Below, piece after piece: positions 1 to 64,000 of a DNA stretch of 64,000 nt. Positions within the stretch are counted from its first letter, which is position 1; each line of letters starts with the position of its first letter. The translations under genes and the position numbers were made by a program. The stretch is taken from positions 1 to 64,000 of IMG/VR virus record IMGVR_UViG_3300050343_000150; one strand, written 5' to 3'. The notes under the pieces were generated by a model that saw only the letters and a program-made list of their open reading frames with translations, searched no databases and had not been told where the DNA came from. This stretch comes from a virus.

Positions 1-2273
1 AAAGTACTTAGTGTATTATTGAATGATGAAGCAGTGTTTGCTTCCTTTATTCATTATGCTATGAGAAGTCACAGTTCTGCTTTACCAAAAAAAGCATGGG
101 AGGAGTCAGAATTAAAACCTGATGAAATCACTGATGGTGCTAATGGATTAGATATATCACCCAAAGATATTCCATTGTATATTATAGAACATTATGGAGA
201 CGATAAAGATAGTAAGCGAGTTAAGGGTAAGTTTGGAAATGCAATGAAACTATTAGAGCAAGTATATCAAAGTCAATATTCAGAGGAAAAGTGGGAAAAC
301 TTAGAAGATTTAGATATTGCTAAATCTGAACAAGAAAAAAAAGCAGGTATAGATTTTATTAAACCTAACAAACCAATGTATCGGATTTTCGAGATAGATG
401 ATATTAGATGACATTAAAAGGGGTTAACGTGGAGAGTTTGTTGTTCAAGAAAAGTACGATGGTATGAGAATACAAATTCATAAAGTTCAATGATGAAGTT
501 AACTATATATTCCTTACAATCAAAAGGATATTACTTCTAAATGTCCAGAACAAGTTAAGCATATGGAAAAGAAACAGTTTGGAGATTGTATCCTTAGATG
601 CAGAATTACTGTTGTTTATGGAAGATGAACCGTTACACCGAGCAGATACTATCACTCATGTATTCCACAGAAAAAACAGAAGGCACATTGAAGGCTCACG
701 TTTTTGATATTATGTTACACGAAGGTAAAGATATTACAGACGATACTCCATTAAGAGAAAGAATTAATATTTTATTATATCAATACGCTCAACATTCCTC
801 AGAAAAACTAGCATTCCCATCTAAGAAAGATACTAGAATTGCTGACTCAAAGAAAGAAGTTGAAAACTATTCTCAAGATATTATGAAACTACCTGCGTCA
901 GAAGGTGTGGTTATCAAAGACATTGAATCTACATATTACATAGGAAATAGAAAAAATCCAAAGTGGATTAAGTGGAAAAAATTTGTTGATTTAGATGTTA
1001 GTGGTTTTAGACGATAGAAAGACAAAAAGTAATCTACATTCTTATACTATGGGAATCGGCCCTGTTACAGCAGAAGTTGCTAGAAACTATTCTACTGTTG
1101 AATTATGAAGATAAAGCATATTTAGAAGTTGGTAAGGCTCTCAACACTAAAATAAATGTTGACATTGGCTCTATTGTTAGAGTTAAAGTTGATGAAGTAA
1201 CTAAGAAGAAAAACGGATTCAGTTTGTATTCTGCCAAAGTAATAGAATTACCGGAAGTAACACAATCTGATAATATTGCTACTTTAGAAAAATTAGCAAG
1301 CAAAAGTAAGAAATCTCTTAGCACTTTAGTACAGGGTCTTGCAGGTAAAGTTCCTAAGCCATTTAGAATTATGAGTGGTATGGAATCCGATTTAGTAAAA
1401 CCTAAAAAACTTAAGAAAGGATATTATATTACAGATGATACGCACGGTGTTGCTGAAATAATATTAAAGGAAAATTTAGAAGGCTATACTTTATATGGAT
1501 TTGAGGGCGATAATTTAATGGAGAAAAATGCTCTGCATAATATTGATTTGTGGAAAGAAGAATTAAATCAATTAATAAAAAGTAAACGTTCCGAATTAAG
1601 AATATCAATTCGTAATGAAATATTAGATAGTGGTAAAGATGCTCTAGAGTTTGATAAAATATTACTATTTGTTAGAAAAAATCATATGGATTTATACCAA
1701 AGTCTTTTTGATTCACTCGAATCTAAATTAATGAATTGGATGAAAAAACAAGATTCGTTCATTTACAAACACCCTAATACTTTCATGTCTAACGAAGAAG
1801 TTTTAGAAAAAGATACAGATGATATGGTTATTCATAAAGAAGAATCTAGAACGGGCGAGTTTACAATAACTAAACAAGAAGACGGCAATCTTAATTTTAT
1901 AATTGATTATAAGAAAAAACGGTTTGCTTGGTTAATAGACATTGAAGATACTGATGATGTGTATAATTTATTTGGTAAATCGAATAAATACCCTGCTATT
2001 GTAGCAGAAAAAATAAACGGTGGTAAAGTTATAGACAAGGGAAATGTTATTCTAGGAGTCCAAAAGGATGGCTACCATGAATATAAATTAGAAGGAGATA
2101 AGTTCGACACTAGAATACACGTTAGAGTAGTGCCTCTTAATGAGAAAAAAACATGGATAGTTTGGACAGGTAAAAAACAAGATATGTTGAAGGATGAAGA
2201 TGACGTAGATGTTTGGAATATTCAAGAGGATAAATATTCCAATTTAGAATTTCCACCTAAAATTAACGATTAG
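1..2273 (+). CDS. Large head-module protein with ATP-dependent DNA ligase domain and C-terminal LigD-phosphoesterase-like domain (5' truncated, broken by indels)
   Basis: Reading across frameshifts: motif I VVQEKYDGMRIQIHK at ~440-484, VFDI (IIIa), EGVVIK (IV), KWIKWKK (V), OB-like EVGKAL...VRVKVDEV; joins ORFs 19-411, 598-1017, 1077-2273. Confidence 0.8.
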
Positions 2274-2306
2274 TTAATATAGTAAAACTAAAAAGACAAA
2301 AAAATA

Positions 2307-3495
2307 ATGCTCATGCAGCCATCTATTTTAATGCAAGTAGATAAAGAACATGAGTTTACTATTCTCAAGTCTGATGATTTAGTTATTGGAGGCTATGCTT
2401 CAATAGAAATTGTAGATAAGCAAAATGATTTAATTACATTAGAAGGCGTTAGATGAAGCAGTTGAAAAATATATGTCTGAAAAGAAATATAGGAATGTTA
2501 TGTCTAATCATTCTAATGTACAGGTAGGAGAAGTCATTGAAAAGTATAGAGATACTAATGGTACTCTACACAAGACAGGAGTAGATGATGTAGGGTTTTA
2601 TGTTGTTATTAAATTAAGAGATGACATAGAAAAAGCAAAAGAAATTTCAAGAAGTATTAGAAAAGGAACTTTACGTTCTTTTAGTATTGGAGGTCAAGCG
2701 ATTTCTAAGAAACAAAAAACATCGGATGAGTTCGGTGAATACAATGAGATAGACAGATTGGAGTTACACGAAGTAACTATCTGTGAAAAGGGGATTAATC
2801 CCGAAGCAAAATTCGACATTTTAAAAATGGAGGATAAAACAATGAGTGAGAAGTTGGAAAAAGCACTCGAAGAGTTGAATGACTTGATGAAACAAGTTAA
2901 CGGACTCGGAGAGGAAGGAAAATATGACGAAGTAACGAAGAATGAAATGGCATATATGGATGCCGATGATGATGAGGAAATGGAAAAAGAATCTATGGAT
3001 GAATCTGAAATGGAAGAGAAGGCTCTTGATGAAGATTCAACTAGAGACTACGAAGCAGGTGAATTAGTAGTAAGTGGCGGTAAGCCTACTGCTGCACCTA
3101 CTGAACTAAAGAGTGAAGGCTTAGAGGCTTCTGACTTCTAGTACTCTTAACCTAAGTGCAGAAAATGTTGAGAAAGCATATGCACAATTCAAAGCAGAGC
3201 AGATGGAAAAACTTGCATACGATAATCTTTCTAAGCAATTTGAAGCAAGACTTTCAGAAGAACTTGCAGTTAAGAAATCAGCAGCAGAATCCGCATCATA
3301 CGATGCTAGAACAGATGTAGCAGCACTAAAAGAAGAGTTTGCTCTACTACGAAAATCTCTATCAGAGAAAGACGAATGAGAATTCGCAAAAGCGCGGAAA
3401 TGTCAATGGCATTACCGGAAGGAATACCTACAAGTTTAGAGGCAGCAGCTGATATGACTTGGGATGACGTACATTCTCTTGTGAGGGGAAATTAA
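2307..3495 (+). CDS. HK97-type prohead protease with acidic coiled-coil scaffold C-terminus (frameshifted)
   Basis: ATG 2307 gives IGGYASIEIVDKQNDLI; then NVMSNH, RSFSIGG, LHEVTICEKGINPEAKF (protease His/Ser motifs); E/K-rich tail ends VRGN* at 3495; directly upstream of MCP. Confidence 0.85.
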
Positions 3496-3507
3496 GGAAG
3501 TGAAATT

Positions 3508-4921
3508 ATGAGTGGATATATTAAAACAATGAAAGATTTAGAAGCAGCAACATACGGATATGGCGGAACAGGAAGCGGCAATGCCTTGCTTAAAGCAGGT
3601 GGAGTTGTAGGTGGTTTCGGTACTCCTCACGATACTAGTGCTAATGCATTTACGGGTGCAGCAGGTCTAGGTGATTTGTACAACCTACTATATGGACAGA
3701 AAGTTTGGTCAATGTATTAAACCAAGAAGTAAACCCTCTAGCAATGCTTGCTAAGAGACCATACACATCTAGTGGATGGAGAGTTCTGAAATCACGACCT
3801 ATTGGTGGTAGTGACGCAGCATTCGGTACAGGTACTAATGCAGTTACCGCTAGTATTTCATCAGCAGATGCAGCAACTCCTAGAGCAGACCAAATTGGTG
3901 GTGTTGGAGAAAACGCAACATTAGGTGGTGCAGATGGTTTCAGAGCAATTGCTCCTGAATATACTAAACTATATGTTAGCCCTAAGACTATTGCACATCT
4001 ATTCGAGTTCTCAGAACTTGGAATGGAAATGGCTGCAATAGATGATGGTGTTGGTGATATTCGTGCTATTGTTAGAGAAGACATGGGTAAACTACACGCA
4101 GAAGTTCAGAGCAAAATGTTAGTTATGCCTCTTGAGAAGTATACTCGAGAACGGTACTACAGGTATTGAGAAGAACTACACTTCACTGATGAAGATAGTT
4201 TCATCTGCTGCTGAAATTGGCAATGTATGCAAGAAGATAACGTCTTCCTAACACAAGAAAACGATGGTACATTCAGCACAACTTGCTGATGCTACAACTA
4301 TCTTTGGTTCAACTAGAACTGTTACTGTTAACACATCAGGAAGCAGTGGAGCATTACCTACACAGGTGTACCATCTTTCTTAGATGCAGAAGTTGATTTC
4401 GGAGCAGGTTATACCTATCAGCTGAATGTAGAGTTCTAACACTAAGCCTACTTAATGATATGATTAGGAAGAATCCGTACAAAACGGTGGAAACCCTAAA
4501 GTTATCTTACAGGATACGATACCATACAGAAAATCTCTGACTTACTACAAGCACAAGAGAGATTTATGGATAGGAAAGAAATCGTTCCTTCCCATAATGG
4601 TGTTCGTGGTGTTAAGGGTCAAGAAGTTGGTTTCAGAGTTGCAACATACTATGACATACCAATCATCCCTGCTAAAGATATGCCGTCAACAGGTAAGTAC
4701 ACATGTAACAGAACCGTATCAGTGATATATTAGTTCTAGATACAGACCACCTGTGGCTATCTGTAATGAAACCTACACAATACTTCGAAGATGGTATTAC
4801 TAGTGGAAACCCATTCGGTGTTGGTAAACTTGGAAACCAAGGTATGTACCGCACTATGGGTGAAACATGCTGTTCTTTCTTCAAGGGACAAGGTAAGATT
4901 ACTAACCTAAAGAGTGCTTAA
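3508..4921 (+). CDS. Major capsid protein (HK97 fold), frameshifted
   Basis: Position after protease; joined frames give YGQKVWS.LNQEVN, SPKTIAHLFEFSE, GFRVATYYDIPIIP, LDTDHLWL, ending FFKGQGKITNLKSA* at 4921. Confidence 0.8.
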
Positions 4922-4949
4922 GTACTTCATTAATAAGTGAAAACGTAAA

Positions 4950-4991
4950 GTAGTAGTCTCTACTCCGAAGTATCGGGGTAGGGATTACTAC
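4950..4991 (+). terminator. 19-bp RNA hairpin downstream of MCP (terminator or mRNA stabiliser)
   Basis: gtagtagtctctactccga-agta-tcggggtagggattactac: 16 Watson-Crick pairs plus 3 G.U pairs. Confidence 0.65.
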
Positions 4992-5015
4992 CAATATAAA
5001 AAAGGGTTGATAATT

Positions 5016-5477
5016 ATGGCATTAGTGAAACTTGTAAACACATAGACCTGAATGGCGAGACTGGTAATAAGAGGGGCAGGGGAAACATATTCCATTAGGA
5101 GCGCAACATGGTCCTTGCGAAGTTACCTGCAAGACATTGCAATAGATTGTATTTAGGAGATGAATCAATTCTTATTGATTTTACACAAGATGATAAGAAA
5201 GGATATTTTCAACTTAGACGGAAGAAGGTTAAAATATCTAAAAGCACATTTAATGTTGCAGAAGAAGAGATGTTTTATCTATCTATATCCAAAGAAAAAA
5301 AACTCCTGTAAAGAAGAAAGGTAGAAGAAGTAATGGAAACATGTTGTTGAAACTGTAATTGAAACTATCCTGCTAAAGGAAGAAAAGGTGATAGAGAAAA
5401 CACCTGCCGCTAAGAAAACCCCTGCAAAAAAGAAAACCCCTGCAAAAAAGACTACTACTAAAAAGGAAGTGAAGTAA
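5016..5477 (+). CDS. Hypothetical protein with Lys-rich KKTPA tail (frameshifted)
   Basis: ATG 5016 after GGTTGA; C-terminus KTPAAKKTPAKKKTPAKKTTTKKEVK* with TAATG overlap onto next gene; region heavily indel-affected. Confidence 0.5.
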
Positions 5478-5752
5478 TGGTTTCCGCAGGTAGTCCTGTA
5501 AAAACTGCAAGTGCAGTAGTAAATGATGGCAGGTGCAAATTAACAAGCATCCATTTTTGTTCTACCGGAACTGCTACATTAAAAATATACGACCATAACA
5601 ATACATCTGTTGGTTCAGCAGATGAGGTTGCTAGATTAATTCTAACTGCTAATAGCACAATAGAATTTGATATGCACAATAGGTCAATGGGTACAGGAAT
5701 AACTGCAATTCTAACAGGTTCGGGCGGTTCATACTCTTGCACATGGAGTTGA
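5477..5752 (+). CDS. Small beta-rich virion-associated hypothetical protein
   Basis: 91 aa ORF coupled to neighbours in the head module. Confidence 0.6.
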   Translation: MVSAGSPVKTASAVVNDGRCKLTSIHFCSTGTATLKIYDHNNTSVGSADEVARLILTANSTIEFDMHNRSMGTGITAILTGSGGSYSCTWS

Positions 5753-5756
5753 AACA

Positions 5757-6182
5757 ATGCCTAGTATTGATACAGATACAAGATTAGTAATGACTATACT
5801 TTTCGTTGGTGCTATTAGTGGCACTAACATTTATTTTTACACTATATATGGAGTTGACTTTCCATACACGGGATTATCCCACGCAGTACTGTTTGGAATA
5901 TGTACAGTAGGAGGTATTATGTTATTGAAGGCATTATTTGATTTAATGTTAAATGATATTATTGAAGATTTTTTATTACAAAGAAAAATAGATGCTTATT
6001 GGAATAGAAAAGCAAGAGATGAGGAAAATCGTAAAAGAGTTAGAGAATCACTTAGAAGTTTCAATCAATCATTCGGTCAACCTTTCTATGGAGATGCTAA
6101 TTTACCTGCAATGCAACAACAATCACAACAGTTTGAAGGGAATACAATTAGCCCAACATTTTTAACAGGGTTCAATGAGTAG
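5757..6182 (+). CDS. Two-TM membrane protein with charged coiled-coil and Gln-rich tail
   Basis: LVMTILFVGAISGTNIYFY and AVLFGICTVGGIMLLKALF hydrophobic segments; RKARDEENRKRVRE. Confidence 0.75.
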   Translation: MPSIDTDTRLVMTILFVGAISGTNIYFYTIYGVDFPYTGLSHAVLFGICTVGGIMLLKALFDLMLNDIIEDFLLQRKIDAYWNRKARDEENRKRVRESLRSFNQSFGQPFYGDANLPAMQQQSQQFEGNTISPTFLTGFNE

Positions 6183-6190
6183 GTGATTAT

Positions 6191-6415
6191 ATGGTAGGAG
6201 AAATCCTAATGGGGTTCGATGAATCCACATTAGCCTATGATTTACAAAGAGCGCATTCTGCTGATATTTGGTTTTTAAGAGCAAGATTTTTTCTTTGGAG
6301 TGGTATTGCTTGTGGAATTAGTTTCTTGGTCGGCCATGCAATATCTTTGTTTGGTTATAATTTGTTTACTTCTACATGGAATGGGATAGTTAATTTATGG
6401 CATCATTTATGGTGA
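6191..6415 (+). CDS. Small membrane protein (one TM plus amphipathic C-terminal helix)
   Basis: FFLWSGIACGISFLVGHAISLFG; TWNGIVNLWHHLW; GGTGA RBS. Confidence 0.7.
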   Translation: MVGEILMGFDESTLAYDLQRAHSADIWFLRARFFLWSGIACGISFLVGHAISLFGYNLFTSTWNGIVNLWHHLW

Positions 6416-6421
6416 TATATA

Positions 6422-7090
6422 ATGTCAGTAATGGCGGGCTTCGCTATTCTATTAGTAGAAGGTATGAATAAAGTTTACCAAAGATTACATTCTATACCAT
6501 TTGGGGTATATGGAGCAAGTAAAGCAGGTAAAACTACATTACATCATCAATTAAGAACTAGAGGTGAAGTTCCTTCTATTACAGATAGAACCGTAGGGCT
6601 ACATAGAGCCTCAAGAAAATATGTAAAATTAGACGGTGATGCTCATACTGTTAAAACTGCTGATGTCGGAGGTGAAACAGTATTTTGGCAAGAGTGGGTA
6701 GAAGATATGAGAACTCGAAAAGTTAAATATATAATTTTTATGTTAGATGATAGACATATGGATAAGCACTATGATATAGAACAACAATTATGTTGGACTT
6801 TTTTGGTAGATACTATTTGTAGTCCTTATTGGAATATTGGCGGAAAAAGAAAAAAGAAAAAGTTACATGATTATCCCGTAGCAGTTGGTCTTTGGGCTAA
6901 CAAACATGATTTGTGGAAAGACAAATATGATTATGAAACAATAGAAAAACATCCAATATTTGAATCCTTTAGAAATGGTATGCAGAAGTTAAATGATAAA
7001 GGAATACCATGCTACAAATATATAGTAAGTGCCAAATCTGATTCAGAGATGGTATATAGAGGAATCCTAACAATGATAAAGGACTACTAA
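6422..7090 (+). CDS. Arf/Sar-like small GTPase (Ras superfamily)
   Basis: G1 GASKAGKT, G2 DRTVG, G3 DVGGE, G4 ANKHD, G5 SAK; hydrophobic N-terminal helix; GGTGA RBS. Confidence 0.9.
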   Translation: MSVMAGFAILLVEGMNKVYQRLHSIPFGVYGASKAGKTTLHHQLRTRGEVPSITDRTVGLHRASRKYVKLDGDAHTVKTADVGGETVFWQEWVEDMRTRKVKYIIFMLDDRHMDKHYDIEQQLCWTFLVDTICSPYWNIGGKRKKKKLHDYPVAVGLWANKHDLWKDKYDYETIEKHPIFESFRNGMQKLNDKGIPCYKYIVSAKSDSEMVYRGILTMIKDY

Positions 7091-7104
7091 GGGTGAATTA
7101 CCAC

Positions 7105-7779
7105 ATGACAATGAACTACAACCCAACAAACCTTATTGGCGCACAGTCAGCCCATGTGGGAACTAACCCATTTTTAGATAGATTTTCTGCCGCAAGAGCA
7201 GCAGGTGCAATTATACAATATGAGTATAAAAACCTAAAGCCCAAAAAACAATTGAAAGAAATAATCAAAGTATTGATGCCCGAAAAGAAAGAAATTCTTG
7301 AAAATACCATACCGATTCAAATATAATTTAAAAGATAGATGTGTGGTATGTGGTTCACAAAAAGTTTGGGAAGCAGGTGATGTTAGGAGACCTCCTCTAC
7401 CTTTACATAAAGTGCGAAAAGGATATCCAATGAGAGGAACATATTGTGAAAAACACGCTCAATGCATAGACAATATGAAATGTTAGAACAACAAATATTA
7501 GCAGAACAACATGGACTTTCTTTTAGTGCATATATACCATCTGCTAAAAGTTTAAATCCCGTTAATCTTGTTAAGGCAGGACCAATGGTTTCATTGAAAC
7601 AAGAGGAAATTAATTCTTTAGTTTCAGTAGGATGGAAAATTATCCCACCTACTAATGAAGCATCCTCGAAAGAAGAACAGTTGTATGCAATGATGGTAGA
7701 AAACGCTGCTATGTCTGAAAGGATTAAATCTTTGTTAGCAGACGGTGTTAAAGTAAGCGTAGAGGGGAGTGAGGGCTAA
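7105..7779 (+). CDS. Hypothetical protein with putative Zn-binding CxxC...CxxH (frameshifted)
   Basis: ORFs 7093-7326, 7298-7486 and 7462-7779 overlap in a way consistent with one gene; CVVC and YCEKH; TAATG coupling to next gene. Confidence 0.6.
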
Positions 7780-8489
7780 TGGGACTTTTTGGAACAAGTA
7801 ATGGTAATCTTTCAACACAAATGAATACTATGGGACAACAGCAATTTAAGTCAGTAAATAACTTATTGACATTACAAGAGAATCATGTAGAAGAGTTTTT
7901 TCAATATCATGGAGAGCCTTTTTTAAATGCATTAGAAAAAATGTTTGAAGATGTAGTAACTAGAGTTGTTAGTCAAATGTTAGTTAAACAAAAATTTGTT
8001 ACTAATACAAATGGAGATTTAGAAATACACCCTGAATCATTATCTGAATTCACTTCAATAACACAAGAAAACATTGATTTGGATATTGTTAATCTTTTGG
8101 CTACTGCGGTTAATTCAGAAGTTATCATGCAACGTAGAATGGCTAAACAACAATATTTAGAATCTCAGGGATTTGCTAGCCCAAGTGCTGGACAACAACA
8201 AGCGGCTATGCCACCACAAATGGGAATGCAAAATCCTCAAGGTTTGAATCCAAGTCAGATTCAAGGTGGGGGAATGGGAGTCAACATTAACAATACTATG
8301 GCTCAACAACAAATGGCTATGAATAATGGTAGTGGTTATCCTGTACCTCCTCAAGGATATGATATGAATAATAACCCATATTGGATTGACCCTGCTACTG
8401 GACAACCTTCCTATACACCACCTCAAAGTGGTTTAGGGTTAGGTGCTGCTATAACTAAAGGTGTAGCGTGGGCTAAGTGGCTAGCATAG
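7779..8489 (+). CDS. Hypothetical protein with Q/M/N/G low-complexity region and amphipathic C-terminus
   Basis: Starts MGLFG; QQQAAMPPQMGMQNPQ tract; ends GLGLGAAITKGVAWAKWLA. Confidence 0.75.
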   Translation: MGLFGTSNGNLSTQMNTMGQQQFKSVNNLLTLQENHVEEFFQYHGEPFLNALEKMFEDVVTRVVSQMLVKQKFVTNTNGDLEIHPESLSEFTSITQENIDLDIVNLLATAVNSEVIMQRRMAKQQYLESQGFASPSAGQQQAAMPPQMGMQNPQGLNPSQIQGGGMGVNINNTMAQQQMAMNNGSGYPVPPQGYDMNNNPYWIDPATGQPSYTPPQSGLGLGAAITKGVAWAKWLA

Positions 8490-8504
8490 GATGGGGTTTA
8501 ATGG

Positions 8505-9806
8505 ATGAGTGTAGATGTTAATATTTCAAATGTCCAAGACCCCGGAATAAGAAATGAATATCAATTAACCAAAAATGAAGTAACTTCTGCAAATATTGCA
8601 AATATTGGAAAAGATGATGCCAGTAAATTGTTAGGTCAGTTAGTAAAATACATTTTTATCAATGCCAAAGGAGCATTTAAGGATGCATCAAAGGCACAAC
8701 GAGTGCAAACAGAAGTCCCATTAATTTTACAACTACCTTCAGATGCTTTTGATTCAGATGAAGAATTATCTTCATATAAAGAATATATGAGAACCTTACT
8801 AGAAAAGGCTGGAGATGTCCCTATTATTACGGCTATTGAAAAAATAGAAGAAATAAAAGGAGCGTTTGCTATACTAGGAGCAAAATCAAAAAATAGTGCG
8901 CATCAAAAAATAGAAGAAAAGAATATAACTTTTAGAGAATTAATTACTTCTCCGGAAACCTTTGGATATCAATATGAAGTAGGAGCAGGAGAAAAAGAAG
9001 AAACTATTGTCGAAAACAAAAAAACCACTAATCTGATGAATGCAATAGATAAAGGAGAAAGTCTATTCGAAAGAAATAGAGTTGAAGATGCTATTAAAGT
9101 TGAACCCGGACTTGTTAAATTAAGCATTCGTGATTATTATGCTAAGATGTTTAAGGATTATGGATTTGGGGATATACGAGTTCAAGGTGGTTCTCCATTC
9201 AAAATACTAATACATAATGCCGACATTAAAGAACTAACGGATAAGGTCTTTGAAGCATTAGAAGTAGTTGACTATAAAGATACCATAAAAGCAAATGGTG
9301 TTAAAACATATTCAAAAGGTAAAACGGAACTTGTTGCTGAAGAGGGTAAAACAGTTAGAAGATTAAAAAGAAATACAAAAGGTGCAGTGATAGTAGATAT
9401 TGATGAAGTAAATGACTTCAAGGATAAATTACTTAAAGAAAGTACGCAGGTAGCGAAAGAATATTTATCTTTAAACGCAGAGCGTTTACTTGGACCTTAC
9501 ATGCAATCTACAACTTCTTCGGGTACTTCAGTAAATAGACAGATTTTATTAGGAGATATTAGTGTAGAATTTAACATTAATGAAATTTTACTAAACGACT
9601 TAGTTGAGAAATATAGTACTAGTAAAAGAGAACTGACTAACAAAACACCTAACCAATCTGAAAAGGGATTAATTCCATTTACTATTAAAGTTAACATCGA
9701 TGAGAAACTCATGGCTTCAGAAGGAGTGTTTCCTGATATGGAAGAAAGTAGAACTATCGGTGGTATTAAACGAGGTTATGCCTCATTACGGAGAATGGTA
9801 TCATGA
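8505..9806 (+). CDS. Hypothetical protein (433 aa)
   Basis: Long ORF with ATGA overlap onto next gene; no motif recognised. Confidence 0.65.
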   Translation: MSVDVNISNVQDPGIRNEYQLTKNEVTSANIANIGKDDASKLLGQLVKYIFINAKGAFKDASKAQRVQTEVPLILQLPSDAFDSDEELSSYKEYMRTLLEKAGDVPIITAIEKIEEIKGAFAILGAKSKNSAHQKIEEKNITFRELITSPETFGYQYEVGAGEKEETIVENKKTTNLMNAIDKGESLFERNRVEDAIKVEPGLVKLSIRDYYAKMFKDYGFGDIRVQGGSPFKILIHNADIKELTDKVFEALEVVDYKDTIKANGVKTYSKGKTELVAEEGKTVRRLKRNTKGAVIVDIDEVNDFKDKLLKESTQVAKEYLSLNAERLLGPYMQSTTSSGTSVNRQILLGDISVEFNINEILLNDLVEKYSTSKRELTNKTPNQSEKGLIPFTIKVNIDEKLMASEGVFPDMEESRTIGGIKRGYASLRRMVS

Positions 9807-10879
9807 GTAAATTATCCTCACCTAGTGATTTCACAAATATAAATGTCAATTATACTAATGGTAGTGGGTATTATACTACTCATGGTGACATATCTAAGAT
9901 GCTACAAATAGCACCATTTACGACTGGAACTACACCTAGTATTGCAGAAGTAGGACTATTAATTAAGAAATCAGAAGAAAGAGTAGACGATATTGTAGGA
10001 CATAGTTATCGTCCAGTAATACATTCTAATGAATTTTATGGATTTGAAGCGTTTAATCATGGTGCTTATCCTGTTCACAGATTCAAAGACTATGTTGGCT
10101 TTGTACAATTAGAAAGACCTAGAGTTCAAAAAATTGTTAGGTTAGAAGTATGGCAAGGTGATAAGTATGTTGATTTAGCATCTGCAACTGCTAAGGTGAA
10201 AATGCCACCTACTCCTCAAAGTGGTAATTGGACTATTACCTTAGGTGTAGGAACTTATACATTTGTTCTTGATAAAGGAATAGATTTCTTTGACAATTTT
10301 GGTCCTAAAACTACTGCTAGTCAAGTAGCCGATGCTATTAACGAAGTTTTCCCCCATAAGACAGCGAAGTTTACAGGAGAAACTGCTGCTAAATCTATTA
10401 CTGCAAATGGTAATAATGCAGTTCATATTTCAGATTTCTTTTATGCCACAACAGATAGTGAAGGAGGAGACACCGTTATTATTTCATCACTACTATTAGG
10501 AGAAGATGGGTCTGCATGTACTATTTCTTCAACCCTTGGTTCAGTTACAGGGTTTACTGATAATCAAGACCAACGTAGGATGGGAGACTACTGGACGATT
10601 GACATTGATGGTAAAATATTCTTTTTGAAAAATTATCCTTACTTACGTTCTCATTCTGTCAGAGTTACATATGTCACTGGTGAAACGAGAGTTCCGGCTA
10701 CTGTACACGATGCGGCGACCAAGTTAGTTGCGGCTGAAATAATTAGACATGATGATAATTCTATACTTATCGCTGATACAGGTTCTAATATTGATTTAAA
10801 GACAAAACATGATATTCTTTTAGAAGAAGCCAATGCTATATTAGATGGTAAAAAGGACGTTATACATTTTATTGCGTGA
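9803..10879 (+). CDS. Putative head-tail adaptor/connector with inserted domain
   Basis: YTTHGDISKML...EERVDDIVG N-terminus and VRVTYVTG..RVPATVHDAATKLVAAEI C-terminus resemble gp6/gp15-like adaptors; position before tail genes. Confidence 0.6.
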   Translation: MSKLSSPSDFTNINVNYTNGSGYYTTHGDISKMLQIAPFTTGTTPSIAEVGLLIKKSEERVDDIVGHSYRPVIHSNEFYGFEAFNHGAYPVHRFKDYVGFVQLERPRVQKIVRLEVWQGDKYVDLASATAKVKMPPTPQSGNWTITLGVGTYTFVLDKGIDFFDNFGPKTTASQVADAINEVFPHKTAKFTGETAAKSITANGNNAVHISDFFYATTDSEGGDTVIISSLLLGEDGSACTISSTLGSVTGFTDNQDQRRMGDYWTIDIDGKIFFLKNYPYLRSHSVRVTYVTGETRVPATVHDAATKLVAAEIIRHDDNSILIADTGSNIDLKTKHDILLEEANAILDGKKDVIHFIA

Positions 10880-10883
10880 TATT

Positions 10884-11078
10884 ATGAGTGAAATTCGCAG
10901 GAAATTTTTTGAAATATTGCGTCTCGAAAAAGAACGTAATTTAGCATTAGAGGAAATATCAGAATTGATTGGGTTTGACATTAGTTTTTCTTCTGAATTA
11001 ATTATAAAAAATGCTACTGATACGTTTTTAAAACTGAGAACAAAGGAAAAAATTCAAGAGTTAATGGTGATGTTTTAA
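10884..11078 (+). CDS. Small hypothetical neck-region protein
   Basis: ATG 10884 after previous stop; TAAATG junction with next gene. Confidence 0.45.
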   Translation: MSEIRRKFFEILRLEKERNLALEEISELIGFDISFSSELIIKNATDTFLKLRTKEKIQELMVMF

Positions 11079-11612
11079 ATGGATGAAGTGACATTTATAA
11101 TTACATTACTAAGAGATAATTGGTCTAGTGCAGGAAGTGCATTAGTTTCTGCTGGTGAAATAACAGCCAGTCACAATGCTACACCTAAATTTATTGATGT
11201 TCGTTCAATAGAAGCAAATGAAGGAATGCGAGTTGATATCGATTCTGAATCAGTACTAATTGTATACGAAGATAGTGCGACTACTGGATATCGGTCTATT
11301 GACTATGCAGCGCGAGATGAAACATTTACCTTTACTCTACATCTACGAATTTTACACCGTCGAGATATGACAGTAAATACATTTTCTAGAGATAGATTAC
11401 AAGCATTATATCGAATCATCAGATATGTTTTAGAAAAGAATGCTTTTAGGCCAACTGTCTATACGACACCCGCAGACGACGCATCGCCGCCGATAGGAGA
11501 CGCAGATTTAATCAAGTTAACTAGTAGGAATGAAGCAAATGATAGAGGAAAAAGACTATTAGGGTATAAAATAGGCGTAGAAATGAAAAGATTCGCAAGG
11601 ACGACAATATAG
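11079..11612 (+). CDS. Putative tail completion/terminator protein
   Basis: Immediately upstream of tail tube; size and alpha/beta pattern typical of that position. Confidence 0.5.
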   Translation: MDEVTFIITLLRDNWSSAGSALVSAGEITASHNATPKFIDVRSIEANEGMRVDIDSESVLIVYEDSATTGYRSIDYAARDETFTFTLHLRILHRRDMTVNTFSRDRLQALYRIIRYVLEKNAFRPTVYTTPADDASPPIGDADLIKLTSRNEANDRGKRLLGYKIGVEMKRFARTTI

Positions 11613-11621
11613 GGTGAAAAA

Positions 11622-13148
11622 ATGGTAAGTAATGAAGTATTTGTAGGTGCTAATGCACAAGTTGGAATCGCTCCTGAAGTTGACATGTTTTTGAATGCAA
11701 TGGTAAGAACTAGCGATACTGTGTTGACACTACATTCATCTGCTAGTGATGTATATTTATTAGTTGAAGGGCTATATGTAGGATGTACTATCAAACTTAC
11801 TGCCGATGGAAGTACAGCAAGTCCTACTTACTACACTATTACCGCTAATACCACAACTACAATTACAGTAGATTCAACAATTGTACCGTCTAGTGGTGCT
11901 ATTGATGGTACAATATTATCGTTTGGTGCGCCTTGCTACGGGCCTAAAAACGGTACTGCTGGAACTATTCTTTCAGATAATTGGGTTGGGTTATTGAATA
12001 CATTTACCCCACCTAATGTAGAAGTAGAAATGAAACAACTTAATCTTGCTGCTGCTGGTGGAAGAAATTTTGATTTTCAATATAAAGGAGCAGAAACCGT
12101 TAGTGGCGGTTCTTTAGAATTATCATTAAATAACGGTTCGTGGTTATATTATGCTTTAGGTAAAATAACTAGTTTGTCAGAAGATGGTGCAGATACTGCT
12201 GTGGCAGGAACAAATGCAAAAAACGTTATGGCATATAATACGTCTAACAAAAATATAGTACGTTCTATTGGGAATAACTTGTATCCGGAATTTGCCGAGG
12301 GTGCAAACGAAGCAGCAGAAAATACTGTCAATATTTTACCAACTGGTACTAAATTTACATATACTTTTGGTGAAGCGGATGACGACGTATTGCCATCATT
12401 TGCACTAGATGTAGCATACCGCAAAGGAGGCCATAGTTCGACTACAACTTTAGATGCACTGACTCCTCATGAAAATATGTATTCTAGAATTTTTACAGGG
12501 TGTCAAGTCAATTCGCTAACTCTTAATTTTGAAGAAGGCCAAGAACTTACATCATCTGTTGAGTTAGTTACACGTAGAGCGTTTGACGCACCTAATGGAT
12601 ATCTACCACTACGCGGCAAAAACACTCTTGCTGCTACTACTAATACTAGTGCAACTGAGGCTGGTCTGATTAATTTTAGTGCAACTGATGCTGATAACTA
12701 TCCTTTCTTATTCTCCGATGGAAGCATCACACTATTTGGACAAACTGTTGCTAGAGTAAAAAGTGGTTCTATTACTATTAGTAATAACTTAACTCCACAG
12801 CGATTTATTGGTAATTACAATAGACAAATAGTATCTGCACATTTACCAGCACAGAGAACATATGAAATCTCATTAACTATGTTAATCACAGACACTAAAC
12901 TATGGGACGAACTTAGAAAAGATGCAGAGTCAACAGGTAGTCTAAAAGTAGAGTTTACAAAATCCGGAGGAGAAAAAATATCTCTTGAGTTTGCTGACTA
13001 TCTAATTAATTCAGTAACTATTCCTTTCCCCGAAGATAAGGGCGCGGTTGAAGCCGAAGTAACAGCACAGGCTAGAACATTAACTGCTGCTTCATATATA
13101 GGTAAATGGGCTATCCCAACTTTAGGCGGAACAGCAACAGGTAATTAG
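11622..13148 (+). CDS. Major tail tube protein
   Basis: SGGSLELSLNNGSWLYYALG, LPSFAL, RIFTGCQVNSLTL, QRTYEISLT; followed by chaperone and tape measure. Confidence 0.75.
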   Translation: MVSNEVFVGANAQVGIAPEVDMFLNAMVRTSDTVLTLHSSASDVYLLVEGLYVGCTIKLTADGSTASPTYYTITANTTTTITVDSTIVPSSGAIDGTILSFGAPCYGPKNGTAGTILSDNWVGLLNTFTPPNVEVEMKQLNLAAAGGRNFDFQYKGAETVSGGSLELSLNNGSWLYYALGKITSLSEDGADTAVAGTNAKNVMAYNTSNKNIVRSIGNNLYPEFAEGANEAAENTVNILPTGTKFTYTFGEADDDVLPSFALDVAYRKGGHSSTTTLDALTPHENMYSRIFTGCQVNSLTLNFEEGQELTSSVELVTRRAFDAPNGYLPLRGKNTLAATTNTSATEAGLINFSATDADNYPFLFSDGSITLFGQTVARVKSGSITISNNLTPQRFIGNYNRQIVSAHLPAQRTYEISLTMLITDTKLWDELRKDAESTGSLKVEFTKSGGEKISLEFADYLINSVTIPFPEDKGAVEAEVTAQARTLTAASYIGKWAIPTLGGTATGN

Positions 13149-13223
13149 GAGGCGTAACCAAACAGGTAACGCTTATTCCTTTTTTAATTCCACTAACACG
13201 TTTGTTTGTTAGTATATAGTTAG

Positions 13224-13604
13224 GTGGATAGAAAAATGATAGAAAGAAAAATTGTAAGTGATAAGAATGCGCTGTTCGCAAGAGCAGCAACCGAATGCCA
13301 TCAAATTAGGGTATCCCCTGATTCTGATGAATACCTCCAAGTATGGATTAAAGAACCAACTTGGTTACAGGTAGAACAGGCGTTATCGTCTGTAATGGAT
13401 ATGGATTCCCAAGGTCAAACTATGGGCATCAATCTAAACAAAATGTACCGTTACATGGTTGAGAACTTTGTAGAAAAGACTGAACCACATCTAAGTGCTA
13501 CTGAACTTATTCGATTAAATCCCTATATTGGTGCGCAACTAAAAGAAATACTCCCTAACCCATTCGTGGATGTTATGGGGGATGATATGGGAAACGAAAA
13601 CTAA
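13224..13604 (+). CDS. Tail assembly chaperone (gpG-like)
   Basis: Between tail tube and tape measure; ends with slippery heptamer. Confidence 0.75.
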   Translation: MDRKMIERKIVSDKNALFARAATECHQIRVSPDSDEYLQVWIKEPTWLQVEQALSSVMDMDSQGQTMGINLNKMYRYMVENFVEKTEPHLSATELIRLNPYIGAQLKEILPNPFVDVMGDDMGNEN

Positions 13605-13807
13605 TTCGGAGAGCATTAAAAGGAGGAAAGGTTGAATCGGCAATAGGTATGAAAATTATGCTTTATACTTATTGTACTACGTTCTCAATTAATCCTTCGG
13701 AGGCATACGAAACACCAGCATCGCTGATAAAAGAAATGTTAGAAATACATGGAGAAGTAAAGAGACTGGAATCGGAGGCAATAAATAAAGCAAAAAGTAG
13801 CACGTGA
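13589..13807 (+). other. Programmed -1 frameshift site G GGA AAC and gpGT-like extension
   Basis: Heptamer 13589-13595 is correctly phased (ATG GGA AAC); -1 frame stays open for 70 codons (RKLIRRALKGG...AKSST*) to 13807, filling the gap to the tape measure gene. Confidence 0.8.
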
Positions 13808-15822
13808 TTATAATGGCTGAAGATATTGACGACATGTTAGACAAGATAAGAGGGTCTTTCAATGATGTCGATACTCAAATTATCAATGGCGCAAAAAATA
13901 TGCGTGCCATGCAAAGTCAAATTAGTAAAACAAATAATATTCTAAAATCTGATGGATGGCAAATATTTTCTAGATTCATTTCAGGTTCAGGACTTTGGCA
14001 AATACAAAACAAAGTACGTGCTAGTATAATGCTAGTAGAAGGTATGATGAGTGCCGAAGAAAGACGTAGAAAAAAACAGGCAGAAGAATTGAAAACTCTT
14101 GCTGAAATTGCTAAATCTTCTGAAATAGTAAGAGAGATGAACGATAAAATTACTACCGCAATTAGAGGAACTGTTGCCGAAAGGGAAGCAGTTTCAGAAC
14201 AGTTGAAAAAAGAATCAGAAATTTATGCTGGTTTATTATTCAAATATGGAGACGCAACTGTTGCATTAAAAGCAATGCAAGACCAGTTATCTTACCAAGT
14301 TAAAAATGCAGATAAGTTAGAAAAAGCCGCAAATAGACGAGCAGCAGCAGAAAAAACAGGATTAATACGTGGGTCTAAAACCTTAGAGTTGGCTAATAAT
14401 ATATCAGATGCAATGGAATCAAAAGTGGAATCTATAAAGAAAGAAATTCCTTTTATGAGAGTTCTCAATACTGCTGGAGCGAGGTCTTTAGCAATGGAAG
14501 AAAAACTTGCAAAACTGAAAAGTGATTTACCTTTTAACTATTCTAATAAAATTGGTACAGCAATGAGTGCTGATGGTAGAGAAAGGTTGACAGGACCAAA
14601 AGTAAGAGGTAAAGGTAGCGACAAGGGTAAAATGGTTCAAAGATTTAACATTGGACAGAGATTCAATAAAAACCTAATAAAACAGGTTAAAGATATTCAG
14701 AAATTAGAAAAGAAAGCATCAAAAATTCGAAGTAAAGGAATTAAAAGAGCAGCAAGAATCGAAAAATGGGAAAAATCTTGGGTAGGTAGACCACTGCTAA
14801 ATATATGGAGACTTACTAAAAGAATGCTTGGCGGTTTACTTAAACTACTAATGACATTTTTGAAACTATCTGCTGTATTTTTATTAGTAATATTAGGTTT
14901 AGCACTATTGGCTTCATTACTAAAAGAAACTAAAGGACAATTGATTGAAGGATTTGAGGCTATGAAGCAAACGTTCTCTTTTGGTTTAGGTATAATTGGT
15001 AGTGGTCTAGGTAATTTAATAACGAGTGTTACTATGTTATGGGATGCATTACAAAGCGGAGAAATTGTAAATGCTTTACAAGCAGGTGGAGGAATACTAT
15101 ATTCAGTTGTCGAAATATTAAGTGGAATCATCGTTGCAACTATTGGAGCATTATTAGTTGGTATTGGGACATATTTGATGGGAGTATGGAAAATGGCAGG
15201 TGCGGAACTCACTAATACTAGAGAAAAATTCGTTGCTGGCTTTTTCAATGTAATAAGAGTAGTAGCAGGAATTGTAGCAGGAATTGCTTTCGTGGCGGCG
15301 TTAATATTTGGAATGCCAGCGATAATTGTTGGAGGAATTGCTTTAGCATTATTTATGGCTGCTACATTCGCATTAAAACACATTACCCCAATTACTAATT
15401 TCTTAGGTTCGATATATGATTTCTTTTTGGGCATTGCTGAATTCTTTGAGTTAGACAAACTTGCCAGTGCAATTGCTGACGCAGTAAGAGAAGCAGTACC
15501 TGACCCTAAGGGAACTGCCAAAGCAATTGGTGGAAGAATAAGAGGAATTGTAGGATTAGCCGAAGGTGGAAGAATAAGTCAAGGTGGACTCGCAGTTGTC
15601 GGAGAAAAAGGACCGGAATTAGTTACATTACCTAGAGGCGCGCAAGTACATTCTAATTCCCAATCTAGAGCAATGGCTTCTACTGTAACTAATAATATTA
15701 CAGTTCAGGTTACAGGAAGAGTAGGTGCTAACGATGCTGAAATTAGAGATATAGCACAAAAGGTATCTAGAGAAATAAACTCTCGAATGAATAGAACCTC
15801 AACAACGGCGGTGAACTTTTAA
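13804..15822 (+). CDS. Tail tape measure protein
   Basis: Long helical region, hydrophobic A/G/I/L repeats, C-terminal LAEGG...VGEKGPELV motif. Confidence 0.85.
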   Translation: MIIMAEDIDDMLDKIRGSFNDVDTQIINGAKNMRAMQSQISKTNNILKSDGWQIFSRFISGSGLWQIQNKVRASIMLVEGMMSAEERRRKKQAEELKTLAEIAKSSEIVREMNDKITTAIRGTVAEREAVSEQLKKESEIYAGLLFKYGDATVALKAMQDQLSYQVKNADKLEKAANRRAAAEKTGLIRGSKTLELANNISDAMESKVESIKKEIPFMRVLNTAGARSLAMEEKLAKLKSDLPFNYSNKIGTAMSADGRERLTGPKVRGKGSDKGKMVQRFNIGQRFNKNLIKQVKDIQKLEKKASKIRSKGIKRAARIEKWEKSWVGRPLLNIWRLTKRMLGGLLKLLMTFLKLSAVFLLVILGLALLASLLKETKGQLIEGFEAMKQTFSFGLGIIGSGLGNLITSVTMLWDALQSGEIVNALQAGGGILYSVVEILSGIIVATIGALLVGIGTYLMGVWKMAGAELTNTREKFVAGFFNVIRVVAGIVAGIAFVAALIFGMPAIIVGGIALALFMAATFALKHITPITNFLGSIYDFFLGIAEFFELDKLASAIADAVREAVPDPKGTAKAIGGRIRGIVGLAEGGRISQGGLAVVGEKGPELVTLPRGAQVHSNSQSRAMASTVTNNITVQVTGRVGANDAEIRDIAQKVSREINSRMNRTSTTAVNF

Positions 15823-16571
15823 TGGCAACAAGTGAAAATTATAGCACGTTTACAGTGTGGTTAGAATTACAAAGAAGAAATGAAGAGGGAGGAGATAGAG
15901 CCATAAATAGGATACCACTATTTCTTTCTGAGATAGGTATTACTACTACCAAAACAATACCTACAATTCCTATTCCTTTTGCTGCTATGGCTAGTGGAAA
16001 ATCAGAAACATTAGCATTTGATATGGGACTATCTAGTAAATCTCTTAGTTTAACTGGCATTCTATTAAATCAAACCATTGTAAAAAATACAGGAGAAGAT
16101 AGTAATTCTACTAAAGAACGGGTATTGTCACCATTTGAATTAGCGCAACTAATACACTCTTACGTTGATAGTAGTGTTGTACAGGATGACCAAGCAATAA
16201 ATAAATTAATTGTACTTATTCCTAGTAGGATAGATACTGAGTTTGATTATCACAATGCTAATACTGAAACACAAGATATTAGTGACCTACCTAGAATACC
16301 TTTTACTTTTGATAATAGACGATATGATGAAAGATTTAAACGGGCAGTAAATGATAATGTGGAAAGTGTAGTTGGAGGTAGTGATGTATTGGGATTGTCA
16401 CCAACATCGTCATTTACTCCAACGACTAATATAGACGATTTGAAAGGAATGTCAGGATTTATTCGTAATTTCTCTACTACTCTTTCGGGTGAACAACCTA
16501 ATTCTGTTGCTTTTACTATGGAGTTTGAGGTGGCAACGGTATTATCAGAAAATCCAATTAGTAACATGTAG
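15822..16571 (+). CDS. Putative distal tail/tail-tip protein
   Basis: Follows tape measure with TAATG overlap; DMGLSSKSLSLTG and GFIRNFST...FTMEF patterns. Confidence 0.55.
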   Translation: MATSENYSTFTVWLELQRRNEEGGDRAINRIPLFLSEIGITTTKTIPTIPIPFAAMASGKSETLAFDMGLSSKSLSLTGILLNQTIVKNTGEDSNSTKERVLSPFELAQLIHSYVDSSVVQDDQAINKLIVLIPSRIDTEFDYHNANTETQDISDLPRIPFTFDNRRYDERFKRAVNDNVESVVGGSDVLGLSPTSSFTPTTNIDDLKGMSGFIRNFSTTLSGEQPNSVAFTMEFEVATVLSENPISNM

Positions 16572-16579
16572 GTGATAAT

Positions 16580-19501
16580 ATGGTTAGTACAGTGCATGTT
16601 GGTAAAAGTCGAGCATTGGTTTTCCCAGTTATGTCTGATGGACACCTAAAATTTGAGTTTGATGATTCTAATTCAATAACATATAATTCTTCTACAATAA
16701 CTGTAAATTCTAATTCTTTAACTGAGGCTTCTAATGTTTCAGCAGCCACTGCTACTGGTTCTATAACTATTTCAAATTACGCAAACTTACCTGCAAATGG
16801 TGTAGAAGGTTATACTACTGCTGTGGCTTCTAGTTCTGCTTCATTCTCAGTTTCTACTCAACCAACAACAAGTAGTAGTACCTTAGATACGAGTACTACT
16901 TCTGCTGCTGTTGCAATGGGGGCTATAACATTCAGTACTGGTTGGAATCCTACTCCTATAACAGCAAGTACAACTGCTAGTAATAACAATGCTATCATTC
17001 TCAGGAACAGACAAACAGGTTCGGGAACTACTGCAAATAAAACATTCAGATTCTTTTACATCGATAATTCTGCTAGTAATGGTTTTCCTGCTGACATGCA
17101 AGGGCCTAGTGCAAGAATATCGGATATAGCAGGTATTAATGGTATGACTAACGGTGGTCTTACTGCTGATACATTAATTGCCTCAGGATATTTGGATAAT
17201 GATATATTCGTTCCTGAAGTGGGGTTAACTTCTAGTGGTAATAATCAACATTTTAGATTCATGTTAACCCAAGCAATCAATTCATTCAATGGTATTGGAA
17301 GCAACCCAAGTTCAGGGTTGGATATAACAGCCTCAACTTCCAATACCACTGGTGTTACAGGAAGTATTACGTTGACGCAAGATGCTGCTGGGACAGCAGG
17401 AAACCATAACACTACCCCTAACACTGGCCCTGTTATTGGTTCAACTATTGCTAATGGTAGTAAGTTGTCTGCTACTGTTTTCTCAGGAGGCACAAATGCA
17501 ACAAATGCAACTAATATCAATGAATATATGACAATTACTATGCGTAATAGTAGTGGTAATTTGGTCACAAAGAATTTTAAATTCATTCCATCTGCAAATG
17601 GTAATACTAATTCTGTCGGTACAACCGCTAATGGGACTTCGGTTGTTAGAGTAGTAATTGGTGGTAATACCACCGCAACTGCCAATGCTTTAAGAAATGC
17701 AATAAATCATACTAATGGTTTTAATTCGACAGTTGCTTCTGTTAGTGGTACAACAATAACAATATCTTCTCCTAGCCTAACTAATTTTAGTGGACAATCA
17801 ATTAGTCGAACTTCTGCATATAGTAGTGCAAGTATCTTAGGAAGTATTACTGGTTTTACTGGTGGTGTCCTTGCCCATGACCCCGGCTCTTACATACAAC
17901 TTACTGACTCTTTAGGAGTAGTAAAAAAATTCTCACCAGTTAAGGTAGGAGATGCTGTTTCAACAGGAGATACTGGTACGATATCAGTTAGTGGTAGTCC
18001 ACATAGTGTTATATTTTTTCAATTAGGAACTAATAACAATACTACTGCAACAAATTTAGGTACTGCAATTCATGGTGCTTCCGGTTTCAATATTACTAGG
18101 TCTGTAAGTAATAATATAATCACCTTAACTCAAGGTACAGTAGGCACAGATGGAAATACTAATATTGTTACTCAGACATTTGGAGGAACTAGTAAAAGTG
18201 ATTTTAGTGGTGGAGTTAATGCCGGTGCAAACGTACAAAATCAATATATTTCGATAACTAACTCTCAAGGGGGGGTTAAAAAATATCATGCTCACGCTAC
18301 TGAATCAAATGGAGCAACTAATAATACGTATGTTTGGTTTCAAAATGGAGCAGATAATAATGCTACCGCAGAGAATTTAAAAAATGCGATAATTAATGCT
18401 ACAAATGGACATGGACAGACATTAATAGTATCTCGAACTAATAACGTACTAACACTTACTGCTACTACTCAAGGTGGTAATGAAGCCTCTTCATTAAATA
18501 ACTTATCCGGAGTTGTATTGGCTAGTTGGAGTGGGGCTGGTAATTCCAGTTTAGGTAGTATATGGAACTATAATAGGAGTTTTACAATAGAAGCACTAAT
18601 TACCCCATATGACGTTAATGGTATTGGACATAGAACTACTGGTCAAGGTAGATTAGATAGTACAAAAACTCCACCTAGTCCAAACTTAGGTCTAGATAAC
18701 CAACTTGACGCAATTTCTAATTATCAGAGCGTTACCTTTTTTGGTGCAAATAGAAATACACATAAAATGATGCTTTTTGCAAATACTTATTTTAAGTTCT
18801 ATTTACAAAACACAACTTCTTCTAATTTTAATCAACCAGCAGAATATAAATTAGTTTGTGAAATTACTGATTCTTTATTCACACCCATAACTCATACTGT
18901 TGCAAGCGAACCTGTGTTTATTTCTAAGAGCAAATTATTTGGTTATTATGACCCAACTGGGTTTTATTCAGGGGCAACTACTTCGTTGGCTAGAATTTCT
19001 ACTACTGCTTCAGCATCTTCATCTAATATTACCGTTAGCAGTGGTGAGGCTAATGCTATTTCAACCGGAAATAAAATATATGATTCTAGCGGTGTGTTAA
19101 TAGGTACAGTTTCTTCAGTTTCATCTAACACTATTACACTATCTGCATCTCCTGCGACTACTGTAACTTCTACAATTTATACCTCACAACCTAAAGAAGC
19201 ATTGTATGTAGAACAAATTTCTAGAGTCTCATGTGTTTTTAATGGAAATACTGTCACATTGTATGTTAATGGAAACATTGTAAAGGCTGCAAGAGTAAAC
19301 ATAGGCCATTTTACTATGCATCCTTCTGACTGTTTCATTGGTCAGGATGGTAATCTTGATGCTACAAACAGAAAACAAACACAATTTATGGGAGAGTTAT
19401 ATGAGATTTCTATGTGTAAGGGTGCATCTACTAGTTTGTCAAATACTTCATTAGACCCTAATTATGCACAAACATTATTTTATTATAGGTTTGGTGAATG
19501 A
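16580..19501 (+). CDS. Tail protein with internal repeats and LamG/concanavalin-like C-terminal domain
   Basis: SFTIEALITP, LYVNG, CFIGQ, FMGELYEI; S/T/G/N-rich repeats of the form TA.NL..AI. Confidence 0.6.
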   Translation: MVSTVHVGKSRALVFPVMSDGHLKFEFDDSNSITYNSSTITVNSNSLTEASNVSAATATGSITISNYANLPANGVEGYTTAVASSSASFSVSTQPTTSSSTLDTSTTSAAVAMGAITFSTGWNPTPITASTTASNNNAIILRNRQTGSGTTANKTFRFFYIDNSASNGFPADMQGPSARISDIAGINGMTNGGLTADTLIASGYLDNDIFVPEVGLTSSGNNQHFRFMLTQAINSFNGIGSNPSSGLDITASTSNTTGVTGSITLTQDAAGTAGNHNTTPNTGPVIGSTIANGSKLSATVFSGGTNATNATNINEYMTITMRNSSGNLVTKNFKFIPSANGNTNSVGTTANGTSVVRVVIGGNTTATANALRNAINHTNGFNSTVASVSGTTITISSPSLTNFSGQSISRTSAYSSASILGSITGFTGGVLAHDPGSYIQLTDSLGVVKKFSPVKVGDAVSTGDTGTISVSGSPHSVIFFQLGTNNNTTATNLGTAIHGASGFNITRSVSNNIITLTQGTVGTDGNTNIVTQTFGGTSKSDFSGGVNAGANVQNQYISITNSQGGVKKYHAHATESNGATNNTYVWFQNGADNNATAENLKNAIINATNGHGQTLIVSRTNNVLTLTATTQGGNEASSLNNLSGVVLASWSGAGNSSLGSIWNYNRSFTIEALITPYDVNGIGHRTTGQGRLDSTKTPPSPNLGLDNQLDAISNYQSVTFFGANRNTHKMMLFANTYFKFYLQNTTSSNFNQPAEYKLVCEITDSLFTPITHTVASEPVFISKSKLFGYYDPTGFYSGATTSLARISTTASASSSNITVSSGEANAISTGNKIYDSSGVLIGTVSSVSSNTITLSASPATTVTSTIYTSQPKEALYVEQISRVSCVFNGNTVTLYVNGNIVKAARVNIGHFTMHPSDCFIGQDGNLDATNRKQTQFMGELYEISMCKGASTSLSNTSLDPNYAQTLFYYRFGE

Positions 19502-22500
19502 TTATGGCTAAGACAAATGGTACAATTACATATCCTTTAAAGTCGGGAGTTTTAACTTCAGATGCCAATGAAGCATATGGTAGTTTAACAACTGAATTTA
19601 CAACAAATAAAGCGTTCAAGGATGTTTCTATAAATCCTGTTCTGAAAACTACATATTTAGAATCAGAACATACAGGCACTGGTTCGGCTACTTCTGACGT
19701 AGTACCTTCTGTAATATTCACTGAAATTAGAAAAGCCCCACATGCAGGTAGTGTTTCTAATGATAACACTAGTAGTATAGGAAATAGAATATTACCAACA
19801 AATACCACAATAACTAGTTATTCTACTAATAAAGAAATTACTCCTTCATTCAAAATTAGAGTTTATGATAGTAAAATTTCTGATTCCGAAACAAATAGAA
19901 AGTTTGTTTATTCTACTGATGACTCCCCTGCGTCTGATACTCTTGGAATTGATATTGATAACTATGATTATTTTATTATGATTAATCCTGAAATTTATGA
20001 TTCTACTACTAGGCAAGATTCTGTTAGACCACATTTTGCTAAAATTACTACAATAACTACTTTTGACACGTTTGGAGACGGATTAGAATTTACTCCAAAA
20101 TATACTGGAACTATCCCTAAAGATACTAATTTTGAAATATACAAAGGACCACATAAAATAAATGATAGTGATATTGTTGCAGTTAGTTATGGGTTAAGAG
20201 GGGATAATTTGGCATCAACAAATAATTATGATGCAATTAATATTGTCGCTACTCCAACATTTTATTTCTATAATGAAAGATTAGAACAAGAAAACCAACT
20301 AGATTATATGGAAAAATATACTCTAACTAGACTAAGATGGTTTTCTACATTAACTAACATAACTATTACTGATACAGATGCACATGCTAAACATCAAGAA
20401 GGTAGTGGTACTGTAAGATTCGAAGTTGCTAATTCTGCTCACACAAATATGTTATGTGAAGGAATGTCTATATTTAATAGTAGTAATATTTTCTTAGGTA
20501 ACATAAAAGATATTACTGGTAACTTTTTCCAATTAGATTTTGCTAGGGTTGTAATAACTGGAAGTACCAGCAATAATCAAGTCTATAAAATTGGTAAAGG
20601 AATACAAAATATAGTTTTTAGAACAGAGTCTAACCTAAAAGGAACATTTACTAATTTAGGAAAAGGTAACTTAGATATCACATTAGTTGATAATTTAAGA
20701 AATGCTGACGATATAGACAGTAATTTTAATCCTTTATTTTGGCACACTGCATTTACTAATATGAAAAGACATGAGTTAGATAGTACGACTCCTACTGCAA
20801 ACGATGCGAATAATTTTGATGGAAAGATGAATGGTCCTTCAAGATATATTACTTCTGACCCTCGACCATTAGTTGGGATATTGTTCCTTTTGTTGGCGAC
20901 AGGATAATAAATAGTCCAAAAAACAGAATAAGTCAAATAGCCAAGGTGGATATAGGCAATCAATCCGGTATGGTATTGAAAAAATACACAAATGGTCAAA
21001 AAATGGTAGTTTCTAATTCTGTTTTTAATGATAATACACGTAAGAAAATACTACCATTTACTGCATCTAAAGTGTCCGGTAGTAACACTATTAGACTAAA
21101 CGATTTAGATAGTGCATATGATTATAAATTATCAGGTAAAATTACTACAAATACAATGCTAATAATAGATAATAGATTTTATGTTGTTGATGCAGTAAAT
21201 AATAAAAGTGGAACACATCAAGATATTACGGTTAAGGCAAGTAAAATTATCTTTCCTCCTGTTAATACATTTACCGTTGCAGGGACAGTTCATGAGTTTA
21301 CAAATGAGTCTGTTTACATATTATCTTGGTCAGGAGTATTGAATACAGAAAAATTTGATTCAGATACTCAAGTACATTATTCTGATAATAATAGGCTAAC
21401 TATTTCCGGTGCAACTATACAGAAGGAGGAGAGTAAATTCTACGACACAAGAGTTGTTTATGCAAATTTACCTTCACATTTGAATAAAGTAGATTACATA
21501 GATAAAGACATGGGCTATGTTAAGTTTCAAGATGCTGATAGAAAATTTTACCAAGACAATACTATTAGTCGATTTTATTATTATGATGGAGCATTTTCTT
21601 TACAAGAAGAAATATTTAATGGGACAATTGAAAAAAGTGACAGCCTACAAACACAACAACCCACTGCTAGATTAGAAGGTAGAGATACTGCTTCAGCATT
21701 GTTAAATTCGACTGTAAATAAAAATTTATCTTATTCTGAAGATATAATTCATAGTACCATTAATCCAGTAATTCCATATTCTTTAACTGAAAGTCTAACT
21801 AATGTATCTGTTAGTGGTAAGGTGATAACTCATAGTTCCGGAGATGGGTTTACGCCGACTAAATATACATTATTATTTACTAGAACTAGTGGAATTTTTA
21901 TTGGTGAAGTTGCTTCGGCTACATCTACTGCAATAACATTAACCCATCGTCCGTTAATTAATATGAGTACTACTACTAACATCTACTACTATGACCCGTT
22001 TATAGAACCAACTTATGTTTCCGGAACAAAGGCCATCGGTAGTAATCCAGTACTAACAACAAGAACAACTGATTTTTCAAGTATTAGTGATAAAGGATTA
22101 ATATTTCAAGATAGTTTTTCCTTCGATAGAAATTTGAATAGAACTAGACTAGAAGGAACATCTAATTCAGGTTCATATTTATCTAATCGAACATTGGGGT
22201 ATGATGTTGCTAAACCAATTAGCATTAACACATTGAGTAGTGATGTTAGTTCTGATGATTCTACTTTTGCAATACAACTATCAAATGAGTTAGGAGCATC
22301 AACCACAGCAAAAAATTTCATGTCGTTTTCTTCTGAAAGATTTGATGTAGTTGAAATAATTGAAAAAGATAATGGTGAAACTACTTTGAAAATTGCTCCT
22401 ATTGTACCAATAGTTATGGGTAGAATAGAAAATAACACACTGGATACTAGGTCCAACTTTTCATTATATTTAATAAATAATAATCTTAATAGTGGAGGTT

Positions 22501-25500
22501 TTATTCATAGAATAGACTCTCAAGTAGATACTGGTAATTTAGATTCTATTAGTTCAGATGACCTATGGACTCCTAGAGAAACATTCCGATATTGGGACTT
22601 ACAGAAATTCAATGCGGGTACTCTAACTAGAAAAGGAGATGATATGTATGGCAAAACTCCTAGTTTACTGAAAGGATATAGTATTGCTTATCCAATTAAA
22701 GGAAACGGAGATGCTTCATCGGCAACTGTTTCAACTACTACTAAACCTCTTTTGGGTAGTAATTTAGTCATAGATGAAAATTATACTTTACTTAATGCAA
22801 TTAATAGTCCTTGGAGAAACTTAACTTGGGACGGAACTTCAACACCCATAGTACCACCATTTGAATTAGCACATAGTGGTGGGACGGCTGGCGCGGTGGT
22901 TACTAATAAAACAGTTTATAATGCTAAAAAAATACTAAATTATGATGGTAAAGCACAAAATTATGAATTGTTATCTACTGGAGATTTGTTTCCATATTCT
23001 AAATTACGATATAATAACATCGGCAGTCAACCACTAAATTATAATGACTTATCTTGTGTGTTAGAAAGTGAAAGTGCGACTTCATCAACTATTACATCTC
23101 ATTCCGAATATATAGGAAGTAGTAGTATGTCTGAGACTAAAGATAGTAATTATGAACGAATGTCAATTAAGTCTGCTAATAAGACTACTAATGAAATAAA
23201 AAGATTCGGAATTGCTAGATTAGTAGAGGCTACGTTTGATTGGCACTTTAATCCAGTAGATTCTGATAAGTTACAAACTGCTGAAAATATAGAAAATGAT
23301 TTAGTTGGATATCAAATGAGTAGAGCAAGAGCAAATTATAATGAACTAAAATTGACGCGAAGTGGGGGTTTAAATCATGCTCTTTCCGGATATAGCGGTA
23401 GTATATCTTTTGATACAGGAGACTGTATATTTGAGGCTAGTACTGGTAAAATGTTGTTGATGGTGAAGAGTGCGTTTACTTACAGTAGTGGAAGTACCAT
23501 AACTAGTTCAAAATATTTTCACGTTAATTACACTACCTCGGAGTGGAGTAGTGGTGCTAAAAATGTATATGTGGTACATGAATATACTGACTTATCTCAT
23601 AGACTAAAGACGTTTACTAACGGGTTTCAAGACCCAATCAATTCTACTGATTTAAGAAAAGACCTGTCTAGTGTATTTTTAATTAGACCTAATTATGTTT
23701 CTGAAGATGATAAATTTAAATATGCTTTACTAGAAAATGGAGACTCAGAAAATTTTAATCCACCCAATATGTTCATTCCATTTGTATTCCAAGCAGGGGA
23801 AAACGTCACTAGTACTCCTGATATGGAAGATTTTAATCAAAGTCCCTTTCACCCTGATGATGAGTGGAATTCTCTGTTAAACAACCATGCGTATAGACAT
23901 AGTTCTAGAGTTATCGCTGCTTTGCTACAAAACAGACATAGTACTGCTTCTTTAACTCATATAGATAAATTCGGATTAGATGAATATTCTCATCTATATG
24001 AAAACTGTATTGCGGTATTTAGAAACATTAGACAACTCAGTAGTGTAGGACCGGATGTTTCGAATATACAACAAACAAGTGCTATACTTGGTAGTCGTCA
24101 AGAACATGCAGCATACGTTGATTATGCTGATAGTGGACTTACGGCAGGAAGGCGTGACCAGCATACAGTAAACACAATGGTTTGGAGAAATTCTGCTACT
24201 AGTAGTATAGGGTATGCTATTTCAGGCTCACACACTAGAAGTGGGCAGACAAATCCCAATAACCAAACTTTTGCAGACGGCGGTACTCGTTATTTCTTAG
24301 AATCTAAAGAAGGAAGTAAACTTAGTACTACTAGACATTTATATCATACTGAACCATCTGAAAATGATGGGGGTGGATTATACAAAGCACAGATGTTGGT
24401 TAAACCAGTATTGAATATGACAGATGCTAATATTACAAATGGTACGACTGTAACGATAACAGTTGATATAAATGACGCTGATTCTGCTCACACATGGTTA
24501 AATTTTGTTCCGGATTTAACAGGATATTATTTAGTTTCAGAATCTAGTATACATTCTAAATCAGTGACCTCATTAGGAGTAAATGATGTTACCCCAAATG
24601 ACGCAACTAATCTTAGTTCTTATAATACTATAAATACAACTTTTATCGCTAAAATACTTTCGCACACTAGTAATCAAACGACAAATGATGACTTAGCCTT
24701 TGTACATACTATTGTATTAGACAAAGCCCCTACAACTTACAGTAGTCCTAGATTTAGATTAATGAGATTTGCAGAAACAACATTTAGAGATACACCCAAC
24801 GAAATAATAATCAATAGGTTATTTGATACTGGATTAGATTATTCGACCAAAACCTCACATTTTATGACAGGAGAAAATGAACTACAAAGACTTGCAGGTA
24901 TTACTGACTATATGCAAGAAGGAGTGTTTAGTATGTATGTTTTAGTTAACACTGATTCTGCTCCTAATACTAATAATGAAACACATCAAATGGTTATTTC
25001 CGAAAATTATGTTCAGGCATTTAATAGACTACCATATAATGATGGTGACACTTTCGAATGTTATGTTACTGATGGTAATAACTCTGAACAAAAGAATATG
25101 ATGGTTAGTTATGGAAGCCCAAGTTCACTATTAGGAATACGTAGAGGGGAGTTAAGATTAATTTATGACGGAGTACTAAATGGTGATGGGTTAGTTTCTT
25201 TTGGTGAAACTGTAAATCTTGATTTGGCTAGGAAGCCTTTATTGAGTAATATAACTAAGTGTCATATAGGTTCTAGTATTATTGTTGGAGATGAGATAGA
25301 AATAGAAATGGAGAGGGTAATTAAAAATTCAAACTTAGAAACTAATATTATTCAAAGTCAATCAGAATTTACTGGGAACATTGTTAGTTCAGTATCTAAT
25401 AATGTGATTACTTGTAAAGCAACAGTTCAAAATATCTTAGACGGCGATATACTCTATACACATGAAGGACATCCGATAGGGAAGGTTTCAGGAGTATCAG

Positions 25501-26408
25501 GGACTACAATAACTATTGAAAACGTCCACGATGATACTGATATCGATTTGTGGTATGTTCCTTCAGTAAATGACGAACTAATAAAACGAGATAAAAAAAC
25601 TTTCATTGCCACAAATAATTTTACCCAAGTTCCTGCGTTTGATGCTTTGAATTCATTAGCATCTAAAAAAGGGTTAGATTTTACAATTAAAGGTAAAAAA
25701 GTAATATTTAGAAACGTTAATGATACAAGCCTATTGCGAAAACAGACGATTTCTTATAAAAGCCATAAAATAATAAGTATAGAAAAGTCTACTTCTATGT
25801 TTGCGAAAGCAGATATTGTTACTGTTATTGGAGATAGAATACAAGCAACTGCAAATAGTGGAGTAAGAATAGAAGATGTTCCTAAACAAATAACTGTTGT
25901 TGACCCAACTATTAGAAATATTTCTGATGCTAAAATTAAGGCTGGAGAAGTTTTACAATTACATCAATCGGATGCTGAAATGATAACTTTACGTATTTTA
26001 AGAGAAGGATTAGAAACCTTAGAAGCAGGAGATGTAGTTTATTTAGACTTTCCTAGACAAAACATTAAGCCAAATGACTACATGATATTTGAGATTGAAA
26101 ACGTACTTTCACCTATTTTAACTATGACAGTAGGTACATTTAACAAAACTATTGCTGAACGTTTGTCTGAAATAAATACCCAACTTAGAACATCTAATGC
26201 TACAACATATTCAGTAAATAGCGAAATAGTTGGAGGGGGCATTTATCTACAAGATTCTATATCGTTAAAGACTACCTTAGTAGAGTACACGATAACTGGT
26301 ACGGGGGAGACATCTAATTTAGGTTTCGACGACGTATTTGGTTTTACAGAAGAAGTAGGGTTTGAAACAGGGACAGTAGTAATAAGTTCGTATAGTAGTG
26401 AGGATTAA
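19498..26408 (+). CDS. Very large tail tip/baseplate hub-like protein (probably one gene broken near 20870-20950)
   Basis: ORFs 19498-20907 and 20946-26408; IFNGTIEK...LEGRD and C-terminal LEAGDVVYLDFP...YMIFEI...MTVG typical of Tal/hub proteins. Confidence 0.6.
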
Positions 26409-26410
26409 AA

Positions 26411-26770
26411 ATGACAGTAGTAAATGAAGGATTAAATGCAATTGCAACTTTACTTGCATCGGAATATACAGTGATAGCAATTGGTGATGGTCGAGATAGT
26501 ACGTCTGCTTCACATACAGGACTAAATAATTGGATAGCACAAAAAACAGGAATAACTCCTACTGTTACTGGTACAACATTGACATATAATGTTAGTTTTA
26601 CAGGAAGTGAAATACCTGCTTCCGGTGTGGCAGAACTTGGTGTTTTTGCTACTGGAACAACAAATGGAAACGGCACTTTATTGAGCCGAGTTACCTTCAC
26701 GTCTACTGGTGTTGTCGGGGCAAGCGATACTGTTGCGTTTACAATTAGAATAGAGGTGGGTAGAGAATGA
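26411..26770 (+). CDS. Small tail/baseplate structural protein
   Basis: VVNEGLN...IAIGDG...ELGVF...LLSRVTF pattern seen in fibre-anchoring proteins. Confidence 0.6.
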   Translation: MTVVNEGLNAIATLLASEYTVIAIGDGRDSTSASHTGLNNWIAQKTGITPTVTGTTLTYNVSFTGSEIPASGVAELGVFATGTTNGNGTLLSRVTFTSTGVVGASDTVAFTIRIEVGRE

Positions 26771-29700
26771 GTTCAAATCCGGGTATAATTTCAACACTTA
26801 GTAGTAACCCAACGGGTGTACAATTAGTAGATGGTACAGACAATATACACTCAGGTATTATCAAGGCTTTACATGCTGCTACTGGTGAAAATCGAGCAAT
26901 AAGTGGGTTTAATTTAACACAGACTACATCTAGTGGTCGAACTGCCTTTCAAGTTGCAGCAGGTATAGTACTTAGGAATGGTAAAGTTATTTCTGTTACT
27001 GGTGGTCTTTTATCAACTACAACAGCCCAAATTTCTGCTAATAGTGTAGATTGGTATGGTGTTATTGTTGTGGCATCTGATAACTCCTTAGCGTGGAGAT
27101 TTGGTGCAGTAACAGGAAAAGCAAATGCATCTACGTCAACTGTTGCAGAATTAGCAACTGGTGATATTCCAGTTATTGTTGTAAAAATAGATTCTGCTGA
27201 AGCAAATAACTCAACTTCTAGATTACATCAATATGTAGGATATACTCAAACAGATAGAGAATTTTCTGCAATAGATAATAATGTAGAAAGGTTGAGAATA
27301 AACAAGGGAGGCACATTAACACATATTCCTAGTTCTACTGCATATACACTAACACTTCCTTCTTCGACTGGTACATTAGCATTAACTAGTCAAGTAACTA
27401 ACATTGGCACTAGTGCAATATCAAATGATGCTATTACTGCTGCTAAATTAGCAGATAATGCAGTTCTTACTACTAATATTCTTAATGCTAATGTAACCAC
27501 TACTAAATTAGCAGACGATAGTGTTACGTATTCAAAGATTCAAAATCTCTCAACAGGTAATAGAGTATTAGGAGCGACTAGTGCTGGATTGATTGGAGAG
27601 GTTCAAGTTGCTACGGATATGATATCGGACGGGGCTATTACTTCTGATAAAATAAATAACGGTACTATTGCTACTACTGATATCGCTAATGATGCAATAA
27701 CATACGCCAAGATACAGAATGTCTCTGCTACAAACAGGATACTTGGTAGAGACTCTTCAGGAGCAGGAATTGTTGAAGAAATTACCCCAACTAATTTGTT
27801 AACTATGTTAGGTGTAGAAGCCAGTGCAGACGTAACAGACACGACGAATGTTAGGGCTGCTCTACATAATGCAAATTTAGGAACTTTTAGTCTTGGTGAT
27901 ACGAATGATAACATTAGTGTTGGCAATTTAACTATTGGTGGGAATCTAACAATTTCAGGAAGTACAACCACAGTTAACTCAACTACTGTTAACATAGGAG
28001 ATAGTATAATTACTCTTAACTCAGATGAAACTGGGACTCCTTCAGAAGATGCTGGTATAGAAATAGAGAGAGGAAATCAAACTAACAAGACGTTATTTTG
28101 GGATGAGAGTGCTAGTAGATGGACAGTTGGGAATGAGACTTTTGTTGCAGGAACTTTTATTGGAAATGTAACTGGCACAGTATCTTCCGCAGGTGTATTA
28201 TCTACCGCTAGAAATTTTGCACTCACAGGTGATGTAACAGCATCTGCTGTTTCCTTTAATGGGTCAGGTGATGTTTCACTTTCAACTTCACTTTCAGATG
28301 GTACAATTACAACTTCCAAAATAGCCAACAATGCTGTCACTGCTGCTAAATTAACTGGCAATTCTGTTGTCAATGCTTCAATCGCAACTAATGCAGTTAC
28401 CACTGCTAAAATAGCAGATGATGCTATTACTACGGCTAAAATAGCAGATGATGCTATTACCTCTGCCTTGATTGCTGATGATGCTATTGTGTCTGCACTA
28501 ATAGCAGATGATACAATAACTAGTGCTTTAATAGCAGATGATGCTGTTTTAAATTCACATTTAGCAGGAAGTATTTCTCAAAGTAAAATTACAGGATTAA
28601 CTTCTGCGCTGTCGGGTAAACAATCAACCTTAGCATTTGGTAATGCTTTAACTAACACTAGTGGAACTGTTAATGTTGATATCGATTCTCTAAGCATTGA
28701 GACTGGTATTGACTTGAGTAACGATTATCTGATGTATGATGATGCGACAAATGGACTACGAAGAATTAATTTATCTACAATATTTAGTAAATTAAACGCA
28801 TCCCATATACCTAATTTATCTGCTAGTAAGACAACTAGTGGTGTATTTAACATAAGTAGAATACCGGATATGTCTACTAGTAAAATAACTAGTGGAACAT
28901 TTTCAACAGCAAGAATCGCAAACGATGCAGTTACTTTTGATAAAATACAAAATATAGGAGATACTGTAATATTAGGTAGACAGACTAGTGGTTCAGGAAG
29001 TATAGAAGCGTTGAATGCTTCACAGGCTAGAGCAGTATTAGGGGTAGATACAGCAGGAACAGATAATTCTACCAACGTTACTTTAGCAGGAACTAGAAAC
29101 TATCTTACAATTAGTGGGCAAACAATTACTAGAAACGTTATAGATATCGGGGATGATACTAATTTAGTTGCCGGTAGTCGCATTAGTTTAACCGGAGATA
29201 CATTAAATGTAGATGGAGATTTGGCTAATTATGATAACAGTAACAGTGGATTCTTAACTGCCCATCCCACTATTAGTGGGGCAGCATCTTCTGTTAATAA
29301 TGACGGTAGGACATATATACAAGATATTACATTAGATTCTAATGGACACATTACCGCAATAACATCTGCTACTGAAACAGTAACAGATACTCAATATAGT
29401 GTGGGGGATGGAGGTCTTACCGAAAATAATTTTACTGATACATTGAAAACTAAATTAGATTCAGTAGATAGTAATTCTAATTATTATACTCTACCCATTG
29501 CTACTTCTTCTGCATTGGGTGGTTTTAAGGTAGGTAGTAATTTATCAATTAATTCTATCACCGGAGTTTTATCTGCCGATACCCAATCTGACGTTAATTT
29601 TACTTCTGCACTAAATACTAAATTATCAGGAATAGCAACTAACGCTACTGTTGGTGCAAATTGGGCAACTAACGTTTCAAATATCTCAGTAACGAATAGC

Positions 29701-32700
29701 CAATTAGCAGGTAGTATAACAAATGCAAAGTTGGCTAATTCAACAATTACACTGAATGGTAGTTCTATTGCCCTTGGTGGAACTGCTACTTTAACCACCT
29801 CAAATATAGCAGAAGATTCAAACTTATATTTTACTGATGAACGAGTAGATGATAGGGTTAATGCTTTACTAACTGAAGGAGAAGGAATCACTACTACATA
29901 CAATGATGGTGGGGGAGCATTAACAATTTCAGCAGAAGACGCTACTTCTTCTAACAAGGGTATTGCTTCTTTTGCAAGTGCTGACTTTGATGTTAGTAGT
30001 GGAGCAGTTACCGTAAAATCAGGAGGAATAAGTAATACTCAACTTGCTGGCTCTATCGCTAATAGTAAGTTATTAGATATTGCCCAAAGTAAAGTAACTG
30101 GATTAACTTCTACATTAAATACTAAAGTAGAAACTCTTAGTGATTTGAGTATAACTGCTTCTGCCGCAGAGATAAATATACTAGATGGAGTAACGGGAGT
30201 ATCTGCAACCGAAATAGGACACCTCGGTGGTGTTACTTCTGCAATTCAAACACAACTAAATGCAAAACAGGCTAGTGGTAATTATTTAACTACATCAGCA
30301 TCACTAACTTCTTTAGCAGATGTTAATGAATTTGACCATGATTTTAGTAGTATAAGTGCTAACCATGATTCAGTACCATCAACTAAAGCCGTCAAAACAT
30401 ATGTTGATTTGATATCATTTGATGCAAATGATACACAATATGCTTTCTCTGTTGAAGACACCGCCGATGTAGGTACTAAGAAATTAAAACTGACAGGAAC
30501 AGATGGCTCATTTACTTCGGTAAATTTTGAGGGGTCAGGAGCAATATCTGTCACAAGAATCAATGAAAGATTATTAATTACATCTAACCAACAAGCAGTT
30601 AATGCTGCAAATTTTGCAAATAATACATTAACCTTGACGAAAACTGATGGAAGTACATTGACTACCACAATTAATACTACGTCAACTGCTTCTGAAGTAC
30701 GTGCATTAGTAGAGTCAGCATTAGATTCAAATGTATTTACTGATGCAGACCATACTAAATTAAATGGTATTTCTACTAGTGCAAATAACTATTCAATTTC
30801 ATCAGATTTACTAGACGAAGATAATATGGTTTCTAATTCAGCAACTAAAGTTGCTAGTCAACAGTCAATAAAGGCTTATGTTGATACAGAAGTGGCGGGG
30901 GTCATTGCTTCTGCTCCTGCGGCATTAGACACACTTAATGAGTTAGCAGCCGCCTTAGGAGATGATGCTAATTATGCTACAACAACTTCAACTGCATTAG
31001 GTAACAGATTACGAGTTGATGTTAACAGTCAAGGACTTAATGCTACACAACAAGCAAATGCTATAACAAATTTAGGCATTACACCTAGTTTAGCAGAAAT
31101 AAATATTCTCGATGGAGGATTGTCTGCAAGTGATATACCAAATTTAGCCGCATCTAAAGTTACAAGTGGTACGTTTGCAACAGTAAGGATACCGTCACTT
31201 TCTGCTTCAAAGATTACTAGTGGTACGTTTGCAACTGCGAGAATTGCAGATGATGCGATTACAGTTGATAAGATAAATGGTCTTACCGATTTAGGTAGTG
31301 GGACAGTTATTAGTTCATCAGAACGGACTAAACTATCCGGAATTGAAACGTCAGCAGATGTAACGGATGCAACTAATGTTGCGGCGGCAGGGGCTGTAAT
31401 GGATGGAGACTTTAGTAGTAATGGATTCATGAAAAGAACAGGCGCAGGAAGTTACACTGTTGACACTAATACATATCTAACTGCTCATCCTAATATTTCA
31501 GCCGCTAGTAGTAGTAACAATTCAGGAAGAACATACATTCAAGATATAACATTAGATTCTAACGGTCATGTAACAGGCATTGCAACTGCAACAGAAACAG
31601 TAACTAACAGTGATACTCAGTTAACCCAAGAACAAGTAGAAGACTATGTGAATGGATTGATTGTTGCAGGTACAAATGTAACTAAAACATATGACGATGT
31701 AGCAGGGACTTTAACCATTGCTTCCACTGGAAAAACACAAGAAGAAATTGAAGATATTGTATCAAGTTTAGTTGTTGCAGGAAGTAATATCACAAAAACA
31801 TATGATGACTCAGCAGGAACTTTAACTATTTCCTCGACAGATACTAATACTCAATTAACTCTTTTAGATGAAGATAATATGGCTACTAATAGTGCCACAG
31901 CAGCAGCATCACAACAATCTATCAAAGCCTACGTAGACACTGAAGTAGCAAGTTTAGTAGATTCTGCTCCGGCTACCTTGAATACATTAAACGAATTAGC
32001 AGCCTCTATTGGTGATGACGCTAACTTTTCTACTACAATTACAACTGCGTTGGGTAATAGAGTTAGAACAGATACTGCTAGTCAAGGGTTAAACTCCACT
32101 CAAAAATCAAATGCTAGAACTAATATTGGTGTTGATGTTGCCGGGACAGATAACTCTACCAATGTAACTTTGGCTTCTGTTAGTAATAATTATTTAAGTA
32201 TTTCAGGACAGGCTATTACTGCTGGAACTATACCTTTGACTCTAGGAGGTACAGGAGCAACATCTGCTTCTGCTGCTAGAAGTAATTTAGGGTTGGGGAC
32301 AGCAGCAGTCTTAGCAGGTAATGGTGCAATCGCTAATGGTAATGCAGGTTTAGTTACAGGAGATGTGGTTTTTGATTATATAACATCACAAGGGTTTGGT
32401 TCGGGTAACGGAGACATTACTAGTGTAGTAGCAGGAACTGGACTTAGTGGAGGTGCAACAAGTGGAGATGCAACACTAAATGTAGATGCTGCTCAAACAC
32501 AAATAACTAGTGTTGGTACTCTAAGTAATTTAACAGTTTCAGGAGATGTTACTGTTGATAGTACGACGTTTAAGATAGATACTACAAACAACCGTGTCGG
32601 TATCGGAACATCAAGTCCCGGCTACAAATTACAAGTAGAAGGTTCATTTGCTGCGCAAACTAAGTCTTTCGTTATCCCACATCCTACACAAGAAGGAAAG

Positions 32701-32997
32701 ACATTACAACATGGTTCTCTTGAAGGGCCGGAACATGGGGTATATCATAGAGGTAGAATAACTGGTAGTGATAACATGGGAGTGTCAATAGAACTCCCTG
32801 AGTATTGGGAAGAATTAGTTGATGAAGAAACAATTACAGTACAATTAACTGCAAATGGTGAGTTTCAAATGTTATATGTAGAAAAGATAGAAGACAACCG
32901 CGTGTTCGTAGGCAATGCAGCAGACGAGGGCGTTGACTGTTTTTACATAATACATGGTGAAAGAAAGGACGTTGGAAAGATGGAGGTTGAATACTAA
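26767..32997 (+). CDS. Long tail fibre protein 1 (2076 aa)
   Basis: ADDAITTAKI repeats, APAALDTLNELAAALGDD modules, RVGIGT; C-terminal KSFVIPHP..LQHGSLEGPE..IELPEYW domain common in marine phage fibres. Confidence 0.85.
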   Translation: MSSNPGIISTLSSNPTGVQLVDGTDNIHSGIIKALHAATGENRAISGFNLTQTTSSGRTAFQVAAGIVLRNGKVISVTGGLLSTTTAQISANSVDWYGVIVVASDNSLAWRFGAVTGKANASTSTVAELATGDIPVIVVKIDSAEANNSTSRLHQYVGYTQTDREFSAIDNNVERLRINKGGTLTHIPSSTAYTLTLPSSTGTLALTSQVTNIGTSAISNDAITAAKLADNAVLTTNILNANVTTTKLADDSVTYSKIQNLSTGNRVLGATSAGLIGEVQVATDMISDGAITSDKINNGTIATTDIANDAITYAKIQNVSATNRILGRDSSGAGIVEEITPTNLLTMLGVEASADVTDTTNVRAALHNANLGTFSLGDTNDNISVGNLTIGGNLTISGSTTTVNSTTVNIGDSIITLNSDETGTPSEDAGIEIERGNQTNKTLFWDESASRWTVGNETFVAGTFIGNVTGTVSSAGVLSTARNFALTGDVTASAVSFNGSGDVSLSTSLSDGTITTSKIANNAVTAAKLTGNSVVNASIATNAVTTAKIADDAITTAKIADDAITSALIADDAIVSALIADDTITSALIADDAVLNSHLAGSISQSKITGLTSALSGKQSTLAFGNALTNTSGTVNVDIDSLSIETGIDLSNDYLMYDDATNGLRRINLSTIFSKLNASHIPNLSASKTTSGVFNISRIPDMSTSKITSGTFSTARIANDAVTFDKIQNIGDTVILGRQTSGSGSIEALNASQARAVLGVDTAGTDNSTNVTLAGTRNYLTISGQTITRNVIDIGDDTNLVAGSRISLTGDTLNVDGDLANYDNSNSGFLTAHPTISGAASSVNNDGRTYIQDITLDSNGHITAITSATETVTDTQYSVGDGGLTENNFTDTLKTKLDSVDSNSNYYTLPIATSSALGGFKVGSNLSINSITGVLSADTQSDVNFTSALNTKLSGIATNATVGANWATNVSNISVTNSQLAGSITNAKLANSTITLNGSSIALGGTATLTTSNIAEDSNLYFTDERVDDRVNALLTEGEGITTTYNDGGGALTISAEDATSSNKGIASFASADFDVSSGAVTVKSGGISNTQLAGSIANSKLLDIAQSKVTGLTSTLNTKVETLSDLSITASAAEINILDGVTGVSATEIGHLGGVTSAIQTQLNAKQASGNYLTTSASLTSLADVNEFDHDFSSISANHDSVPSTKAVKTYVDLISFDANDTQYAFSVEDTADVGTKKLKLTGTDGSFTSVNFEGSGAISVTRINERLLITSNQQAVNAANFANNTLTLTKTDGSTLTTTINTTSTASEVRALVESALDSNVFTDADHTKLNGISTSANNYSISSDLLDEDNMVSNSATKVASQQSIKAYVDTEVAGVIASAPAALDTLNELAAALGDDANYATTTSTALGNRLRVDVNSQGLNATQQANAITNLGITPSLAEINILDGGLSASDIPNLAASKVTSGTFATVRIPSLSASKITSGTFATARIADDAITVDKINGLTDLGSGTVISSSERTKLSGIETSADVTDATNVAAAGAVMDGDFSSNGFMKRTGAGSYTVDTNTYLTAHPNISAASSSNNSGRTYIQDITLDSNGHVTGIATATETVTNSDTQLTQEQVEDYVNGLIVAGTNVTKTYDDVAGTLTIASTGKTQEEIEDIVSSLVVAGSNITKTYDDSAGTLTISSTDTNTQLTLLDEDNMATNSATAAASQQSIKAYVDTEVASLVDSAPATLNTLNELAASIGDDANFSTTITTALGNRVRTDTASQGLNSTQKSNARTNIGVDVAGTDNSTNVTLASVSNNYLSISGQAITAGTIPLTLGGTGATSASAARSNLGLGTAAVLAGNGAIANGNAGLVTGDVVFDYITSQGFGSGNGDITSVVAGTGLSGGATSGDATLNVDAAQTQITSVGTLSNLTVSGDVTVDSTTFKIDTTNNRVGIGTSSPGYKLQVEGSFAAQTKSFVIPHPTQEGKTLQHGSLEGPEHGVYHRGRITGSDNMGVSIELPEYWEELVDEETITVQLTANGEFQMLYVEKIEDNRVFVGNAADEGVDCFYIIHGERKDVGKMEVEY
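28411..28560 (+). repeat. Five tandem 30-nt coding repeats (IADDAITTAK-like)
   Basis: atagcagatgatgctattac and variants at 28411, 28441, 28471, 28501, 28531. Confidence 0.85.
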
Positions 32998-35900
32998 TGG
33001 CTGATTCAGATAAAGATATTGTAATTACACCAAATACAGGGAACACCACAAAACCAAAAATAGAATTTACTGGTGCAGATAATTCGGTTAAATATCTACA
33101 AGTTAACGATGATGGTAGTCTAACATTCAATGATACGATAACCGCAACATCCGGTTCAGTTGCAAATGGGAATCAAAATTTAGTTACTGGAACTGCGGTG
33201 TTTGGTTATATTTCTGCGCGAAATTTTATATCAAACAATTCTAATATAACAGTTGGTAATAATATAGGATTAGCAGGAGCATCAGGTAATAGTTTACGAA
33301 TTACAACTGCACAAGCGGCCTCTAATGGTGCGATTTTATCATTCGTTGGAAGTGATAATAACAGTATAAGTAATCTGACAATACCATCGGGTGATGGAAC
33401 AATATCAACTTCTGACACTCAACTTACCACTGAAGAAGTTCAAGATATAGTTGCCGCTATGATAGTCGGCGGTACTAATATTTCCGCAGCATATAATGAT
33501 TCAGGTGGACTTTTAACTCTTGCAGTAAATGGACATAGAACAGTTACAGCAGGTGGTAACACATTAGGTGCAACAGAAACACTTGCCCTAACTGCTGGCT
33601 CTAATGTTACGATTAGTGAAAGTGGAGGAGCAGTTACTATTGCTTCAACAGATACTAATACTGACACAAATACACAGAATGTTTTCACATCCTCATTTGT
33701 TGATTCATCTAATGATACTATACTCAGGTTAACTAAAAGTGGTGCATCAAGTGGTACTCAGGACATTAAGTTTGTAGCAGGTTCTAATGTAACATTAACA
33801 CCTAGTGGAACAAATTTAACTATTGCTTCTACTGATACTAATACACAATTATCATTACTTGACGAAGATAACTTTGCATCAAACAGCGCAACTGCTGCTG
33901 CTAGTCAACAGTCAATTAAATCATATGTAGATACTTCAGTTTCTAATTTGGTGGCATCTGCACCTTCTGCATTAGATACTTTAAATGAACTTGCAGCAGC
34001 CTTAGGAGACGACGCGAGTTTTTCCACAACAACTGCTACTTCTCTAGGTAATAGACTTAGAATAGATGTAAGTAATCAAGGATTAAATTCTACACAACAG
34101 AGTAATGCTTTAACTAATTTAGGAATTACAGCAACATTAGCAGAAATAAACATATTAGATGACGGACTTGCAACAGGAGATATACCTGCATTAGCCACTT
34201 CTAAAATCACATCGGGAACATTTGCTGATGCTAGAATAGCACAATCGAATGTTACTCAACATCAATCGGCTTTATCTATAACTGAATCACAAATTAGTGA
34301 TTTACAATTTAAATTATTACCTGAAGTTCTATTTAACGATACTAATTTTGGGTTCAGTTTACTAATACAAACAGGTACTACTAACGCTGCCCCAACAACA
34401 GGTACGCTAGATAATGCAACTTTCAATATAGGATTAGGAAGTAATGTATTTTCTTCATTAACATCAGGAACAAGAAATGTTGCTGTTGGACATGAAGCGG
34501 GGAGAAATTTAACAACTTCTGCTAGAAATACATTACTTGGTGCAGAAGCAGGACATGATATTACTACTGGTGGTAACAATGTTGCAATAGGAGATTTAGC
34601 CGGAGATAAAATTACTACTGGAAGCCAAAATACGTTGATTGGTGCAGAAAGTGGAGGAAATATTACTACTACATCATACAGTATAGGTTTAGGTAATAAA
34701 GCATTACTAGGTTCAACTGGAACAGCAAATATAGGAATAGGTTATCAGAGCCTTAACCATACTTCTCATTCAGGTTCATACAATGTAGCAATAGGACATC
34801 AAGCCGCACATAATGCTACGGGGGCAAATGGTAACAACATCGGTATTGGTAAATCATCATTGTATAATGTTACAGGAGGTTATAATTATGCAATAGGTGA
34901 CGAAAGCGGTCAAGGTATAACTTCAGGTAGTAGTAATATTGCAATAGGAAGTAAATCTTTAGGAGGCTCAGGTACAGTTGTTACAAATGCACATAATATC
35001 GCCATAGGTAATAATGCTCTAAAAACTGGAGGTACACTTTCCGGTGGGTTGAATACTGCATTTGGATATGCTACTGGAAGTTCCTTAACAACAGGTCAAG
35101 GAAATTTATTATTAGGATTTACAGCAGGGAACAATATTACTACTGGTAGTGAAAATATAGTAATCGGTGCAGCAGATGTACCTTCTGCTACTGGTAATCA
35201 TCAATTGTCAATATCTGATAATGGTAATGGGTCAGTAGTATGGATTACAGGTGATTCTTCGGGACACGTTTCTTTAGGAAACTATGAATTTAACGCTGAC
35301 CAAACAGTAGGTTCAGGTCAAGACAATTACGTTTTAAGGTACGACCACTCAACCGGACAAATCGGTTTGGAAGCAGCAGGTGCAGGTGGAGAAAACAATC
35401 AAAATGCTTTCAGTAATGTAGCAGTAAGTGGACAAACAACTGTCGCAGCAGATTCAGCAACTGATACTCTTACTCTAGCCGCAGGTGCTAATGTTACATT
35501 AACAACTAATGCATCTAATGATACAGTAACTATCGCAGCAACTGATACTAACACCAATACTCAACTTTCAACAGAACAAGTACAAGATATTGTAGGTGGT
35601 ATGCTTGTTGGAACAGAAACAAGAATTGGTGTAAGTTATGATGATACTAACGGTAGAATTAACTTTGTTGTAGATGATATGACAACAGATACTAATACAT
35701 TTAGAACAGTAACTGCTGGAGGCAATACACTTGGTTCAAGTGAAACTCTTGCATTTACAGCAGGAAGTAATGTAACAATAACTGAATCCGGTGGTTCAGT
35801 AACAATAGCCTCAACAGATACCAACACTAACACTACTTACTCAGCAGGTAGTGGTATTGCTCTAAGTGGAACTACATTTAGTGTTGCAGGAGGAACTGGT

Positions 35901-38900
35901 TTATCCCAAACTTCTAGTGGGTTGGCATTATCACACTTAGGTATAGAAAGTCTTTCTGACCCTAATGCTGATAGGATTCTAATTTGGGATGATTCAGCAG
36001 GGGCTATTGCATTTGCTACACCAAACAGTAACATTTCAATTGATGGTACAAATATTAACACTACTAACACACAACTTTCTACTGAGCAGGTGCAGGATAT
36101 AGTAGGTGCAATGTTAGTAGGTACTGAAACTAGAATTGGTGTAACCTATGATGATACAAACGGCAGGATTAATTTCGTAGTAGATGACATGACGGCAAAC
36201 ACCCAATTGACGTTGCTTGACCAAGACAATATGAGTTCGAACAGTGCTACCGCCGCAGCAAGTCAACAATCTATTAAGGCATATGTTGATGCAGAGATAG
36301 CAGGACTTGTTGATTCGTCTCCTAGTGCATTAAATACCCTAAACGAATTAGCGGCGGCTCTTGGAGATGATGCTTCATTTTCAACTACTACGGCTACTTC
36401 TTTAGGAAATAGATTGAGAGTAGATGTAAATAACCAAGGTTTAAACTCAACTCAACAAGGAAATGCACTAACAAATCTAGGAATAACTGCCTCACTTGCT
36501 GAGATTAATATTCTAGATGGTGGATTAGCAGCATCTAACATTACTGAAATATCTAATTTGACAGCAGCAGAAGGAGAGCAATTAGAAAATATTGGTAGCA
36601 CAACAATCTCCGCAACACAATGGGGTTATCTCGGTGGTTTAACTGCGGCAAAAGTAATAGATTGGTCGGTATCACAAACATTTGATGATATTCATCCAAA
36701 TAATCAACACTCAGCAGGTACTAACCTCACATTAAGCGGTACTACTCTTAATGTTGATGATGCTTTCTTAGTCAATAATGCTAACGATACTACAACGGGT
36801 ACTATTACTGCGGCTGGTTTTACAACAGCAGGGATAGTTGATGGTGTTAATTTCAAAATAAATGGCGGTCAAGGTTCTGACGGTCAAGTTCTAACTTCAA
36901 CTGGTTCAGGAGTTGCTTGGGAAGATGCCGCAAGTGGTGGTGATTCAAATGCAGGTGGTGTTAATGGTTCAGCAGGTGCGCCTACATTTTCATTTGCTTC
37001 TGATACTAATACAGGAATGTATAGATTAACAGGTGATACTTTAGCATTCTCAGTTGGTGGTTCTAATGCTATGTATATGCAACCATCTAAGGTTGAAGCG
37101 AATAAAAGATTTGAAATTATTGCAGGTTCTAATTCTGCTCCGGGTTTGTCATTAGCAGGTGATGATAATACAGGAATATACCGATATGCAGAAAATCAAA
37201 TAGGATTCACAACAGACGGAACGGCTCAACTATTGATTAAAGATGGTGCAATAGAACCTGTTACTGATAATGATATAGATTTAGGAACATCCTCTCTAAA
37301 GTTCAAAAACTCATACTTTGGGTTAGTAGATGCTGAAAACTTCAAAGTAAATGGAGGGCAAGGTAATGACGGCCAAATCCTAACTTCAACAGGTAGTGGT
37401 GTTGCATGGGAAAATGCCGCAGTTGGTGGTATAGCAAGTTTAGCCGCAGATGACACGCCACAGTTAGGTGGAGATTTAGATGTTAATGGAAATAGTATTG
37501 TTTCAACTTCAAACACTGCAATAAATATTACACCAAATGGAACAGGAGATATACAACTTAATGCTGATACTATTAGAGTAGGAGATTCTAATGCAGATGT
37601 TACAATTGCACCTAATATTAGCAGTACAACTGCTAAACTTCAATTTCAATCAGATGGAGATACATTACTTAGAACAGCAAGTGGTACAGGAAATATGTAT
37701 CTTAATGCTAATTCATTAATGTCAATGCAAGCAACAACTTTTAGATTTGGTACTAGCGGGGGTAATCCAACATTAACTACATTAGGAACAAGTGATTTAA
37801 CTCTTAATACAAATAGCGGAACAAACTCCGGTTCTATTGTAATTGCAGATGGTGCTAATAGTGATATTAGTATTACGCCAAATGGAACAGGTCAAGTAAA
37901 CTTAGGTAACTTTCAATTTGATGTAGACCAAACAGTAGGTTCAGGCCAAGATAATTATGTATTAACTTACGACCATGCTAATACACAAATTAGTTTAGAA
38001 GCAGCAGGTGGTGGTGGTGCTTCTGATATTGGCGCACTAGATGATGTATTGATGGATGCTACTAATTTCACTAATTCACTTTTAATTCAAACCAACAGCG
38101 ATACATCCGCACCTACAACGGGTACACTAAGTAGTGCTAATGAAAATATAGGAATAGGTAGAGATGTATTCAAGGTCTTAACAAGTGGTTCACAAAACGT
38201 ATCAATGGGGAGTTACACATTAGATGCAGTTACAACAGGTAGTAACAATACCATCATCGGTCATAATGCGGGAACTAGAATTGAAGATGACTCAGAAAAT
38301 ACATACATCGGTCAGGGTGCAGGTGCTAATTCAATAGGCAGTTTCAACGTAGCATTAGGTTCAAGTACGATGACAGGTAGCAGTTCAACACTTCATACTG
38401 GTAGTCATAACGTAGCACTAGGTCGTGGCGCGATGACTAAAGTTCAAGGAGATGCGGCAGGTAACGTAGCTGTATAACACAACAACAGGTGGTTACAACA
38501 TTGGTATAGGTCAAAATGCTTTAGAAAGAAATACTACTGAAGGTAATCAGATTGCCATTGGTTCATCCGCTATGGGTGGTGCATATAATCAAGCGGCGAC
38601 AGGTGCATACAATCTTGCTATTGGGAATCAAGCCTTGAGATATGGCGCACAGGACAATGGAAACTTTAACATTGGAATAGGCTATAAAGCACTTTATGGC
38701 TCTAATGGTAATAGTAGTGCTGCTAATTATAATATAGCAATCGGTTATGAAGCGTTAGAGGCAAATACAACCGGAGATAGTAACGTAGCAGTAGGAACAC
38801 AAGCGTTAGAAGCAAACACAACAGGTACAAGAAATCTCGCAATAGGTTATCGTGCCTTAGATGCCGCAGATACAGAAAACGATAACATAGCAATAGGTTA

Positions 38901-41018
38901 TGATGCTTTAGGTGGTTCAGTAGCAGGTGCAGAATACACAGTAGCAATTGGGAATTACACGCTTGATGCTTTAACATCGGGAGATAACAACACAGCAGTA
39001 GGTTATAATTCTGCAACAGCATTAATCGAAGGAAATCATAACACGGCAATAGGTTCTTACTCTTACTTTAGAGCAACAGATGGAACATATAATTGTGTTA
39101 TAGGACAAAACTCAGGTGGAGGTTTAAGGTCGGGTAGTTATAACATAGTAACAGGCTTTAATACAATGGTCAAATAAATAATGACGGAGACTACAACGTA
39201 GCAATAGGCACACACTCTATGAATGCCGCAACAGGTAATGACGTTAATTATAACACAGCAATAGGCACAAGTTCATTACAAAGTATTACATCAGGCGCGA
39301 AGAACATAGCATTAGGACAAACTGCCGGAAATAATATCACTAGCGGAGATTTTAACGTAGTAATTGGTGCGGCTGATGTAGCAAGTGCAACAGGTGATAG
39401 TCAGTTATCAATAAGTTCTGGTGATGGTGGTGTTACTTGGATAACAGGTGCTTCAACAGGTGCAGTAGATATTCCCGGTTCTTTAACAGTAGCGGGTTCA
39501 GCAGTTGGTGGTGCTTCTGACCTCAATGGTTTAACGGATGTAATTAGTAATATTACTAACTTTACAGACAGTATGCTAATTTCTACTGATAATGCTGCAC
39601 CTCCACATGGCACACTAAGTAGTGCCAATGACAATTTAGGGATAGGTAAAGATGCACTTAGAACATTAACAAGCGGTACAAAAAACGTAGTTATTGGTAA
39701 CTATGCTGGAGATGCTTTGACAACTAGTAGGGAAGTTGTGTTGATTGGATATAATGCAGGTTCGTCAATAACAGGAAGTAAACACGATTCAGTAGTAATT
39801 GGTTCTAATGCGCTGTGTGAAGCAGCAGACCCAAGTAACACAGTAGCAATAGGACAAAGTGCAGGTCAATATGCTGAGGGCATTCAAAATGTAATGGTTG
39901 GAGTAAGTGCAGGTAAATACTGGCAAAATACCGGCCTTAATTCTCAAAAGAATGTATTTATTGGTAGTAGTGCTGGAAATAGAGGAACAGTTAATGGTGA
40001 ACAAACATGGGTTACTGTTGTTGGCGCAGATGCCGGTAGTAGAACAGCGATAGGGTCTTTTTCAACAATTATAGGTGGTGGTTCAGGGCTATGGTCTCCC
40101 GGACAAAGTAATACATTTCTTGGTCAGTATGCAGGTCAAGGAAATGCTAACGTAACTACATCCTCTAACAATAATATAGCAATTGGTAAACAGGCCTTGT
40201 ATGGTCATCAAATGACATCTTCAGGTAATAACGTAGCAATTGGGCCTTCAACGTTGTATAATACTACAACAGGTTCTTTGAATATTGCTCTTGGTAATAG
40301 TGCCTTAAATGATGTAACATCAGGCGGCAACAACATAGGTATAGGATTCGGTGCGGGGGATTTAATAACAACTGCTGATAAAAACATTACAATTGGTTAT
40401 GATGCTGGAAATAATATTACAACAGGTTCTAACAACGTAGTTATTGGTGGTGCTGATGCGCCTTCTGCAACAGGTAATGACCAATTAGTTATCGCATCCG
40501 GTGATGGTTCACCTACATGGTTAACAGGTAATTCGTCAGGAGTTGTTGACTTTCCCAATGGAACAACAGGTACAGGTTCTTTCTACATTACAGCAGAAGA
40601 AAGTAATTGGCAATTAAATGTAGGTGAGTCAAATGGTTTCCATTGGTCTTTTGGTAACGGTGCTGATATAGGAGATGCACCTTCTAGTAACGCAAAGAAC
40701 GAAGGTATTGCACTACCTGTTGATTGTACACTAAAGTTCTTACATTTAAACTGTGCAAATGACGGTAATGAAACCGCAGGTAACAGTGCAACTGTTCAGA
40801 TATACAAAGCAACTTCGGCCACTGCTACTCAATCGGCAGTTGCTAATACTGGAATAACTGCTACTGTTGCGACAAATGGACACGGTGTATCTGCTACTGG
40901 TGATTATGACGTTGATTTTAACAAGGGAGACATTATTCTTTTCCGTTCAACTACGGCTAATCAGTCAGGTATATATGTCGGAAGAGGAACAATATCAGCA
41001 TATTTCGTAGAGAGGTGA
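32997..41018 (+). CDS. Giant tail fibre/adhesin protein 2 with YadA-like NxAIG beta-roll repeats (breaks at ~38477 and ~39177)
   Basis: ORFs 32997-38477, 38572-39177 and 39219-41018 carry the same N-x-A-I-G repeat continuously across both breaks. Confidence 0.75.
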
Positions 41019-41022
41019 TTAG

Positions 41023-41283
41023 ATGGTGGAAGAAACAGACATGGATTTAATGTGGGCAAAAATGAGAAGAGTGAGAAATGCACTGCTGTTGCAGTCGGAT
41101 AAATATGTATTGCCTGATTTATGGGAAGGATATACAGTTGCACAAAGAGGTGAAGTTAGAAGATATAGAATGGAACTTCGAGATTGGCCTGAAAATATTG
41201 ATACTCCATTTAGTCTAGGAACTAAACTACCTGCTAAGCCTTCTTTTGTAAAAGATGTAGGAACGTACAACCTTAGAAGATAA
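41023..41283 (+). CDS. Tail fibre assembly chaperone
   Basis: WAKMRRVRNALLLQSD...YRMELRDWP motif; follows fibre gene; GAGGTGA RBS. Confidence 0.8.
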   Translation: MVEETDMDLMWAKMRRVRNALLLQSDKYVLPDLWEGYTVAQRGEVRRYRMELRDWPENIDTPFSLGTKLPAKPSFVKDVGTYNLRR

Positions 41284-41309
41284 AAGATGTAAATAACTTT
41301 GACAACAGA

Positions 41310-41341
41310 TTTTGAAAACTTTCTAAAATTTTCAAAAAAAA
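41310..41341. terminator. Inverted repeat and A-tract at convergence of the two arms
   Basis: ttttgaaaa-N10-ttttcaaaa (41310-41337); A8 run gives oligo-U on the minus transcript. Confidence 0.35.
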
Positions 41342-41432
41342 GGGCGCGAGTCAGATGATGACTTGAACAAACCATTTTAATATTCCAATTGATATTAATA
41401 CCAATCCGAATCCTAAAATTAATTTATCGAAA

Positions 41433-41570
41433 TCATCCATCTGACCACAACGCTTTACATTCTCTACATTGCCAAATGTATAGGGTTTCTTTTGACCCTA
41501 CTACTTTACCTTTAATTCGTCTAGGGATAGTTTCCCTAGAACAAAAGGAACAGGTTTTATGGAGAGCCAC
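41433..41570 (-). CDS. Small Zn-ribbon protein (45 aa, not in ORF track)
   Basis: GTG start; ALHKTCSFCSRET...WQCRECKALWSDG*; two CxxC. Confidence 0.65.
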   Translation of the reverse strand: MALHKTCSFCSRETIPRRIKGKVVGSKETLYIWQCRECKALWSDG

Positions 41571-41715
41571 TGCGACCACGTTCTTCGTCAATTAACGTAT
41601 CCATGTACTCTTCAATAGTGCGTTCGGAATATTTTGAATTCCCGAATGCAGCAAAGAATAACAAGGATATGATTATGACGAATACAATCCAACCTACTAT
41701 TTCCCAAGTTGACAT
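41557..41715 (-). CDS. Small single-TM membrane protein (52 aa, not in ORF track)
   Basis: MSTWEIVGWIVFVIIISLLFFAAFG...; TAATG coupling to upstream exonuclease gene. Confidence 0.65.
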   Translation of the reverse strand: MSTWEIVGWIVFVIIISLLFFAAFGNSKYSERTIEEYMDTLIDEERGRSGSP

Positions 41716-42308
41716 TACCAAATCACCTCCAATTCTTTCATTTCTTCTTTTTCAATGGAGAAACCTTTCACCATTTTATTTTCTTTTCCATGTACCCACA
41801 AATCATAAACTAATTCGCAGTCTTTTAAACAATAATCTGCTACTTCAGTAAATTTCCCTGCTTTCCAAACTAACGGTGCATCTGCACTATCCATTAATTT
41901 TTCTGCACCTAGTGTATGATGTACTAAATTAGAAAGACTATATCTTTCACCGTGTTGTTTGTTTAGAATTCTACTGGTATCAATATACGCTTTGTCATCT
42001 AAATATTCTTTAATACAATAAATATCCATTGCATTTTTTAGTACCGCTAAATCAAAGGCAACAATATTGTGTCCCAATAATATACCATCATTTTGCCTGT
42101 GGTCATCTAAATCAAATTTTAACTGTGATAGTGGTTTAACAGACACATTTGATTTCCTAATAGATTTAATAGGTTCATCAATGTAAACTGTCCCTTGATT
42201 ACCGTCCCATGTACATACAGTAGAAACTTGAAACATATGGGTATTTCCCCATCCACCAATCTCATGTGAATAGTTCTTGGTTTCAATATCTAATGCTAAA
42301 ACATTCAT
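41715..42308 (-). CDS. DEDD-family 3'-5' exonuclease (RNase H-like fold)
   Basis: LALDIET, GHNIVAFDL, YCLKD; likely start at 42308 (ATGA overlap). Confidence 0.85.
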   Translation of the reverse strand: MNVLALDIETKNYSHEIGGWGNTHMFQVSTVCTWDGNQGTVYIDEPIKSIRKSNVSVKPLSQLKFDLDDHRQNDGILLGHNIVAFDLAVLKNAMDIYCIKEYLDDKAYIDTSRILNKQHGERYSLSNLVHHTLGAEKLMDSADAPLVWKAGKFTEVADYCLKDCELVYDLWVHGKENKMVKGFSIEKEEMKELEVIW

Positions 42309-42559
42309 TCTTCGCCACTGTCCCCTGCTGTCCAAAGATTTGCTAACTTTTTAGCCTGTGCTTCGGCAGGATTAGGTGCTAAGAAAATATTAGGTTTAAC
42401 CATCCATGCAACTAAGTGTTCACCCCCACCAACAGTTATCATAGTTGACAAATACCAACCATCTTTCCCATATGTATTAAGGGATTCATTTATTATTTTC
42501 GGGCCATCGCTAACGTTAAACACCAAAAACTGATGCTCATATGTATCTTTTTTACTCAT
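42305..42559 (-). CDS. DUF4177-like small protein
   Basis: YEHQF...LNTYGKDGWYL motif. Confidence 0.55.
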   Translation of the reverse strand: MSKKDTYEHQFLVFNVSDGPKIINESLNTYGKDGWYLSTMITVGGGEHLVAWMVKPNIFLAPNPAEAQAKKLANLWTAGDSGEE

Positions 42560-44045
42560 TTTTCTTTTCCTCCTTTACTTTCAAATATGTTCTTACTCCT
42601 ATTTTTTTGTCCTCAAACATATGTGAAATTTCTTTGTACCATCTATAAATTGTAGATTGTCCCTTTTTAGTATCCTCTCTGACCATCTCCATTAACAGAT
42701 TCTTGTTTACCCATCCTTCATCATCTCTTTTCTTTAACTTTTCGTAGGCTCTATAAAATGCTGCTTTATTAACTCGGTCGTGTAAAGCGTGGGTTTTAAC
42801 CTTTAACGCTACGTCAAGCCACGACACCAGCGATTTATAGCATTGTCGAATGAGAGAAGATGCTTGTCGGACGTGTCTAGCAGTAACTATGTACCTTTTT
42901 GATTTGTCTTTTATGTTGGGTGCTTCTGCAATACAGCATAATATAGAGAACCTTACCATTGTCTGATTCATCCTAGTAATGAAGTTTCCAGCAATCTCAA
43001 AAACTTCAGGTCTACTATCAGAAATATAGTTTCTCATTTTATATGATTCATTTTTTAGTGCATCATTATATCCTTTACCGAATTGAATTGTTGTTAAAGG
43101 GTCTTCACCATTTTCCTTGAACCTTTGATATAAATTATCATAAATTATAACAAAATTTTCAGCGAATCTTTTTATTGGTGCTTCATTAGATTTGATAAAT
43201 CCTACTTCATCTAATATTTGGTCACGTAGTTCATCTTGTACTTCTTGTGGGATTTCTTTAACAAACATAGTAGAACGTTGAGTTACACCCTTTTCTGCTA
43301 CAACATTAGTTAATGTTTTAGGAATATAAGATGTAGCGTAAACACTGCGTTTACAGTCACATACAATTATATTACCATCCTTAAGTTTCTTTTTAATTAA
43401 GTATCCTTCTCCCCATAGAGTGTTCATTAGTTTATTCAAATACATAACAACATTTTCCTTGTGTTGCGATTGTTTGAATACTCCTGAATATTCAAATTCA
43501 TCATACGCAATCAAACCTTCACCTTGGAAACCACCGTTTATCTGAACATATTCTTCTTCGTATGTTATGTTACCATCATCATCTTCATGAGGAACTCTTT
43601 CTTTAGCAATTGAACCAATTAGAGCCGCATCAGTAGTATCGTCAACTCCGAACACATCGAAATCAGTACCATATTTACTATTAATTATCTTAAAGGTTTC
43701 ATTTGTTACTGGCCCAAAGAAATTGTACATTTCCGATTTACCAGTACCCGATGTCTGCAACCAAATGAAATGTATCCTAGTGTCATCCCTTCTTCTACCA
43801 CTTGGGATTGCAACCATATCTTTACACAGTTGTCCTAATAATACATAGAAACCAATTGTTGCAGGTATTTCATTATATTTAGAAACCTCAACTGCACTTT
43901 TAACATATTCTTCTACGATTTTAGGTAGAGAGTTATCTGTTTTTCTATCACGTGGAATTATCGGAACGGCATCATTTGTTAGTCCTTCGTAGTATAATCT
44001 ATCTTCATCATCACTTGTATATATATCATCATATTCATTATTCAT
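42552..44045 (-). CDS. MCM-like AAA+ helicase with C-terminal winged helix
   Basis: Walker A QTSGTGKS, TDAALIGS, Walker B LIAYDEF, QRS arginine finger, VTARHVRQA. Confidence 0.7.
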   Translation of the reverse strand: MNNEYDDIYTSDDEDRLYYEGLTNDAVPIIPRDRKTDNSLPKIVEEYVKSAVEVSKYNEIPATIGFYVLLGQLCKDMVAIPSGRRRDDTRIHFIWLQTSGTGKSEMYNFFGPVTNETFKIINSKYGTDFDVFGVDDTTDAALIGSIAKERVPHEDDDGNITYEEEYVQINGGFQGEGLIAYDEFEYSGVFKQSQHKENVVMYLNKLMNTLWGEGYLIKKKLKDGNIIVCDCKRSVYATSYIPKTLTNVVAEKGVTQRSTMFVKEIPQEVQDELRDQILDEVGFIKSNEAPIKRFAENFVIIYDNLYQRFKENGEDPLTTIQFGKGYNDALKNESYKMRNYISDSRPEVFEIAGNFITRMNQTMVRFSILCCIAEAPNIKDKSKRYIVTARHVRQASSLIRQCYKSLVSWLDVALKVKTHALHDRVNKAAFYRAYEKLKKRDDEGWVNKNLLMEMVREDTKKGQSTIYRWYKEISHMFEDKKIGVRTYLKVKEEKKNE

Positions 44046-44747
44046 TTATATCACCATTTTATCTTCGGAGTTTAATACTCCTAGTATTCTTTTTGCTAGG
44101 ACATTACCAAGTCCCTCTATCTCACTTATTTCTTCTATCGAAGCCTCGCCTACTTCCATTATAGAACCAAACTTCTTAATTAACAACTTTGCCTTCTTTG
44201 GACTTATACCCTTGATAGTACAAAGTACATCTATACGTAAATCAGTAGTAGAAATTTTCTTTCTAACTAGACTTGGCGTATGAATTTCTCTATCTATTGG
44301 TTGCATTTTAGATACAACCGATATGAGCCGACCTGCCTCCTTAGCACTGTTAACCCATATAACACTACAATCAGTGTCTAATATTATTTTACCAAATGCC
44401 CCATCAAACTTATTTCTAAGTAAACGTGCTTGGTTTCCTCTATTTTTTGTTACCTTAACAAAGGTAAGATAATTTTCTATTGCTTCGGAAAAAGTACCAT
44501 ATACTATTACTACATTGTTCAAGAATGTAGCATCCATGTTATCTATCTGATTCCATAACCGTTTGTTTATTACTGATTGTAGAAAGTCAAAAGACGACTT
44601 GGCTTCAAAACATACATTTGCAAAAACATAATCACCTACATCTAACCACATCTTTTCATATGGTATGTTTAACATTTCACAGTTTCTTATTACATGTTCT
44701 GTTAGTTCTGAATTTTCCCTACTATCAATTTTAAGTACTTCCATCAT
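44046..44747 (-). CDS. ERCC4/XPF (Hef-like) structure-specific nuclease with HhH motifs
   Basis: IDSRE, GDY, FEAKS..DF..S, IKGISPKKA, IEGLG. Confidence 0.9.
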   Translation of the reverse strand: MMEVLKIDSRENSELTEHVIRNCEMLNIPYEKMWLDVGDYVFANVCFEAKSSFDFLQSVINKRLWNQIDNMDATFLNNVVIVYGTFSEAIENYLTFVKVTKNRGNQARLLRNKFDGAFGKIILDTDCSVIWVNSAKEAGRLISVVSKMQPIDREIHTPSLVRKKISTTDLRIDVLCTIKGISPKKAKLLIKKFGSIMEVGEASIEEISEIEGLGNVLAKRILGVLNSEDKMVI

Positions 44748-45747
44748 AATACCTCCAACATTTCCCTACACAATATCCTTGTGGGATAAGAACGTTAGTA
44801 CAACTAGGTGCATTGTATCCTTTTTCAACTATACCCCTAACATATTTTCTACTTGTCCTAACATCCCAATCCAACCACACATCTTCTTGATTAGACAGTA
44901 TTTCCAACTCAGACATTATAGTGTTAGTTATTTCTTCATTCTGCTCGGAGGATACGTTTCTGTTACCTAAACTTAGTAAGTCTCTGAACCACTGAACTAA
45001 GTATACTCTAGCATAATGACTAGGGTTCTCTACCATGACAGCATTATGTAAGCAGGGTAACATAGGTAATCTACCTACTGGTTTTGGTATTTCTATGTCT
45101 ATGTCATCCATAGATATAGGTTTCATTTCAGGAAAGACTACTAATTTTGTACCATGAGAACTTTGTATTCTTCTAGGTTTCTTAGCCATTGTTAATATTT
45201 CGGATAGGTCTTTTCTTAGGTCATCAACTAACAAAGGAATACAGAAATATGGATTACCATTTTCATCTGAACTACTAAGATTCATCGAATTAGGAAGCCT
45301 ACGTAGTCTATTAGTTTGAATACCTGTCCTATCCAATGTAGGAATATCTTCACTGATTGAGGAATAATACTGTTGAATGCCCCGGATATCATTTACTTGT
45401 TCACCAAAGACAAAGACATGGAATCCTTTACCACTAAAATACATTTTGAATATGATATCTCCTTCTATTAATTTCGATACTACCTTCTTTACGTCTCGAT
45501 ATGCATTATCTAATGGTTCATCATGTGCATCAAAATCTAAGAAAGCCCTGTCTAATATGACAGAATATTCTAATTTTATCCCATTACTAAAATCACTAAA
45601 ATCATAAACAGTTGTGTAACAATTCATCTTTCCATTGAACAGATTAAACCATTCAATAAATTCATTTTTTGTCTGTACTATCTTTCTTTTCATCTGTGGT
45701 GCGTTTCTTAGATGGCTTCCTGCCCACACTTCTCTTGGTATCTTCAT
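44731..45747 (-). CDS. Archaeo-eukaryotic primase, PriS fused to PriL-like Fe-S domain
   Basis: FLDFD, FSGKGFH, RLRRLPNS; C-terminal LPCL..., NPSHYAR, YNAPSC, YCVGKC; likely start MKIPREVW at 45747. Confidence 0.85.
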   Translation of the reverse strand: MKIPREVWAGSHLRNAPQMKRKIVQTKNEFIEWFNLFNGKMNCYTTVYDFSDFSNGIKLEYSVILDRAFLDFDAHDEPLDNAYRDVKKVVSKLIEGDIIFKMYFSGKGFHVFVFGEQVNDIRGIQQYYSSISEDIPTLDRTGIQTNRLRRLPNSMNLSSSDENGNPYFCIPLLVDDLRKDLSEILTMAKKPRRIQSSHGTKLVVFPEMKPISMDDIDIEIPKPVGRLPMLPCLHNAVMVENPSHYARVYLVQWFRDLLSLGNRNVSSEQNEEITNTIMSELEILSNQEDVWLDWDVRTSRKYVRGIVEKGYNAPSCTNVLIPQGYCVGKCWRYYDGST

Positions 45748-46036
45748 TTTTATTTTCCTCCTTAAATGAGACTTTTGCTTTGAGCAATTCTGCTCTAACA
45801 ATCTCTGCTATTTTTATTCTTAATTCTGCCATAATAGTATCCATATACAAATGGCCGAAGGGCGTTCTTTCTTCTGCGAAAACTTCTGTGTCCCATACTA
45901 ATTTTATTTTTTCAGTTGTTGGCATTTTGTCATAAACAGTTTGTGCTAAATTCTCTACTGTTTCTGACACGTTTGCAATCTCCGAAAAAGACCACACCTT
46001 TTGATTCAATTCTTGTTTAACTAATTCTTCTATCAT
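45662..46036 (-). CDS. Hypothetical protein
   Basis: 124 aa ORF in operon. Confidence 0.55.
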   Translation of the reverse strand: MIEELVKQELNQKVWSFSEIANVSETVENLAQTVYDKMPTTEKIKLVWDTEVFAEERTPFGHLYMDTIMAELRIKIAEIVRAELLKAKVSFKEENKNEDTKRSVGRKPSKKRTTDEKKDSTDKK

Positions 46037-46092
46037 TTTTTATTCCTCTCTCTATATTCTTTCTTTCTTCTAAAATATTCTTTCCACTTCAT
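46033..46092 (-). CDS. Basic 19-aa micropeptide MKWKEYFRRKKEYRERNKK
   Basis: GAGGTGG RBS before ATG; stop overlaps next ATG (ATGA). Confidence 0.45.
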   Translation of the reverse strand: MKWKEYFRRKKEYRERNKK

Positions 46093-46165
46093 TTTCTCCA
46101 CCTCTTAATTGTAGTAGATACTTTTCCTATGAAATATATTATTCGCACTGTCCATGTACCTTTCA

Positions 46166-47065
46166 TTAAAACCAACTCTCCATATTAGCCGCATCACATA
46201 TCCCAAAGAAACTACAATTAGCACATGTTTTAGCAAAATACTTTGCTGAAAATATACCCGTCTCATATGAATGTAAAAGTTGCGCTATGTTCTTTTTTAG
46301 GGAAGACATACTACTCTTTTTTACCTTCTCAATATGTATGTAGTTAGCAGCCGGATAATACCAGCCCCAATGTGATATTGGTATTTCGGGGTCTAATCCC
46401 ATTGCTATCAATTTATCCTCAGGTGTATTTTCAAATAACAATTGGTAGAATGCCATTTCTTTCCTCATCATGGTAGTTTTCCAATCTTTCCACCCACCTG
46501 TTTTCAACTCCATTGGTATGTACATGTTACCCTCTTGAAACATTCTATCAATAATACCTTGCAAATGTACTACGTAGTCTTGCTTCAATTCAAACTTAGG
46601 GTGTGTATTTTTATCTATCACAACCTTCGCATCTAACATTATTTCATTAATTACTGGTAGAAACTTATCGGTTGTTCCTTCTGTAACAGATTCCATAAAC
46701 CTATTCGCCTCGAAAATTGACATGGCTTCATACATTTCTGTGTTATCGTCAATTGGATGCAAACTCATACAATAGTTGATTAACTCATTATGTGATAGAG
46801 ATTCTGCTTTTTTAACATCAAAGGTATTAAAGAAATCTTCTCTAGCATTATGCACTAAAGTACCTATCAACATAACTGGCGTTGAATCTATTGGTAGTCC
46901 TTCTTTATATTGAAACTCATATCTTTTAGGACACCAATTATATGAACCCATAGAAGATTTAGATATCTTCAGAATAGGTTCTGTTCGTTTAGCATCATCA
47001 CTTGTGTAAGTTTCAGGATTCCACTGATATGTATATTCATTTGTGTTACTACTTCTTCTACTCAT
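46166..47065 (-). CDS. Cas4-like PD-(D/E)xK exonuclease
   Basis: ISKS...WCP, GTLVH, LQGIIDR, ELKTG, C-terminal CANCSFFGIC. Confidence 0.85.
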   Translation of the reverse strand: MSRRSSNTNEYTYQWNPETYTSDDAKRTEPILKISKSSMGSYNWCPKRYEFQYKEGLPIDSTPVMLIGTLVHNAREDFFNTFDVKKAESLSHNELINYCMSLHPIDDNTEMYEAMSIFEANRFMESVTEGTTDKFLPVINEIMLDAKVVIDKNTHPKFELKQDYVVHLQGIIDRMFQEGNMYIPMELKTGGWKDWKTTMMRKEMAFYQLLFENTPEDKLIAMGLDPEIPISHWGWYYPAANYIHIEKVKKSSMSSLKKNIAQLLHSYETGIFSAKYFAKTCANCSFFGICDAANMESWF

Positions 47066-47492
47066 TTTTATTCCTCTGTGTCATTACTTTTGTTAAATCT
47101 TGCATAAAGATATTCATGCAATCAACACATGTACAATCTTTACTATGTTGTTTAATTTCAACAACGGTAGTATTCATTTTTTTCGCTTCTTCGATTAGAT
47201 TTGAAGGAGGTTTTGATATAAGTGTAATTACACCTTTATCATAAGTCAATCCAATATATTCTCTTGAATCAAAGAATATATTTTGTTTCTTATCACGATT
47301 AACTATTACTGTTTTATTTTTTCTAGATGATAGTTTTGTTTTAACCTTACCAATATCAGACTTAATTTCTTTTTTATAGAAAGAAAACCAGTCTTTAATC
47401 CATGTTGAAAAAGAAGATGTGCGTTTTTTTATATTATCCACTCTTCTCTTATTAGTCCATGATAGACTACTGTATAAATTATCTAAAACCAT
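47058..47492 (-). CDS. Hypothetical basic protein with HxxxCxCxxC
   Basis: 144 aa ORF overlapping both neighbours. Confidence 0.5.
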   Translation of the reverse strand: MVLDNLYSSLSWTNKRRVDNIKKRTSSFSTWIKDWFSFYKKEIKSDIGKVKTKLSSRKNKTVIVNRDKKQNIFFDSREYIGLTYDKGVITLISKPPSNLIEEAKKMNTTVVEIKQHSKDCTCVDCMNIFMQDLTKVMTQRNKNE

Positions 47493-48364
47493 TCTTCCAA
47501 ACTCCTTTGATTAACGTCTCGCATAATTTGTAGTGTGTTCCATCCCATTGCATTGAATACTGGTTCAGCCTTTTTAACGACTGATTCAGCATAATGTCTC
47601 CAATCAGGAGTAAACTGATTGAATTTATCTGCCGTTAATAGTGAAATATAGTTAGGAACAACTGTTTTACCAGTTATTGGATTATAGTAATTATTGTTAC
47701 AATCCTTGATTCTAATATAAAGATAAGAATCTTCTATTGGTTCATATCCTAATTTATGGTTGAATAGTACACCTTCAATACCCGAACCAATTGTGGGTCT
47801 TTTTCCACCAATAGTTTGGAAGGACTTGGGTGCAGCACAACATTCTTCTTCCATTAATTCAAAAATTGTACTTGTCTTTCTACAATTTTGACAGACAACC
47901 TTAAATCTTTCTTCGCGATATCTACTTCGCTTGATAATATCTGATAATGGTATCTGTCCATGCATAACAGAATTATATTTCTCATTTAAGTAAGAAACTA
48001 TTTCTTGTTCAGGTATATTGTTAACCCATTTTTTGAGAAGACTGATTTGCGTTTCCTTGGCTAATTTAGTTGAAGAAACTCTTTTAGCAGTGAAACCTGT
48101 CATAACAAATTCCTCTTCTTCTAAGAAGTCCCCATCTTTCCAAGTAATTAACCCTGCATTTCTATTTTTAGTAGCCCCTACACCTAATGATTTGAAGTAT
48201 TTTTCAAATTCTAAGGTTACAGGATGTTCTTTCAGACCCATAACATTGGGAAATAGTTCTCTAACATGTTCATTTAACACTACTAGTGCTTTTTCGGCAG
48301 TTTCAATGTTATTATCTTCTATTTTTACATAAATAGAATCAGTATGTCCATACACTACCTTCAT
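47483..48364 (-). CDS. polB: Family B DNA polymerase, C-terminal subunit
   Basis: VVYGHTDSIYV (motif C), LEFEKYF, KNRNAG, CQNC..CC insert, C-terminal QRSLEEWF PIP box. Confidence 0.88.
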   Translation of the reverse strand: MKVVYGHTDSIYVKIEDNNIETAEKALVVLNEHVRELFPNVMGLKEHPVTLEFEKYFKSLGVGATKNRNAGLITWKDGDFLEEEEFVMTGFTAKRVSSTKLAKETQISLLKKWVNNIPEQEIVSYLNEKYNSVMHGQIPLSDIIKRSRYREERFKVVCQNCRKTSTIFELMEEECCAAPKSFQTIGGKRPTIGSGIEGVLFNHKLGYEPIEDSYLYIRIKDCNNNYYNPITGKTVVPNYISLLTADKFNQFTPDWRHYAESVVKKAEPVFNAMGWNTLQIMRDVNQRSLEEWF

Positions 48365-48567
48365 ATTAAGTTCACATCCTGTAATAGTGATATCGCACCA
48401 TATAAAAAGATAAAAACGATAGAAATCTTTGTAAATATTCTAAATACAGTATTAATATCTTTAAAAATCTGAATTGCTATCTGTTTTCTTAGTTCAAAAG
48501 GAGATAATTCTTCTTTTTCTTCTAAAAGAGACTCAGATAATTTTATTTCTGCGGTTTCAATAGGCAT
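48361..48567 (-). CDS. Small membrane protein between the two polB halves
   Basis: 68 aa, ISIVFIFLYGAISLL; overlaps both flanking genes. Confidence 0.6.
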   Translation of the reverse strand: MPIETAEIKLSESLLEEKEELSPFELRKQIAIQIFKDINTVFRIFTKISIVFIFLYGAISLLQDVNLI

Positions 48568-50300
48568 TTATATCCCTCACTTTGAAAGCGGCGGCTCTGA
48601 TTGCTTCTCTAGCACTAGCAGTAATACTAGCGGCTAAATCAACATTGGCCCAACCAAATCCCTGATACGCAATAATACCGTAGAAAGATGCAGATCAAGC
48701 CGTTTTACTGCTAACTGATTATTATTCCATTTAATGTATTCATCTTTAGTTGTTGCTTCTTTCATCTTTTTCTTATACTCGTTTCTTAAATCTTTAAGTT
48801 CAAGAACGGCTTTAGGTAGTACAGACCTAATTTGTCTGTTTTGTAATATCATCATCTCTTCTCTAGTAACTTCACTAGAAATCTTTAGGTATTTTTATAT
48901 TAACACCAAACTCTGTTACTACGTCTGGATTTAGTCTCCCATGAAATATTTCGTGCTATCATCATAGAGGATATAGTCCAGCAAAGTCAAATGCGGCTAC
49001 ACCCTGATGGAGTCCATTAGTACCCTCACTCAATGGGTCATATACCATTGCCCCATCATAGTTTATTCTGTCACCTTTCCTCCCCCGTAGGTGCTTTCCA
49101 AGTAGCATTACGCATGAAATATATTCCTCCCATGTTGCTTGCATAGAAACATGCATCAAATGGTGCTTTCAATAATCGTTGTAATGAGAGAACAGCGTCA
49201 ACACAATGATTCTATTCATCAATTCTTTTGATTAACTCAACATCCTTGAAAGCATATTCTAGATAGGTATCTGAATCTTCTAACCATGCCCTTCTAAAGA
49301 ACTCATTCTTATCAGGAAACTTCTCACTTACTAACTTAACATCACCAAGTACACTTTCTGAAACATAGTCCAAAGAAAGTGAAGGTAAAGTTCCACGTTG
49401 AGCATCATTCCATTGTCGCTCGAACACTAAATCAAGTGCTACTGTAATCATACCTTTAATTGGTTGAGATACAGGAGAGTAACCTTCTACTCTTGACTTC
49501 CATATAGTTGGCTTGTTCTTCTTCCAACCAATACCAGTTATCTCATCAAATGGAGATAGTAGTCTTGGGTCTATTCCATGATGTACCATTCTAGTCAATA
49601 GTACAGGTATGTCGAACTTCCATCCAAACCATGAGATAAGCATATCAGGTTCTTTGTCCATAGCAAATGCTAGAAATCCTGTAAGCATATTATGCTCTCC
49701 TGTATATCTATGAAGAATGAAGTTATCATTATCTTTCAATACTACATGTTTCCTAGCCTCTGAAAGATCAGGATACCAAGCAAATACATGATACTCATCA
49801 TCATAGTTATCGTATATTACAATACAAGTAATTGCTTCATCATACTTACCACCTTGTTGCCATTCCATATCCCAATACCATCTACGTAAGTTTTGTTCAG
49901 GTATTTCTTTTACTTCATCGACTGCATATCTATAATGATGTTGAACATCACCCTCATATGTTTTCATACCTCTAGCCTCTAGAACTATTCTTACATCTTT
50001 AGCATATTTAGGATGTTTGGGTTGCCAAGTTACTTTGACTAGTTCTTCATTATCTAAGTTAACCCAATCACCATTCGTATAACTTACAACTAACTTGTAG
50101 TGTGAGTTTGCTCCACCCCACTTTTCCTTGAGATATATATCTTCATTTAACTTATTATCTTGGTCAGGACTAAATACGTCAACTGCTCTAACAAAGAAAT
50201 ACGGAGAGAAGTCGTCATGAGAAATTGTATTCTCACAACGTACTCCTTCTACGTCTCTCCATCTAAGATGGATGCCTTGTTCTGTATCTGTAATTATCAT
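48557..50300 (-). CDS. polB: Family B DNA polymerase, N-terminal subunit (exonuclease plus motifs A and B), frameshifted
   Basis: YWDMEW, SWFGWKFDIP, LDYVS, YAFKDV; AFDFAGLYP; QLAVKR...SFYG; GWANVDLAASITASAREAI ending INAY* at 48557. Confidence 0.85.
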
Positions 50301-50304
50301 TTTA

Positions 50305-51069
50305 TCATCCTGTAATATACGGTGCTTTAATTAAGATTTTATTCTCTGCTGTCCAAATAACAGGAGACTCATCTTTTAGATAAATTGTGACTGGTACAAT
50401 ACCACGAAAGAATTTGTGGAACTGTCCTGTTACCTCAACCGTAGATGGGTCGCCTTCTATGTTTAGATGATTTAATTCTGTTACAATTTTATCAACAGAT
50501 GATGCACCTTTTTGACTACCTAGAGTTAATGTATTACCATTGTAATCAAATAGATATCTAGCATTGTTAATAGTGTCACATCTTTTTACTGCATCTGTAA
50601 GGAAGGAAGAAGATGTATTGATTATTGTTTCAAAGGTTACATTACTAAACACGGGACTTTCCTGTGTAATATTATATCCTTGAATCCTAGCAATCATTGC
50701 AGAATTAGGATGATGTAATACTATCGGAAGTGTTGCTGTACTAACACCATCCGACAGTACAATATAATCATCAATATCTAATAGAGTGGTTTCGTTATAT
50801 GTTTTAAGATATGTTAACATCTTATCAATTTCAACCACAGTCATAGACTGTTCTGCTCCACCTAACCATTCATCTACATTTATGATAACTCTACATAACG
50901 TAGTCATGTCAGCGTTGTATAATGCTAGTTGTGTTTCACCAACCATTTCTAACATTGCATAATTTGAAAGTTCACTGTTTTTAGCAGACTCCCCATTATG
51001 ATACTTGCCTTTCATTTGTACATCTTGTAGTGCTTCACTCAATACTTTTGTCATTATTCTCATTTTCAT
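50305..51069 (-). CDS. pcn: PCNA-like DNA sliding clamp
   Basis: 254 aa, next to polB; alternating beta/alpha pattern; ends PVIW...ILIKAP. Confidence 0.7.
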   Translation of the reverse strand: MKMRIMTKVLSEALQDVQMKGKYHNGESAKNSELSNYAMLEMVGETQLALYNADMTTLCRVIINVDEWLGGAEQSMTVVEIDKMLTYLKTYNETTLLDIDDYIVLSDGVSTATLPIVLHHPNSAMIARIQGYNITQESPVFSNVTFETIINTSSSFLTDAVKRCDTINNARYLFDYNGNTLTLGSQKGASSVDKIVTELNHLNIEGDPSTVEVTGQFHKFFRGIVPVTIYLKDESPVIWTAENKILIKAPYITG

Positions 51070-51081
51070 ATTTATTCCTCA

Positions 51082-51954
51082 TTATATTTCACCCGCCTTA
51101 ATTTCGGGGAAACCAATCCATTCAACCGTACCATCGTTTATTGACAATACTTTTCTTCTTTTACCAATCAACTGTGGCATTTTAGCACTAGCCTCAACTG
51201 TTGCAGTATATTCTGCTCCGTTTTTACGTAAGTCCCTTTTCATTCTAATTGTAGCAGTAAAGATATCTTCAGTCGTAGAATGCCAATTTGCTTCTACTCC
51301 AATAGGATTTGGTGTGCCACCATATTTATCTTTAGAATGTGCTATTACTATTCTATGACACGGCATTTCTAATATTTGCTTGTGTAAGAAGTTCTTGTAG
51401 GGAGTATTTCTATCTCCCCAAACATACGGAGGTTGCTTAATTACTGTGTCAGCATCCATCTTGTGTTTATTTCGCATATATGTTTCACATACATCAGTTA
51501 GAAGTTTATCTGCTCCGTCAACTATTACTGCTTTTAACTTATCATCGGCAAGATATTCTTTTGCTAATGCATAAAAAGCCCTAGCGTTATCCATAGTTTC
51601 ATCGAAGTCTACTAAACTCTCATCTTTCCTAACAATAGGATTGTACACAATAATATTTTCTATATTATTATAGTGGTTTCTTTTGACATCGATTGCTCTA
51701 TTATCAAAATCAAATATTAATACATGCATTCCGTTTTTGATATCTTCTTCTGTTAAGATATCCATAGCCGTTGCTGACTTTGCAGATTTAGGTTCACCCC
51801 AAATACCTAAGCACAGGTACGATTTATTATTCTCCTGTACTTCCTTTATCCTAGCCAACATTGCTTTCTTTCGAAGAGCATAGTTTCCTTCTGCGTTCTG
51901 TTGTGTGTTTACTGCTGTTTTACCTTGTGTTTCCCAACTCATATTTATCACCAT
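51082..51954 (-). CDS. RecA-fold P-loop ATPase (Sak4/AAA_24-like recombination protein)
   Basis: GIWGEPKSAKS, IFDFD, AVIVDG, IVIAH. Confidence 0.7.
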   Translation of the reverse strand: MVINMSWETQGKTAVNTQQNAEGNYALRKKAMLARIKEVQENNKSYLCLGIWGEPKSAKSATAMDILTEEDIKNGMHVLIFDFDNRAIDVKRNHYNNIENIIVYNPIVRKDESLVDFDETMDNARAFYALAKEYLADDKLKAVIVDGADKLLTDVCETYMRNKHKMDADTVIKQPPYVWGDRNTPYKNFLHKQILEMPCHRIVIAHSKDKYGGTPNPIGVEANWHSTTEDIFTATIRMKRDLRKNGAEYTATVEASAKMPQLIGKRRKVLSINDGTVEWIGFPEIKAGEI

Positions 51955-52192
51955 ATTTATTCATATTAAATTGAATCCCTCTCCATACCCCCAATATATG
52001 GTTGAGTTCATCGATAGTTACTTTTAACCGGACATCCTTCTGACTGAAATGTAATTTACACCAGTACTCAGAAGTTTCTCCATTGAATTTCCATGTGATG
52101 AAATCCACGTTCTCCATAGGGATAGCATAACTAACCCCATGAAGAGTCATGGATTCACCATCAGGACTCATTGATATTGTATATTCAGACAT
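51920..52192 (-). CDS. Hypothetical protein
   Basis: 90 aa ORF in operon. Confidence 0.55.
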   Translation of the reverse strand: MSEYTISMSPDGESMTLHGVSYAIPMENVDFITWKFNGETSEYWCKLHFSQKDVRLKVTIDELNHILGVWRGIQFNMNKYGDKYELGNTR

Positions 52193-52201
52193 TATAATCC
52201 C

Positions 52202-53426
52202 TCAATCAAAGAACCAACTGTCTTCATCTTCTTCTACGAAATCAATCTGTTCAGGACTTCCGCCTCTGTTTGTTACAACATATATTCCATTTACATTAAT
52301 AGTAGTAGGATTTGGCGCACCTGTTTCATCTCTAGATTGAGATGTTCTACCTACAACGATAACATTAGAACCGATTCCAAAGTCAATATTTACATTAGAA
52401 GGAATCCAACATGTAGTTCCACTCCAACCTTCATTATCGAAATCGAAGTCAGTGTTTAAATCATCTAGATTGATAATACGATTACCATTGCTTGTTGGTG
52501 TCATGTTGATACTAGTTACACTTCCGTCAGTGAAAACGAATCTATCAGCATATGCCTTTGACATAACTTGACTATGATATCTATCTAAGTCTACTAATGG
52601 ACTGTAATTACCTTCACAGTATTGCATAATAGAATCTTGTAGTGATATTGAATCTACATTTCTTTTCATTTCTGAACCATCAGGTAAATCTATATTGTAT
52701 ACTAGTGATTCTAGTGTCTGTGTAGTTCCACCACTAATTGCTTCTTTGTTAAAGGAATTAGGTATACATGTAAAGTGTACAAATTCGAAGGTTTTAGGTT
52801 GGAAAGTCTTCGAAGAATCTCCCTTGTATGAGAAAAACCATTTCCCCATTACACCATCAACTTCTCCCAAAAATACTCCACTTCTTCTATATTCTACCTT
52901 AGGTAGAGGTTTACCATAGTTTTTATTCCAATCACCTTGTCTAGTATCTAATGGTACTATAAACTGTTGAGTATCTACTTCAACATGATTAGCAGGTAAA
53001 TTATCCATTACTCGAATTACCTCTTCATTGTCTTTCATCATTCTTCCTTCGTATCCTTCGTCAAGTTGCGTGAAAATAGCAATCTTACCTAGGTCATATG
53101 TTGTAGCACTATCACGCATGTATTCATTTGTGATTCTCTCACGGTTCATCTTAGCCATATCTCTAGCATCATCTAGAGCAATAAAGAAGCCAAATGCTGG
53201 CTTGAACAAACTGTTACTTGATTGTTGTTGTGTGTTCTGTCTTTTCATTGCGTTTCTAGAATTGCTGAAGAATTGTCTCCAAAGTCCCCTTGCTAGAAGG
53301 GGTTCTTGTGACGCATCTACTGAGTTCTTAGAGCATATCTCCTCGAACTTACTCAGTTGCATCTGACTCGGACATACCGAGCAGTTCTGCTGCTTTCCTT
53401 ATTTCATTCATTATTTCATCATTCAT
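52202..53426 (-). CDS. Putative OB-fold ssDNA-binding protein (RPA-like); indel near 5' end
   Basis: FTDGSVTSI...INLDD...GSNVIVVGRTSQ...INVNGIY OB-like C-terminus; acidic tail EEDEDSWFFD; upstream MNDEIMNEIRKAAELLG in a shifted frame. Confidence 0.6.
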
Positions 53427-53428
53427 AT

Positions 53429-53661
53429 TTATTTCTCCTTGTTTTTCATTTGTTTTATTTCTACCAATCCTTCTGTTAGCATGACTAAGCCACACAATAT
53501 CCAAAAGAAATTGGAATCTACGCTAATATAATTTAACGTGTTTAATACTGGTAGTACTATTAGCAACGCACCACCTAACACTATAATCTCATATCTCAAG
53601 TAAAAGATGTTACATCATCTTGGTCTACGACTCCATCTTTATTAATATCTAATTTACTCAT
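53429..53661 (-). CDS. Small two-TM membrane protein with N-terminal DINKDGVVD motif (frameshifted)
   Basis: MSKLDINKDGVVD; IIVLGGALLIVLPVL; FFWILCGLVMLTEGL. Confidence 0.45.
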
Positions 53662-53745
53662 TTTTTACCATCTGTTTCTAGGACCATTATCTAACATTTT
53701 AATTAATAATTCTCAATCCAATACAACCCTAAAATAACTCTATCA

Positions 53746-54664
53746 TTAAATCATCTGTCCTATCATCCAAGATGCCAAGCACTTTTGGAGTCATATTATT
53801 ACTCCTCCATTCAGCCTCCCCGATAACGAAGCAATTTGAACTTCTTGGCGGATTGCATGTCTGTTTTTATAACAACATCATGTAAATTAATACATATAGT
53901 CTTCATATCAACGGAATCGTAAATCAATTTATGCACCTTCTCTAAAGCATTTTCATAGTTATTTTCATTTATCATTTTAATATTTCAGAGTATACGGTTC
54001 TAAATTTTTGTCTATTTGACTATTGAGAGAGCTTCTTACTGTTGGATGCAGCCTGTAATTCAGTCAGCCCTCGTCTCATGTCACCCATGCAAATCTATAA
54101 TAAACCTTTCTAAATCATCTTCGGGAATATGTGCATTTATTTCTTCTTTTCCAAAATTTCGTTAGAAATATCTAATGCATAGTTCTTTTATTCAATCTTT
54201 AAAATTATAGTTAGCACATCTTGATTGTAAAGGGTGTAATAATTTTATGTCTATCATTACAGGTAATGATGAACCTACAATTATCTGCATACCTTTCCAT
54301 AATTCTCTTCAATGCATTTTGTGCATCTTTAGTCATACCATCCATCTCATCTAATAAGAATAATCTTAAATGGAACATCACCTATCTTTTAGTAGAAGCT
54401 ATTTCTTTGATTTGGTTTCTTACTGTTTCTAACCTTCCTATCATCAGAAGCATTAATCTCAAAGAAGTTATTTTCTTTGTGTTCCTTTAATAAGTCATTT
54501 GCTAGTGCTATACCTGCCGCAGTTTTACCTACTCCGGCTATACCGAATAACAATACATTGGGCATGTTATTATTCTCTACCCAACTTTCAGCGTCAATTG
54601 TGAAAGCATATTGTCCTACTACATCTGCTAACTTAGTTGGCCTGTATTTCTCTGTCCATAACAT
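53746..54664 (-). CDS. rfcS: Replication factor C small subunit (clamp loader), frameshifted
   Basis: LWTEKYRP, GIAGVGKT, EINASDDR, LDEMDGMTKDAQNALKRIME, QSRC. Confidence 0.9.
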
Positions 54665-55143
54665 TATACCACTACCCTGAACCATGTTGGGGTTTCTGTT
54701 TTCCAAGTTGCAATGTGAGATTTTTCTATCATGTAGTAGTCTCGATATGCCTTAACAGCAGTAGTATCTCTACAATAATCGGGCATTGCTTGCGCGAATG
54801 GTGTTAGTCCTATGTCCGGTAGTACGGAAAGAAGACTATCCCAAACTGGATTGTATTCTTTAATTACCAGTTCACACTTGTGTATCTTATTATATCTCTT
54901 GGTGTACTCATGACACAATGCAATTGCATGTGTTTTAAGCCATTCAAAATTCTGCTTGGATTCTCTAGCCCAAATAGTACAGGGATGATTTAACATTACA
55001 GGTTTGTAAGGACTATCAAATCCTAAGTGGTCTGCAATAGTTGACATCATCTGTAAACTTTCTGTGGGCATTTTGACTGCGTGTTTATCTAACACATACG
55101 TTGCTGCTATTTTCGGGTTTTCATCTAATACAAATATATTCAT
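54664..55143 (-). CDS. Pyrimidine-dimer DNA glycosylase/DenV-like family protein
   Basis: MNIFVLD...DKHAVKM..ESLQMMST, NHPCTIWARES, EYTKRY.KIH, FAQAMP. Confidence 0.7.
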   Translation of the reverse strand: MNIFVLDENPKIAATYVLDKHAVKMPTESLQMMSTIADHLGFDSPYKPVMLNHPCTIWARESKQNFEWLKTHAIALCHEYTKRYNKIHKCELVIKEYNPVWDSLLSVLPDIGLTPFAQAMPDYCRDTTAVKAYRDYYMIEKSHIATWKTETPTWFRVVV

Positions 55144-55159
55144 TTTTATTCCTCATTTA

Positions 55160-56011
55160 TTATAACCATCTCATTAAAGAAGTGGAAGGTGTTACTGGTG
55201 TTTTTGTTTTACTGGTTCTATTTTTACGTAGTTTAAGTACTCTCAGTTCAGTGACTGAAAGTGTGTTTTTACAGTAGTCCTGAAAATCAGGGCTTTTTAG
55301 TAAGTCTTTGAAAAGATATACTTGAGAAGGCCGCATTTTAAGCCTCCGCAAAATTCTCGGTAATCTAGAATACTCTTTTCTTTGTGGTGGTGTCATCTTT
55401 CTGTACATTCTACCATCGTGGGCATATGCTAACATCTCGTAGAAGTATGTTTTATTCCATTTTCTTTTTACTTTAGCATCAATAAACATTAATTTGTTAG
55501 GGTGAATATTGGGTGCTAGCCAAGAGATAAATTGTATATCAGCAGGTTCTGAAATTTTCAACATGTCTGCAATAACATCTCTATTTGAATTACGAAGGTA
55601 GTCGCCTACCATGGTGAAAATATCTACTTCATAATTTTGAGGTTCAACTGAACGTGGTGCGATTTCATTTATTTCGTCTCGTAATGATTTCTTGGTTGCT
55701 CTTTTTAGTTTACATAAATTGTATAACTTCTTAGGTACATCTTTTTGATTCATAGAACACAAAACTGTTTGTCCTCTATATTGTAAGATGGTTTTTCTAA
55801 TTAAGTCAATATTAGGTTTGTAATTACACTCTCTGATAATTATTCCAACATCAGCAGGAATACTTAGGTTGTCTTCGATATCATATTCATTAGCATACAC
55901 GATGATAGGAGTATCTGATGTGTATTCTTTTGCTTTAGTTATTTTATCTGTGCCTTCTTTTCCTACTATTATTATTGCTCTATTTTTATTGTTCATTGTC
56001 AATAGACTCAT
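55160..56011 (-). CDS. Degenerate RFC large-subunit-like protein
   Basis: Decayed Walker A IIVGKEGTDKIT; near rfcS; basic tail ending TSLMRWL (PIP-like). Confidence 0.55.
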   Translation of the reverse strand: MSLLTMNNKNRAIIIVGKEGTDKITKAKEYTSDTPIIVYANEYDIEDNLSIPADVGIIIRECNYKPNIDLIRKTILQYRGQTVLCSMNQKDVPKKLYNLCKLKRATKKSLRDEINEIAPRSVEPQNYEVDIFTMVGDYLRNSNRDVIADMLKISEPADIQFISWLAPNIHPNKLMFIDAKVKRKWNKTYFYEMLAYAHDGRMYRKMTPPQRKEYSRLPRILRRLKMRPSQVYLFKDLLKSPDFQDYCKNTLSVTELRVLKLRKNRTSKTKTPVTPSTSLMRWL

Positions 56012-56303
56012 TTACAGCCCTCACTTCCATTATTTCTTCGTAAGTAGTTTTACATTGGTTACAATTTACTACTATTATGAACCAACGTAAGTCATTTTCA
56101 TACTTTACTCCTGCTTCATATGAGAATGTTTTACTGCCACATTCTCTACATCCATCTGAAACCCGTCTCAAAACATGGTGTTCAATGATGTCTTCGTCTG
56201 AAATCTTGTCTCCTGCACCTTTGACATATGATACTGTCAATTGACAAGGGACACAGTAATCAGAAACTGTTTCTCTTAAATTACATCTAGGACACAATTT
56301 CAT
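55986..56303 (-). CDS. Multi-CxxC Zn-finger protein
   Basis: CPRC, CVPC, CREC, CNQC. Confidence 0.65.
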   Translation of the reverse strand: MKLCPRCNLRETVSDYCVPCQLTVSYVKGAGDKISDEDIIEHHVLRRVSDGCRECGSKTFSYEAGVKYENDLRWFIIVVNCNQCKTTYEEIMEVRAVNESIDNEQ

Positions 56304-56695
56304 AATAACCCCTTCATAGTTAAAATTTCATCTAATCCACTTGCGGATAAGTGTTGTTTAGATTTTACCATGAATAATGTTTTAGTGAACGTTGTCCATT
56401 CTCCATTAGTCGGTGTATCCAAAGTTAACAAATTTAGAACTCTTGTTAAATTATCTAATCCACTAATTATTAATATTGGTCTTGGTCTACCTTTGTGTTC
56501 CGATTCTTTGTAGTTAGATGTTATCTCATATTGTAATAGAGAACGTTGAATCCCTAATAGAAAATCAGAATTACCCCTAATACATATTCTCAATCTAACT
56601 CTATAACCTAAATTAGATTTGGGACTACGCACAATATTTACCTCCGCACTAGCAAGAGAAATGAATATTCCATTCAATGTATCGCTGTTGTACAT
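56300..56695 (-). CDS. LAGLIDADG-fold protein, probably nuclease-inactive
   Basis: LNGIFISLAS at the LAGLIDADG helix; LGYRVRLRI; KQHLSASGLDEIL (I-CreI-like C-terminus). Confidence 0.6.
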   Translation of the reverse strand: MYNSDTLNGIFISLASAEVNIVRSPKSNLGYRVRLRICIRGNSDFLLGIQRSLLQYEITSNYKESEHKGRPRPILIISGLDNLTRVLNLLTLDTPTNGEWTTFTKTLFMVKSKQHLSASGLDEILTMKGLL

Positions 56696-56729
56696 AGTAC
56701 TACGATACAGTTGTAGTCAATATATGTTG

Positions 56730-58262
56730 CTACAAATTATCGCTTACAGTGATAATTGTGTCACATTCTGACGGATACTTATCATCTCTAATTCTTAGAA
56801 TTCTAGGAAACCTCATACCATAAGAACCGTCTTGATTTTTTGTTATTGCATCACAACTAACTTCTACTACAATTCTAGGTAAGAAATAGAAAGTGTCTGC
56901 TTTATATGAATCAACAATCTTCTTTAGTCGAACTGTTAAAGAATCTAACTCTTTCTCGGAAACTCCACTACCAACCTGTCCTATTTCAGTAAACCCTGTT
57001 ATTGAATTATCATCCCTTACAGAAACACCGAAACTAGATATTACAGTAGTTCTTCTACCAGTTCCATAGTTGCCGGATGTAATTACTAAATCCAACTCAA
57101 CCCTAGGAGGTTTATGTTTTAATAAACTACTACTTCTCTTAGATTCGTATGGGGAATCTAAGTTTTTTATCATAATACCTTCGAACCCGTCGTTAATTGC
57201 TGTGTAATATGCGGCTTCGATATTGTTATGGGAATACAATTTAGTTTGATATTCTGTTGGTACTAACTTCTTTAACACATCTAATCTAGATTCGTAAGTA
57301 TTATCTATTAATACATTTGACTCACTTAACAGAATATCGAATATTACTAGTTTAACAGGACACTTAAGAATGGCTTCTGCTTTATCCTTAGAATGTACTC
57401 TTGTTGCTAATGATTGATGTGCTGTCGGTTGACCTATATTGTCTACTGGATAAATCTCACAGTCAAATATTGCACTCTGTGTACTGAACATCAAAACTAT
57501 TTCAACTATATCTGAATATTGTTCAGTTACTATTTTTCCCTTTCGGTTAAAGATGATTACACTATCTCCATGTCTATGTATCTGATATCGGTTTCCATCA
57601 TACTTAGTATCAATTATATAATTGGTTGGTAAATTTTTACCATTGTACTTTTTAGCCAACATAGGTTTAACATATGCCCCGTGTACTAAGTTAGGCGGCG
57701 TTATATCATTCTCAAGATAGTGTACTATCATCGATAACGAATTAGTTTTCGCATACACATCGACTTCTGAAGTGTAGTATTTAGATAATGTTTTAGTTAC
57801 TATACTACAATCAACGCCATTTCTAGGTGTCCTCAACCAATATCTAACAAACCATTTTAATTCCAAAGCAGACATACTTCTTATTGCATCTCTTATGGTG
57901 TAGAAACTATTAGAATTCATAGAAGAACAATCTAGTTCTAACAATCTATGAAATTGCTCAGTAGATATTTGTGAATCAGAAGGACTTAAAGAAAACCCTT
58001 CTTGAATAAGGCCTTCACCTAAATCTAACCACTTGTGAGTAGCGTCTTCTATTTCCCATTCAAACACACCAAATATATCTGCTAACCATTTGACTGCTTT
58101 TTTCTCTGCTATATTGTTCATCTCATATTCACGTGATAAAATTCTGATAACTCTTGGTTTATCAGTAAAGTGAGATAGACTGGAATTAAGTATCTCTATT
58201 TTTCTTGTTGGTGTTACGGATTCTAGTGCTTCACACATCCTGCTCATTTTTATTAAACTCAT
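56730..58262 (-). CDS. lig: ATP-dependent DNA ligase (replicative type, with N-terminal DNA-binding domain)
   Basis: KPMLA, TKYDGNRYQIH, FDCE, IFDIL, EGIMIK, LKHK, MRFPRILRIRDDK. Confidence 0.95.
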   Translation of the reverse strand: MSLIKMSRMCEALESVTPTRKIEILNSSLSHFTDKPRVIRILSREYEMNNIAEKKAVKWLADIFGVFEWEIEDATHKWLDLGEGLIQEGFSLSPSDSQISTEQFHRLLELDCSSMNSNSFYTIRDAIRSMSALELKWFVRYWLRTPRNGVDCSIVTKTLSKYYTSEVDVYAKTNSLSMIVHYLENDITPPNLVHGAYVKPMLAKKYNGKNLPTNYIIDTKYDGNRYQIHRHGDSVIIFNRKGKIVTEQYSDIVEIVLMFSTQSAIFDCEIYPVDNIGQPTAHQSLATRVHSKDKAEAILKCPVKLVIFDILLSESNVLIDNTYESRLDVLKKLVPTEYQTKLYSHNNIEAAYYTAINDGFEGIMIKNLDSPYESKRSSSLLKHKPPRVELDLVITSGNYGTGRRTTVISSFGVSVRDDNSITGFTEIGQVGSGVSEKELDSLTVRLKKIVDSYKADTFYFLPRIVVEVSCDAITKNQDGSYGMRFPRILRIRDDKYPSECDTIITVSDNL

Positions 58263-58479
58263 TATTATTCCTCATTTTAATTACTTTTTCGAGAGCCTTG
58301 TGAACATCTTTCATCTCGTCCATGTTCATTCTAATACCTTTTTTGGTAGGATTACCATTTATATGCCAACGCACATCTACTACATGTAATTTCCAATATT
58401 CGCCAGTTCTGATGATTAACTCATTACTAGCGTCTCTTGGTATTCTCGCAATTATTTTTTCATCCTTCAAGCCAACCAC
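58231..58479 (-). CDS. PC4/Sub1-like ssDNA-binding protein
   Basis: VDVRWH..GNPTKKGI motif. Confidence 0.8.
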   Translation of the reverse strand: MVGLKDEKIIARIPRDASNELIIRTGEYWKLHVVDVRWHINGNPTKKGIRMNMDEMKDVHKALEKVIKMRNNNEFNKNEQDV

Positions 58480-58873
58480 TCCTAAATTGTTGTAGGGTTT
58501 TCCACGACTTAAAATATCGTGGTGATTCTTGTTTATCTATTCTGTGTGCAACCCAAACAACACCACCGAGACTACTTATCTTAACCAATTCATACGTTTT
58601 ACCTTCAACATCGAACATATCTTCTGTTTGCACATCAGGTACTAAACCAAACTTCTGTGATAACTCATTAGCCACCTCATCCATATGTTCAGCGACATAC
58701 TGAACAATCAAATGTCTTTGTATTGGTACTTTAGCATCAACTGTTACCTTAATCTTACCCTGCATTTCACATACCTTACATTTATTACCTTCACAAATAG
58801 GACAAGGGATTTCCGCAGGTAGCGGAGCAGGAAAGCGAATTGTTACAGCCTTCTTCATATTCTGCCATCCCAA
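58460..58873 (-). CDS. Hypothetical protein with DnaJ-like Zn motif
   Basis: CPICEG..CKVCEMQG. Confidence 0.6.
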   Translation of the reverse strand: MGWQNMKKAVTIRFPAPLPAEIPCPICEGNKCKVCEMQGKIKVTVDAKVPIQRHLIVQYVAEHMDEVANELSQKFGLVPDVQTEDMFDVEGKTYELVKISSLGGVVWVAHRIDKQESPRYFKSWKTLQQFRSGWLEG

Positions 58874-59343
58874 ATTCTGTATGTTACTTCGTAGGTAACA
58901 GTTACATCAAAAGGAAATGCTGCGAAATGTAAAGTGGCATTGCCAAATTCAGGAGCGAGTCCTTCTTGCCAATATACCTTCCCATTAACAGTATCCTGTA
59001 CAATATATCCTCTCATATCAAAAGAATAATTGTTAAAGATAACTGTATTGTTAGTCACAGTGAAACTTAGGTGGGTAGCGGTATAATTTAGACCACCTAT
59101 CTCTAACGCTCCATATGATGTATTAACATCTAACCATATAGTAGGAGCATAGATTAACGTTTGATTAGTGTTGTTGCTCATTTCTAATGTAAACTCTCCT
59201 GTTTCTGTTACCCATTCGTTTGTTGGTTCATCATCACTAAAAATTTCACTTGGTGATGGTATGCTCTCTGTACATCCTGCTAGCATTATACACACTAGAA
59301 GTAATGATATTATTTGTTGTTTCATAGTCGTCATAGTATTCAA
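58855..59343 (-). CDS. Putative lipoprotein
   Basis: MKQQIISLLLVCIMLAGC signal peptide with lipobox; several N-x-T/S sequons. Confidence 0.7.
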   Translation of the reverse strand: MNTMTTMKQQIISLLLVCIMLAGCTESIPSPSEIFSDDEPTNEWVTETGEFTLEMSNNTNQTLIYAPTIWLDVNTSYGALEIGGLNYTATHLSFTVTNNTVIFNNYSFDMRGYIVQDTVNGKVYWQEGLAPEFGNATLHFAAFPFDVTVTYEVTYRIWDGRI

Positions 59344-59446
59344 CCTATTACTTCGGAGATAGTGGAAGGCTATATATGTTACACCATTCAGTTAAAGATT
59401 AAACCGAATTCAACTAATGTTGTTTGTCTACTGTTTTCTATATTCA

Positions 59447-59992
59447 TTATTCTTCCTCCAATGCTTTTTCTGCTGCTTCAACCCATGCCGGTTTCTTAGA
59501 ACCTTCTTTTTGATAAATAGCATAGTTTACTTTCTTTGCAATTTCTGTTGCTGTATCATATGCAATATATTGGTTATCACCTAATACAGTTGCACTTAAC
59601 ATTACAGATTTCCATGTATGTATAGTGTTCCAATCTGTTCCGCTAAAGAATGCTTGACCAAAAGGGTGTGTGTGTATCCAACATTTGATTGGTAATTTCA
59701 TACCACCTAGTTGTTCTTCTTGGTCCTTGAAACTAACGAAACCAAACGTCCCTACACTAATGTATAAATCATCTTTGCTATCTACAATAACTTGTACTTC
59801 TCTAGGAGAATCAAATGCATTCAATGACATGTCCCAAATAACAGAATAAAATGCTTCTGTTGCTGCATTAGGATATGGATAACTAAACTGTATTTGTTGA
59901 AATACTTGTCTAATATTATCCTGCCATTTCTCATCCTTAATTTCAATTTTATTTTCTATCCAATCACTATCTTCTGTTTTTATTTCATTCAT
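59447..59992 (-). CDS. JAB/MPN+ (JAMM) metalloprotease
   Basis: REVQV catalytic Glu; WIHTHPFGQAFFSGTD (HxH-x7-S-x2-D). Confidence 0.9.
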   Translation of the reverse strand: MNEIKTEDSDWIENKIEIKDEKWQDNIRQVFQQIQFSYPYPNAATEAFYSVIWDMSLNAFDSPREVQVIVDSKDDLYISVGTFGFVSFKDQEEQLGGMKLPIKCWIHTHPFGQAFFSGTDWNTIHTWKSVMLSATVLGDNQYIAYDTATEIAKKVNYAIYQKEGSKKPAWVEAAEKALEEE

Positions 59993-60254
59993 TTTCCAAC
60001 ACTTCCTTTGCTTTAAGCAATGCTCCCACTAAATTATTAATGTCTCTAGCGTGTAGAGGTTCATTACTATTCATAAAAGCCATTTTTAATCTGACTGCCA
60101 TAACCACTGTATCATTACAGTTACTACAACACCTACCATTATTTATTGGTTCTGCGTTATGTCCTTCTGTCCAATAAGGCACACCTTCTTCTGTATATTT
60201 AATATCTATTACATCTTCACATATACTACATTGTTTCATTTCTATTTTATTCAT
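59985..60254 (-). CDS. Small Zn-binding protein
   Basis: CSIC...GHNAEP..GRCCSNCN. Confidence 0.65.
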   Translation of the reverse strand: MNKIEMKQCSICEDVIDIKYTEEGVPYWTEGHNAEPINNGRCCSNCNDTVVMAVRLKMAFMNSNEPLHARDINNLVGALLKAKEVLENE

Positions 60255-60497
60255 TTATATTCCTCCCATTTGTTTTACTATTGTATCCTGAGCATTTTCA
60301 AATTCATGATATGCTCTATGACCTGCAATGAATCCACCTGCATGTCTTTTAGTTCCTAAGAACTCTTCACCACAAGCAGGGCAAGATACTTGCACAATCT
60401 CTGCTTGTTTGTAATATCCGTCGGTAGATATCACATCCATTATTTCACCGACATCTTCTTCTGATATATCATCTATGTTTGCGTCTTCTTTACTCAT
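60255..60497 (-). CDS. Small C2H2-like Zn-finger protein
   Basis: CPACGEEF...GHRAYH. Confidence 0.65.
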   Translation of the reverse strand: MSKEDANIDDISEEDVGEIMDVISTDGYYKQAEIVQVSCPACGEEFLGTKRHAGGFIAGHRAYHEFENAQDTIVKQMGGI

Positions 60498-60763
60498 ATT
60501 TTCACCTTCAAATAATACCTCAATGTTTTAGTTGGTTTGGGTATGTGTTCCAACGGAGATTCTACTTTCCTCTTGATAGTTTTCTTTACATCGACTTTCG
60601 ATACTTCTTGTCGTACAAGTATATCTCTTCTATATTGTTCCCTCCACATAACTTGAATACAGTCATTACATAACCTTCTACTATTTGCCAAGTGTTCAGG
60701 AACAGGCTCATCCTCTTTACCACAAAGAGTCTTACCTAATATTGAGAAGCAGATGTACTTCAT
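60494..60763 (-). CDS. Small Cys-containing hypothetical protein
   Basis: TLCG...LCNDC; ATGA coupling. Confidence 0.55.
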   Translation of the reverse strand: MKYICFSILGKTLCGKEDEPVPEHLANSRRLCNDCIQVMWREQYRRDILVRQEVSKVDVKKTIKRKVESPLEHIPKPTKTLRYYLKVKI

Positions 60764-60990
60764 TCTCCCTTCTCCTTGTAGGCAGGATGTGTCTTCGGCA
60801 ACCTGTGCAGTCTTCTCACAATCATATTGTTTACTAAAGCAGCAGCAGATTCTGCACCGTCATTAAATCTCTTTAACGCGACTGCATCTCCGGTCGGACA
60901 CATCTCTTGTTCCAGTAAAGTTAGGTCTATCTCATTCATGATAAATTTCAATACTTCATACTCGACATGAATTTTAGATGCTGCTCTCAT
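60760..60990 (-). CDS. Hypothetical protein
   Basis: 76 aa; ATGA coupling on both sides. Confidence 0.55.
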   Translation of the reverse strand: MRAASKIHVEYEVLKFIMNEIDLTLLEQEMCPTGDAVALKRFNDGAESAAALVNNMIVRRLHRLPKTHPAYKEKGE

Positions 60991-61583
60991 AGGTTCACCA
61001 TCTTCATATCTATAACATCATCATTATCATTAAACCAACGTTGAATCCACTGAACACCCATACCTGCTATTACCATATTCATACAGTTAATATCTTCCGC
61101 ACTACCATCCCATGATTGTGCTTGACATGAAAAAGAACCTTCTTCTCCTGCTAAAAGAGTATTCATTAAGTCCGGATTTATTTTGTATGATACTAATGCA
61201 GCGTTCCTTCCAGTGGAACGTAGGTCTAACCACTTTAATTTTGTATCATTCCCAAAACCCTGTTTGTATAATAAACGTCTTACTGCTAGGTTATCTGCAC
61301 AACAGATAACTAAATCATATCCTTTAAGTTGTTTTTCTACAAGTACATTAAATGGTTGTGCGTTAATACCTTGGATACATTCTACTTTCTTTTCACCTAT
61401 ATCTAATTCATCAAATGCTTGATAACCAAGATTCTTTCTATCCACAACATCATCGTCAAATACAGTAATGTCATACAGATGAGTATTTGGAGTGTTATTC
61501 CTGTGTGCTTGATTCATTCTCTTGAGAAACTGTACTAGATAACTACCAATTCCTCCTGCTCCTACAATCATAACTCTTCTCAT
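60987..61583 (-). CDS. ThiF/MoeB/E1-like adenylating enzyme
   Basis: IVGAGGIGS, FDDDVVDRKNLGYQ, KKVE, LVICCADNLAVR, WLDLR, SFSC. Confidence 0.9.
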   Translation of the reverse strand: MRRVMIVGAGGIGSYLVQFLKRMNQAHRNNTPNTHLYDITVFDDDVVDRKNLGYQAFDELDIGEKKVECIQGINAQPFNVLVEKQLKGYDLVICCADNLAVRRLLYKQGFGNDTKLKWLDLRSTGRNAALVSYKINPDLMNTLLAGEEGSFSCQAQSWDGSAEDINCMNMVIAGMGVQWIQRWFNDNDDVIDMKMVNL

Positions 61584-61852
61584 TTCAAATCACCTTCCCA
61601 AATACCACTGAAAAGTATTAGGGTTTGTTCATCTATTTCCGATGTAAATATTGTACCGCTTCTCATATGTATATCAATTACATACATTGCCTTCTTCAAC
61701 ATTGAAGTTGGGGTTTTAGCCACGGTAAAGGCAACACATTCGGATACATCTATTGTTGTCATTCCACTTTTAGTTTCTATCTTTATTTTCTTTCTGTTCA
61801 TTTTCATTATCTCCATAATATATTTTTTGTTGTTGTTGGTGTCTCCATGCAT
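61580..61852 (-). CDS. Hypothetical protein
   Basis: ORF coupled to ThiF gene by ATGA; real start probably ~61801-61816. Confidence 0.5.
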   Translation of the reverse strand: MHGDTNNNKKYIMEIMKMNRKKIKIETKSGMTTIDVSECVAFTVAKTPTSMLKKAMYVIDIHMRSGTIFTSEIDEQTLILFSGIWEGDLK

Positions 61853-62027
61853 CGATTATTTCATGCGTGATTCCATCCATTGTTGCGCCTACGACACTTA
61901 GTGCATCTTCTAACACAGTTCTTCGCACTACATTCCTCAACTGTGGTAGTTTTTCGTATTCTTCTATTACCATACTAAAATGGTATTGCATTTTCTTTAG
62001 TGTTTGTATTATATTATCTTCCATCAA
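61770..62027 (-). CDS. Hypothetical protein
   Basis: 85 aa; coupled to tfb stop. Confidence 0.5.
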   Translation of the reverse strand: MMEDNIIQTLKKMQYHFSMVIEEYEKLPQLRNVVRRTVLEDALSVVGATMDGITHEIIDAWRHQQQQKIYYGDNENEQKENKDRN

Positions 62028-62893
62028 TATGCCCCGCTTAAAAATTGGTCTACATCCATTTCCATTAGTTCTTTTTTAGTAAGACCTAATGAATTAGACA
62101 AGTCCTTGGTTGCCATACGCAATCCGATTGTAGAAGCATTTCCTGACTTATCTACTAACTCTGTTTGTGTATGGATTTCATCTTCCATCTGTCCTACTAA
62201 CCAAAGAGTAGCACAGATTAAATTGGTAGTATATCTTTTACCAACCTCATTGAAAAACACTTCAATGTGTTCAACAACTCGTATTGATTTACTTCTATAA
62301 TTAGAAGATACATTATCTAATTTGTCAAGAATACCTATTGTTATTAGAACAGGGTTATGTGATGACAGTATGTGTGATTTTCTAAAGAATCTTGCAATAC
62401 GTTTTGCGTATTTAGATATCTTACTTTTACTCACTTTACTATATCCACTGTGTTGTTTCAAAACAACTGGGACACCTGCCTCCTTTAACATAAAATATGT
62501 TAATGCTGCTGCTCTATCTTCTATTGGTATACCTCGTAAAACATGTTCATTTTTTAATGAGATAAAATATCCTTTGACACTATTCCTAATGTCTGAGGAA
62601 ACATTGTAATAAGACAATATCATATTACACAATCTAAACATTCTCTTATCTGCTTCAGTATAGGGATTGCTCCAAATATTTTGTGTTTTAAGTCTATAAC
62701 TCATCTTAGTAGGAGTTTCAATAATATGAGAACCTAAATCTCTTGTTACTTCGTAAGAAGAATCTTCTTTCCACTTAACCGTCTCTTCAAAGGGTCGTAT
62801 CATTTGAATCAACCCACAACTTGAACACACTTTTTCACCCAATACTTCGTCGAAGTAGTATGTATTGTGATTACACTCAACGCAAGCCATCAT
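62024..62893 (-). CDS. tfb: Transcription factor B (TFIIB)-like protein
   Basis: Zn ribbon CVEC...DEVLGEKVCSSCGLI; two cyclin-like repeats (LRGIPIEDRAAALTY; LICATLW...TQTELV). Confidence 0.85.
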   Translation of the reverse strand: MMACVECNHNTYYFDEVLGEKVCSSCGLIQMIRPFEETVKWKEDSSYEVTRDLGSHIIETPTKMSYRLKTQNIWSNPYTEADKRMFRLCNMILSYYNVSSDIRNSVKGYFISLKNEHVLRGIPIEDRAAALTYFMLKEAGVPVVLKQHSGYSKVSKSKISKYAKRIARFFRKSHILSSHNPVLITIGILDKLDNVSSNYRSKSIRVVEHIEVFFNEVGKRYTTNLICATLWLVGQMEDEIHTQTELVDKSGNASTIGLRMATKDLSNSLGLTKKELMEMDVDQFLSGAY

Positions 62894-64000
62894 TTATACA
62901 ACGCTCCCGGATATTTATCTTCGACCCATTTCTTGACAGGCATAGATTCTTCAGTATGTGTTAAATTAAATACATCACTATCACTTAGTCGATAAGTTGT
63001 AGAGTCAACACGTGCTAGAGTATGAATCATTGATTTAGCCACTACATCATTCTTCAATATCATTGCCCTTGCTGCTATTTGGTCGCCAATACTAGAATTA
63101 CCATGTAAATTATCTATACAGAAAGGCCCAAGATATTCGAACCCTCCACCATATGCATTACCTTCCTTACCTATCACGAATACAACTTTAACACTTTGAT
63201 GTCTAGAATCAGGAGAAGAAGGATAAACAATCCAGTCTCCTAACTTCCCTCTTACTAACATTGAGAAATCATAGGTTTTAGATATTGTAAGTTTACTAAA
63301 GTACTTAGAAAGCCACTTTTTATTACGTATTAAAAATAACTCTTTATGAGAATCATCTAATTCTACCAATAGTTCTTTGGCTCTAGTTTCCACCATCTTA
63401 GATGTTCTATTTTGTTTCAACCATGCTGTCATTAATGTAAGTTCGGAATCACTAGGTTCTGATTTCATTATGTTAGTCCACAATTTTTTAGGAGAAATAT
63501 TAGCCCACTTAGTAGACCTTGATTTATTATATCGGTAACTATCAATCAAGGTGTTGACATCTTTAATGTTTATACTTCCCCAAATACCATCACATAATTC
63601 TAGGGCGACTTCTTTTTTACTGATAGCAGTTAAATTAATCCTAACAGATATCTTCTGCCCCATTTCATAAAAATGATATGGCATTCTGTTCTCTAATGCA
63701 TACATTACATTTTCAGGATAATTTATACATCGGTCTATGTAATTATTCATAGCAACAGCACTTCTGTTATTTGCACCAAACATAATTATCTTTGATAGTG
63801 CAGAAACAATATCCTTCATGTTCTTATGCACCCCATTCATATGATATCTAGACGAATCTTTTCTTAATAGAATAGAACTATCACCATCATTGTACCTAAA
63901 GGTAACATATGTAATAAATTCATCATTATCGCTAGTCCACATAGTTGTAAAAAATGTTTTTTTAACAACATTAGAGAACTCTACTAATAGTGGGTCATCG
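62890..64000 (-). CDS. Hypothetical protein (5' end outside window)
   Basis: Frame stays open upstream of ATG 63942 to the window edge; C-terminal FCIDNLH...GDQIAARAMILKND. Confidence 0.65.
   Translation of the reverse strand, partial: DDPLLVEFSNVVKKTFFTTMWTSDNDEFITYVTFRYNDGDSSILLRKDSSRYHMNGVHKNMKDIVSALSKIIMFGANNRSAVAMNNYIDRCINYPENVMYALENRMPYHFYEMGQKISVRINLTAISKKEVALELCDGIWGSINIKDVNTLIDSYRYNKSRSTKWANISPKKLWTNIMKSEPSDSELTLMTAWLKQNRTSKMVETRAKELLVELDDSHKELFLIRNKKWLSKYFSKLTISKTYDFSMLVRGKLGDWIVYPSSPDSRHQSVKVVFVIGKEGNAYGGGFEYLGPFCIDNLHGNSSIGDQIAARAMILKNDVVAKSMIHTLARVDSTTYRLSDSDVFNLTHTEESMPVKKWVEDKYPGALYK

Follow-up and report, generated by a model that had tools for sequence, protein, structure and literature searches.

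A conserved five-gene cassette around an Arf-like small GTPase in magrovirus-type archaeal tailed viruses: a possible switch at the host membrane

Introduction

In the surface ocean, Marine Group II archaea rank among the most abundant, as do their viruses, and the viruses linked to these archaea include those of the magrovirus type. We know of no established route by which archaeal tailed viruses exit from their hosts. One magrovirus-type tailed virus of 92 kb carries a five-gene cassette centred on an Arf-like small GTPase; Arf-type GTPases bend membranes in eukaryotes, and the question raised by this locus is what such a protein and its neighbours do in a tailed virus of archaea. The window analysed here is a stretch of 64,000 nucleotides (positions 1 to 64,000 of IMG/VR record IMGVR_UViG_3300050343_000150), in which an original prediction, made from the nucleotide letters and their translations, had described the cassette as a candidate membrane-remodelling or egress system.

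Results

Five co-oriented genes, one of them broken in the studied record

The cassette consists of the following features:

5757-6182, + strand: g1, a membrane protein of 141 aa (open reading frame)
6191-6415, + strand: g2, a small membrane protein of 74 aa (open reading frame)
6422-7090, + strand: a divergent Arf-like small GTPase of 222 aa (open reading frame and G motifs)
7093-7779, + strand: g456, a Cys/His protein of about 228 aa, one gene that is broken here (alignment to relatives)
7779-8489, + strand: g7, a Gln/Met-rich protein of 236 aa (open reading frame)

Consistently with the predicted five co-oriented genes 0-15 nt apart, every gene lies on the + strand, the gaps being 8, 6 and 2 nt, followed by a 1-nt overlap between g456 and g7, with the next gene 15 nt further on. 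In this record, a prohead protease gene and the capsid gene lie upstream of the cassette, and downstream of it is a tail-tube gene (11622-13148; Phage_tube_2, E 7.5e-22). The position between capsid and neck genes that had been proposed was thus confirmed on the capsid side, no neck genes as such having been identified. In metatranscriptome contigs from two runs, the capsid gene and positions 5518-6030 (the upstream gene and the start of g1) were covered, and positions 6030-9900 were uncovered in the same two runs, bearing in mind that contigs cannot show absence and that RNA libraries may contain DNA.

The fourth gene is split in the studied record into three frames (7093-7326, 7298-7486 and 7462-7779), and the "CxxC/CxxH protein" originally taken for a gene of its own (7298-7486, 62 aa) is instead the middle piece of g456. 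Alignment to relatives traced the breaks to two 1-nt indels, an insertion near 7291 and a deletion following 7458. A single intact open reading frame of about 224-230 aa was found in all 80 relatives (79/79 of those carrying g456); in contigs from two independent DNA runs, the base at 7291 is missing and an additional A follows 7458. Since relatives and independent contigs carry the intact frame, the breaks are peculiar to the studied record; programmed frameshifting was ruled out on the same grounds. The capsid gene of this record is broken likewise.

The cassette stays intact across three groups of related viruses

All five genes are present in unchanged order in 71 out of 71 close relatives with full flanks. 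In two further groups (B and C), the GTPase is only about 30% identical to that of group A, to which the studied virus belongs, yet the layout is kept: the two downstream genes are retained at 79/79 loci and the whole size pattern at 67/79. Homology across the groups is clear for g456 (hhalign 96.6% and 95.2%) and for the central domain of g7 (94.8% and 96.6%). Groups B and C also have a gene with the position and architecture of g1, as well as a 73-99-aa gene at the position of g2, neither being significantly homologous to its group A counterpart (hhalign 2.8% and 21.6% for g1). Synteny, which the original prediction had proposed to examine across related viruses, thus extends even to these distant groups.

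All five genes are under purifying selection (dN/dS 0.08-0.19), with values of 0.185 for g1, 0.173 for g2, 0.084 for the GTPase, 0.122 for g456 and 0.153 for g7. Together with the constant gene order in close relatives, this selection sets the cassette apart from a chance arrangement. Selection is strongest on the GTPase, whose value is the lowest of the genes tested and which is more constrained than the capsid protein. This conservation bears on a role in host takeover or exclusion, in which the module would alter envelope functions (transport, vesicles, superinfection exclusion or receptor masking) rather than serve release. Accessory functions usually vary among related viruses, whereas the cassette is universal in the sampled relatives, and the constraint on its GTPase points the same way. 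Putative membrane association and a GTPase switch would nevertheless fit takeover as they fit release, and the archaeal GTPase ArvA controls vesicle output in other archaea, which a virus could copy or compete with (PMC10927574). On balance, we regard takeover or exclusion as unlikely.

The distance from the cassette to the head genes is not fixed. The two adjoin in group A; some 20 kb separate them in group B, where the cassette is found upstream of the protease, capsid and tail-tube genes and is oriented like the head genes. In group C, the gene just upstream encodes a chaperonin, and no head or tail gene was found with the Pfam models tried, in records that are only 33-79% complete. The predicted placement inside the virion gene block therefore holds for group A and not for group B.

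The group A arrangement among head and tail genes speaks against an egress switch, insofar as it would be just as compatible with a module that serves assembly or belongs to the virion. As an assembly factor, the module would build or mark a membrane site for head assembly or packaging, or act as a chaperone, with the GTPase as a checkpoint and none of the proteins in the particle. Its tight packing between the capsid and tail-tube genes in group A, the shared orientation in group B and the neighbouring chaperonin gene in group C are in line with this role; the 20 kb that separate it from the head genes in group B, and group C, with its incomplete records and no detected head or tail gene, are not. 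Moreover, as far as we know, the heads of tailed viruses form without GTPases or membranes. We therefore hold an assembly role to be unlikely, albeit the least unlikely of the alternatives considered here.

The GTPase has an Arf-like fold and few relatives

The GTPase carries the motifs G1 (GASKAGKT, residues 31-38), G3 (DVGGE, with DVGG at 81-84), G4 (NKHD, 160-163) and G5 (SAK). Across 32 homologues, G31, G36, K37, D81, G84, N160 and K161 are invariant and D163 nearly so, and in group A the position of the catalytic Gln is occupied by Glu (DVGGE). All five G motifs had been claimed; these four are present, and the G2 threonine is a candidate, probably lying in an Arg-Thr pair (DRTVG in group A) that recurs in all three groups, in a stretch where the alignment is gappy and the model is coil.

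The AlphaFold2 model (pLDDT 88.9) matched at least 500 small GTPases of the PDB at E ≤ 1e-3 in Foldseek. When structures were ranked with VIA-align, the best 36 rows were all Arf, Arl or Asgard ArfR (Z 18.9-17.3), with an rmsd of about 2.4 Å over about 160 residues, and Rab structures trailed at Z ≤ 17.2, the margin being only about 1.5 Z. In profile comparison with PDB sequences, once P-loop-only RecA matches were set aside, Asgard ArfR (8oun) came first at E 1.2e-8, followed by Arl8 at about 1e-6, and the switch II motif D-x-G-G-[Q/H/E] with a Trp at +11 aligns with that of ArfR. The Pfam Arf model (PF00025) scored 17.8 bits (E 0.0024), below its curated threshold of 22.3 bits, and matched 8 of the 32 family members at E < 0.01 (best 3.1e-6); the top Pfam match was SRPRB, with 22.2 bits (E 1e-4) against a threshold of 25 bits. 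Because no Pfam family threshold was reached, the term "Arf-like" rests on the fold ranking, with its small margins, and on the profile matches. The confident model, the leading place of Arf-family structures and ArfR as the best full-domain profile match bear out the prediction of a genuine, Arf-like small GTPase.

In the model, a predicted N-terminal helix (residues 2-22) precedes the G domain, and in all groups about 22 hydrophobic residues stand before strand 1, with a mean hydrophobicity of 0.54 and a low moment of 0.2. From its composition, this helix may serve as a fixed anchor, as in SR-beta, the SRP receptor subunit, instead of switching as an Arf helix does.

When the GTPase was searched exhaustively with phmmer against 1.84 billion representatives, only 59 matches reached E ≤ 0.001, seven of them E ≤ 1e-30, and no cellular GTPase was among the 59. 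The distant full-length matches that were followed up lay on viral contigs. One further search, with P0134, found no viral contig. The sporadic host-derived insertion that the original prediction had weighed against itself is thus not what these data indicate. The sole match on a genome contig, a 29-kb contig in a "Maricaulis sp." MAG, was read as a mis-binned viral contig and rejected as a bacterial homologue. A tblastn search of the GTPase against GenBank phages returned no match, such a GTPase is not mentioned in four magrovirus papers (PMC5434244, PMC10160649, PMC11706807 and PMC8651126) or in literature on Poseidoniales, GTPases and viruses, and no description of the cassette was found in the searchable literature.

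Two membrane proteins and two orphan partners

Kyte-Doolittle analysis placed the two hydrophobic segments of g1 at about 10-28 and 42-66, ahead of a charged stretch and a Gln-rich tail, and the single one of g2, which has a Trp-rich C-terminus, at 33-51, in agreement with the two and one membrane segments predicted; this pattern is common to groups A, B and C. Neither protein matched a holin or any other family in Pfam or PHROGs, holins being too diverse for such an absence to exclude them, and family searches with g1, g2, g456 and g7 in Pfam, PHROGs and NCBIfam yielded nothing usable.

In g456, C84 and C119 are invariant and H122 nearly so. The CxxC motif is not kept outside group A, and zinc binding is uncertain because its second Cys is not conserved. 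The core of the protein (45-145) was modelled at a pLDDT of about 86; this model had no Foldseek match, reached Z ≤ 4.6 in the VIA wide search, with generic helical hairpins only, and showed no resemblance to a roadblock/longin-fold (MglB-type) partner in either search. The g456 profile found nothing among PDB sequences, and scores in the protein Atlas were at chance level only (0.83).

The g7 protein starts with a short hydrophobic N-terminus (MGLFG), continues with a conserved central domain of about 100 aa and ends, after a low-complexity region rich in Gln, Met, Gly and Asn, in a hydrophobic Gly/Ala/Trp tail. It had no match in Pfam, PHROGs, PDB sequences (profile search) or the protein Atlas.

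In podoviruses, ejection proteins provide a passage across the host envelope, and some or all of the cassette proteins could likewise be virion cargo for entry, packaged and ejected with the DNA, with g1, g2 and the low-complexity g7 forming such a conduit. The membrane segments of g1 and g2 and the Gly/Met/Gln-rich g7 with its hydrophobic ends recall internal or ejection proteins, and the position in the structural block would suit them. However, no PHROGs ejection-protein family is similar to the cassette proteins, the cassette stands apart from the head genes in group B, and we know of no packaged GTPase in tailed viruses, so that we consider this role improbable.

The same proteins bear on membrane-protein targeting, in which the GTPase would be an SR-beta-like receptor and g7 would bind hydrophobic segments in the manner of the Met-rich SRP54 domain, for the insertion of g1/g2-like proteins. 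SRPRB as the top Pfam match, a helix that is hydrophobic and anchor-like rather than amphipathic, and the Met-richness of g7 are consistent with targeting. Since the SRPRB match is sub-threshold, the fold ranking favours Arf/Arl, no SRX or longin-like partner was found (the g456 fold search being empty) and g7 has no similarity to SRP54, we judge it very improbable.

Discussion

The cassette is a candidate for the means by which magrovirus-type viruses affect the host membrane or exit across it. Its most likely function is that of a nucleotide-controlled switch at the host cytoplasmic membrane. We assign a probability of about 0.4 to the reading in which magrovirus-type tailed viruses of archaea share a conserved module of five genes that is centred on an Arf-like GTPase anchored in the membrane and acts as a switch at the host membrane. 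The mechanism that we infer, including GTP cycling, membrane binding, partner binding, timing and purpose, would run as follows. The hydrophobic N-terminal helix would attach the GTPase to the membrane or embed it there, beside g1 and g2, and in its GTP state the GTPase would recruit or release two orphan partners, both soluble: the Cys/His protein g456 and the Gln/Met-rich g7, of which the latter could touch the membrane with its own hydrophobic ends; jointly, the cassette proteins would change the membrane. Our leading guess for the purpose is progeny release, through timed membrane breach or remodelling, because we know of no egress system of magrovirus-type viruses; g1 also has the layout of a class II holin. 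Against this reading stand the Glu in place of the catalytic Gln in group A, which may affect hydrolysis, the sub-threshold Pfam scores of the GTPase, a helix more anchor-like than amphipathic, the lack of family matches and of significant cross-group homology for g1 and g2, the variable second Cys of the CxxC motif and the group A position among head and tail genes. That these viruses leave or reshape their host by a virus-encoded GTPase machine timing or driving two membrane proteins and two partners is, as a whole, doubtful, and the roles in lysis, vesicle release or a membrane assembly site originally put forward are purely conjectural.

The universally conserved cassette offers a concrete five-gene set to test for the exit of archaeal tailed viruses, and its proteins are small, expressible and assayable without host culture.

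Several known systems share features with the cassette. Class II holins have two membrane segments and a charged C-terminal tail, as does the small g1, to which g2 adjoins as a second small membrane protein, both among putative late genes; in contrast to holins, g1 and g2 have no sequence match to holin families and no endolysin is adjacent, and we know of no holin system with a GTPase. If the switch proposed here is real, it would represent GTPase-controlled egress or membrane remodelling without counterpart in known phage lysis. Holin-like genes have been proposed for Poseidoniales viruses of the Adrikavirales (PMC11706807).

SR-beta resembles the viral GTPase in having an N-terminal hydrophobic anchor followed by an Arf-like G domain, and its Pfam family is the top match, albeit below threshold; it differs in its G3 motif, which is DxPG in SR-beta and DVGG in the viral protein, and no SR-alpha-like partner is present in the cassette. 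Giant viruses also encode a Ras-superfamily GTPase, and mimivirus Rab (PDB 5XC5) appears in the fold list at Z 17.2. Giant-virus Rabs, however, are plainly homologous to Rab, were acquired from eukaryotic hosts and target host trafficking, whereas the GTPase described here is of the Arf-like kind, lacks close relatives in cells and comes from a virus whose host is without endomembranes.

In Haloferax volcanii and other archaea, the ArvA-ArvB-ArvC operon encodes an Arf-like GTPase, ArvA, that drives vesicle formation together with the products of two further operon genes, including a zinc-ribbon protein (PMC10927574). The viral cassette is similar in combining an Arf-like GTPase from the archaeal world, with a hydrophobic N-terminal helix, and small partner genes downstream, one of which has Cys/His zinc-type motifs, as well as in its membrane function, putative on the viral side; it differs in adding two membrane proteins and the Gln/Met-rich protein. 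Neither six-frame searches covering five viral records nor Pfam scans of the neighbouring genes produced a match to ArvB (OapB, PF09846), and ArvC (OapC, PF09845) had no cassette match in the five records, Pfam scans of g456 giving nothing. The only OapC match, below threshold, falls in the replication arm (55956-56165, minus strand). ArvA-type proteins were not among the 59 phmmer matches of the viral GTPase.

With the Arf family (Arf1, Arf6, Arl1, Arl3, Arl8, Sar1 and ArfR, the last represented by the Asgard archaeal structures 8OUN, 8OUM and 8OUK; bioRxiv 10.1101/2024.02.28.582541), the viral GTPase shares the fold, a P-loop ending in GKTT, the switch II motif DxGG[Q/H/E] with Trp at +11, and a predicted, potentially membrane-binding helix of about 20 residues before strand 1. 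It differs from this family in its low identity of about 20% and its sub-threshold Pfam Arf score, in a helix that is hydrophobic and not amphipathic, in the Glu that replaces the catalytic Gln in group A, in a basic insert KRKKKK (142-147) and a Ras/Rab-like SAK motif at G5, and in being encoded by an archaeal virus without a known GEF, GAP or coat partner. It also extends the scant record of Arf-like GTPases outside eukaryotes by a branch carried by viruses and, if our reading is correct, would reveal a large, ancient pool of such GTPases beyond Asgard archaea and eukaryotes.

Conservation and spread of the cassette

The cassette is a set of tightly packed ORFs, which are as follows.

5757-8489, + strand: the whole cassette
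g1, + strand: 141 aa, two hydrophobic segments followed by a charged and then Gln-rich tail
g2, + strand: 74 aa, a single hydrophobic segment
GTPase, + strand: 222 aa, with G motifs and a predicted fold
7093-7326, 7298-7486 and 7462-7779, + strand: the fourth gene (g456), read in the window as three short overlapping ORFs
g7, + strand: 236 aa, the Gln/Met-rich ORF

The cassette is real and strongly conserved. The five-gene synteny in the original prediction recurred, in the same order and on the same strand, in every one of the 71 close relatives whose flanks were complete. Pairwise dN/dS was lowest for the GTPase (0.084), followed by g456 (0.122), g7 (0.153), g2 (0.173) and g1 (0.185), with 0.129 for the capsid protein; since dS was near saturation, the ranking weighs more than the values.

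Marine metagenomes contain hundreds of members of the GTPase family. When 1.84 billion representatives were searched exhaustively with phmmer, only 59 matched at E <= 0.001, with close relatives and fragments at the top of the list, and all the full-length distant matches examined lay on viral contigs. Because matches were few and the distant ones viral, the family looks virus-borne and far from cellular GTPases. One GTPase, 76% identical to that of the window, lies on a 28.9-kb contig (NZMJ01000101.1) placed in a MAG labelled as the bacterium Maricaulis sp.; the contig is most likely viral and misbinned.

Beyond the window virus and its close relatives (group A), distant matches led to viral contigs of two more groups, B (80 loci, via P0138) and C (4 loci, via P0135), whose GTPases are only about 30% identical. 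Their gene order is a membrane protein (150-270 aa), a 73-99-aa protein, the GTPase, a Cys/His protein (256-357 aa) and a Gln/Met/Gly-rich protein (190-272 aa); group B has an extra membrane protein of about 80 aa after the Gln-rich gene. The two downstream genes were kept in 79 of 79 group B and C loci with full flanks, and the whole size pattern in 67; the 12 exceptions failed only on small upstream ORFs, as chained by a crude ORF caller. Judged by profile-profile probabilities against mismatched controls, g456 and g7 are homologous across groups, and hhalign demonstrated no link between g1 and g2 of group A and their group B and C counterparts.

hhalign probabilities between groups (mismatched controls at or below 28%)
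Gene: A vs B; A vs C; B vs C
g456: 96.6%; 95.2%; 100%
g7: 94.8%; 96.6%; 17%
g1: 2.8%; 21.6%; 97.8%
g2: 0.9%; 4.6%; 88%

One complete group B record (118 kb) has the cassette directly after a giant ORF of about 2,300 aa; some 20-24 kb separate it from the protease, capsid and tail-tube genes, which follow downstream on the same strand. In a second group B record the protease is about 21 kb downstream of the cassette. Such giant ORFs (about 2,200-2,370 aa, without a family match) stand directly upstream of the cassette in group B loci L114-L159 (e.g. L154, 3-7106). The Pfam models tried detected no head or tail genes in group C, whose records are only 33-79% complete; one of these loci (L162) has a GroEL/thermosome-type chaperonin gene just upstream of the cassette (5250-6785, phrog_5725, E 5.7e-42). 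Placement of the cassette inside the virion gene block, as originally described, thus holds for group A but not for group B. Since its position shifts there while its layout stays, the cassette travels as a unit, untied to the capsid-tail junction. Among rival readings of its role, an assembly site seems unlikely, and carriage of its proteins as virion cargo for entry quite unlikely.

A broken fourth gene in this record

The three short ORFs at 7093-7779 are one gene. Aligned with close relatives, the window carries a surplus base near 7291 and lacks one after 7458; in contigs matching the virus from two independent DNA runs, the base at 7291 is absent and an extra A follows 7458. In all 80 related IMG/VR loci g456 is a single ORF of about 224-230 aa, in pieces in the window only. 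The CxxC/CxxH protein first read as a separate gene is the central part of a Cys/His protein about 228 aa long.

The relative L007 encodes the capsid protein in one intact ORF of 467 aa; in the window its gene (3496-4921) occupies at least four frames (3496-3720, 3675-4169, 4500-4733 and 4709-4921), and public DNA and RNA-library contigs depart from the window sequence by 1-2-nt indels at 3711, 4139 and 4145. As both genes are broken here and intact in contigs or relatives, and as 64 gap openings separate the window from its nearest relative (L004) over 7.2 kb, we conclude that small indel errors are numerous in this record or that it is a defective variant. The 398-aa ORF at 1077-2273, which corresponds to part of a 606-aa ORF in L007, may be frame-broken too.

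Flanking the cassette, the stretch between the capsid gene and a 91-aa gene (5477-5752), at 4941-5477, is poorly conserved, includes an ORF rich in Lys, Thr and Pro (5334-5477) and is covered little or not at all by public contigs; its counterpart in relatives is a 151-aa ORF (4601-5056 in L007). The gene directly 3' of the cassette (8505-9806) is hypervariable in length (433 aa in the window, 1153 aa in L007 at 8098-11559, 962 aa in the related locus L050); its product showed 21-27% similarity, in only 7 of 80 loci, and a family match was not found.

An Arf-like GTPase and its partners

The GTPase carries G1 GASKAGKT, G3 DVGGE, G4 NKHD and G5 SAK, and G31, G36, K37, D81, G84, N160 and K161 were invariant in an alignment of 32 homologues from the three groups. 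DxGG is followed by Glu or Gln in group A, by Gln in group B and by His in group C. Family assignment by sequence search was weak. Pfam matches of the window GTPase were all sub-threshold (SRPRB 22.2 bits, Arf 17.8, Roc, MMR_HSR1), and the best single match over 32 family members was Arf (3.1e-6); SR-beta-like protein targeting by the cassette is a very improbable reading. Searched against all PDB sequences, leaving out P-loop-only RecA matches, the family profile ranked the Asgard archaeal Arf GerdArfR1 first (8oun, E 1.2e-8), followed by Arl8A/B. Alignment with GerdArfR1 revealed a common switch II pattern, DxGG with Trp at +11, which characterises Arf, Sar and G-alpha rather than Ras or Rab.

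The predicted structure gave a clearer family signal than these searches. The AlphaFold2 model from the 32-homologue alignment (pLDDT 88.9), with a helix (2-22) preceding strand 1, matched hundreds of small GTPases in Foldseek; after re-alignment, the best 36 rows were all Arf, Arl or Asgard ArfR (Z 18.9-17.3, rmsd about 2.4 A over about 160 residues), with Rabs just behind (Z 17.2 or less). The protein is Arf-like, but no demonstrable member of the Arf family. In every group some 22 residues form its N-terminal extension, which is hydrophobic and of low hydrophobic moment; the uncharged run is 12 residues long in group A and reaches 21-23 in the others. The extension therefore resembles a membrane anchor more than the amphipathic helix of a classic Arf.

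No Pfam, PHROG, NCBIfam or PDB sequence family matched g1, g2, g456 or g7. Across groups, g456 keeps C84 and C119, and nearly always H122; metal binding is only plausible, because the second Cys of CxxC is replaced in many group B members, though with other Cys or His nearby. Its model has a core (45-145) with pLDDT about 86, the remainder being poorly predicted, and matched no known fold. In g7 the N-terminus is short and hydrophobic (MGLFG, MGWF or the like), about 100 central residues form a conserved domain, and low-complexity stretches rich in Gln, Met and Gly accompany a Gly-rich, hydrophobic tail.

The virus and the proposed function

The source record is linear, 91.7 kb, with an estimated completeness of 93%; the window is its first 64 kb. 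One arm bears the head-tail morphogenesis block (prohead protease, HK97-type capsid protein, tail-tube protein), the other an archaeal-type replication block (family B polymerase pieces, three-domain ATP-dependent ligase, PD-(D/E)XK nuclease). An ATP-dependent ligase domain also lies at the start of the head arm (598-1017, PF01068, E 4.8e-11), the complete ligase being at 56730-58262. The closest named relatives of the capsid protein are those of the haloarchaeal tailed viruses HCTV-1 and HVTV-1, and related sequences are marine (Tara, IMG/VR seawater viromes). Given its size, marine sources and Druskaviridae-like capsid, a kinship described for magroviruses (PMC8651126), the virus fits the magrovirus type.

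The data show gene identity, fold, hydrophobic segments, linkage and selection; as an inference from there we propose, with a probability of about 40%, that a membrane-anchored GTPase switch would act on the host membrane together with g1 and g2 and would recruit g456 and g7, progeny release being its most likely purpose. A rival reading, takeover of the host envelope by the cassette, is rather unlikely. As to expression of the proposed switch, the capsid gene and 5518-6030 are covered by contigs of two metatranscriptome studies, which match exactly in the upstream gene and at the start of g1 and reach no further into the cassette; as these are only contigs, from RNA libraries that may hold DNA, GTPase transcription is neither shown nor excluded.

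Comparison with known systems

Giant-virus Rabs, the known case of virus-encoded small GTPases, are clear host-derived Rabs. The cassette is without description in the searchable literature, where magrovirus and archaeal tailed-virus papers mention no GTPase. Its nearest functional precedent is the haloarchaeal protein ArvA, an Arf-like GTPase whose N-terminal helix is hydrophobic; vesicle formation requires ArvA together with ArvB (OapB) and the zinc-ribbon protein ArvC (OapC) (PMC10927574). An ArvABC operon was ruled out, as OapB and OapC models had no match in the cassette in six-frame searches of five viral records; the sole sub-threshold OapC match (55956-56165, - strand, E 0.001, 15.4 bits, two stop codons inside) sits in the replication arm, a long way from the cassette, and probably reflects a generic zinc ribbon. 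The viral cassette and the ArvABC operon differ in membership and are alike in logic.

Follow-up and report, generated by a model that had tools for sequence, protein, structure and literature searches.

A small GTPase with an Arf-like predicted fold, encoded beside two small membrane proteins in magroviruses

In eukaryotes, vesicle budding is run by small GTPases of an Arf-like fold that carry an N-terminal membrane helix, and much work on how eukaryotic membranes originated centres on these proteins. Arf, Sar1 and Galpha proteins have in common a DxGG[Q/H] motif with a Trp at +11, and Sar1 bends membranes with its N-terminal helix. A membrane-binding helix upstream of the G domain is a hallmark of the Arf family, and ArfR has been reported only from Asgard archaea and Korarchaeia (Vargova et al.). 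The view that Arf-likeness is confined to eukaryotes and Asgard archaea, from which a sequence-only reading of the present locus had started, is dated, as HHpred already ranks Arf as the best family for euryarchaeal ArvA/OapA (PMC10927574). ArvA is described there as a small prokaryotic GTPase with a weak MMR_HSR1 (PF01926) annotation, an Arf1-like predicted fold, a hydrophobic N-terminal helix, clustered small partner genes and a proposed role in membrane remodelling. ArvB (PF09846) and ArvC (PF09845) occur in over 90% of ArvA genomes and adjoin ArvA in 78-93% (PMC10927574). For the tailed viruses of archaea, the egress machinery has been described as completely uncharacterised and the holins as elusive; holins are recognised as small membrane proteins that have one or more TM helices and end in a charged, hydrophilic region, with genes next to the late ones (PMC10791045).

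The window analyzed here comprises 64,000 nucleotides, positions 1 to 64,000 of the IMG/VR virus record IMGVR_UViG_3300050343_000150 (91.7 kb in all, 93% complete). It belongs to the magroviruses, which are tailed viruses assigned to archaea of Marine Group II (Poseidoniales), and it resembles those of group B, two traits of which it shares: a split PolB and, within the structural module, a second ligase (PMC5434244). Genes for a prohead protease, a tail tube protein and a tape measure protein lie on the + strand, and genes for an ERCC4-HhH nuclease, the split PolB, an ATP ligase, ThiF, JAB and a TFIIB ribbon protein lie on the - strand. The GTPase gene is located between the prohead protease and tail tube genes (Table 1). 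A scan for sigma-70-type promoters returned 25 sites versus 28.7 expected, the sigma-70 consensus being uninformative for an archaeal virus.

Table 1. Positions of the GTPase gene, its motifs and its neighbours in the window.
Feature	Nucleotides	Strand	Description
TM1, upstream partner	5757..6182	+	141 aa; two hydrophobic helices, highly charged helix, Q-rich tail
TM2, upstream partner	6191..6415	+	74 aa; one TM helix, Trp-rich tail, N-terminal 33 residues nearly invariant
Small GTPase gene	6422..7090	+	222 aa, ATG start, stop codon included
N-terminal helix MSVMAGFAILLVEGMNKVYQRL	6422..6487	+	aa 1-22; hydrophobic stretch VMAGFAILLV, then basic/polar; putative in-plane membrane anchor
G1 P-loop GASKAGKT, part of GVYGASKAGKTTL	6512..6535	+	aa 31-38; G31, G36 and K37 invariant in 50 sequences
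G2 / switch I RTVG	6587..6598	+	aa 56-59; Arg-Thr pair kept
G3 / switch II DVGGE, then W89 and W92	6662..6697	+	aa 81-92 (DVGGE aa 81-85, nt 6662-6676); D81 and G84 invariant
Polybasic insert SPYWNIGGKRKKKKLHDYP with GGKRKKKK	6821..6877	+	aa 134-152; family-specific, between helix 3 and strand 5
G4 NKHD and invariant Trp (NKxDxW), in LWANKHDL	6899..6916	+	aa 160-165 (NKHD aa 160-163); N160, K161 and W165 invariant, D163 in 49/50
G5 SAK	7028..7036	+	aa 203-205; S203 in 47/50, A204 in 46/50
D1	7093..7326	+	77 aa; starts 2 nt after GTPase stop; 78/80 loci; no Pfam or PHROG family
D2, small Cys/His-rich	7298..7486	+	62 aa; 77/80 loci, 72-98% identical
D3	7462..7779	+	105 aa; 74/80 loci; no Pfam or PHROG family
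D4, Q/G/M-rich, starts MGLFG	7779..8489	+	236 aa; 72/80 loci

The ORF at 6422-7090 encodes a predicted active small GTPase with all five nucleotide-binding motifs of the Ras superfamily. Every GTPase motif that the sequence-only reading had listed was located in the translation, the polybasic insert included; the WQEW motif spans aa 89-92 and YIIFMLD aa 103-109. The motif set is far above chance, because its residues are invariant across the family and the G domain is modelled with confidence. In the 50-sequence family alignment G31, G36, K37, D81, G84, D109, N160, K161, W165 and G194 are invariant, and W92, D95, R99 and S203/A204 are nearly so. The switch I Arg-Thr pair is kept in both main subfamilies of the GTPase (R56 in 42/50 and T57 in 43/50 of the A1 sequences; R60 in 30/32 and T61 in 31/32 of the second subfamily). 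The AlphaFold2 model has a G-domain fold with a mean pLDDT of 91.1 and a pTM of 0.87, and a second, independent model reached a pLDDT of 91.6. The insert is modelled as a beta-hairpin (residues 136-145, pLDDT about 94) and stays unaligned against solved GTPases, with which 161 of 200 residues align; both subfamilies retain a cluster of basic residues there and the Pro that precedes strand 5.

The N-terminal segment of about 22 residues was modelled as a helix over residues 2-22 (DSSP; pLDDT 71-80), in alignments it falls opposite the N-terminal helix of Asgard ArfR (8oun), and an N-terminal extension of similar character is present in every GTPase subfamily. Its hydrophobic moment of 0.37, on the other hand, was reached by 303 of 2000 shuffles (15%), and the helix is thus hydrophobic and then basic but not demonstrably amphipathic. 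Hydropathy analysis found no 19-residue hydrophobic window in the N-terminus, and a transmembrane anchor was rejected because the helix is too short. At the other end of the protein, the C-terminus (...GILTMIKDY) has no Cys for a lipid anchor in its last 11 residues.

The protein was compared with the hallmarks of several known classes of GTPase. Two hallmarks of the Rab/Ras/Rho type are missing: the protein lacks the C-terminal prenylation Cys, and its G3 motif is DVGGE and not of the DTAGQ type. Those of a heterotrimeric Galpha are missing too, as the 222-aa model has no helical domain inserted in switch I and the Pfam G-alpha score is 9.5 bits versus a cut-off of 48.8. A Roc-COR (ROCO) protein was set aside, there being no Roc match above the Pfam threshold, no COR domain and lower structural Z scores. 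The MglA type was also set aside: no Roadblock/LC7 (PF03259) partner was found in the viral genome at E≤1, and no MglA chain appeared among the best 50 entries of each structure search.

In profile comparisons the window GTPase stays below the gathering threshold of Pfam Arf (PF00025; 17.8 bits versus 22.3), and SRPRB, its best Pfam match, is also sub-threshold (22.2 bits versus 25). Across 50 GTPase members, MMR_HSR1 is the commonest weak match (38/50), and Arf is matched at E<0.01 by 14/50, Ras by 15/50 and Roc by 26/50. The A1 subfamily profile has Rab33B as its top PDB match and ArfR as its second, and the scores of Rab33B, Asgard ArfR, KRas and Arl8 are close to equal. A6, the balanced profile of the family, built from 47 members, gave 37.9 bits to Asgard ArfR 8oun, 32.4 to Arl8A, 31.4 to Rab33B and 29.1 to KRas; ArfR 8oun is the best G protein for both A5 and A6. 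With the second-subfamily profile, Arf-family G proteins alone pass 1e-3. For three divergent orphan members, Arf is the best Pfam family and its cut-off is exceeded (57.2, 27.2 and 26.8 bits), although these orphans have no genomic context. The divergent members P0157, P0167 and P0169 are singletons on contigs of 1.6-1.8 kb, and context was recovered neither for them nor for P0134 and P0144. A search for relatives of P0169 found none; its best PDB sequence matches are mini-Galpha and Arl3.

The interswitch points in another direction. The span from G2 to G3 (T57 to D81) is 24 residues in the window GTPase and about 33 in the second subfamily, versus 19 in Arf1. The alignment to Rab33B runs through this region, the 'DG' hairpin turn included, with only one gap of one residue, whereas ArfR requires gaps of 7-14 residues; the interswitch of the window GTPase is Rab-length. 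Furthermore, the residue before DxGG is Ala instead of Trp, and the G5 motif SAK is Ras/Rab-like.

Structure searches, of which the best 50 entries each were considered without excluding families outside them, placed Arf-family members closest to the GTPase models. For the first model the Z scores were 18.4 for Arf6, 17.6 for SRbeta, 17.5 for Sar1 and 16.8 for Galpha, with Rab (15.4-15.9), Rho/Ran (15.2-15.3) and Roc (13.6-14.1) lower, and for the second they were 18.2 for Arf6, 17.2 for Sar1, 16.8 for SRbeta, 15.0-15.7 for Rab and 14.4 for Ras. The margin of the Arf-branch matches over the best Rab is about 1.5-2.5. In Foldseek, matches to Rab, Arl, Arf and Ras all have E-values in the range of about 1e-10 to 1e-9. 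The fold ranking is not fully independent of sequence, because AlphaFold models may lean to the family with which the protein shares DxGG and the Trp. The single predicted conformer resembles GTP forms. A grouping with MglA or Roc, lacking Arf structural features, was the outcome named beforehand as contrary to an Arf-type protein; it did not materialise, and the best fold matches were Arf, Sar1 and SRbeta.

Together the predicted fold and several signatures are Arf-like, yet membership of the Arf clade is unproven, because the lead of ArfR and Arl8 over Rab33B is narrow, the Pfam Arf threshold is missed and the interswitch is Rab-length. The sequence-only reading, which had aligned the motifs with those of Arf by eye, is partly supported. 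Three features are of the Arf/Sar1/Galpha and not the Ras/Rab type: the DxGG with Trp at +11 (202/213 sequences), an N-terminal helix that replaces the C-terminal lipid anchor, and the top fold matches. The alignment by eye nonetheless overstated the case.

Compared with Arf and ArfR (8oun, 8oum, 8ouk; bioRxiv 10.1101/2024.02.28.582541), the viral protein also shares the TVG after the switch I Thr. Unlike the Arf family members compared (Arf6, Arf1, Arl1, Arl8), it starts with MSV and has no Gly2 myristoylation site, it lacks the Asp at the third P-loop position as well as the Trp before DxGG, and its catalytic position is Glu, Gln, His or Asp. It differs further in the 19-residue polybasic insert before strand 5, the invariant Trp of NKxDxW, the G2-to-G3 span of 24-33 residues, and in being virus-encoded and adjoining two TM proteins. 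SRbeta (2fh5) has a true TM helix as its anchor, for which the viral N-terminus is too short, and the virus encodes neither COPII partners, as for Sar1 (1m2o), nor SRalpha.

A true Arf-family lineage, nested in or sister to ArfR and the eukaryotic Arf/Arl/Sar1/SRbeta proteins and working by an interswitch toggle that releases the N-terminal helix, would account for the structure searches of both models, for the rank of ArfR with its aligned helix, for the orphans above the Arf threshold, and for the DxGG with Trp at +11. We consider such a lineage unlikely in view of the missed cut-off, the Ala before DxGG, the long G2-to-G3 span with its gaps against ArfR, the closeness of Rab33B, which trails ArfR by no more than about 6 bits and leads for A1, the missing genomic context of the orphans, and the reported restriction of ArfR to Asgard archaea and Korarchaeia. 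Among the nearest named non-viral ESM Atlas clusters Arf is the commonest Pfam family, which is a lead only. Some 'bacterial' Arf-tagged clusters in the ESM Atlas may be mis-binned viral contigs.

The converse explanation is a fast-evolving generic Ras-superfamily GTPase of the Rab/RasL/Rup type, in which the Arf traits would be convergent or an artefact of structure prediction. The Rab33B match and interswitch, the SAK motif, the Ras and Roc Pfam matches and the similar Foldseek E-values are all in its favour. However, the Arf branch is favoured by both independent models and by three profiles, the anchor is N-terminal, and both the missing prenylation Cys and the DxGG with Trp at +11 argue against it; we thus regard this explanation, too, as improbable.

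The GTPase belongs to a large viral family. We detected 364 homologues at E≤1e-3, and the window-type GTPase is found on at least 555 IMG/VR contigs. A second subfamily, about 30% identical, is present on 81 more contigs, the longest of 118 kb, and a thermosome subunit is encoded on one of them. A third type was found on four more. The two main subfamilies align colinearly from end to end. The family is so far known only from virus contigs, more than 640 in IMG/VR, and we read it as confined to magroviruses. The idea in the sequence-only reading of a viral lineage in non-Asgard archaeal viruses is supported to this extent: the small GTPase is real and heads a large lineage of viral proteins. 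The GTPase is the best-conserved gene of its block (78-98% identity versus 50-85% for its neighbours) and, with a dN/dS of 0.02-0.10, is under strong purifying selection.

No cellular relative was found in any of the collections searched. The 59 matches among 1.84 billion representatives were all fragments or divergent family members, and a profile search of 5.8 billion proteins gave, among the matches listed, close family members only. A scan of genome contigs recovered the GTPase only on contigs of one 'Maricaulis' MAG, and we read these three as mis-binned viral contigs (bin contamination); the A1 profile returned marginal P-loop matches only from 401 Pseudomonadota genomes. A tblastn search of 50,697 GenBank phage and archaeal-virus records gave no match. 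Giant viruses also encode small GTPases (Rab, Ras and Ran; e.g. mimivirus Rab, 5xc5), but those are recent captures from eukaryotes, whereas the magrovirus GTPase resides in archaeal tailed viruses and has no detectable cellular donor. PHROGs has no family for the GTPase or for any cassette protein, the best 50 structural matches in BFVD include no prokaryotic-virus protein (the viral ones are giant-virus GTPases), and the GTPase is unmentioned in the magrovirus literature, as far as that is searchable. Therefore, the few Arf-like GTPases known outside eukaryotes and Asgard archaea gain a virus-borne branch, which is carried as a strongly conserved gene by one of the most abundant groups of archaeal viruses in the ocean.

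The cassette genes are separated by spacers of 6-9 nt, with GGTGAT ahead of the starts, and occur in 72-79 of 80 related loci. TM1 is encoded in 77/80 of these (49-100% identity) and TM2 in 79/80, the TM2 alignment (A3) having 28 invariant columns, mostly at positions 1-33. Only 6 nt separate the end of TM2 from the start of the GTPase, and each of the two start codons is preceded, at 5-7 nt, by GGTGAT. The divergent subfamily has a like layout in 70-79 of 81 loci: a protein with the TM1 layout is at the equivalent position in 70/81, and a small ORF equivalent to TM2 abuts the GTPase in 79/81. Comparison of the two TM1 sets by hhalign weakly suggested homology (probability 14%, E 0.0019) and none was found for TM2 (probability 1%), so that we do not claim homology of the partner proteins between subfamilies, only a shared layout. 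The match in layout could be partly coincidental, because small TM genes are common in virus genomes. Downstream, a D4-like Q/G-rich protein starting MGLFG or MGFFG follows the GTPase in the divergent subfamily as well, and a BLASTP match of D4 in L167 has 25% identity. Pfam searches of the cassette proteins gave sub-threshold noise only, such as zf-MIZ for D2 (E 0.0056; 16.9 bits versus 33.5).

On balance we favour, with a little more confidence than doubt, a role for the GTPase as a switch that sits on the membrane and controls an event there late in infection, perhaps egress. A gene that follows two small membrane proteins suggests that the virus runs a step at the membrane, for example the release of particles. 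The protein would be expressed with the morphogenetic genes in a tight cassette that comprises a two-TM protein, a one-TM protein, the GTPase and small proteins. Its G domain, of the Arf/Sar1/SRbeta/Galpha branch type, would be fitted with the N-terminal helix, a longer switch I and interswitch, and the polybasic insert. It may bind the membrane in a nucleotide-dependent manner and there engage the cytoplasmic parts of TM1 and TM2. The process controlled would be particle release as first choice, and membrane-linked assembly or vesicle formation as second. The gene with its motifs, its conservation and selection, the gene order, and the predicted fold with its ranking come directly from the analysis, whereas we infer nucleotide-dependent membrane binding, contact with the TM proteins and the controlled process from gene order and analogy. 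The cassette is a concrete candidate for the late action of tailed archaeal viruses on the host membrane, and the GTPase, being small and soluble-looking, is amenable to biochemistry although the host is uncultured.

The layout of TM1, with two TM helices and a charged C-terminal region, resembles that of a holin, and phage holin cassettes likewise place small membrane proteins beside structural genes. In contrast to those cassettes, there is no sequence relation, TM1 having no homology to any holin family in Pfam or PHROGs, and no endolysin is encoded nearby; the resemblance is architectural only. To our knowledge, no known holin system includes a GTPase.

The GTPase might instead serve virion morphogenesis, in head or tail assembly or as a packaged protein, or it might reprogram host translation or protein targeting. 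A virion assembly role is equally compatible with the gene's position, because the cassette has head genes on one side and tail genes on the other. The best fold matches include SRbeta, a GTPase of protein targeting, Pfam ranks SRPRB first for the window GTPase, and the amphipathicity of the N-terminal helix is not significant. Nevertheless, two TM proteins abut the gene in both subfamilies, the polybasic insert and the hydrophobic N-terminus are conserved, and PHROGs has no matching family with a head, tail or packaging function. We therefore doubt that the protein acts away from membranes.

Descent from euryarchaeal ArvA/OapA, by capture from an archaeal host and with vesicle-like budding as for ArvA, would fit the resemblances listed at the outset, including the weak PF01926 annotation and Arf as best remote family, and a host that is a euryarchaeon in the broad sense; the ArvA operon also includes a small Zn-ribbon protein, and the Cys/His-rich D2 is encoded two genes downstream here. 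The virus, however, does not encode the ArvA partners: the 91.7-kb genome has no PF09846 match, its sole PF09845 match (15.4 bits, two internal stops, 55956-56165) is far from the cassette, and the viral partners are TM proteins. Among 14 archaeal phyla ArvA is mostly in Halobacteriota, Methanobacteriota and DPANN, and Thermoplasmatota are unmentioned in the main text of that study (PMC10927574). We consider this origin quite improbable. That TM1, TM2 and the GTPase are the missing egress machinery, with an Arf/Sar1-like switch timing or driving two holin-like perforators, and that the family is a deep non-Asgard Arf branch with viruses as its reservoir or vector, is a conjecture to which we give little credence.

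For the favoured role as a membrane switch, hydrolysis of GTP through the Glu or Gln after DxGG would time or reverse the association with the membrane. DxGG is the G3 motif in nearly all 213 family sequences, with a few DxPG variants, and the Trp residues at D+8 and D+11 are the ones found in 202 of them. The replacement of the catalytic Gln by Glu, pointed out in the sequence-only reading, is present in the window GTPase but not fixed in the family, in which the residue is E in 106, Q in 93, H in 7, D in 6 and A in 1, and E and Q were exchanged at least 10 times on the family tree. In Ras, the Q61E substitution raised intrinsic GTPase activity (PMC2987813). The few family members with His at this position carry DxGGH, as does Sar1.

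All motif strings that the sequence-only reading had named in the GTPase, the N-terminal 22 residues included, were located by script at their places in the translation of the sole ORF called there. Across alignment A1 (50 sequences, drawn from the window's subfamily with some divergent members added) the P-loop Gly/Lys, G3 Asp/Gly, G4 Asn/Lys, D109, W165 and G194 are invariant, and AlphaFold2 with A1 gave a G domain of mean pLDDT 91.1 and pTM 0.87; thus the motifs are not due to chance. The G domain is intact and under strong selection. Pairwise dN/dS of the gene is 0.017-0.095, and in the window's group no other gene of the block is as well conserved (identity 78-98%; prohead protease 66-83%, the remaining genes 30-97%).

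Features of the GTPase cassette, the viral genome and the GTPase itself
Feature	Position	Strand	Length	Remarks
TM1, membrane protein	5757-6182	+	141 aa	two hydrophobic helices, highly charged helix, Q-rich tail
TM2, membrane protein	6191-6415	+	74 aa	conserved N-terminus, one TM helix, Trp-rich tail
GTPase	6422-7090	+	222 aa
D1	7093-7326	+	77 aa
D2	7298-7486	+	62 aa	Cys/His-rich
D3	7462-7779	+	105 aa
D4	7779-8489	+	236 aa	Q/G-rich, MGLFG start
Hypervariable protein	8505-9806	+	433 aa	directly 3' of cassette
Giant ORF	20946-26408	+	1820 aa
Giant ORF	26767-32997	+	2076 aa
Giant ORF	32997-38477	+	1826 aa
Prohead protease (caudoviral), tail tube, tape-measure protein		+		in window
Archaeal-type replication/repair set		-		ERCC4-HhH nuclease, PD-(D/E)XK nuclease, ATP-dependent ligase, ThiF, JAB
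PolB (family B DNA polymerase), two genes	47483-48364, 49212-50300	-		polymerase part and exonuclease part, ~850 nt between
ATP-dependent ligase, full	56730-58262	-
Second ATP-dependent ligase domain/fragment	598-1017, perhaps with 1-411	+		structural module, 5' of prohead protease
TFIIB-type zinc ribbon	62024-62893	-	289 aa	N-terminal; PF08271, 29.8 bits
P-loop GASKAGKT	aa 31-38
RTVG	aa 56-59
DVGGE	aa 81-85
WQEW	aa 89-92
YIIFMLD	aa 103-109
Insert containing GGKRKKKK	aa 134-152
NKHD	aa 160-163
SAK	aa 203-205

The virus record is 91.7 kb long (completeness estimate 93%, IMG/VR), and the window covers its first 64 kb. Magroviruses are tailed, abundant and attributed to archaea of Marine Group II (Poseidoniales), and those of group B have a split PolB and a second ligase within the structural module (Philosof et al., PMC5434244). 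Since the window has both, we regard it as a magrovirus, group B-like; its PolB split agrees with that described for group B1. The 289-aa protein with the zinc ribbon is a candidate viral counterpart of archaeal transcription factor B. The magrovirus literature searched makes no mention of a GTPase; the automatic annotation in some IMG records reads 'GTPase SAR1 family protein'.

The GTPase family is widespread. A 5.8-billion-protein collection yielded 364 homologues at E<=1e-3, mostly from marine metagenomes on contigs of up to 104 kb, and IMG/VR has the window-type protein on at least 555 viral contigs. Exhaustive HMMER against 1.84 billion representatives gave only 59 proteins, all fragments or divergent full-length relatives (26-38% identity). 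A divergent second subfamily (~240 aa, ~30% identical) occurs on 81 further viral contigs of up to 118 kb, and one of these contigs has a gene for a thermosome subunit, which marks magrovirus group A (PMC5434244); a third GTPase type is found on 4 viral contigs. The two main subfamilies are colinear over their full length, insert included. A scan of 185,579 species genomes turned up no cellular homologue: its matches were contigs of one 'MAG: Maricaulis sp.' (record NZMJ01), three of which carry different copies of the viral GTPase (E 6e-115, 4e-99 and 6e-65). Most likely these contigs come from magroviruses and were binned by mistake with an alphaproteobacterium. A profile search of 401 Pseudomonadota genomes gave no real match to the GTPase family.

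The GTPase had been read as carrying Arf-family signatures, and the predicted structures lean the same way. Foldseek E-values (~1e-10 to 1e-9) are alike for Rab, Arl, Arf and Ras and do not discriminate, and its TM-scores are highest for Arf6 (0.62/0.82 vs ~0.55/0.70 for Rabs). A wide search of 48,161 PDB representatives, independent of Foldseek, was run for the window protein (model 1) and for the second subfamily (model 2), which was predicted independently from its own alignment (pLDDT 91.6). Arf6 scores highest with both models, in a ranking that comes from predictions and may be biased towards the family with which the sequence has motifs in common.

Z scores in the wide structure search (from the best 50 entries listed per search)
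Structure	Model 1	Model 2
Arf6	18.4	18.2
SRbeta	17.6	16.8
Asgard RagA-like protein	17.6	16.3
Sar1	17.5	17.2
Mimivirus Rab	17.0	15.7
Galpha	16.8	15.6-15.9
Cellular Rabs	15.4-15.9	15.0-15.5
RhoA	15.3
Ran	15.2
Ras-like		14.4
Rheb	14.5
Roc	13.6-14.1

The single predicted conformer looks like a GTP form whose N-helix has come free; its superposition on full-length Arl2, myristoylated Arf1 and yeast Arf1-GTP starts at residue 6-8. The interswitch toggle is the defining Arf mechanism (Vargova et al.).

Sequence comparisons gave a divided answer. In Pfam the window protein stays below threshold for SRPRB (22.2 bits, cut-off 25), Roc (18.2, cut-off 27), Arf (17.8, cut-off 22.3) and MMR_HSR1 (17.0, cut-off 21.9), and it matches TIGR00231 small_GTP at E 5e-5. 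Weak matches (E<0.01) among 50 members fall to MMR_HSR1 (38), SRPRB (31), Roc (26), Ras (15) and Arf (14). Profiles were each run against all PDB sequences. That of A1, of which the N-terminal half alone aligns, places Rab33B first (6.8e-9), followed by Asgard ArfR 8oun (1.2e-8), KRas (3.7e-8) and Arl8A (5.5e-8), and so by sequence does not separate the GTPase families. The second-subfamily profile, A5, finds at 1e-3 only Arf-family G proteins (8oun 1.8e-6, Arl8A/B 1.4-3.3e-4, 8oum 5.9e-4), and the balanced family-wide profile, A6, also places 8oun, an entry from the Asgard ArfR study, first (37.9 bits; Arl8A 32.4, Rab33B 31.4, KRas 29.1), in an ArfR alignment that takes in the N-terminal helix. 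Furthermore, three divergent orphans pass the Pfam Arf threshold with Arf as best family: P0169 (57.2 bits), P0157 (27.2) and P0167 (26.8), all singletons on 1.6-1.8-kb contigs without genomic context. The P0169 match covers nearly the whole Pfam model, and its best PDB matches are mini-Galpha and Arl3, with Rab/Ras absent from the best 60.

DxGG rather than DTAG at G3, the Trp at Asp+11 and the putative N-terminal anchor all point towards Arf/Sar1/Galpha. The W/W pair at +8/+11 occurs in 202/213 sequences, and Trp+11 is common to Arf1 (W78), Sar1 and Galpha. The N-terminal helix is present, hydrophobic then basic rather than clearly amphipathic, and too short for a membrane span; the basic insert is likewise present, with its character conserved in the family, and the window protein lacks a C-terminal Cys or lipidation site. 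Other features point away from Arf: Ala or Ser instead of Trp before DxGG, a Ras/Rab-like SAK at G5, and a T57-to-D81 span of 24 residues, the equivalent being 19 in Arf1 and 22 in Ras. Over this stretch HMMER opens one 1-residue gap vs Rab33B and 7-14-residue gaps vs ArfR, and in the second subfamily switch I/interswitch is longer still (~33 residues). Arf-likeness thus shows in the structural neighbours and in the switch II motif, and not in the Pfam score; the protein is a candidate member of the Arf family, and on the models it resembles an Arf/Sar1-type membrane GTPase in predicted look and probable working.

ArfR was reported from Asgard archaea and Korarchaeia only (Vargova et al.). Arf-likeness does not hold as a eukaryote/Asgard signature, as had been supposed, since Mills et al. 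(PMC10927574) showed Arf to be the best remote family of euryarchaeal ArvA as well; to find an Arf-like GTPase in other archaea than Asgard is thus no novelty. The novelty lies in the carrier, tailed viruses of archaea, together with an insert and a long interswitch specific to the family, partners that are membrane proteins, and a cellular donor undetected among the protein representatives and species genomes searched. Among the BFVD matches listed, viral structural neighbours are only Ras/Rab/Ran GTPases of giant eukaryotic viruses, and PHROGs holds no matching family.

The Glu noted in place of the catalytic Gln is present in the window protein but is not constant: the residue after DxGG is E in 106, Q in 93, H in 7, D in 6 and A in 1 of 213 sequences. 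A FastTree of 208 sequences requires at least 10 switches between E and Q (58-71 changes with shuffled labels). Since every residue seen but one can position or polarise water (E, Q, H, D), the site looks, from these sequences, functional but tolerant. Given this variation, the Arg immediately N-terminal to the switch I Thr (aa 56-57; 42/50 in the window's subfamily, 30/32 in the second) may contribute to catalysis. In Ras, the Q61E change raises intrinsic GTPase activity (PMC2987813), and thus by analogy the Glu form may hydrolyse GTP without a GAP.

The GTPase is gene 3 of a tight + strand run. TM1, TM2 and the GTPase gene are set apart by only 6-9 nt each, the TM2 and GTPase start codons have GGTGAT 5-7 nt 5' of them, and every cassette gene is present in 72-79 of 80 related loci. 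In TM2 the N-terminal 33 residues are almost invariant and the TM helix is variable; such conservation suits a protein-binding surface, which by the positive-inside rule would face the cytoplasm. In the divergent subfamily a two-TM protein (charged region, Q/N-rich tail) and then a 73-75-aa one-TM protein precede the GTPase, and a ~300-aa protein and one rich in Q and G that begins with MGLFG or MGFFG follow; the small ORF abuts the GTPase start in 79/81 loci, with a larger ORF before it in 70/81. Partner homology between subfamilies was not demonstrable by hhalign (TM1 probability 14%, E 0.0019; TM2 1%), and Pfam and PHROG searches of the partners gave no family match. We claim conservation across subfamilies for the cassette layout, not for the partner families.

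Adjacency of the GTPase to two predicted membrane proteins is fixed, inside the late (morphogenetic) gene block. We propose that the GTPase, like Arf, Sar1 and ArvA, would bind the cytoplasmic membrane of the host and leave it again according to its nucleotide state, that once bound it would meet the cytoplasmic parts of TM1 and TM2, and that GTP hydrolysis would time or reverse this association. Our tentative first choice for the process controlled is particle release: TM1 has the layout used to recognise holins, and the position of the cassette is one that lysis genes often take in phages. The egress machinery of tailed archaeal viruses has been called completely uncharacterised (PMC10791045). 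Membrane-linked assembly or vesicle formation comes close behind, and a non-membrane role is the least likely of the three. The virus encodes no ArvB/OapB or ArvC/OapC, the operon partners of the vesiculating GTPase ArvA, and no Roadblock protein.

Several minor observations concern neighbouring genes. D2, two genes 3' of the GTPase, is 72-98% identical in 77/80 related loci. Its sub-threshold match to the Pfam MIZ/SP-RING zinc finger (E 0.0056, 16.9 bits vs cut-off 33.5) is curious because the same virus has a ubiquitin-like tagging set at 59-64 kb, and is a lead only. The hypervariable protein beyond the cassette has a BLASTP match in 3 of 11 otherwise syntenic relatives, at 24-27% identity compared with 60-80% for its neighbours. 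The three giant ORFs follow in succession 3' of the tail genes.
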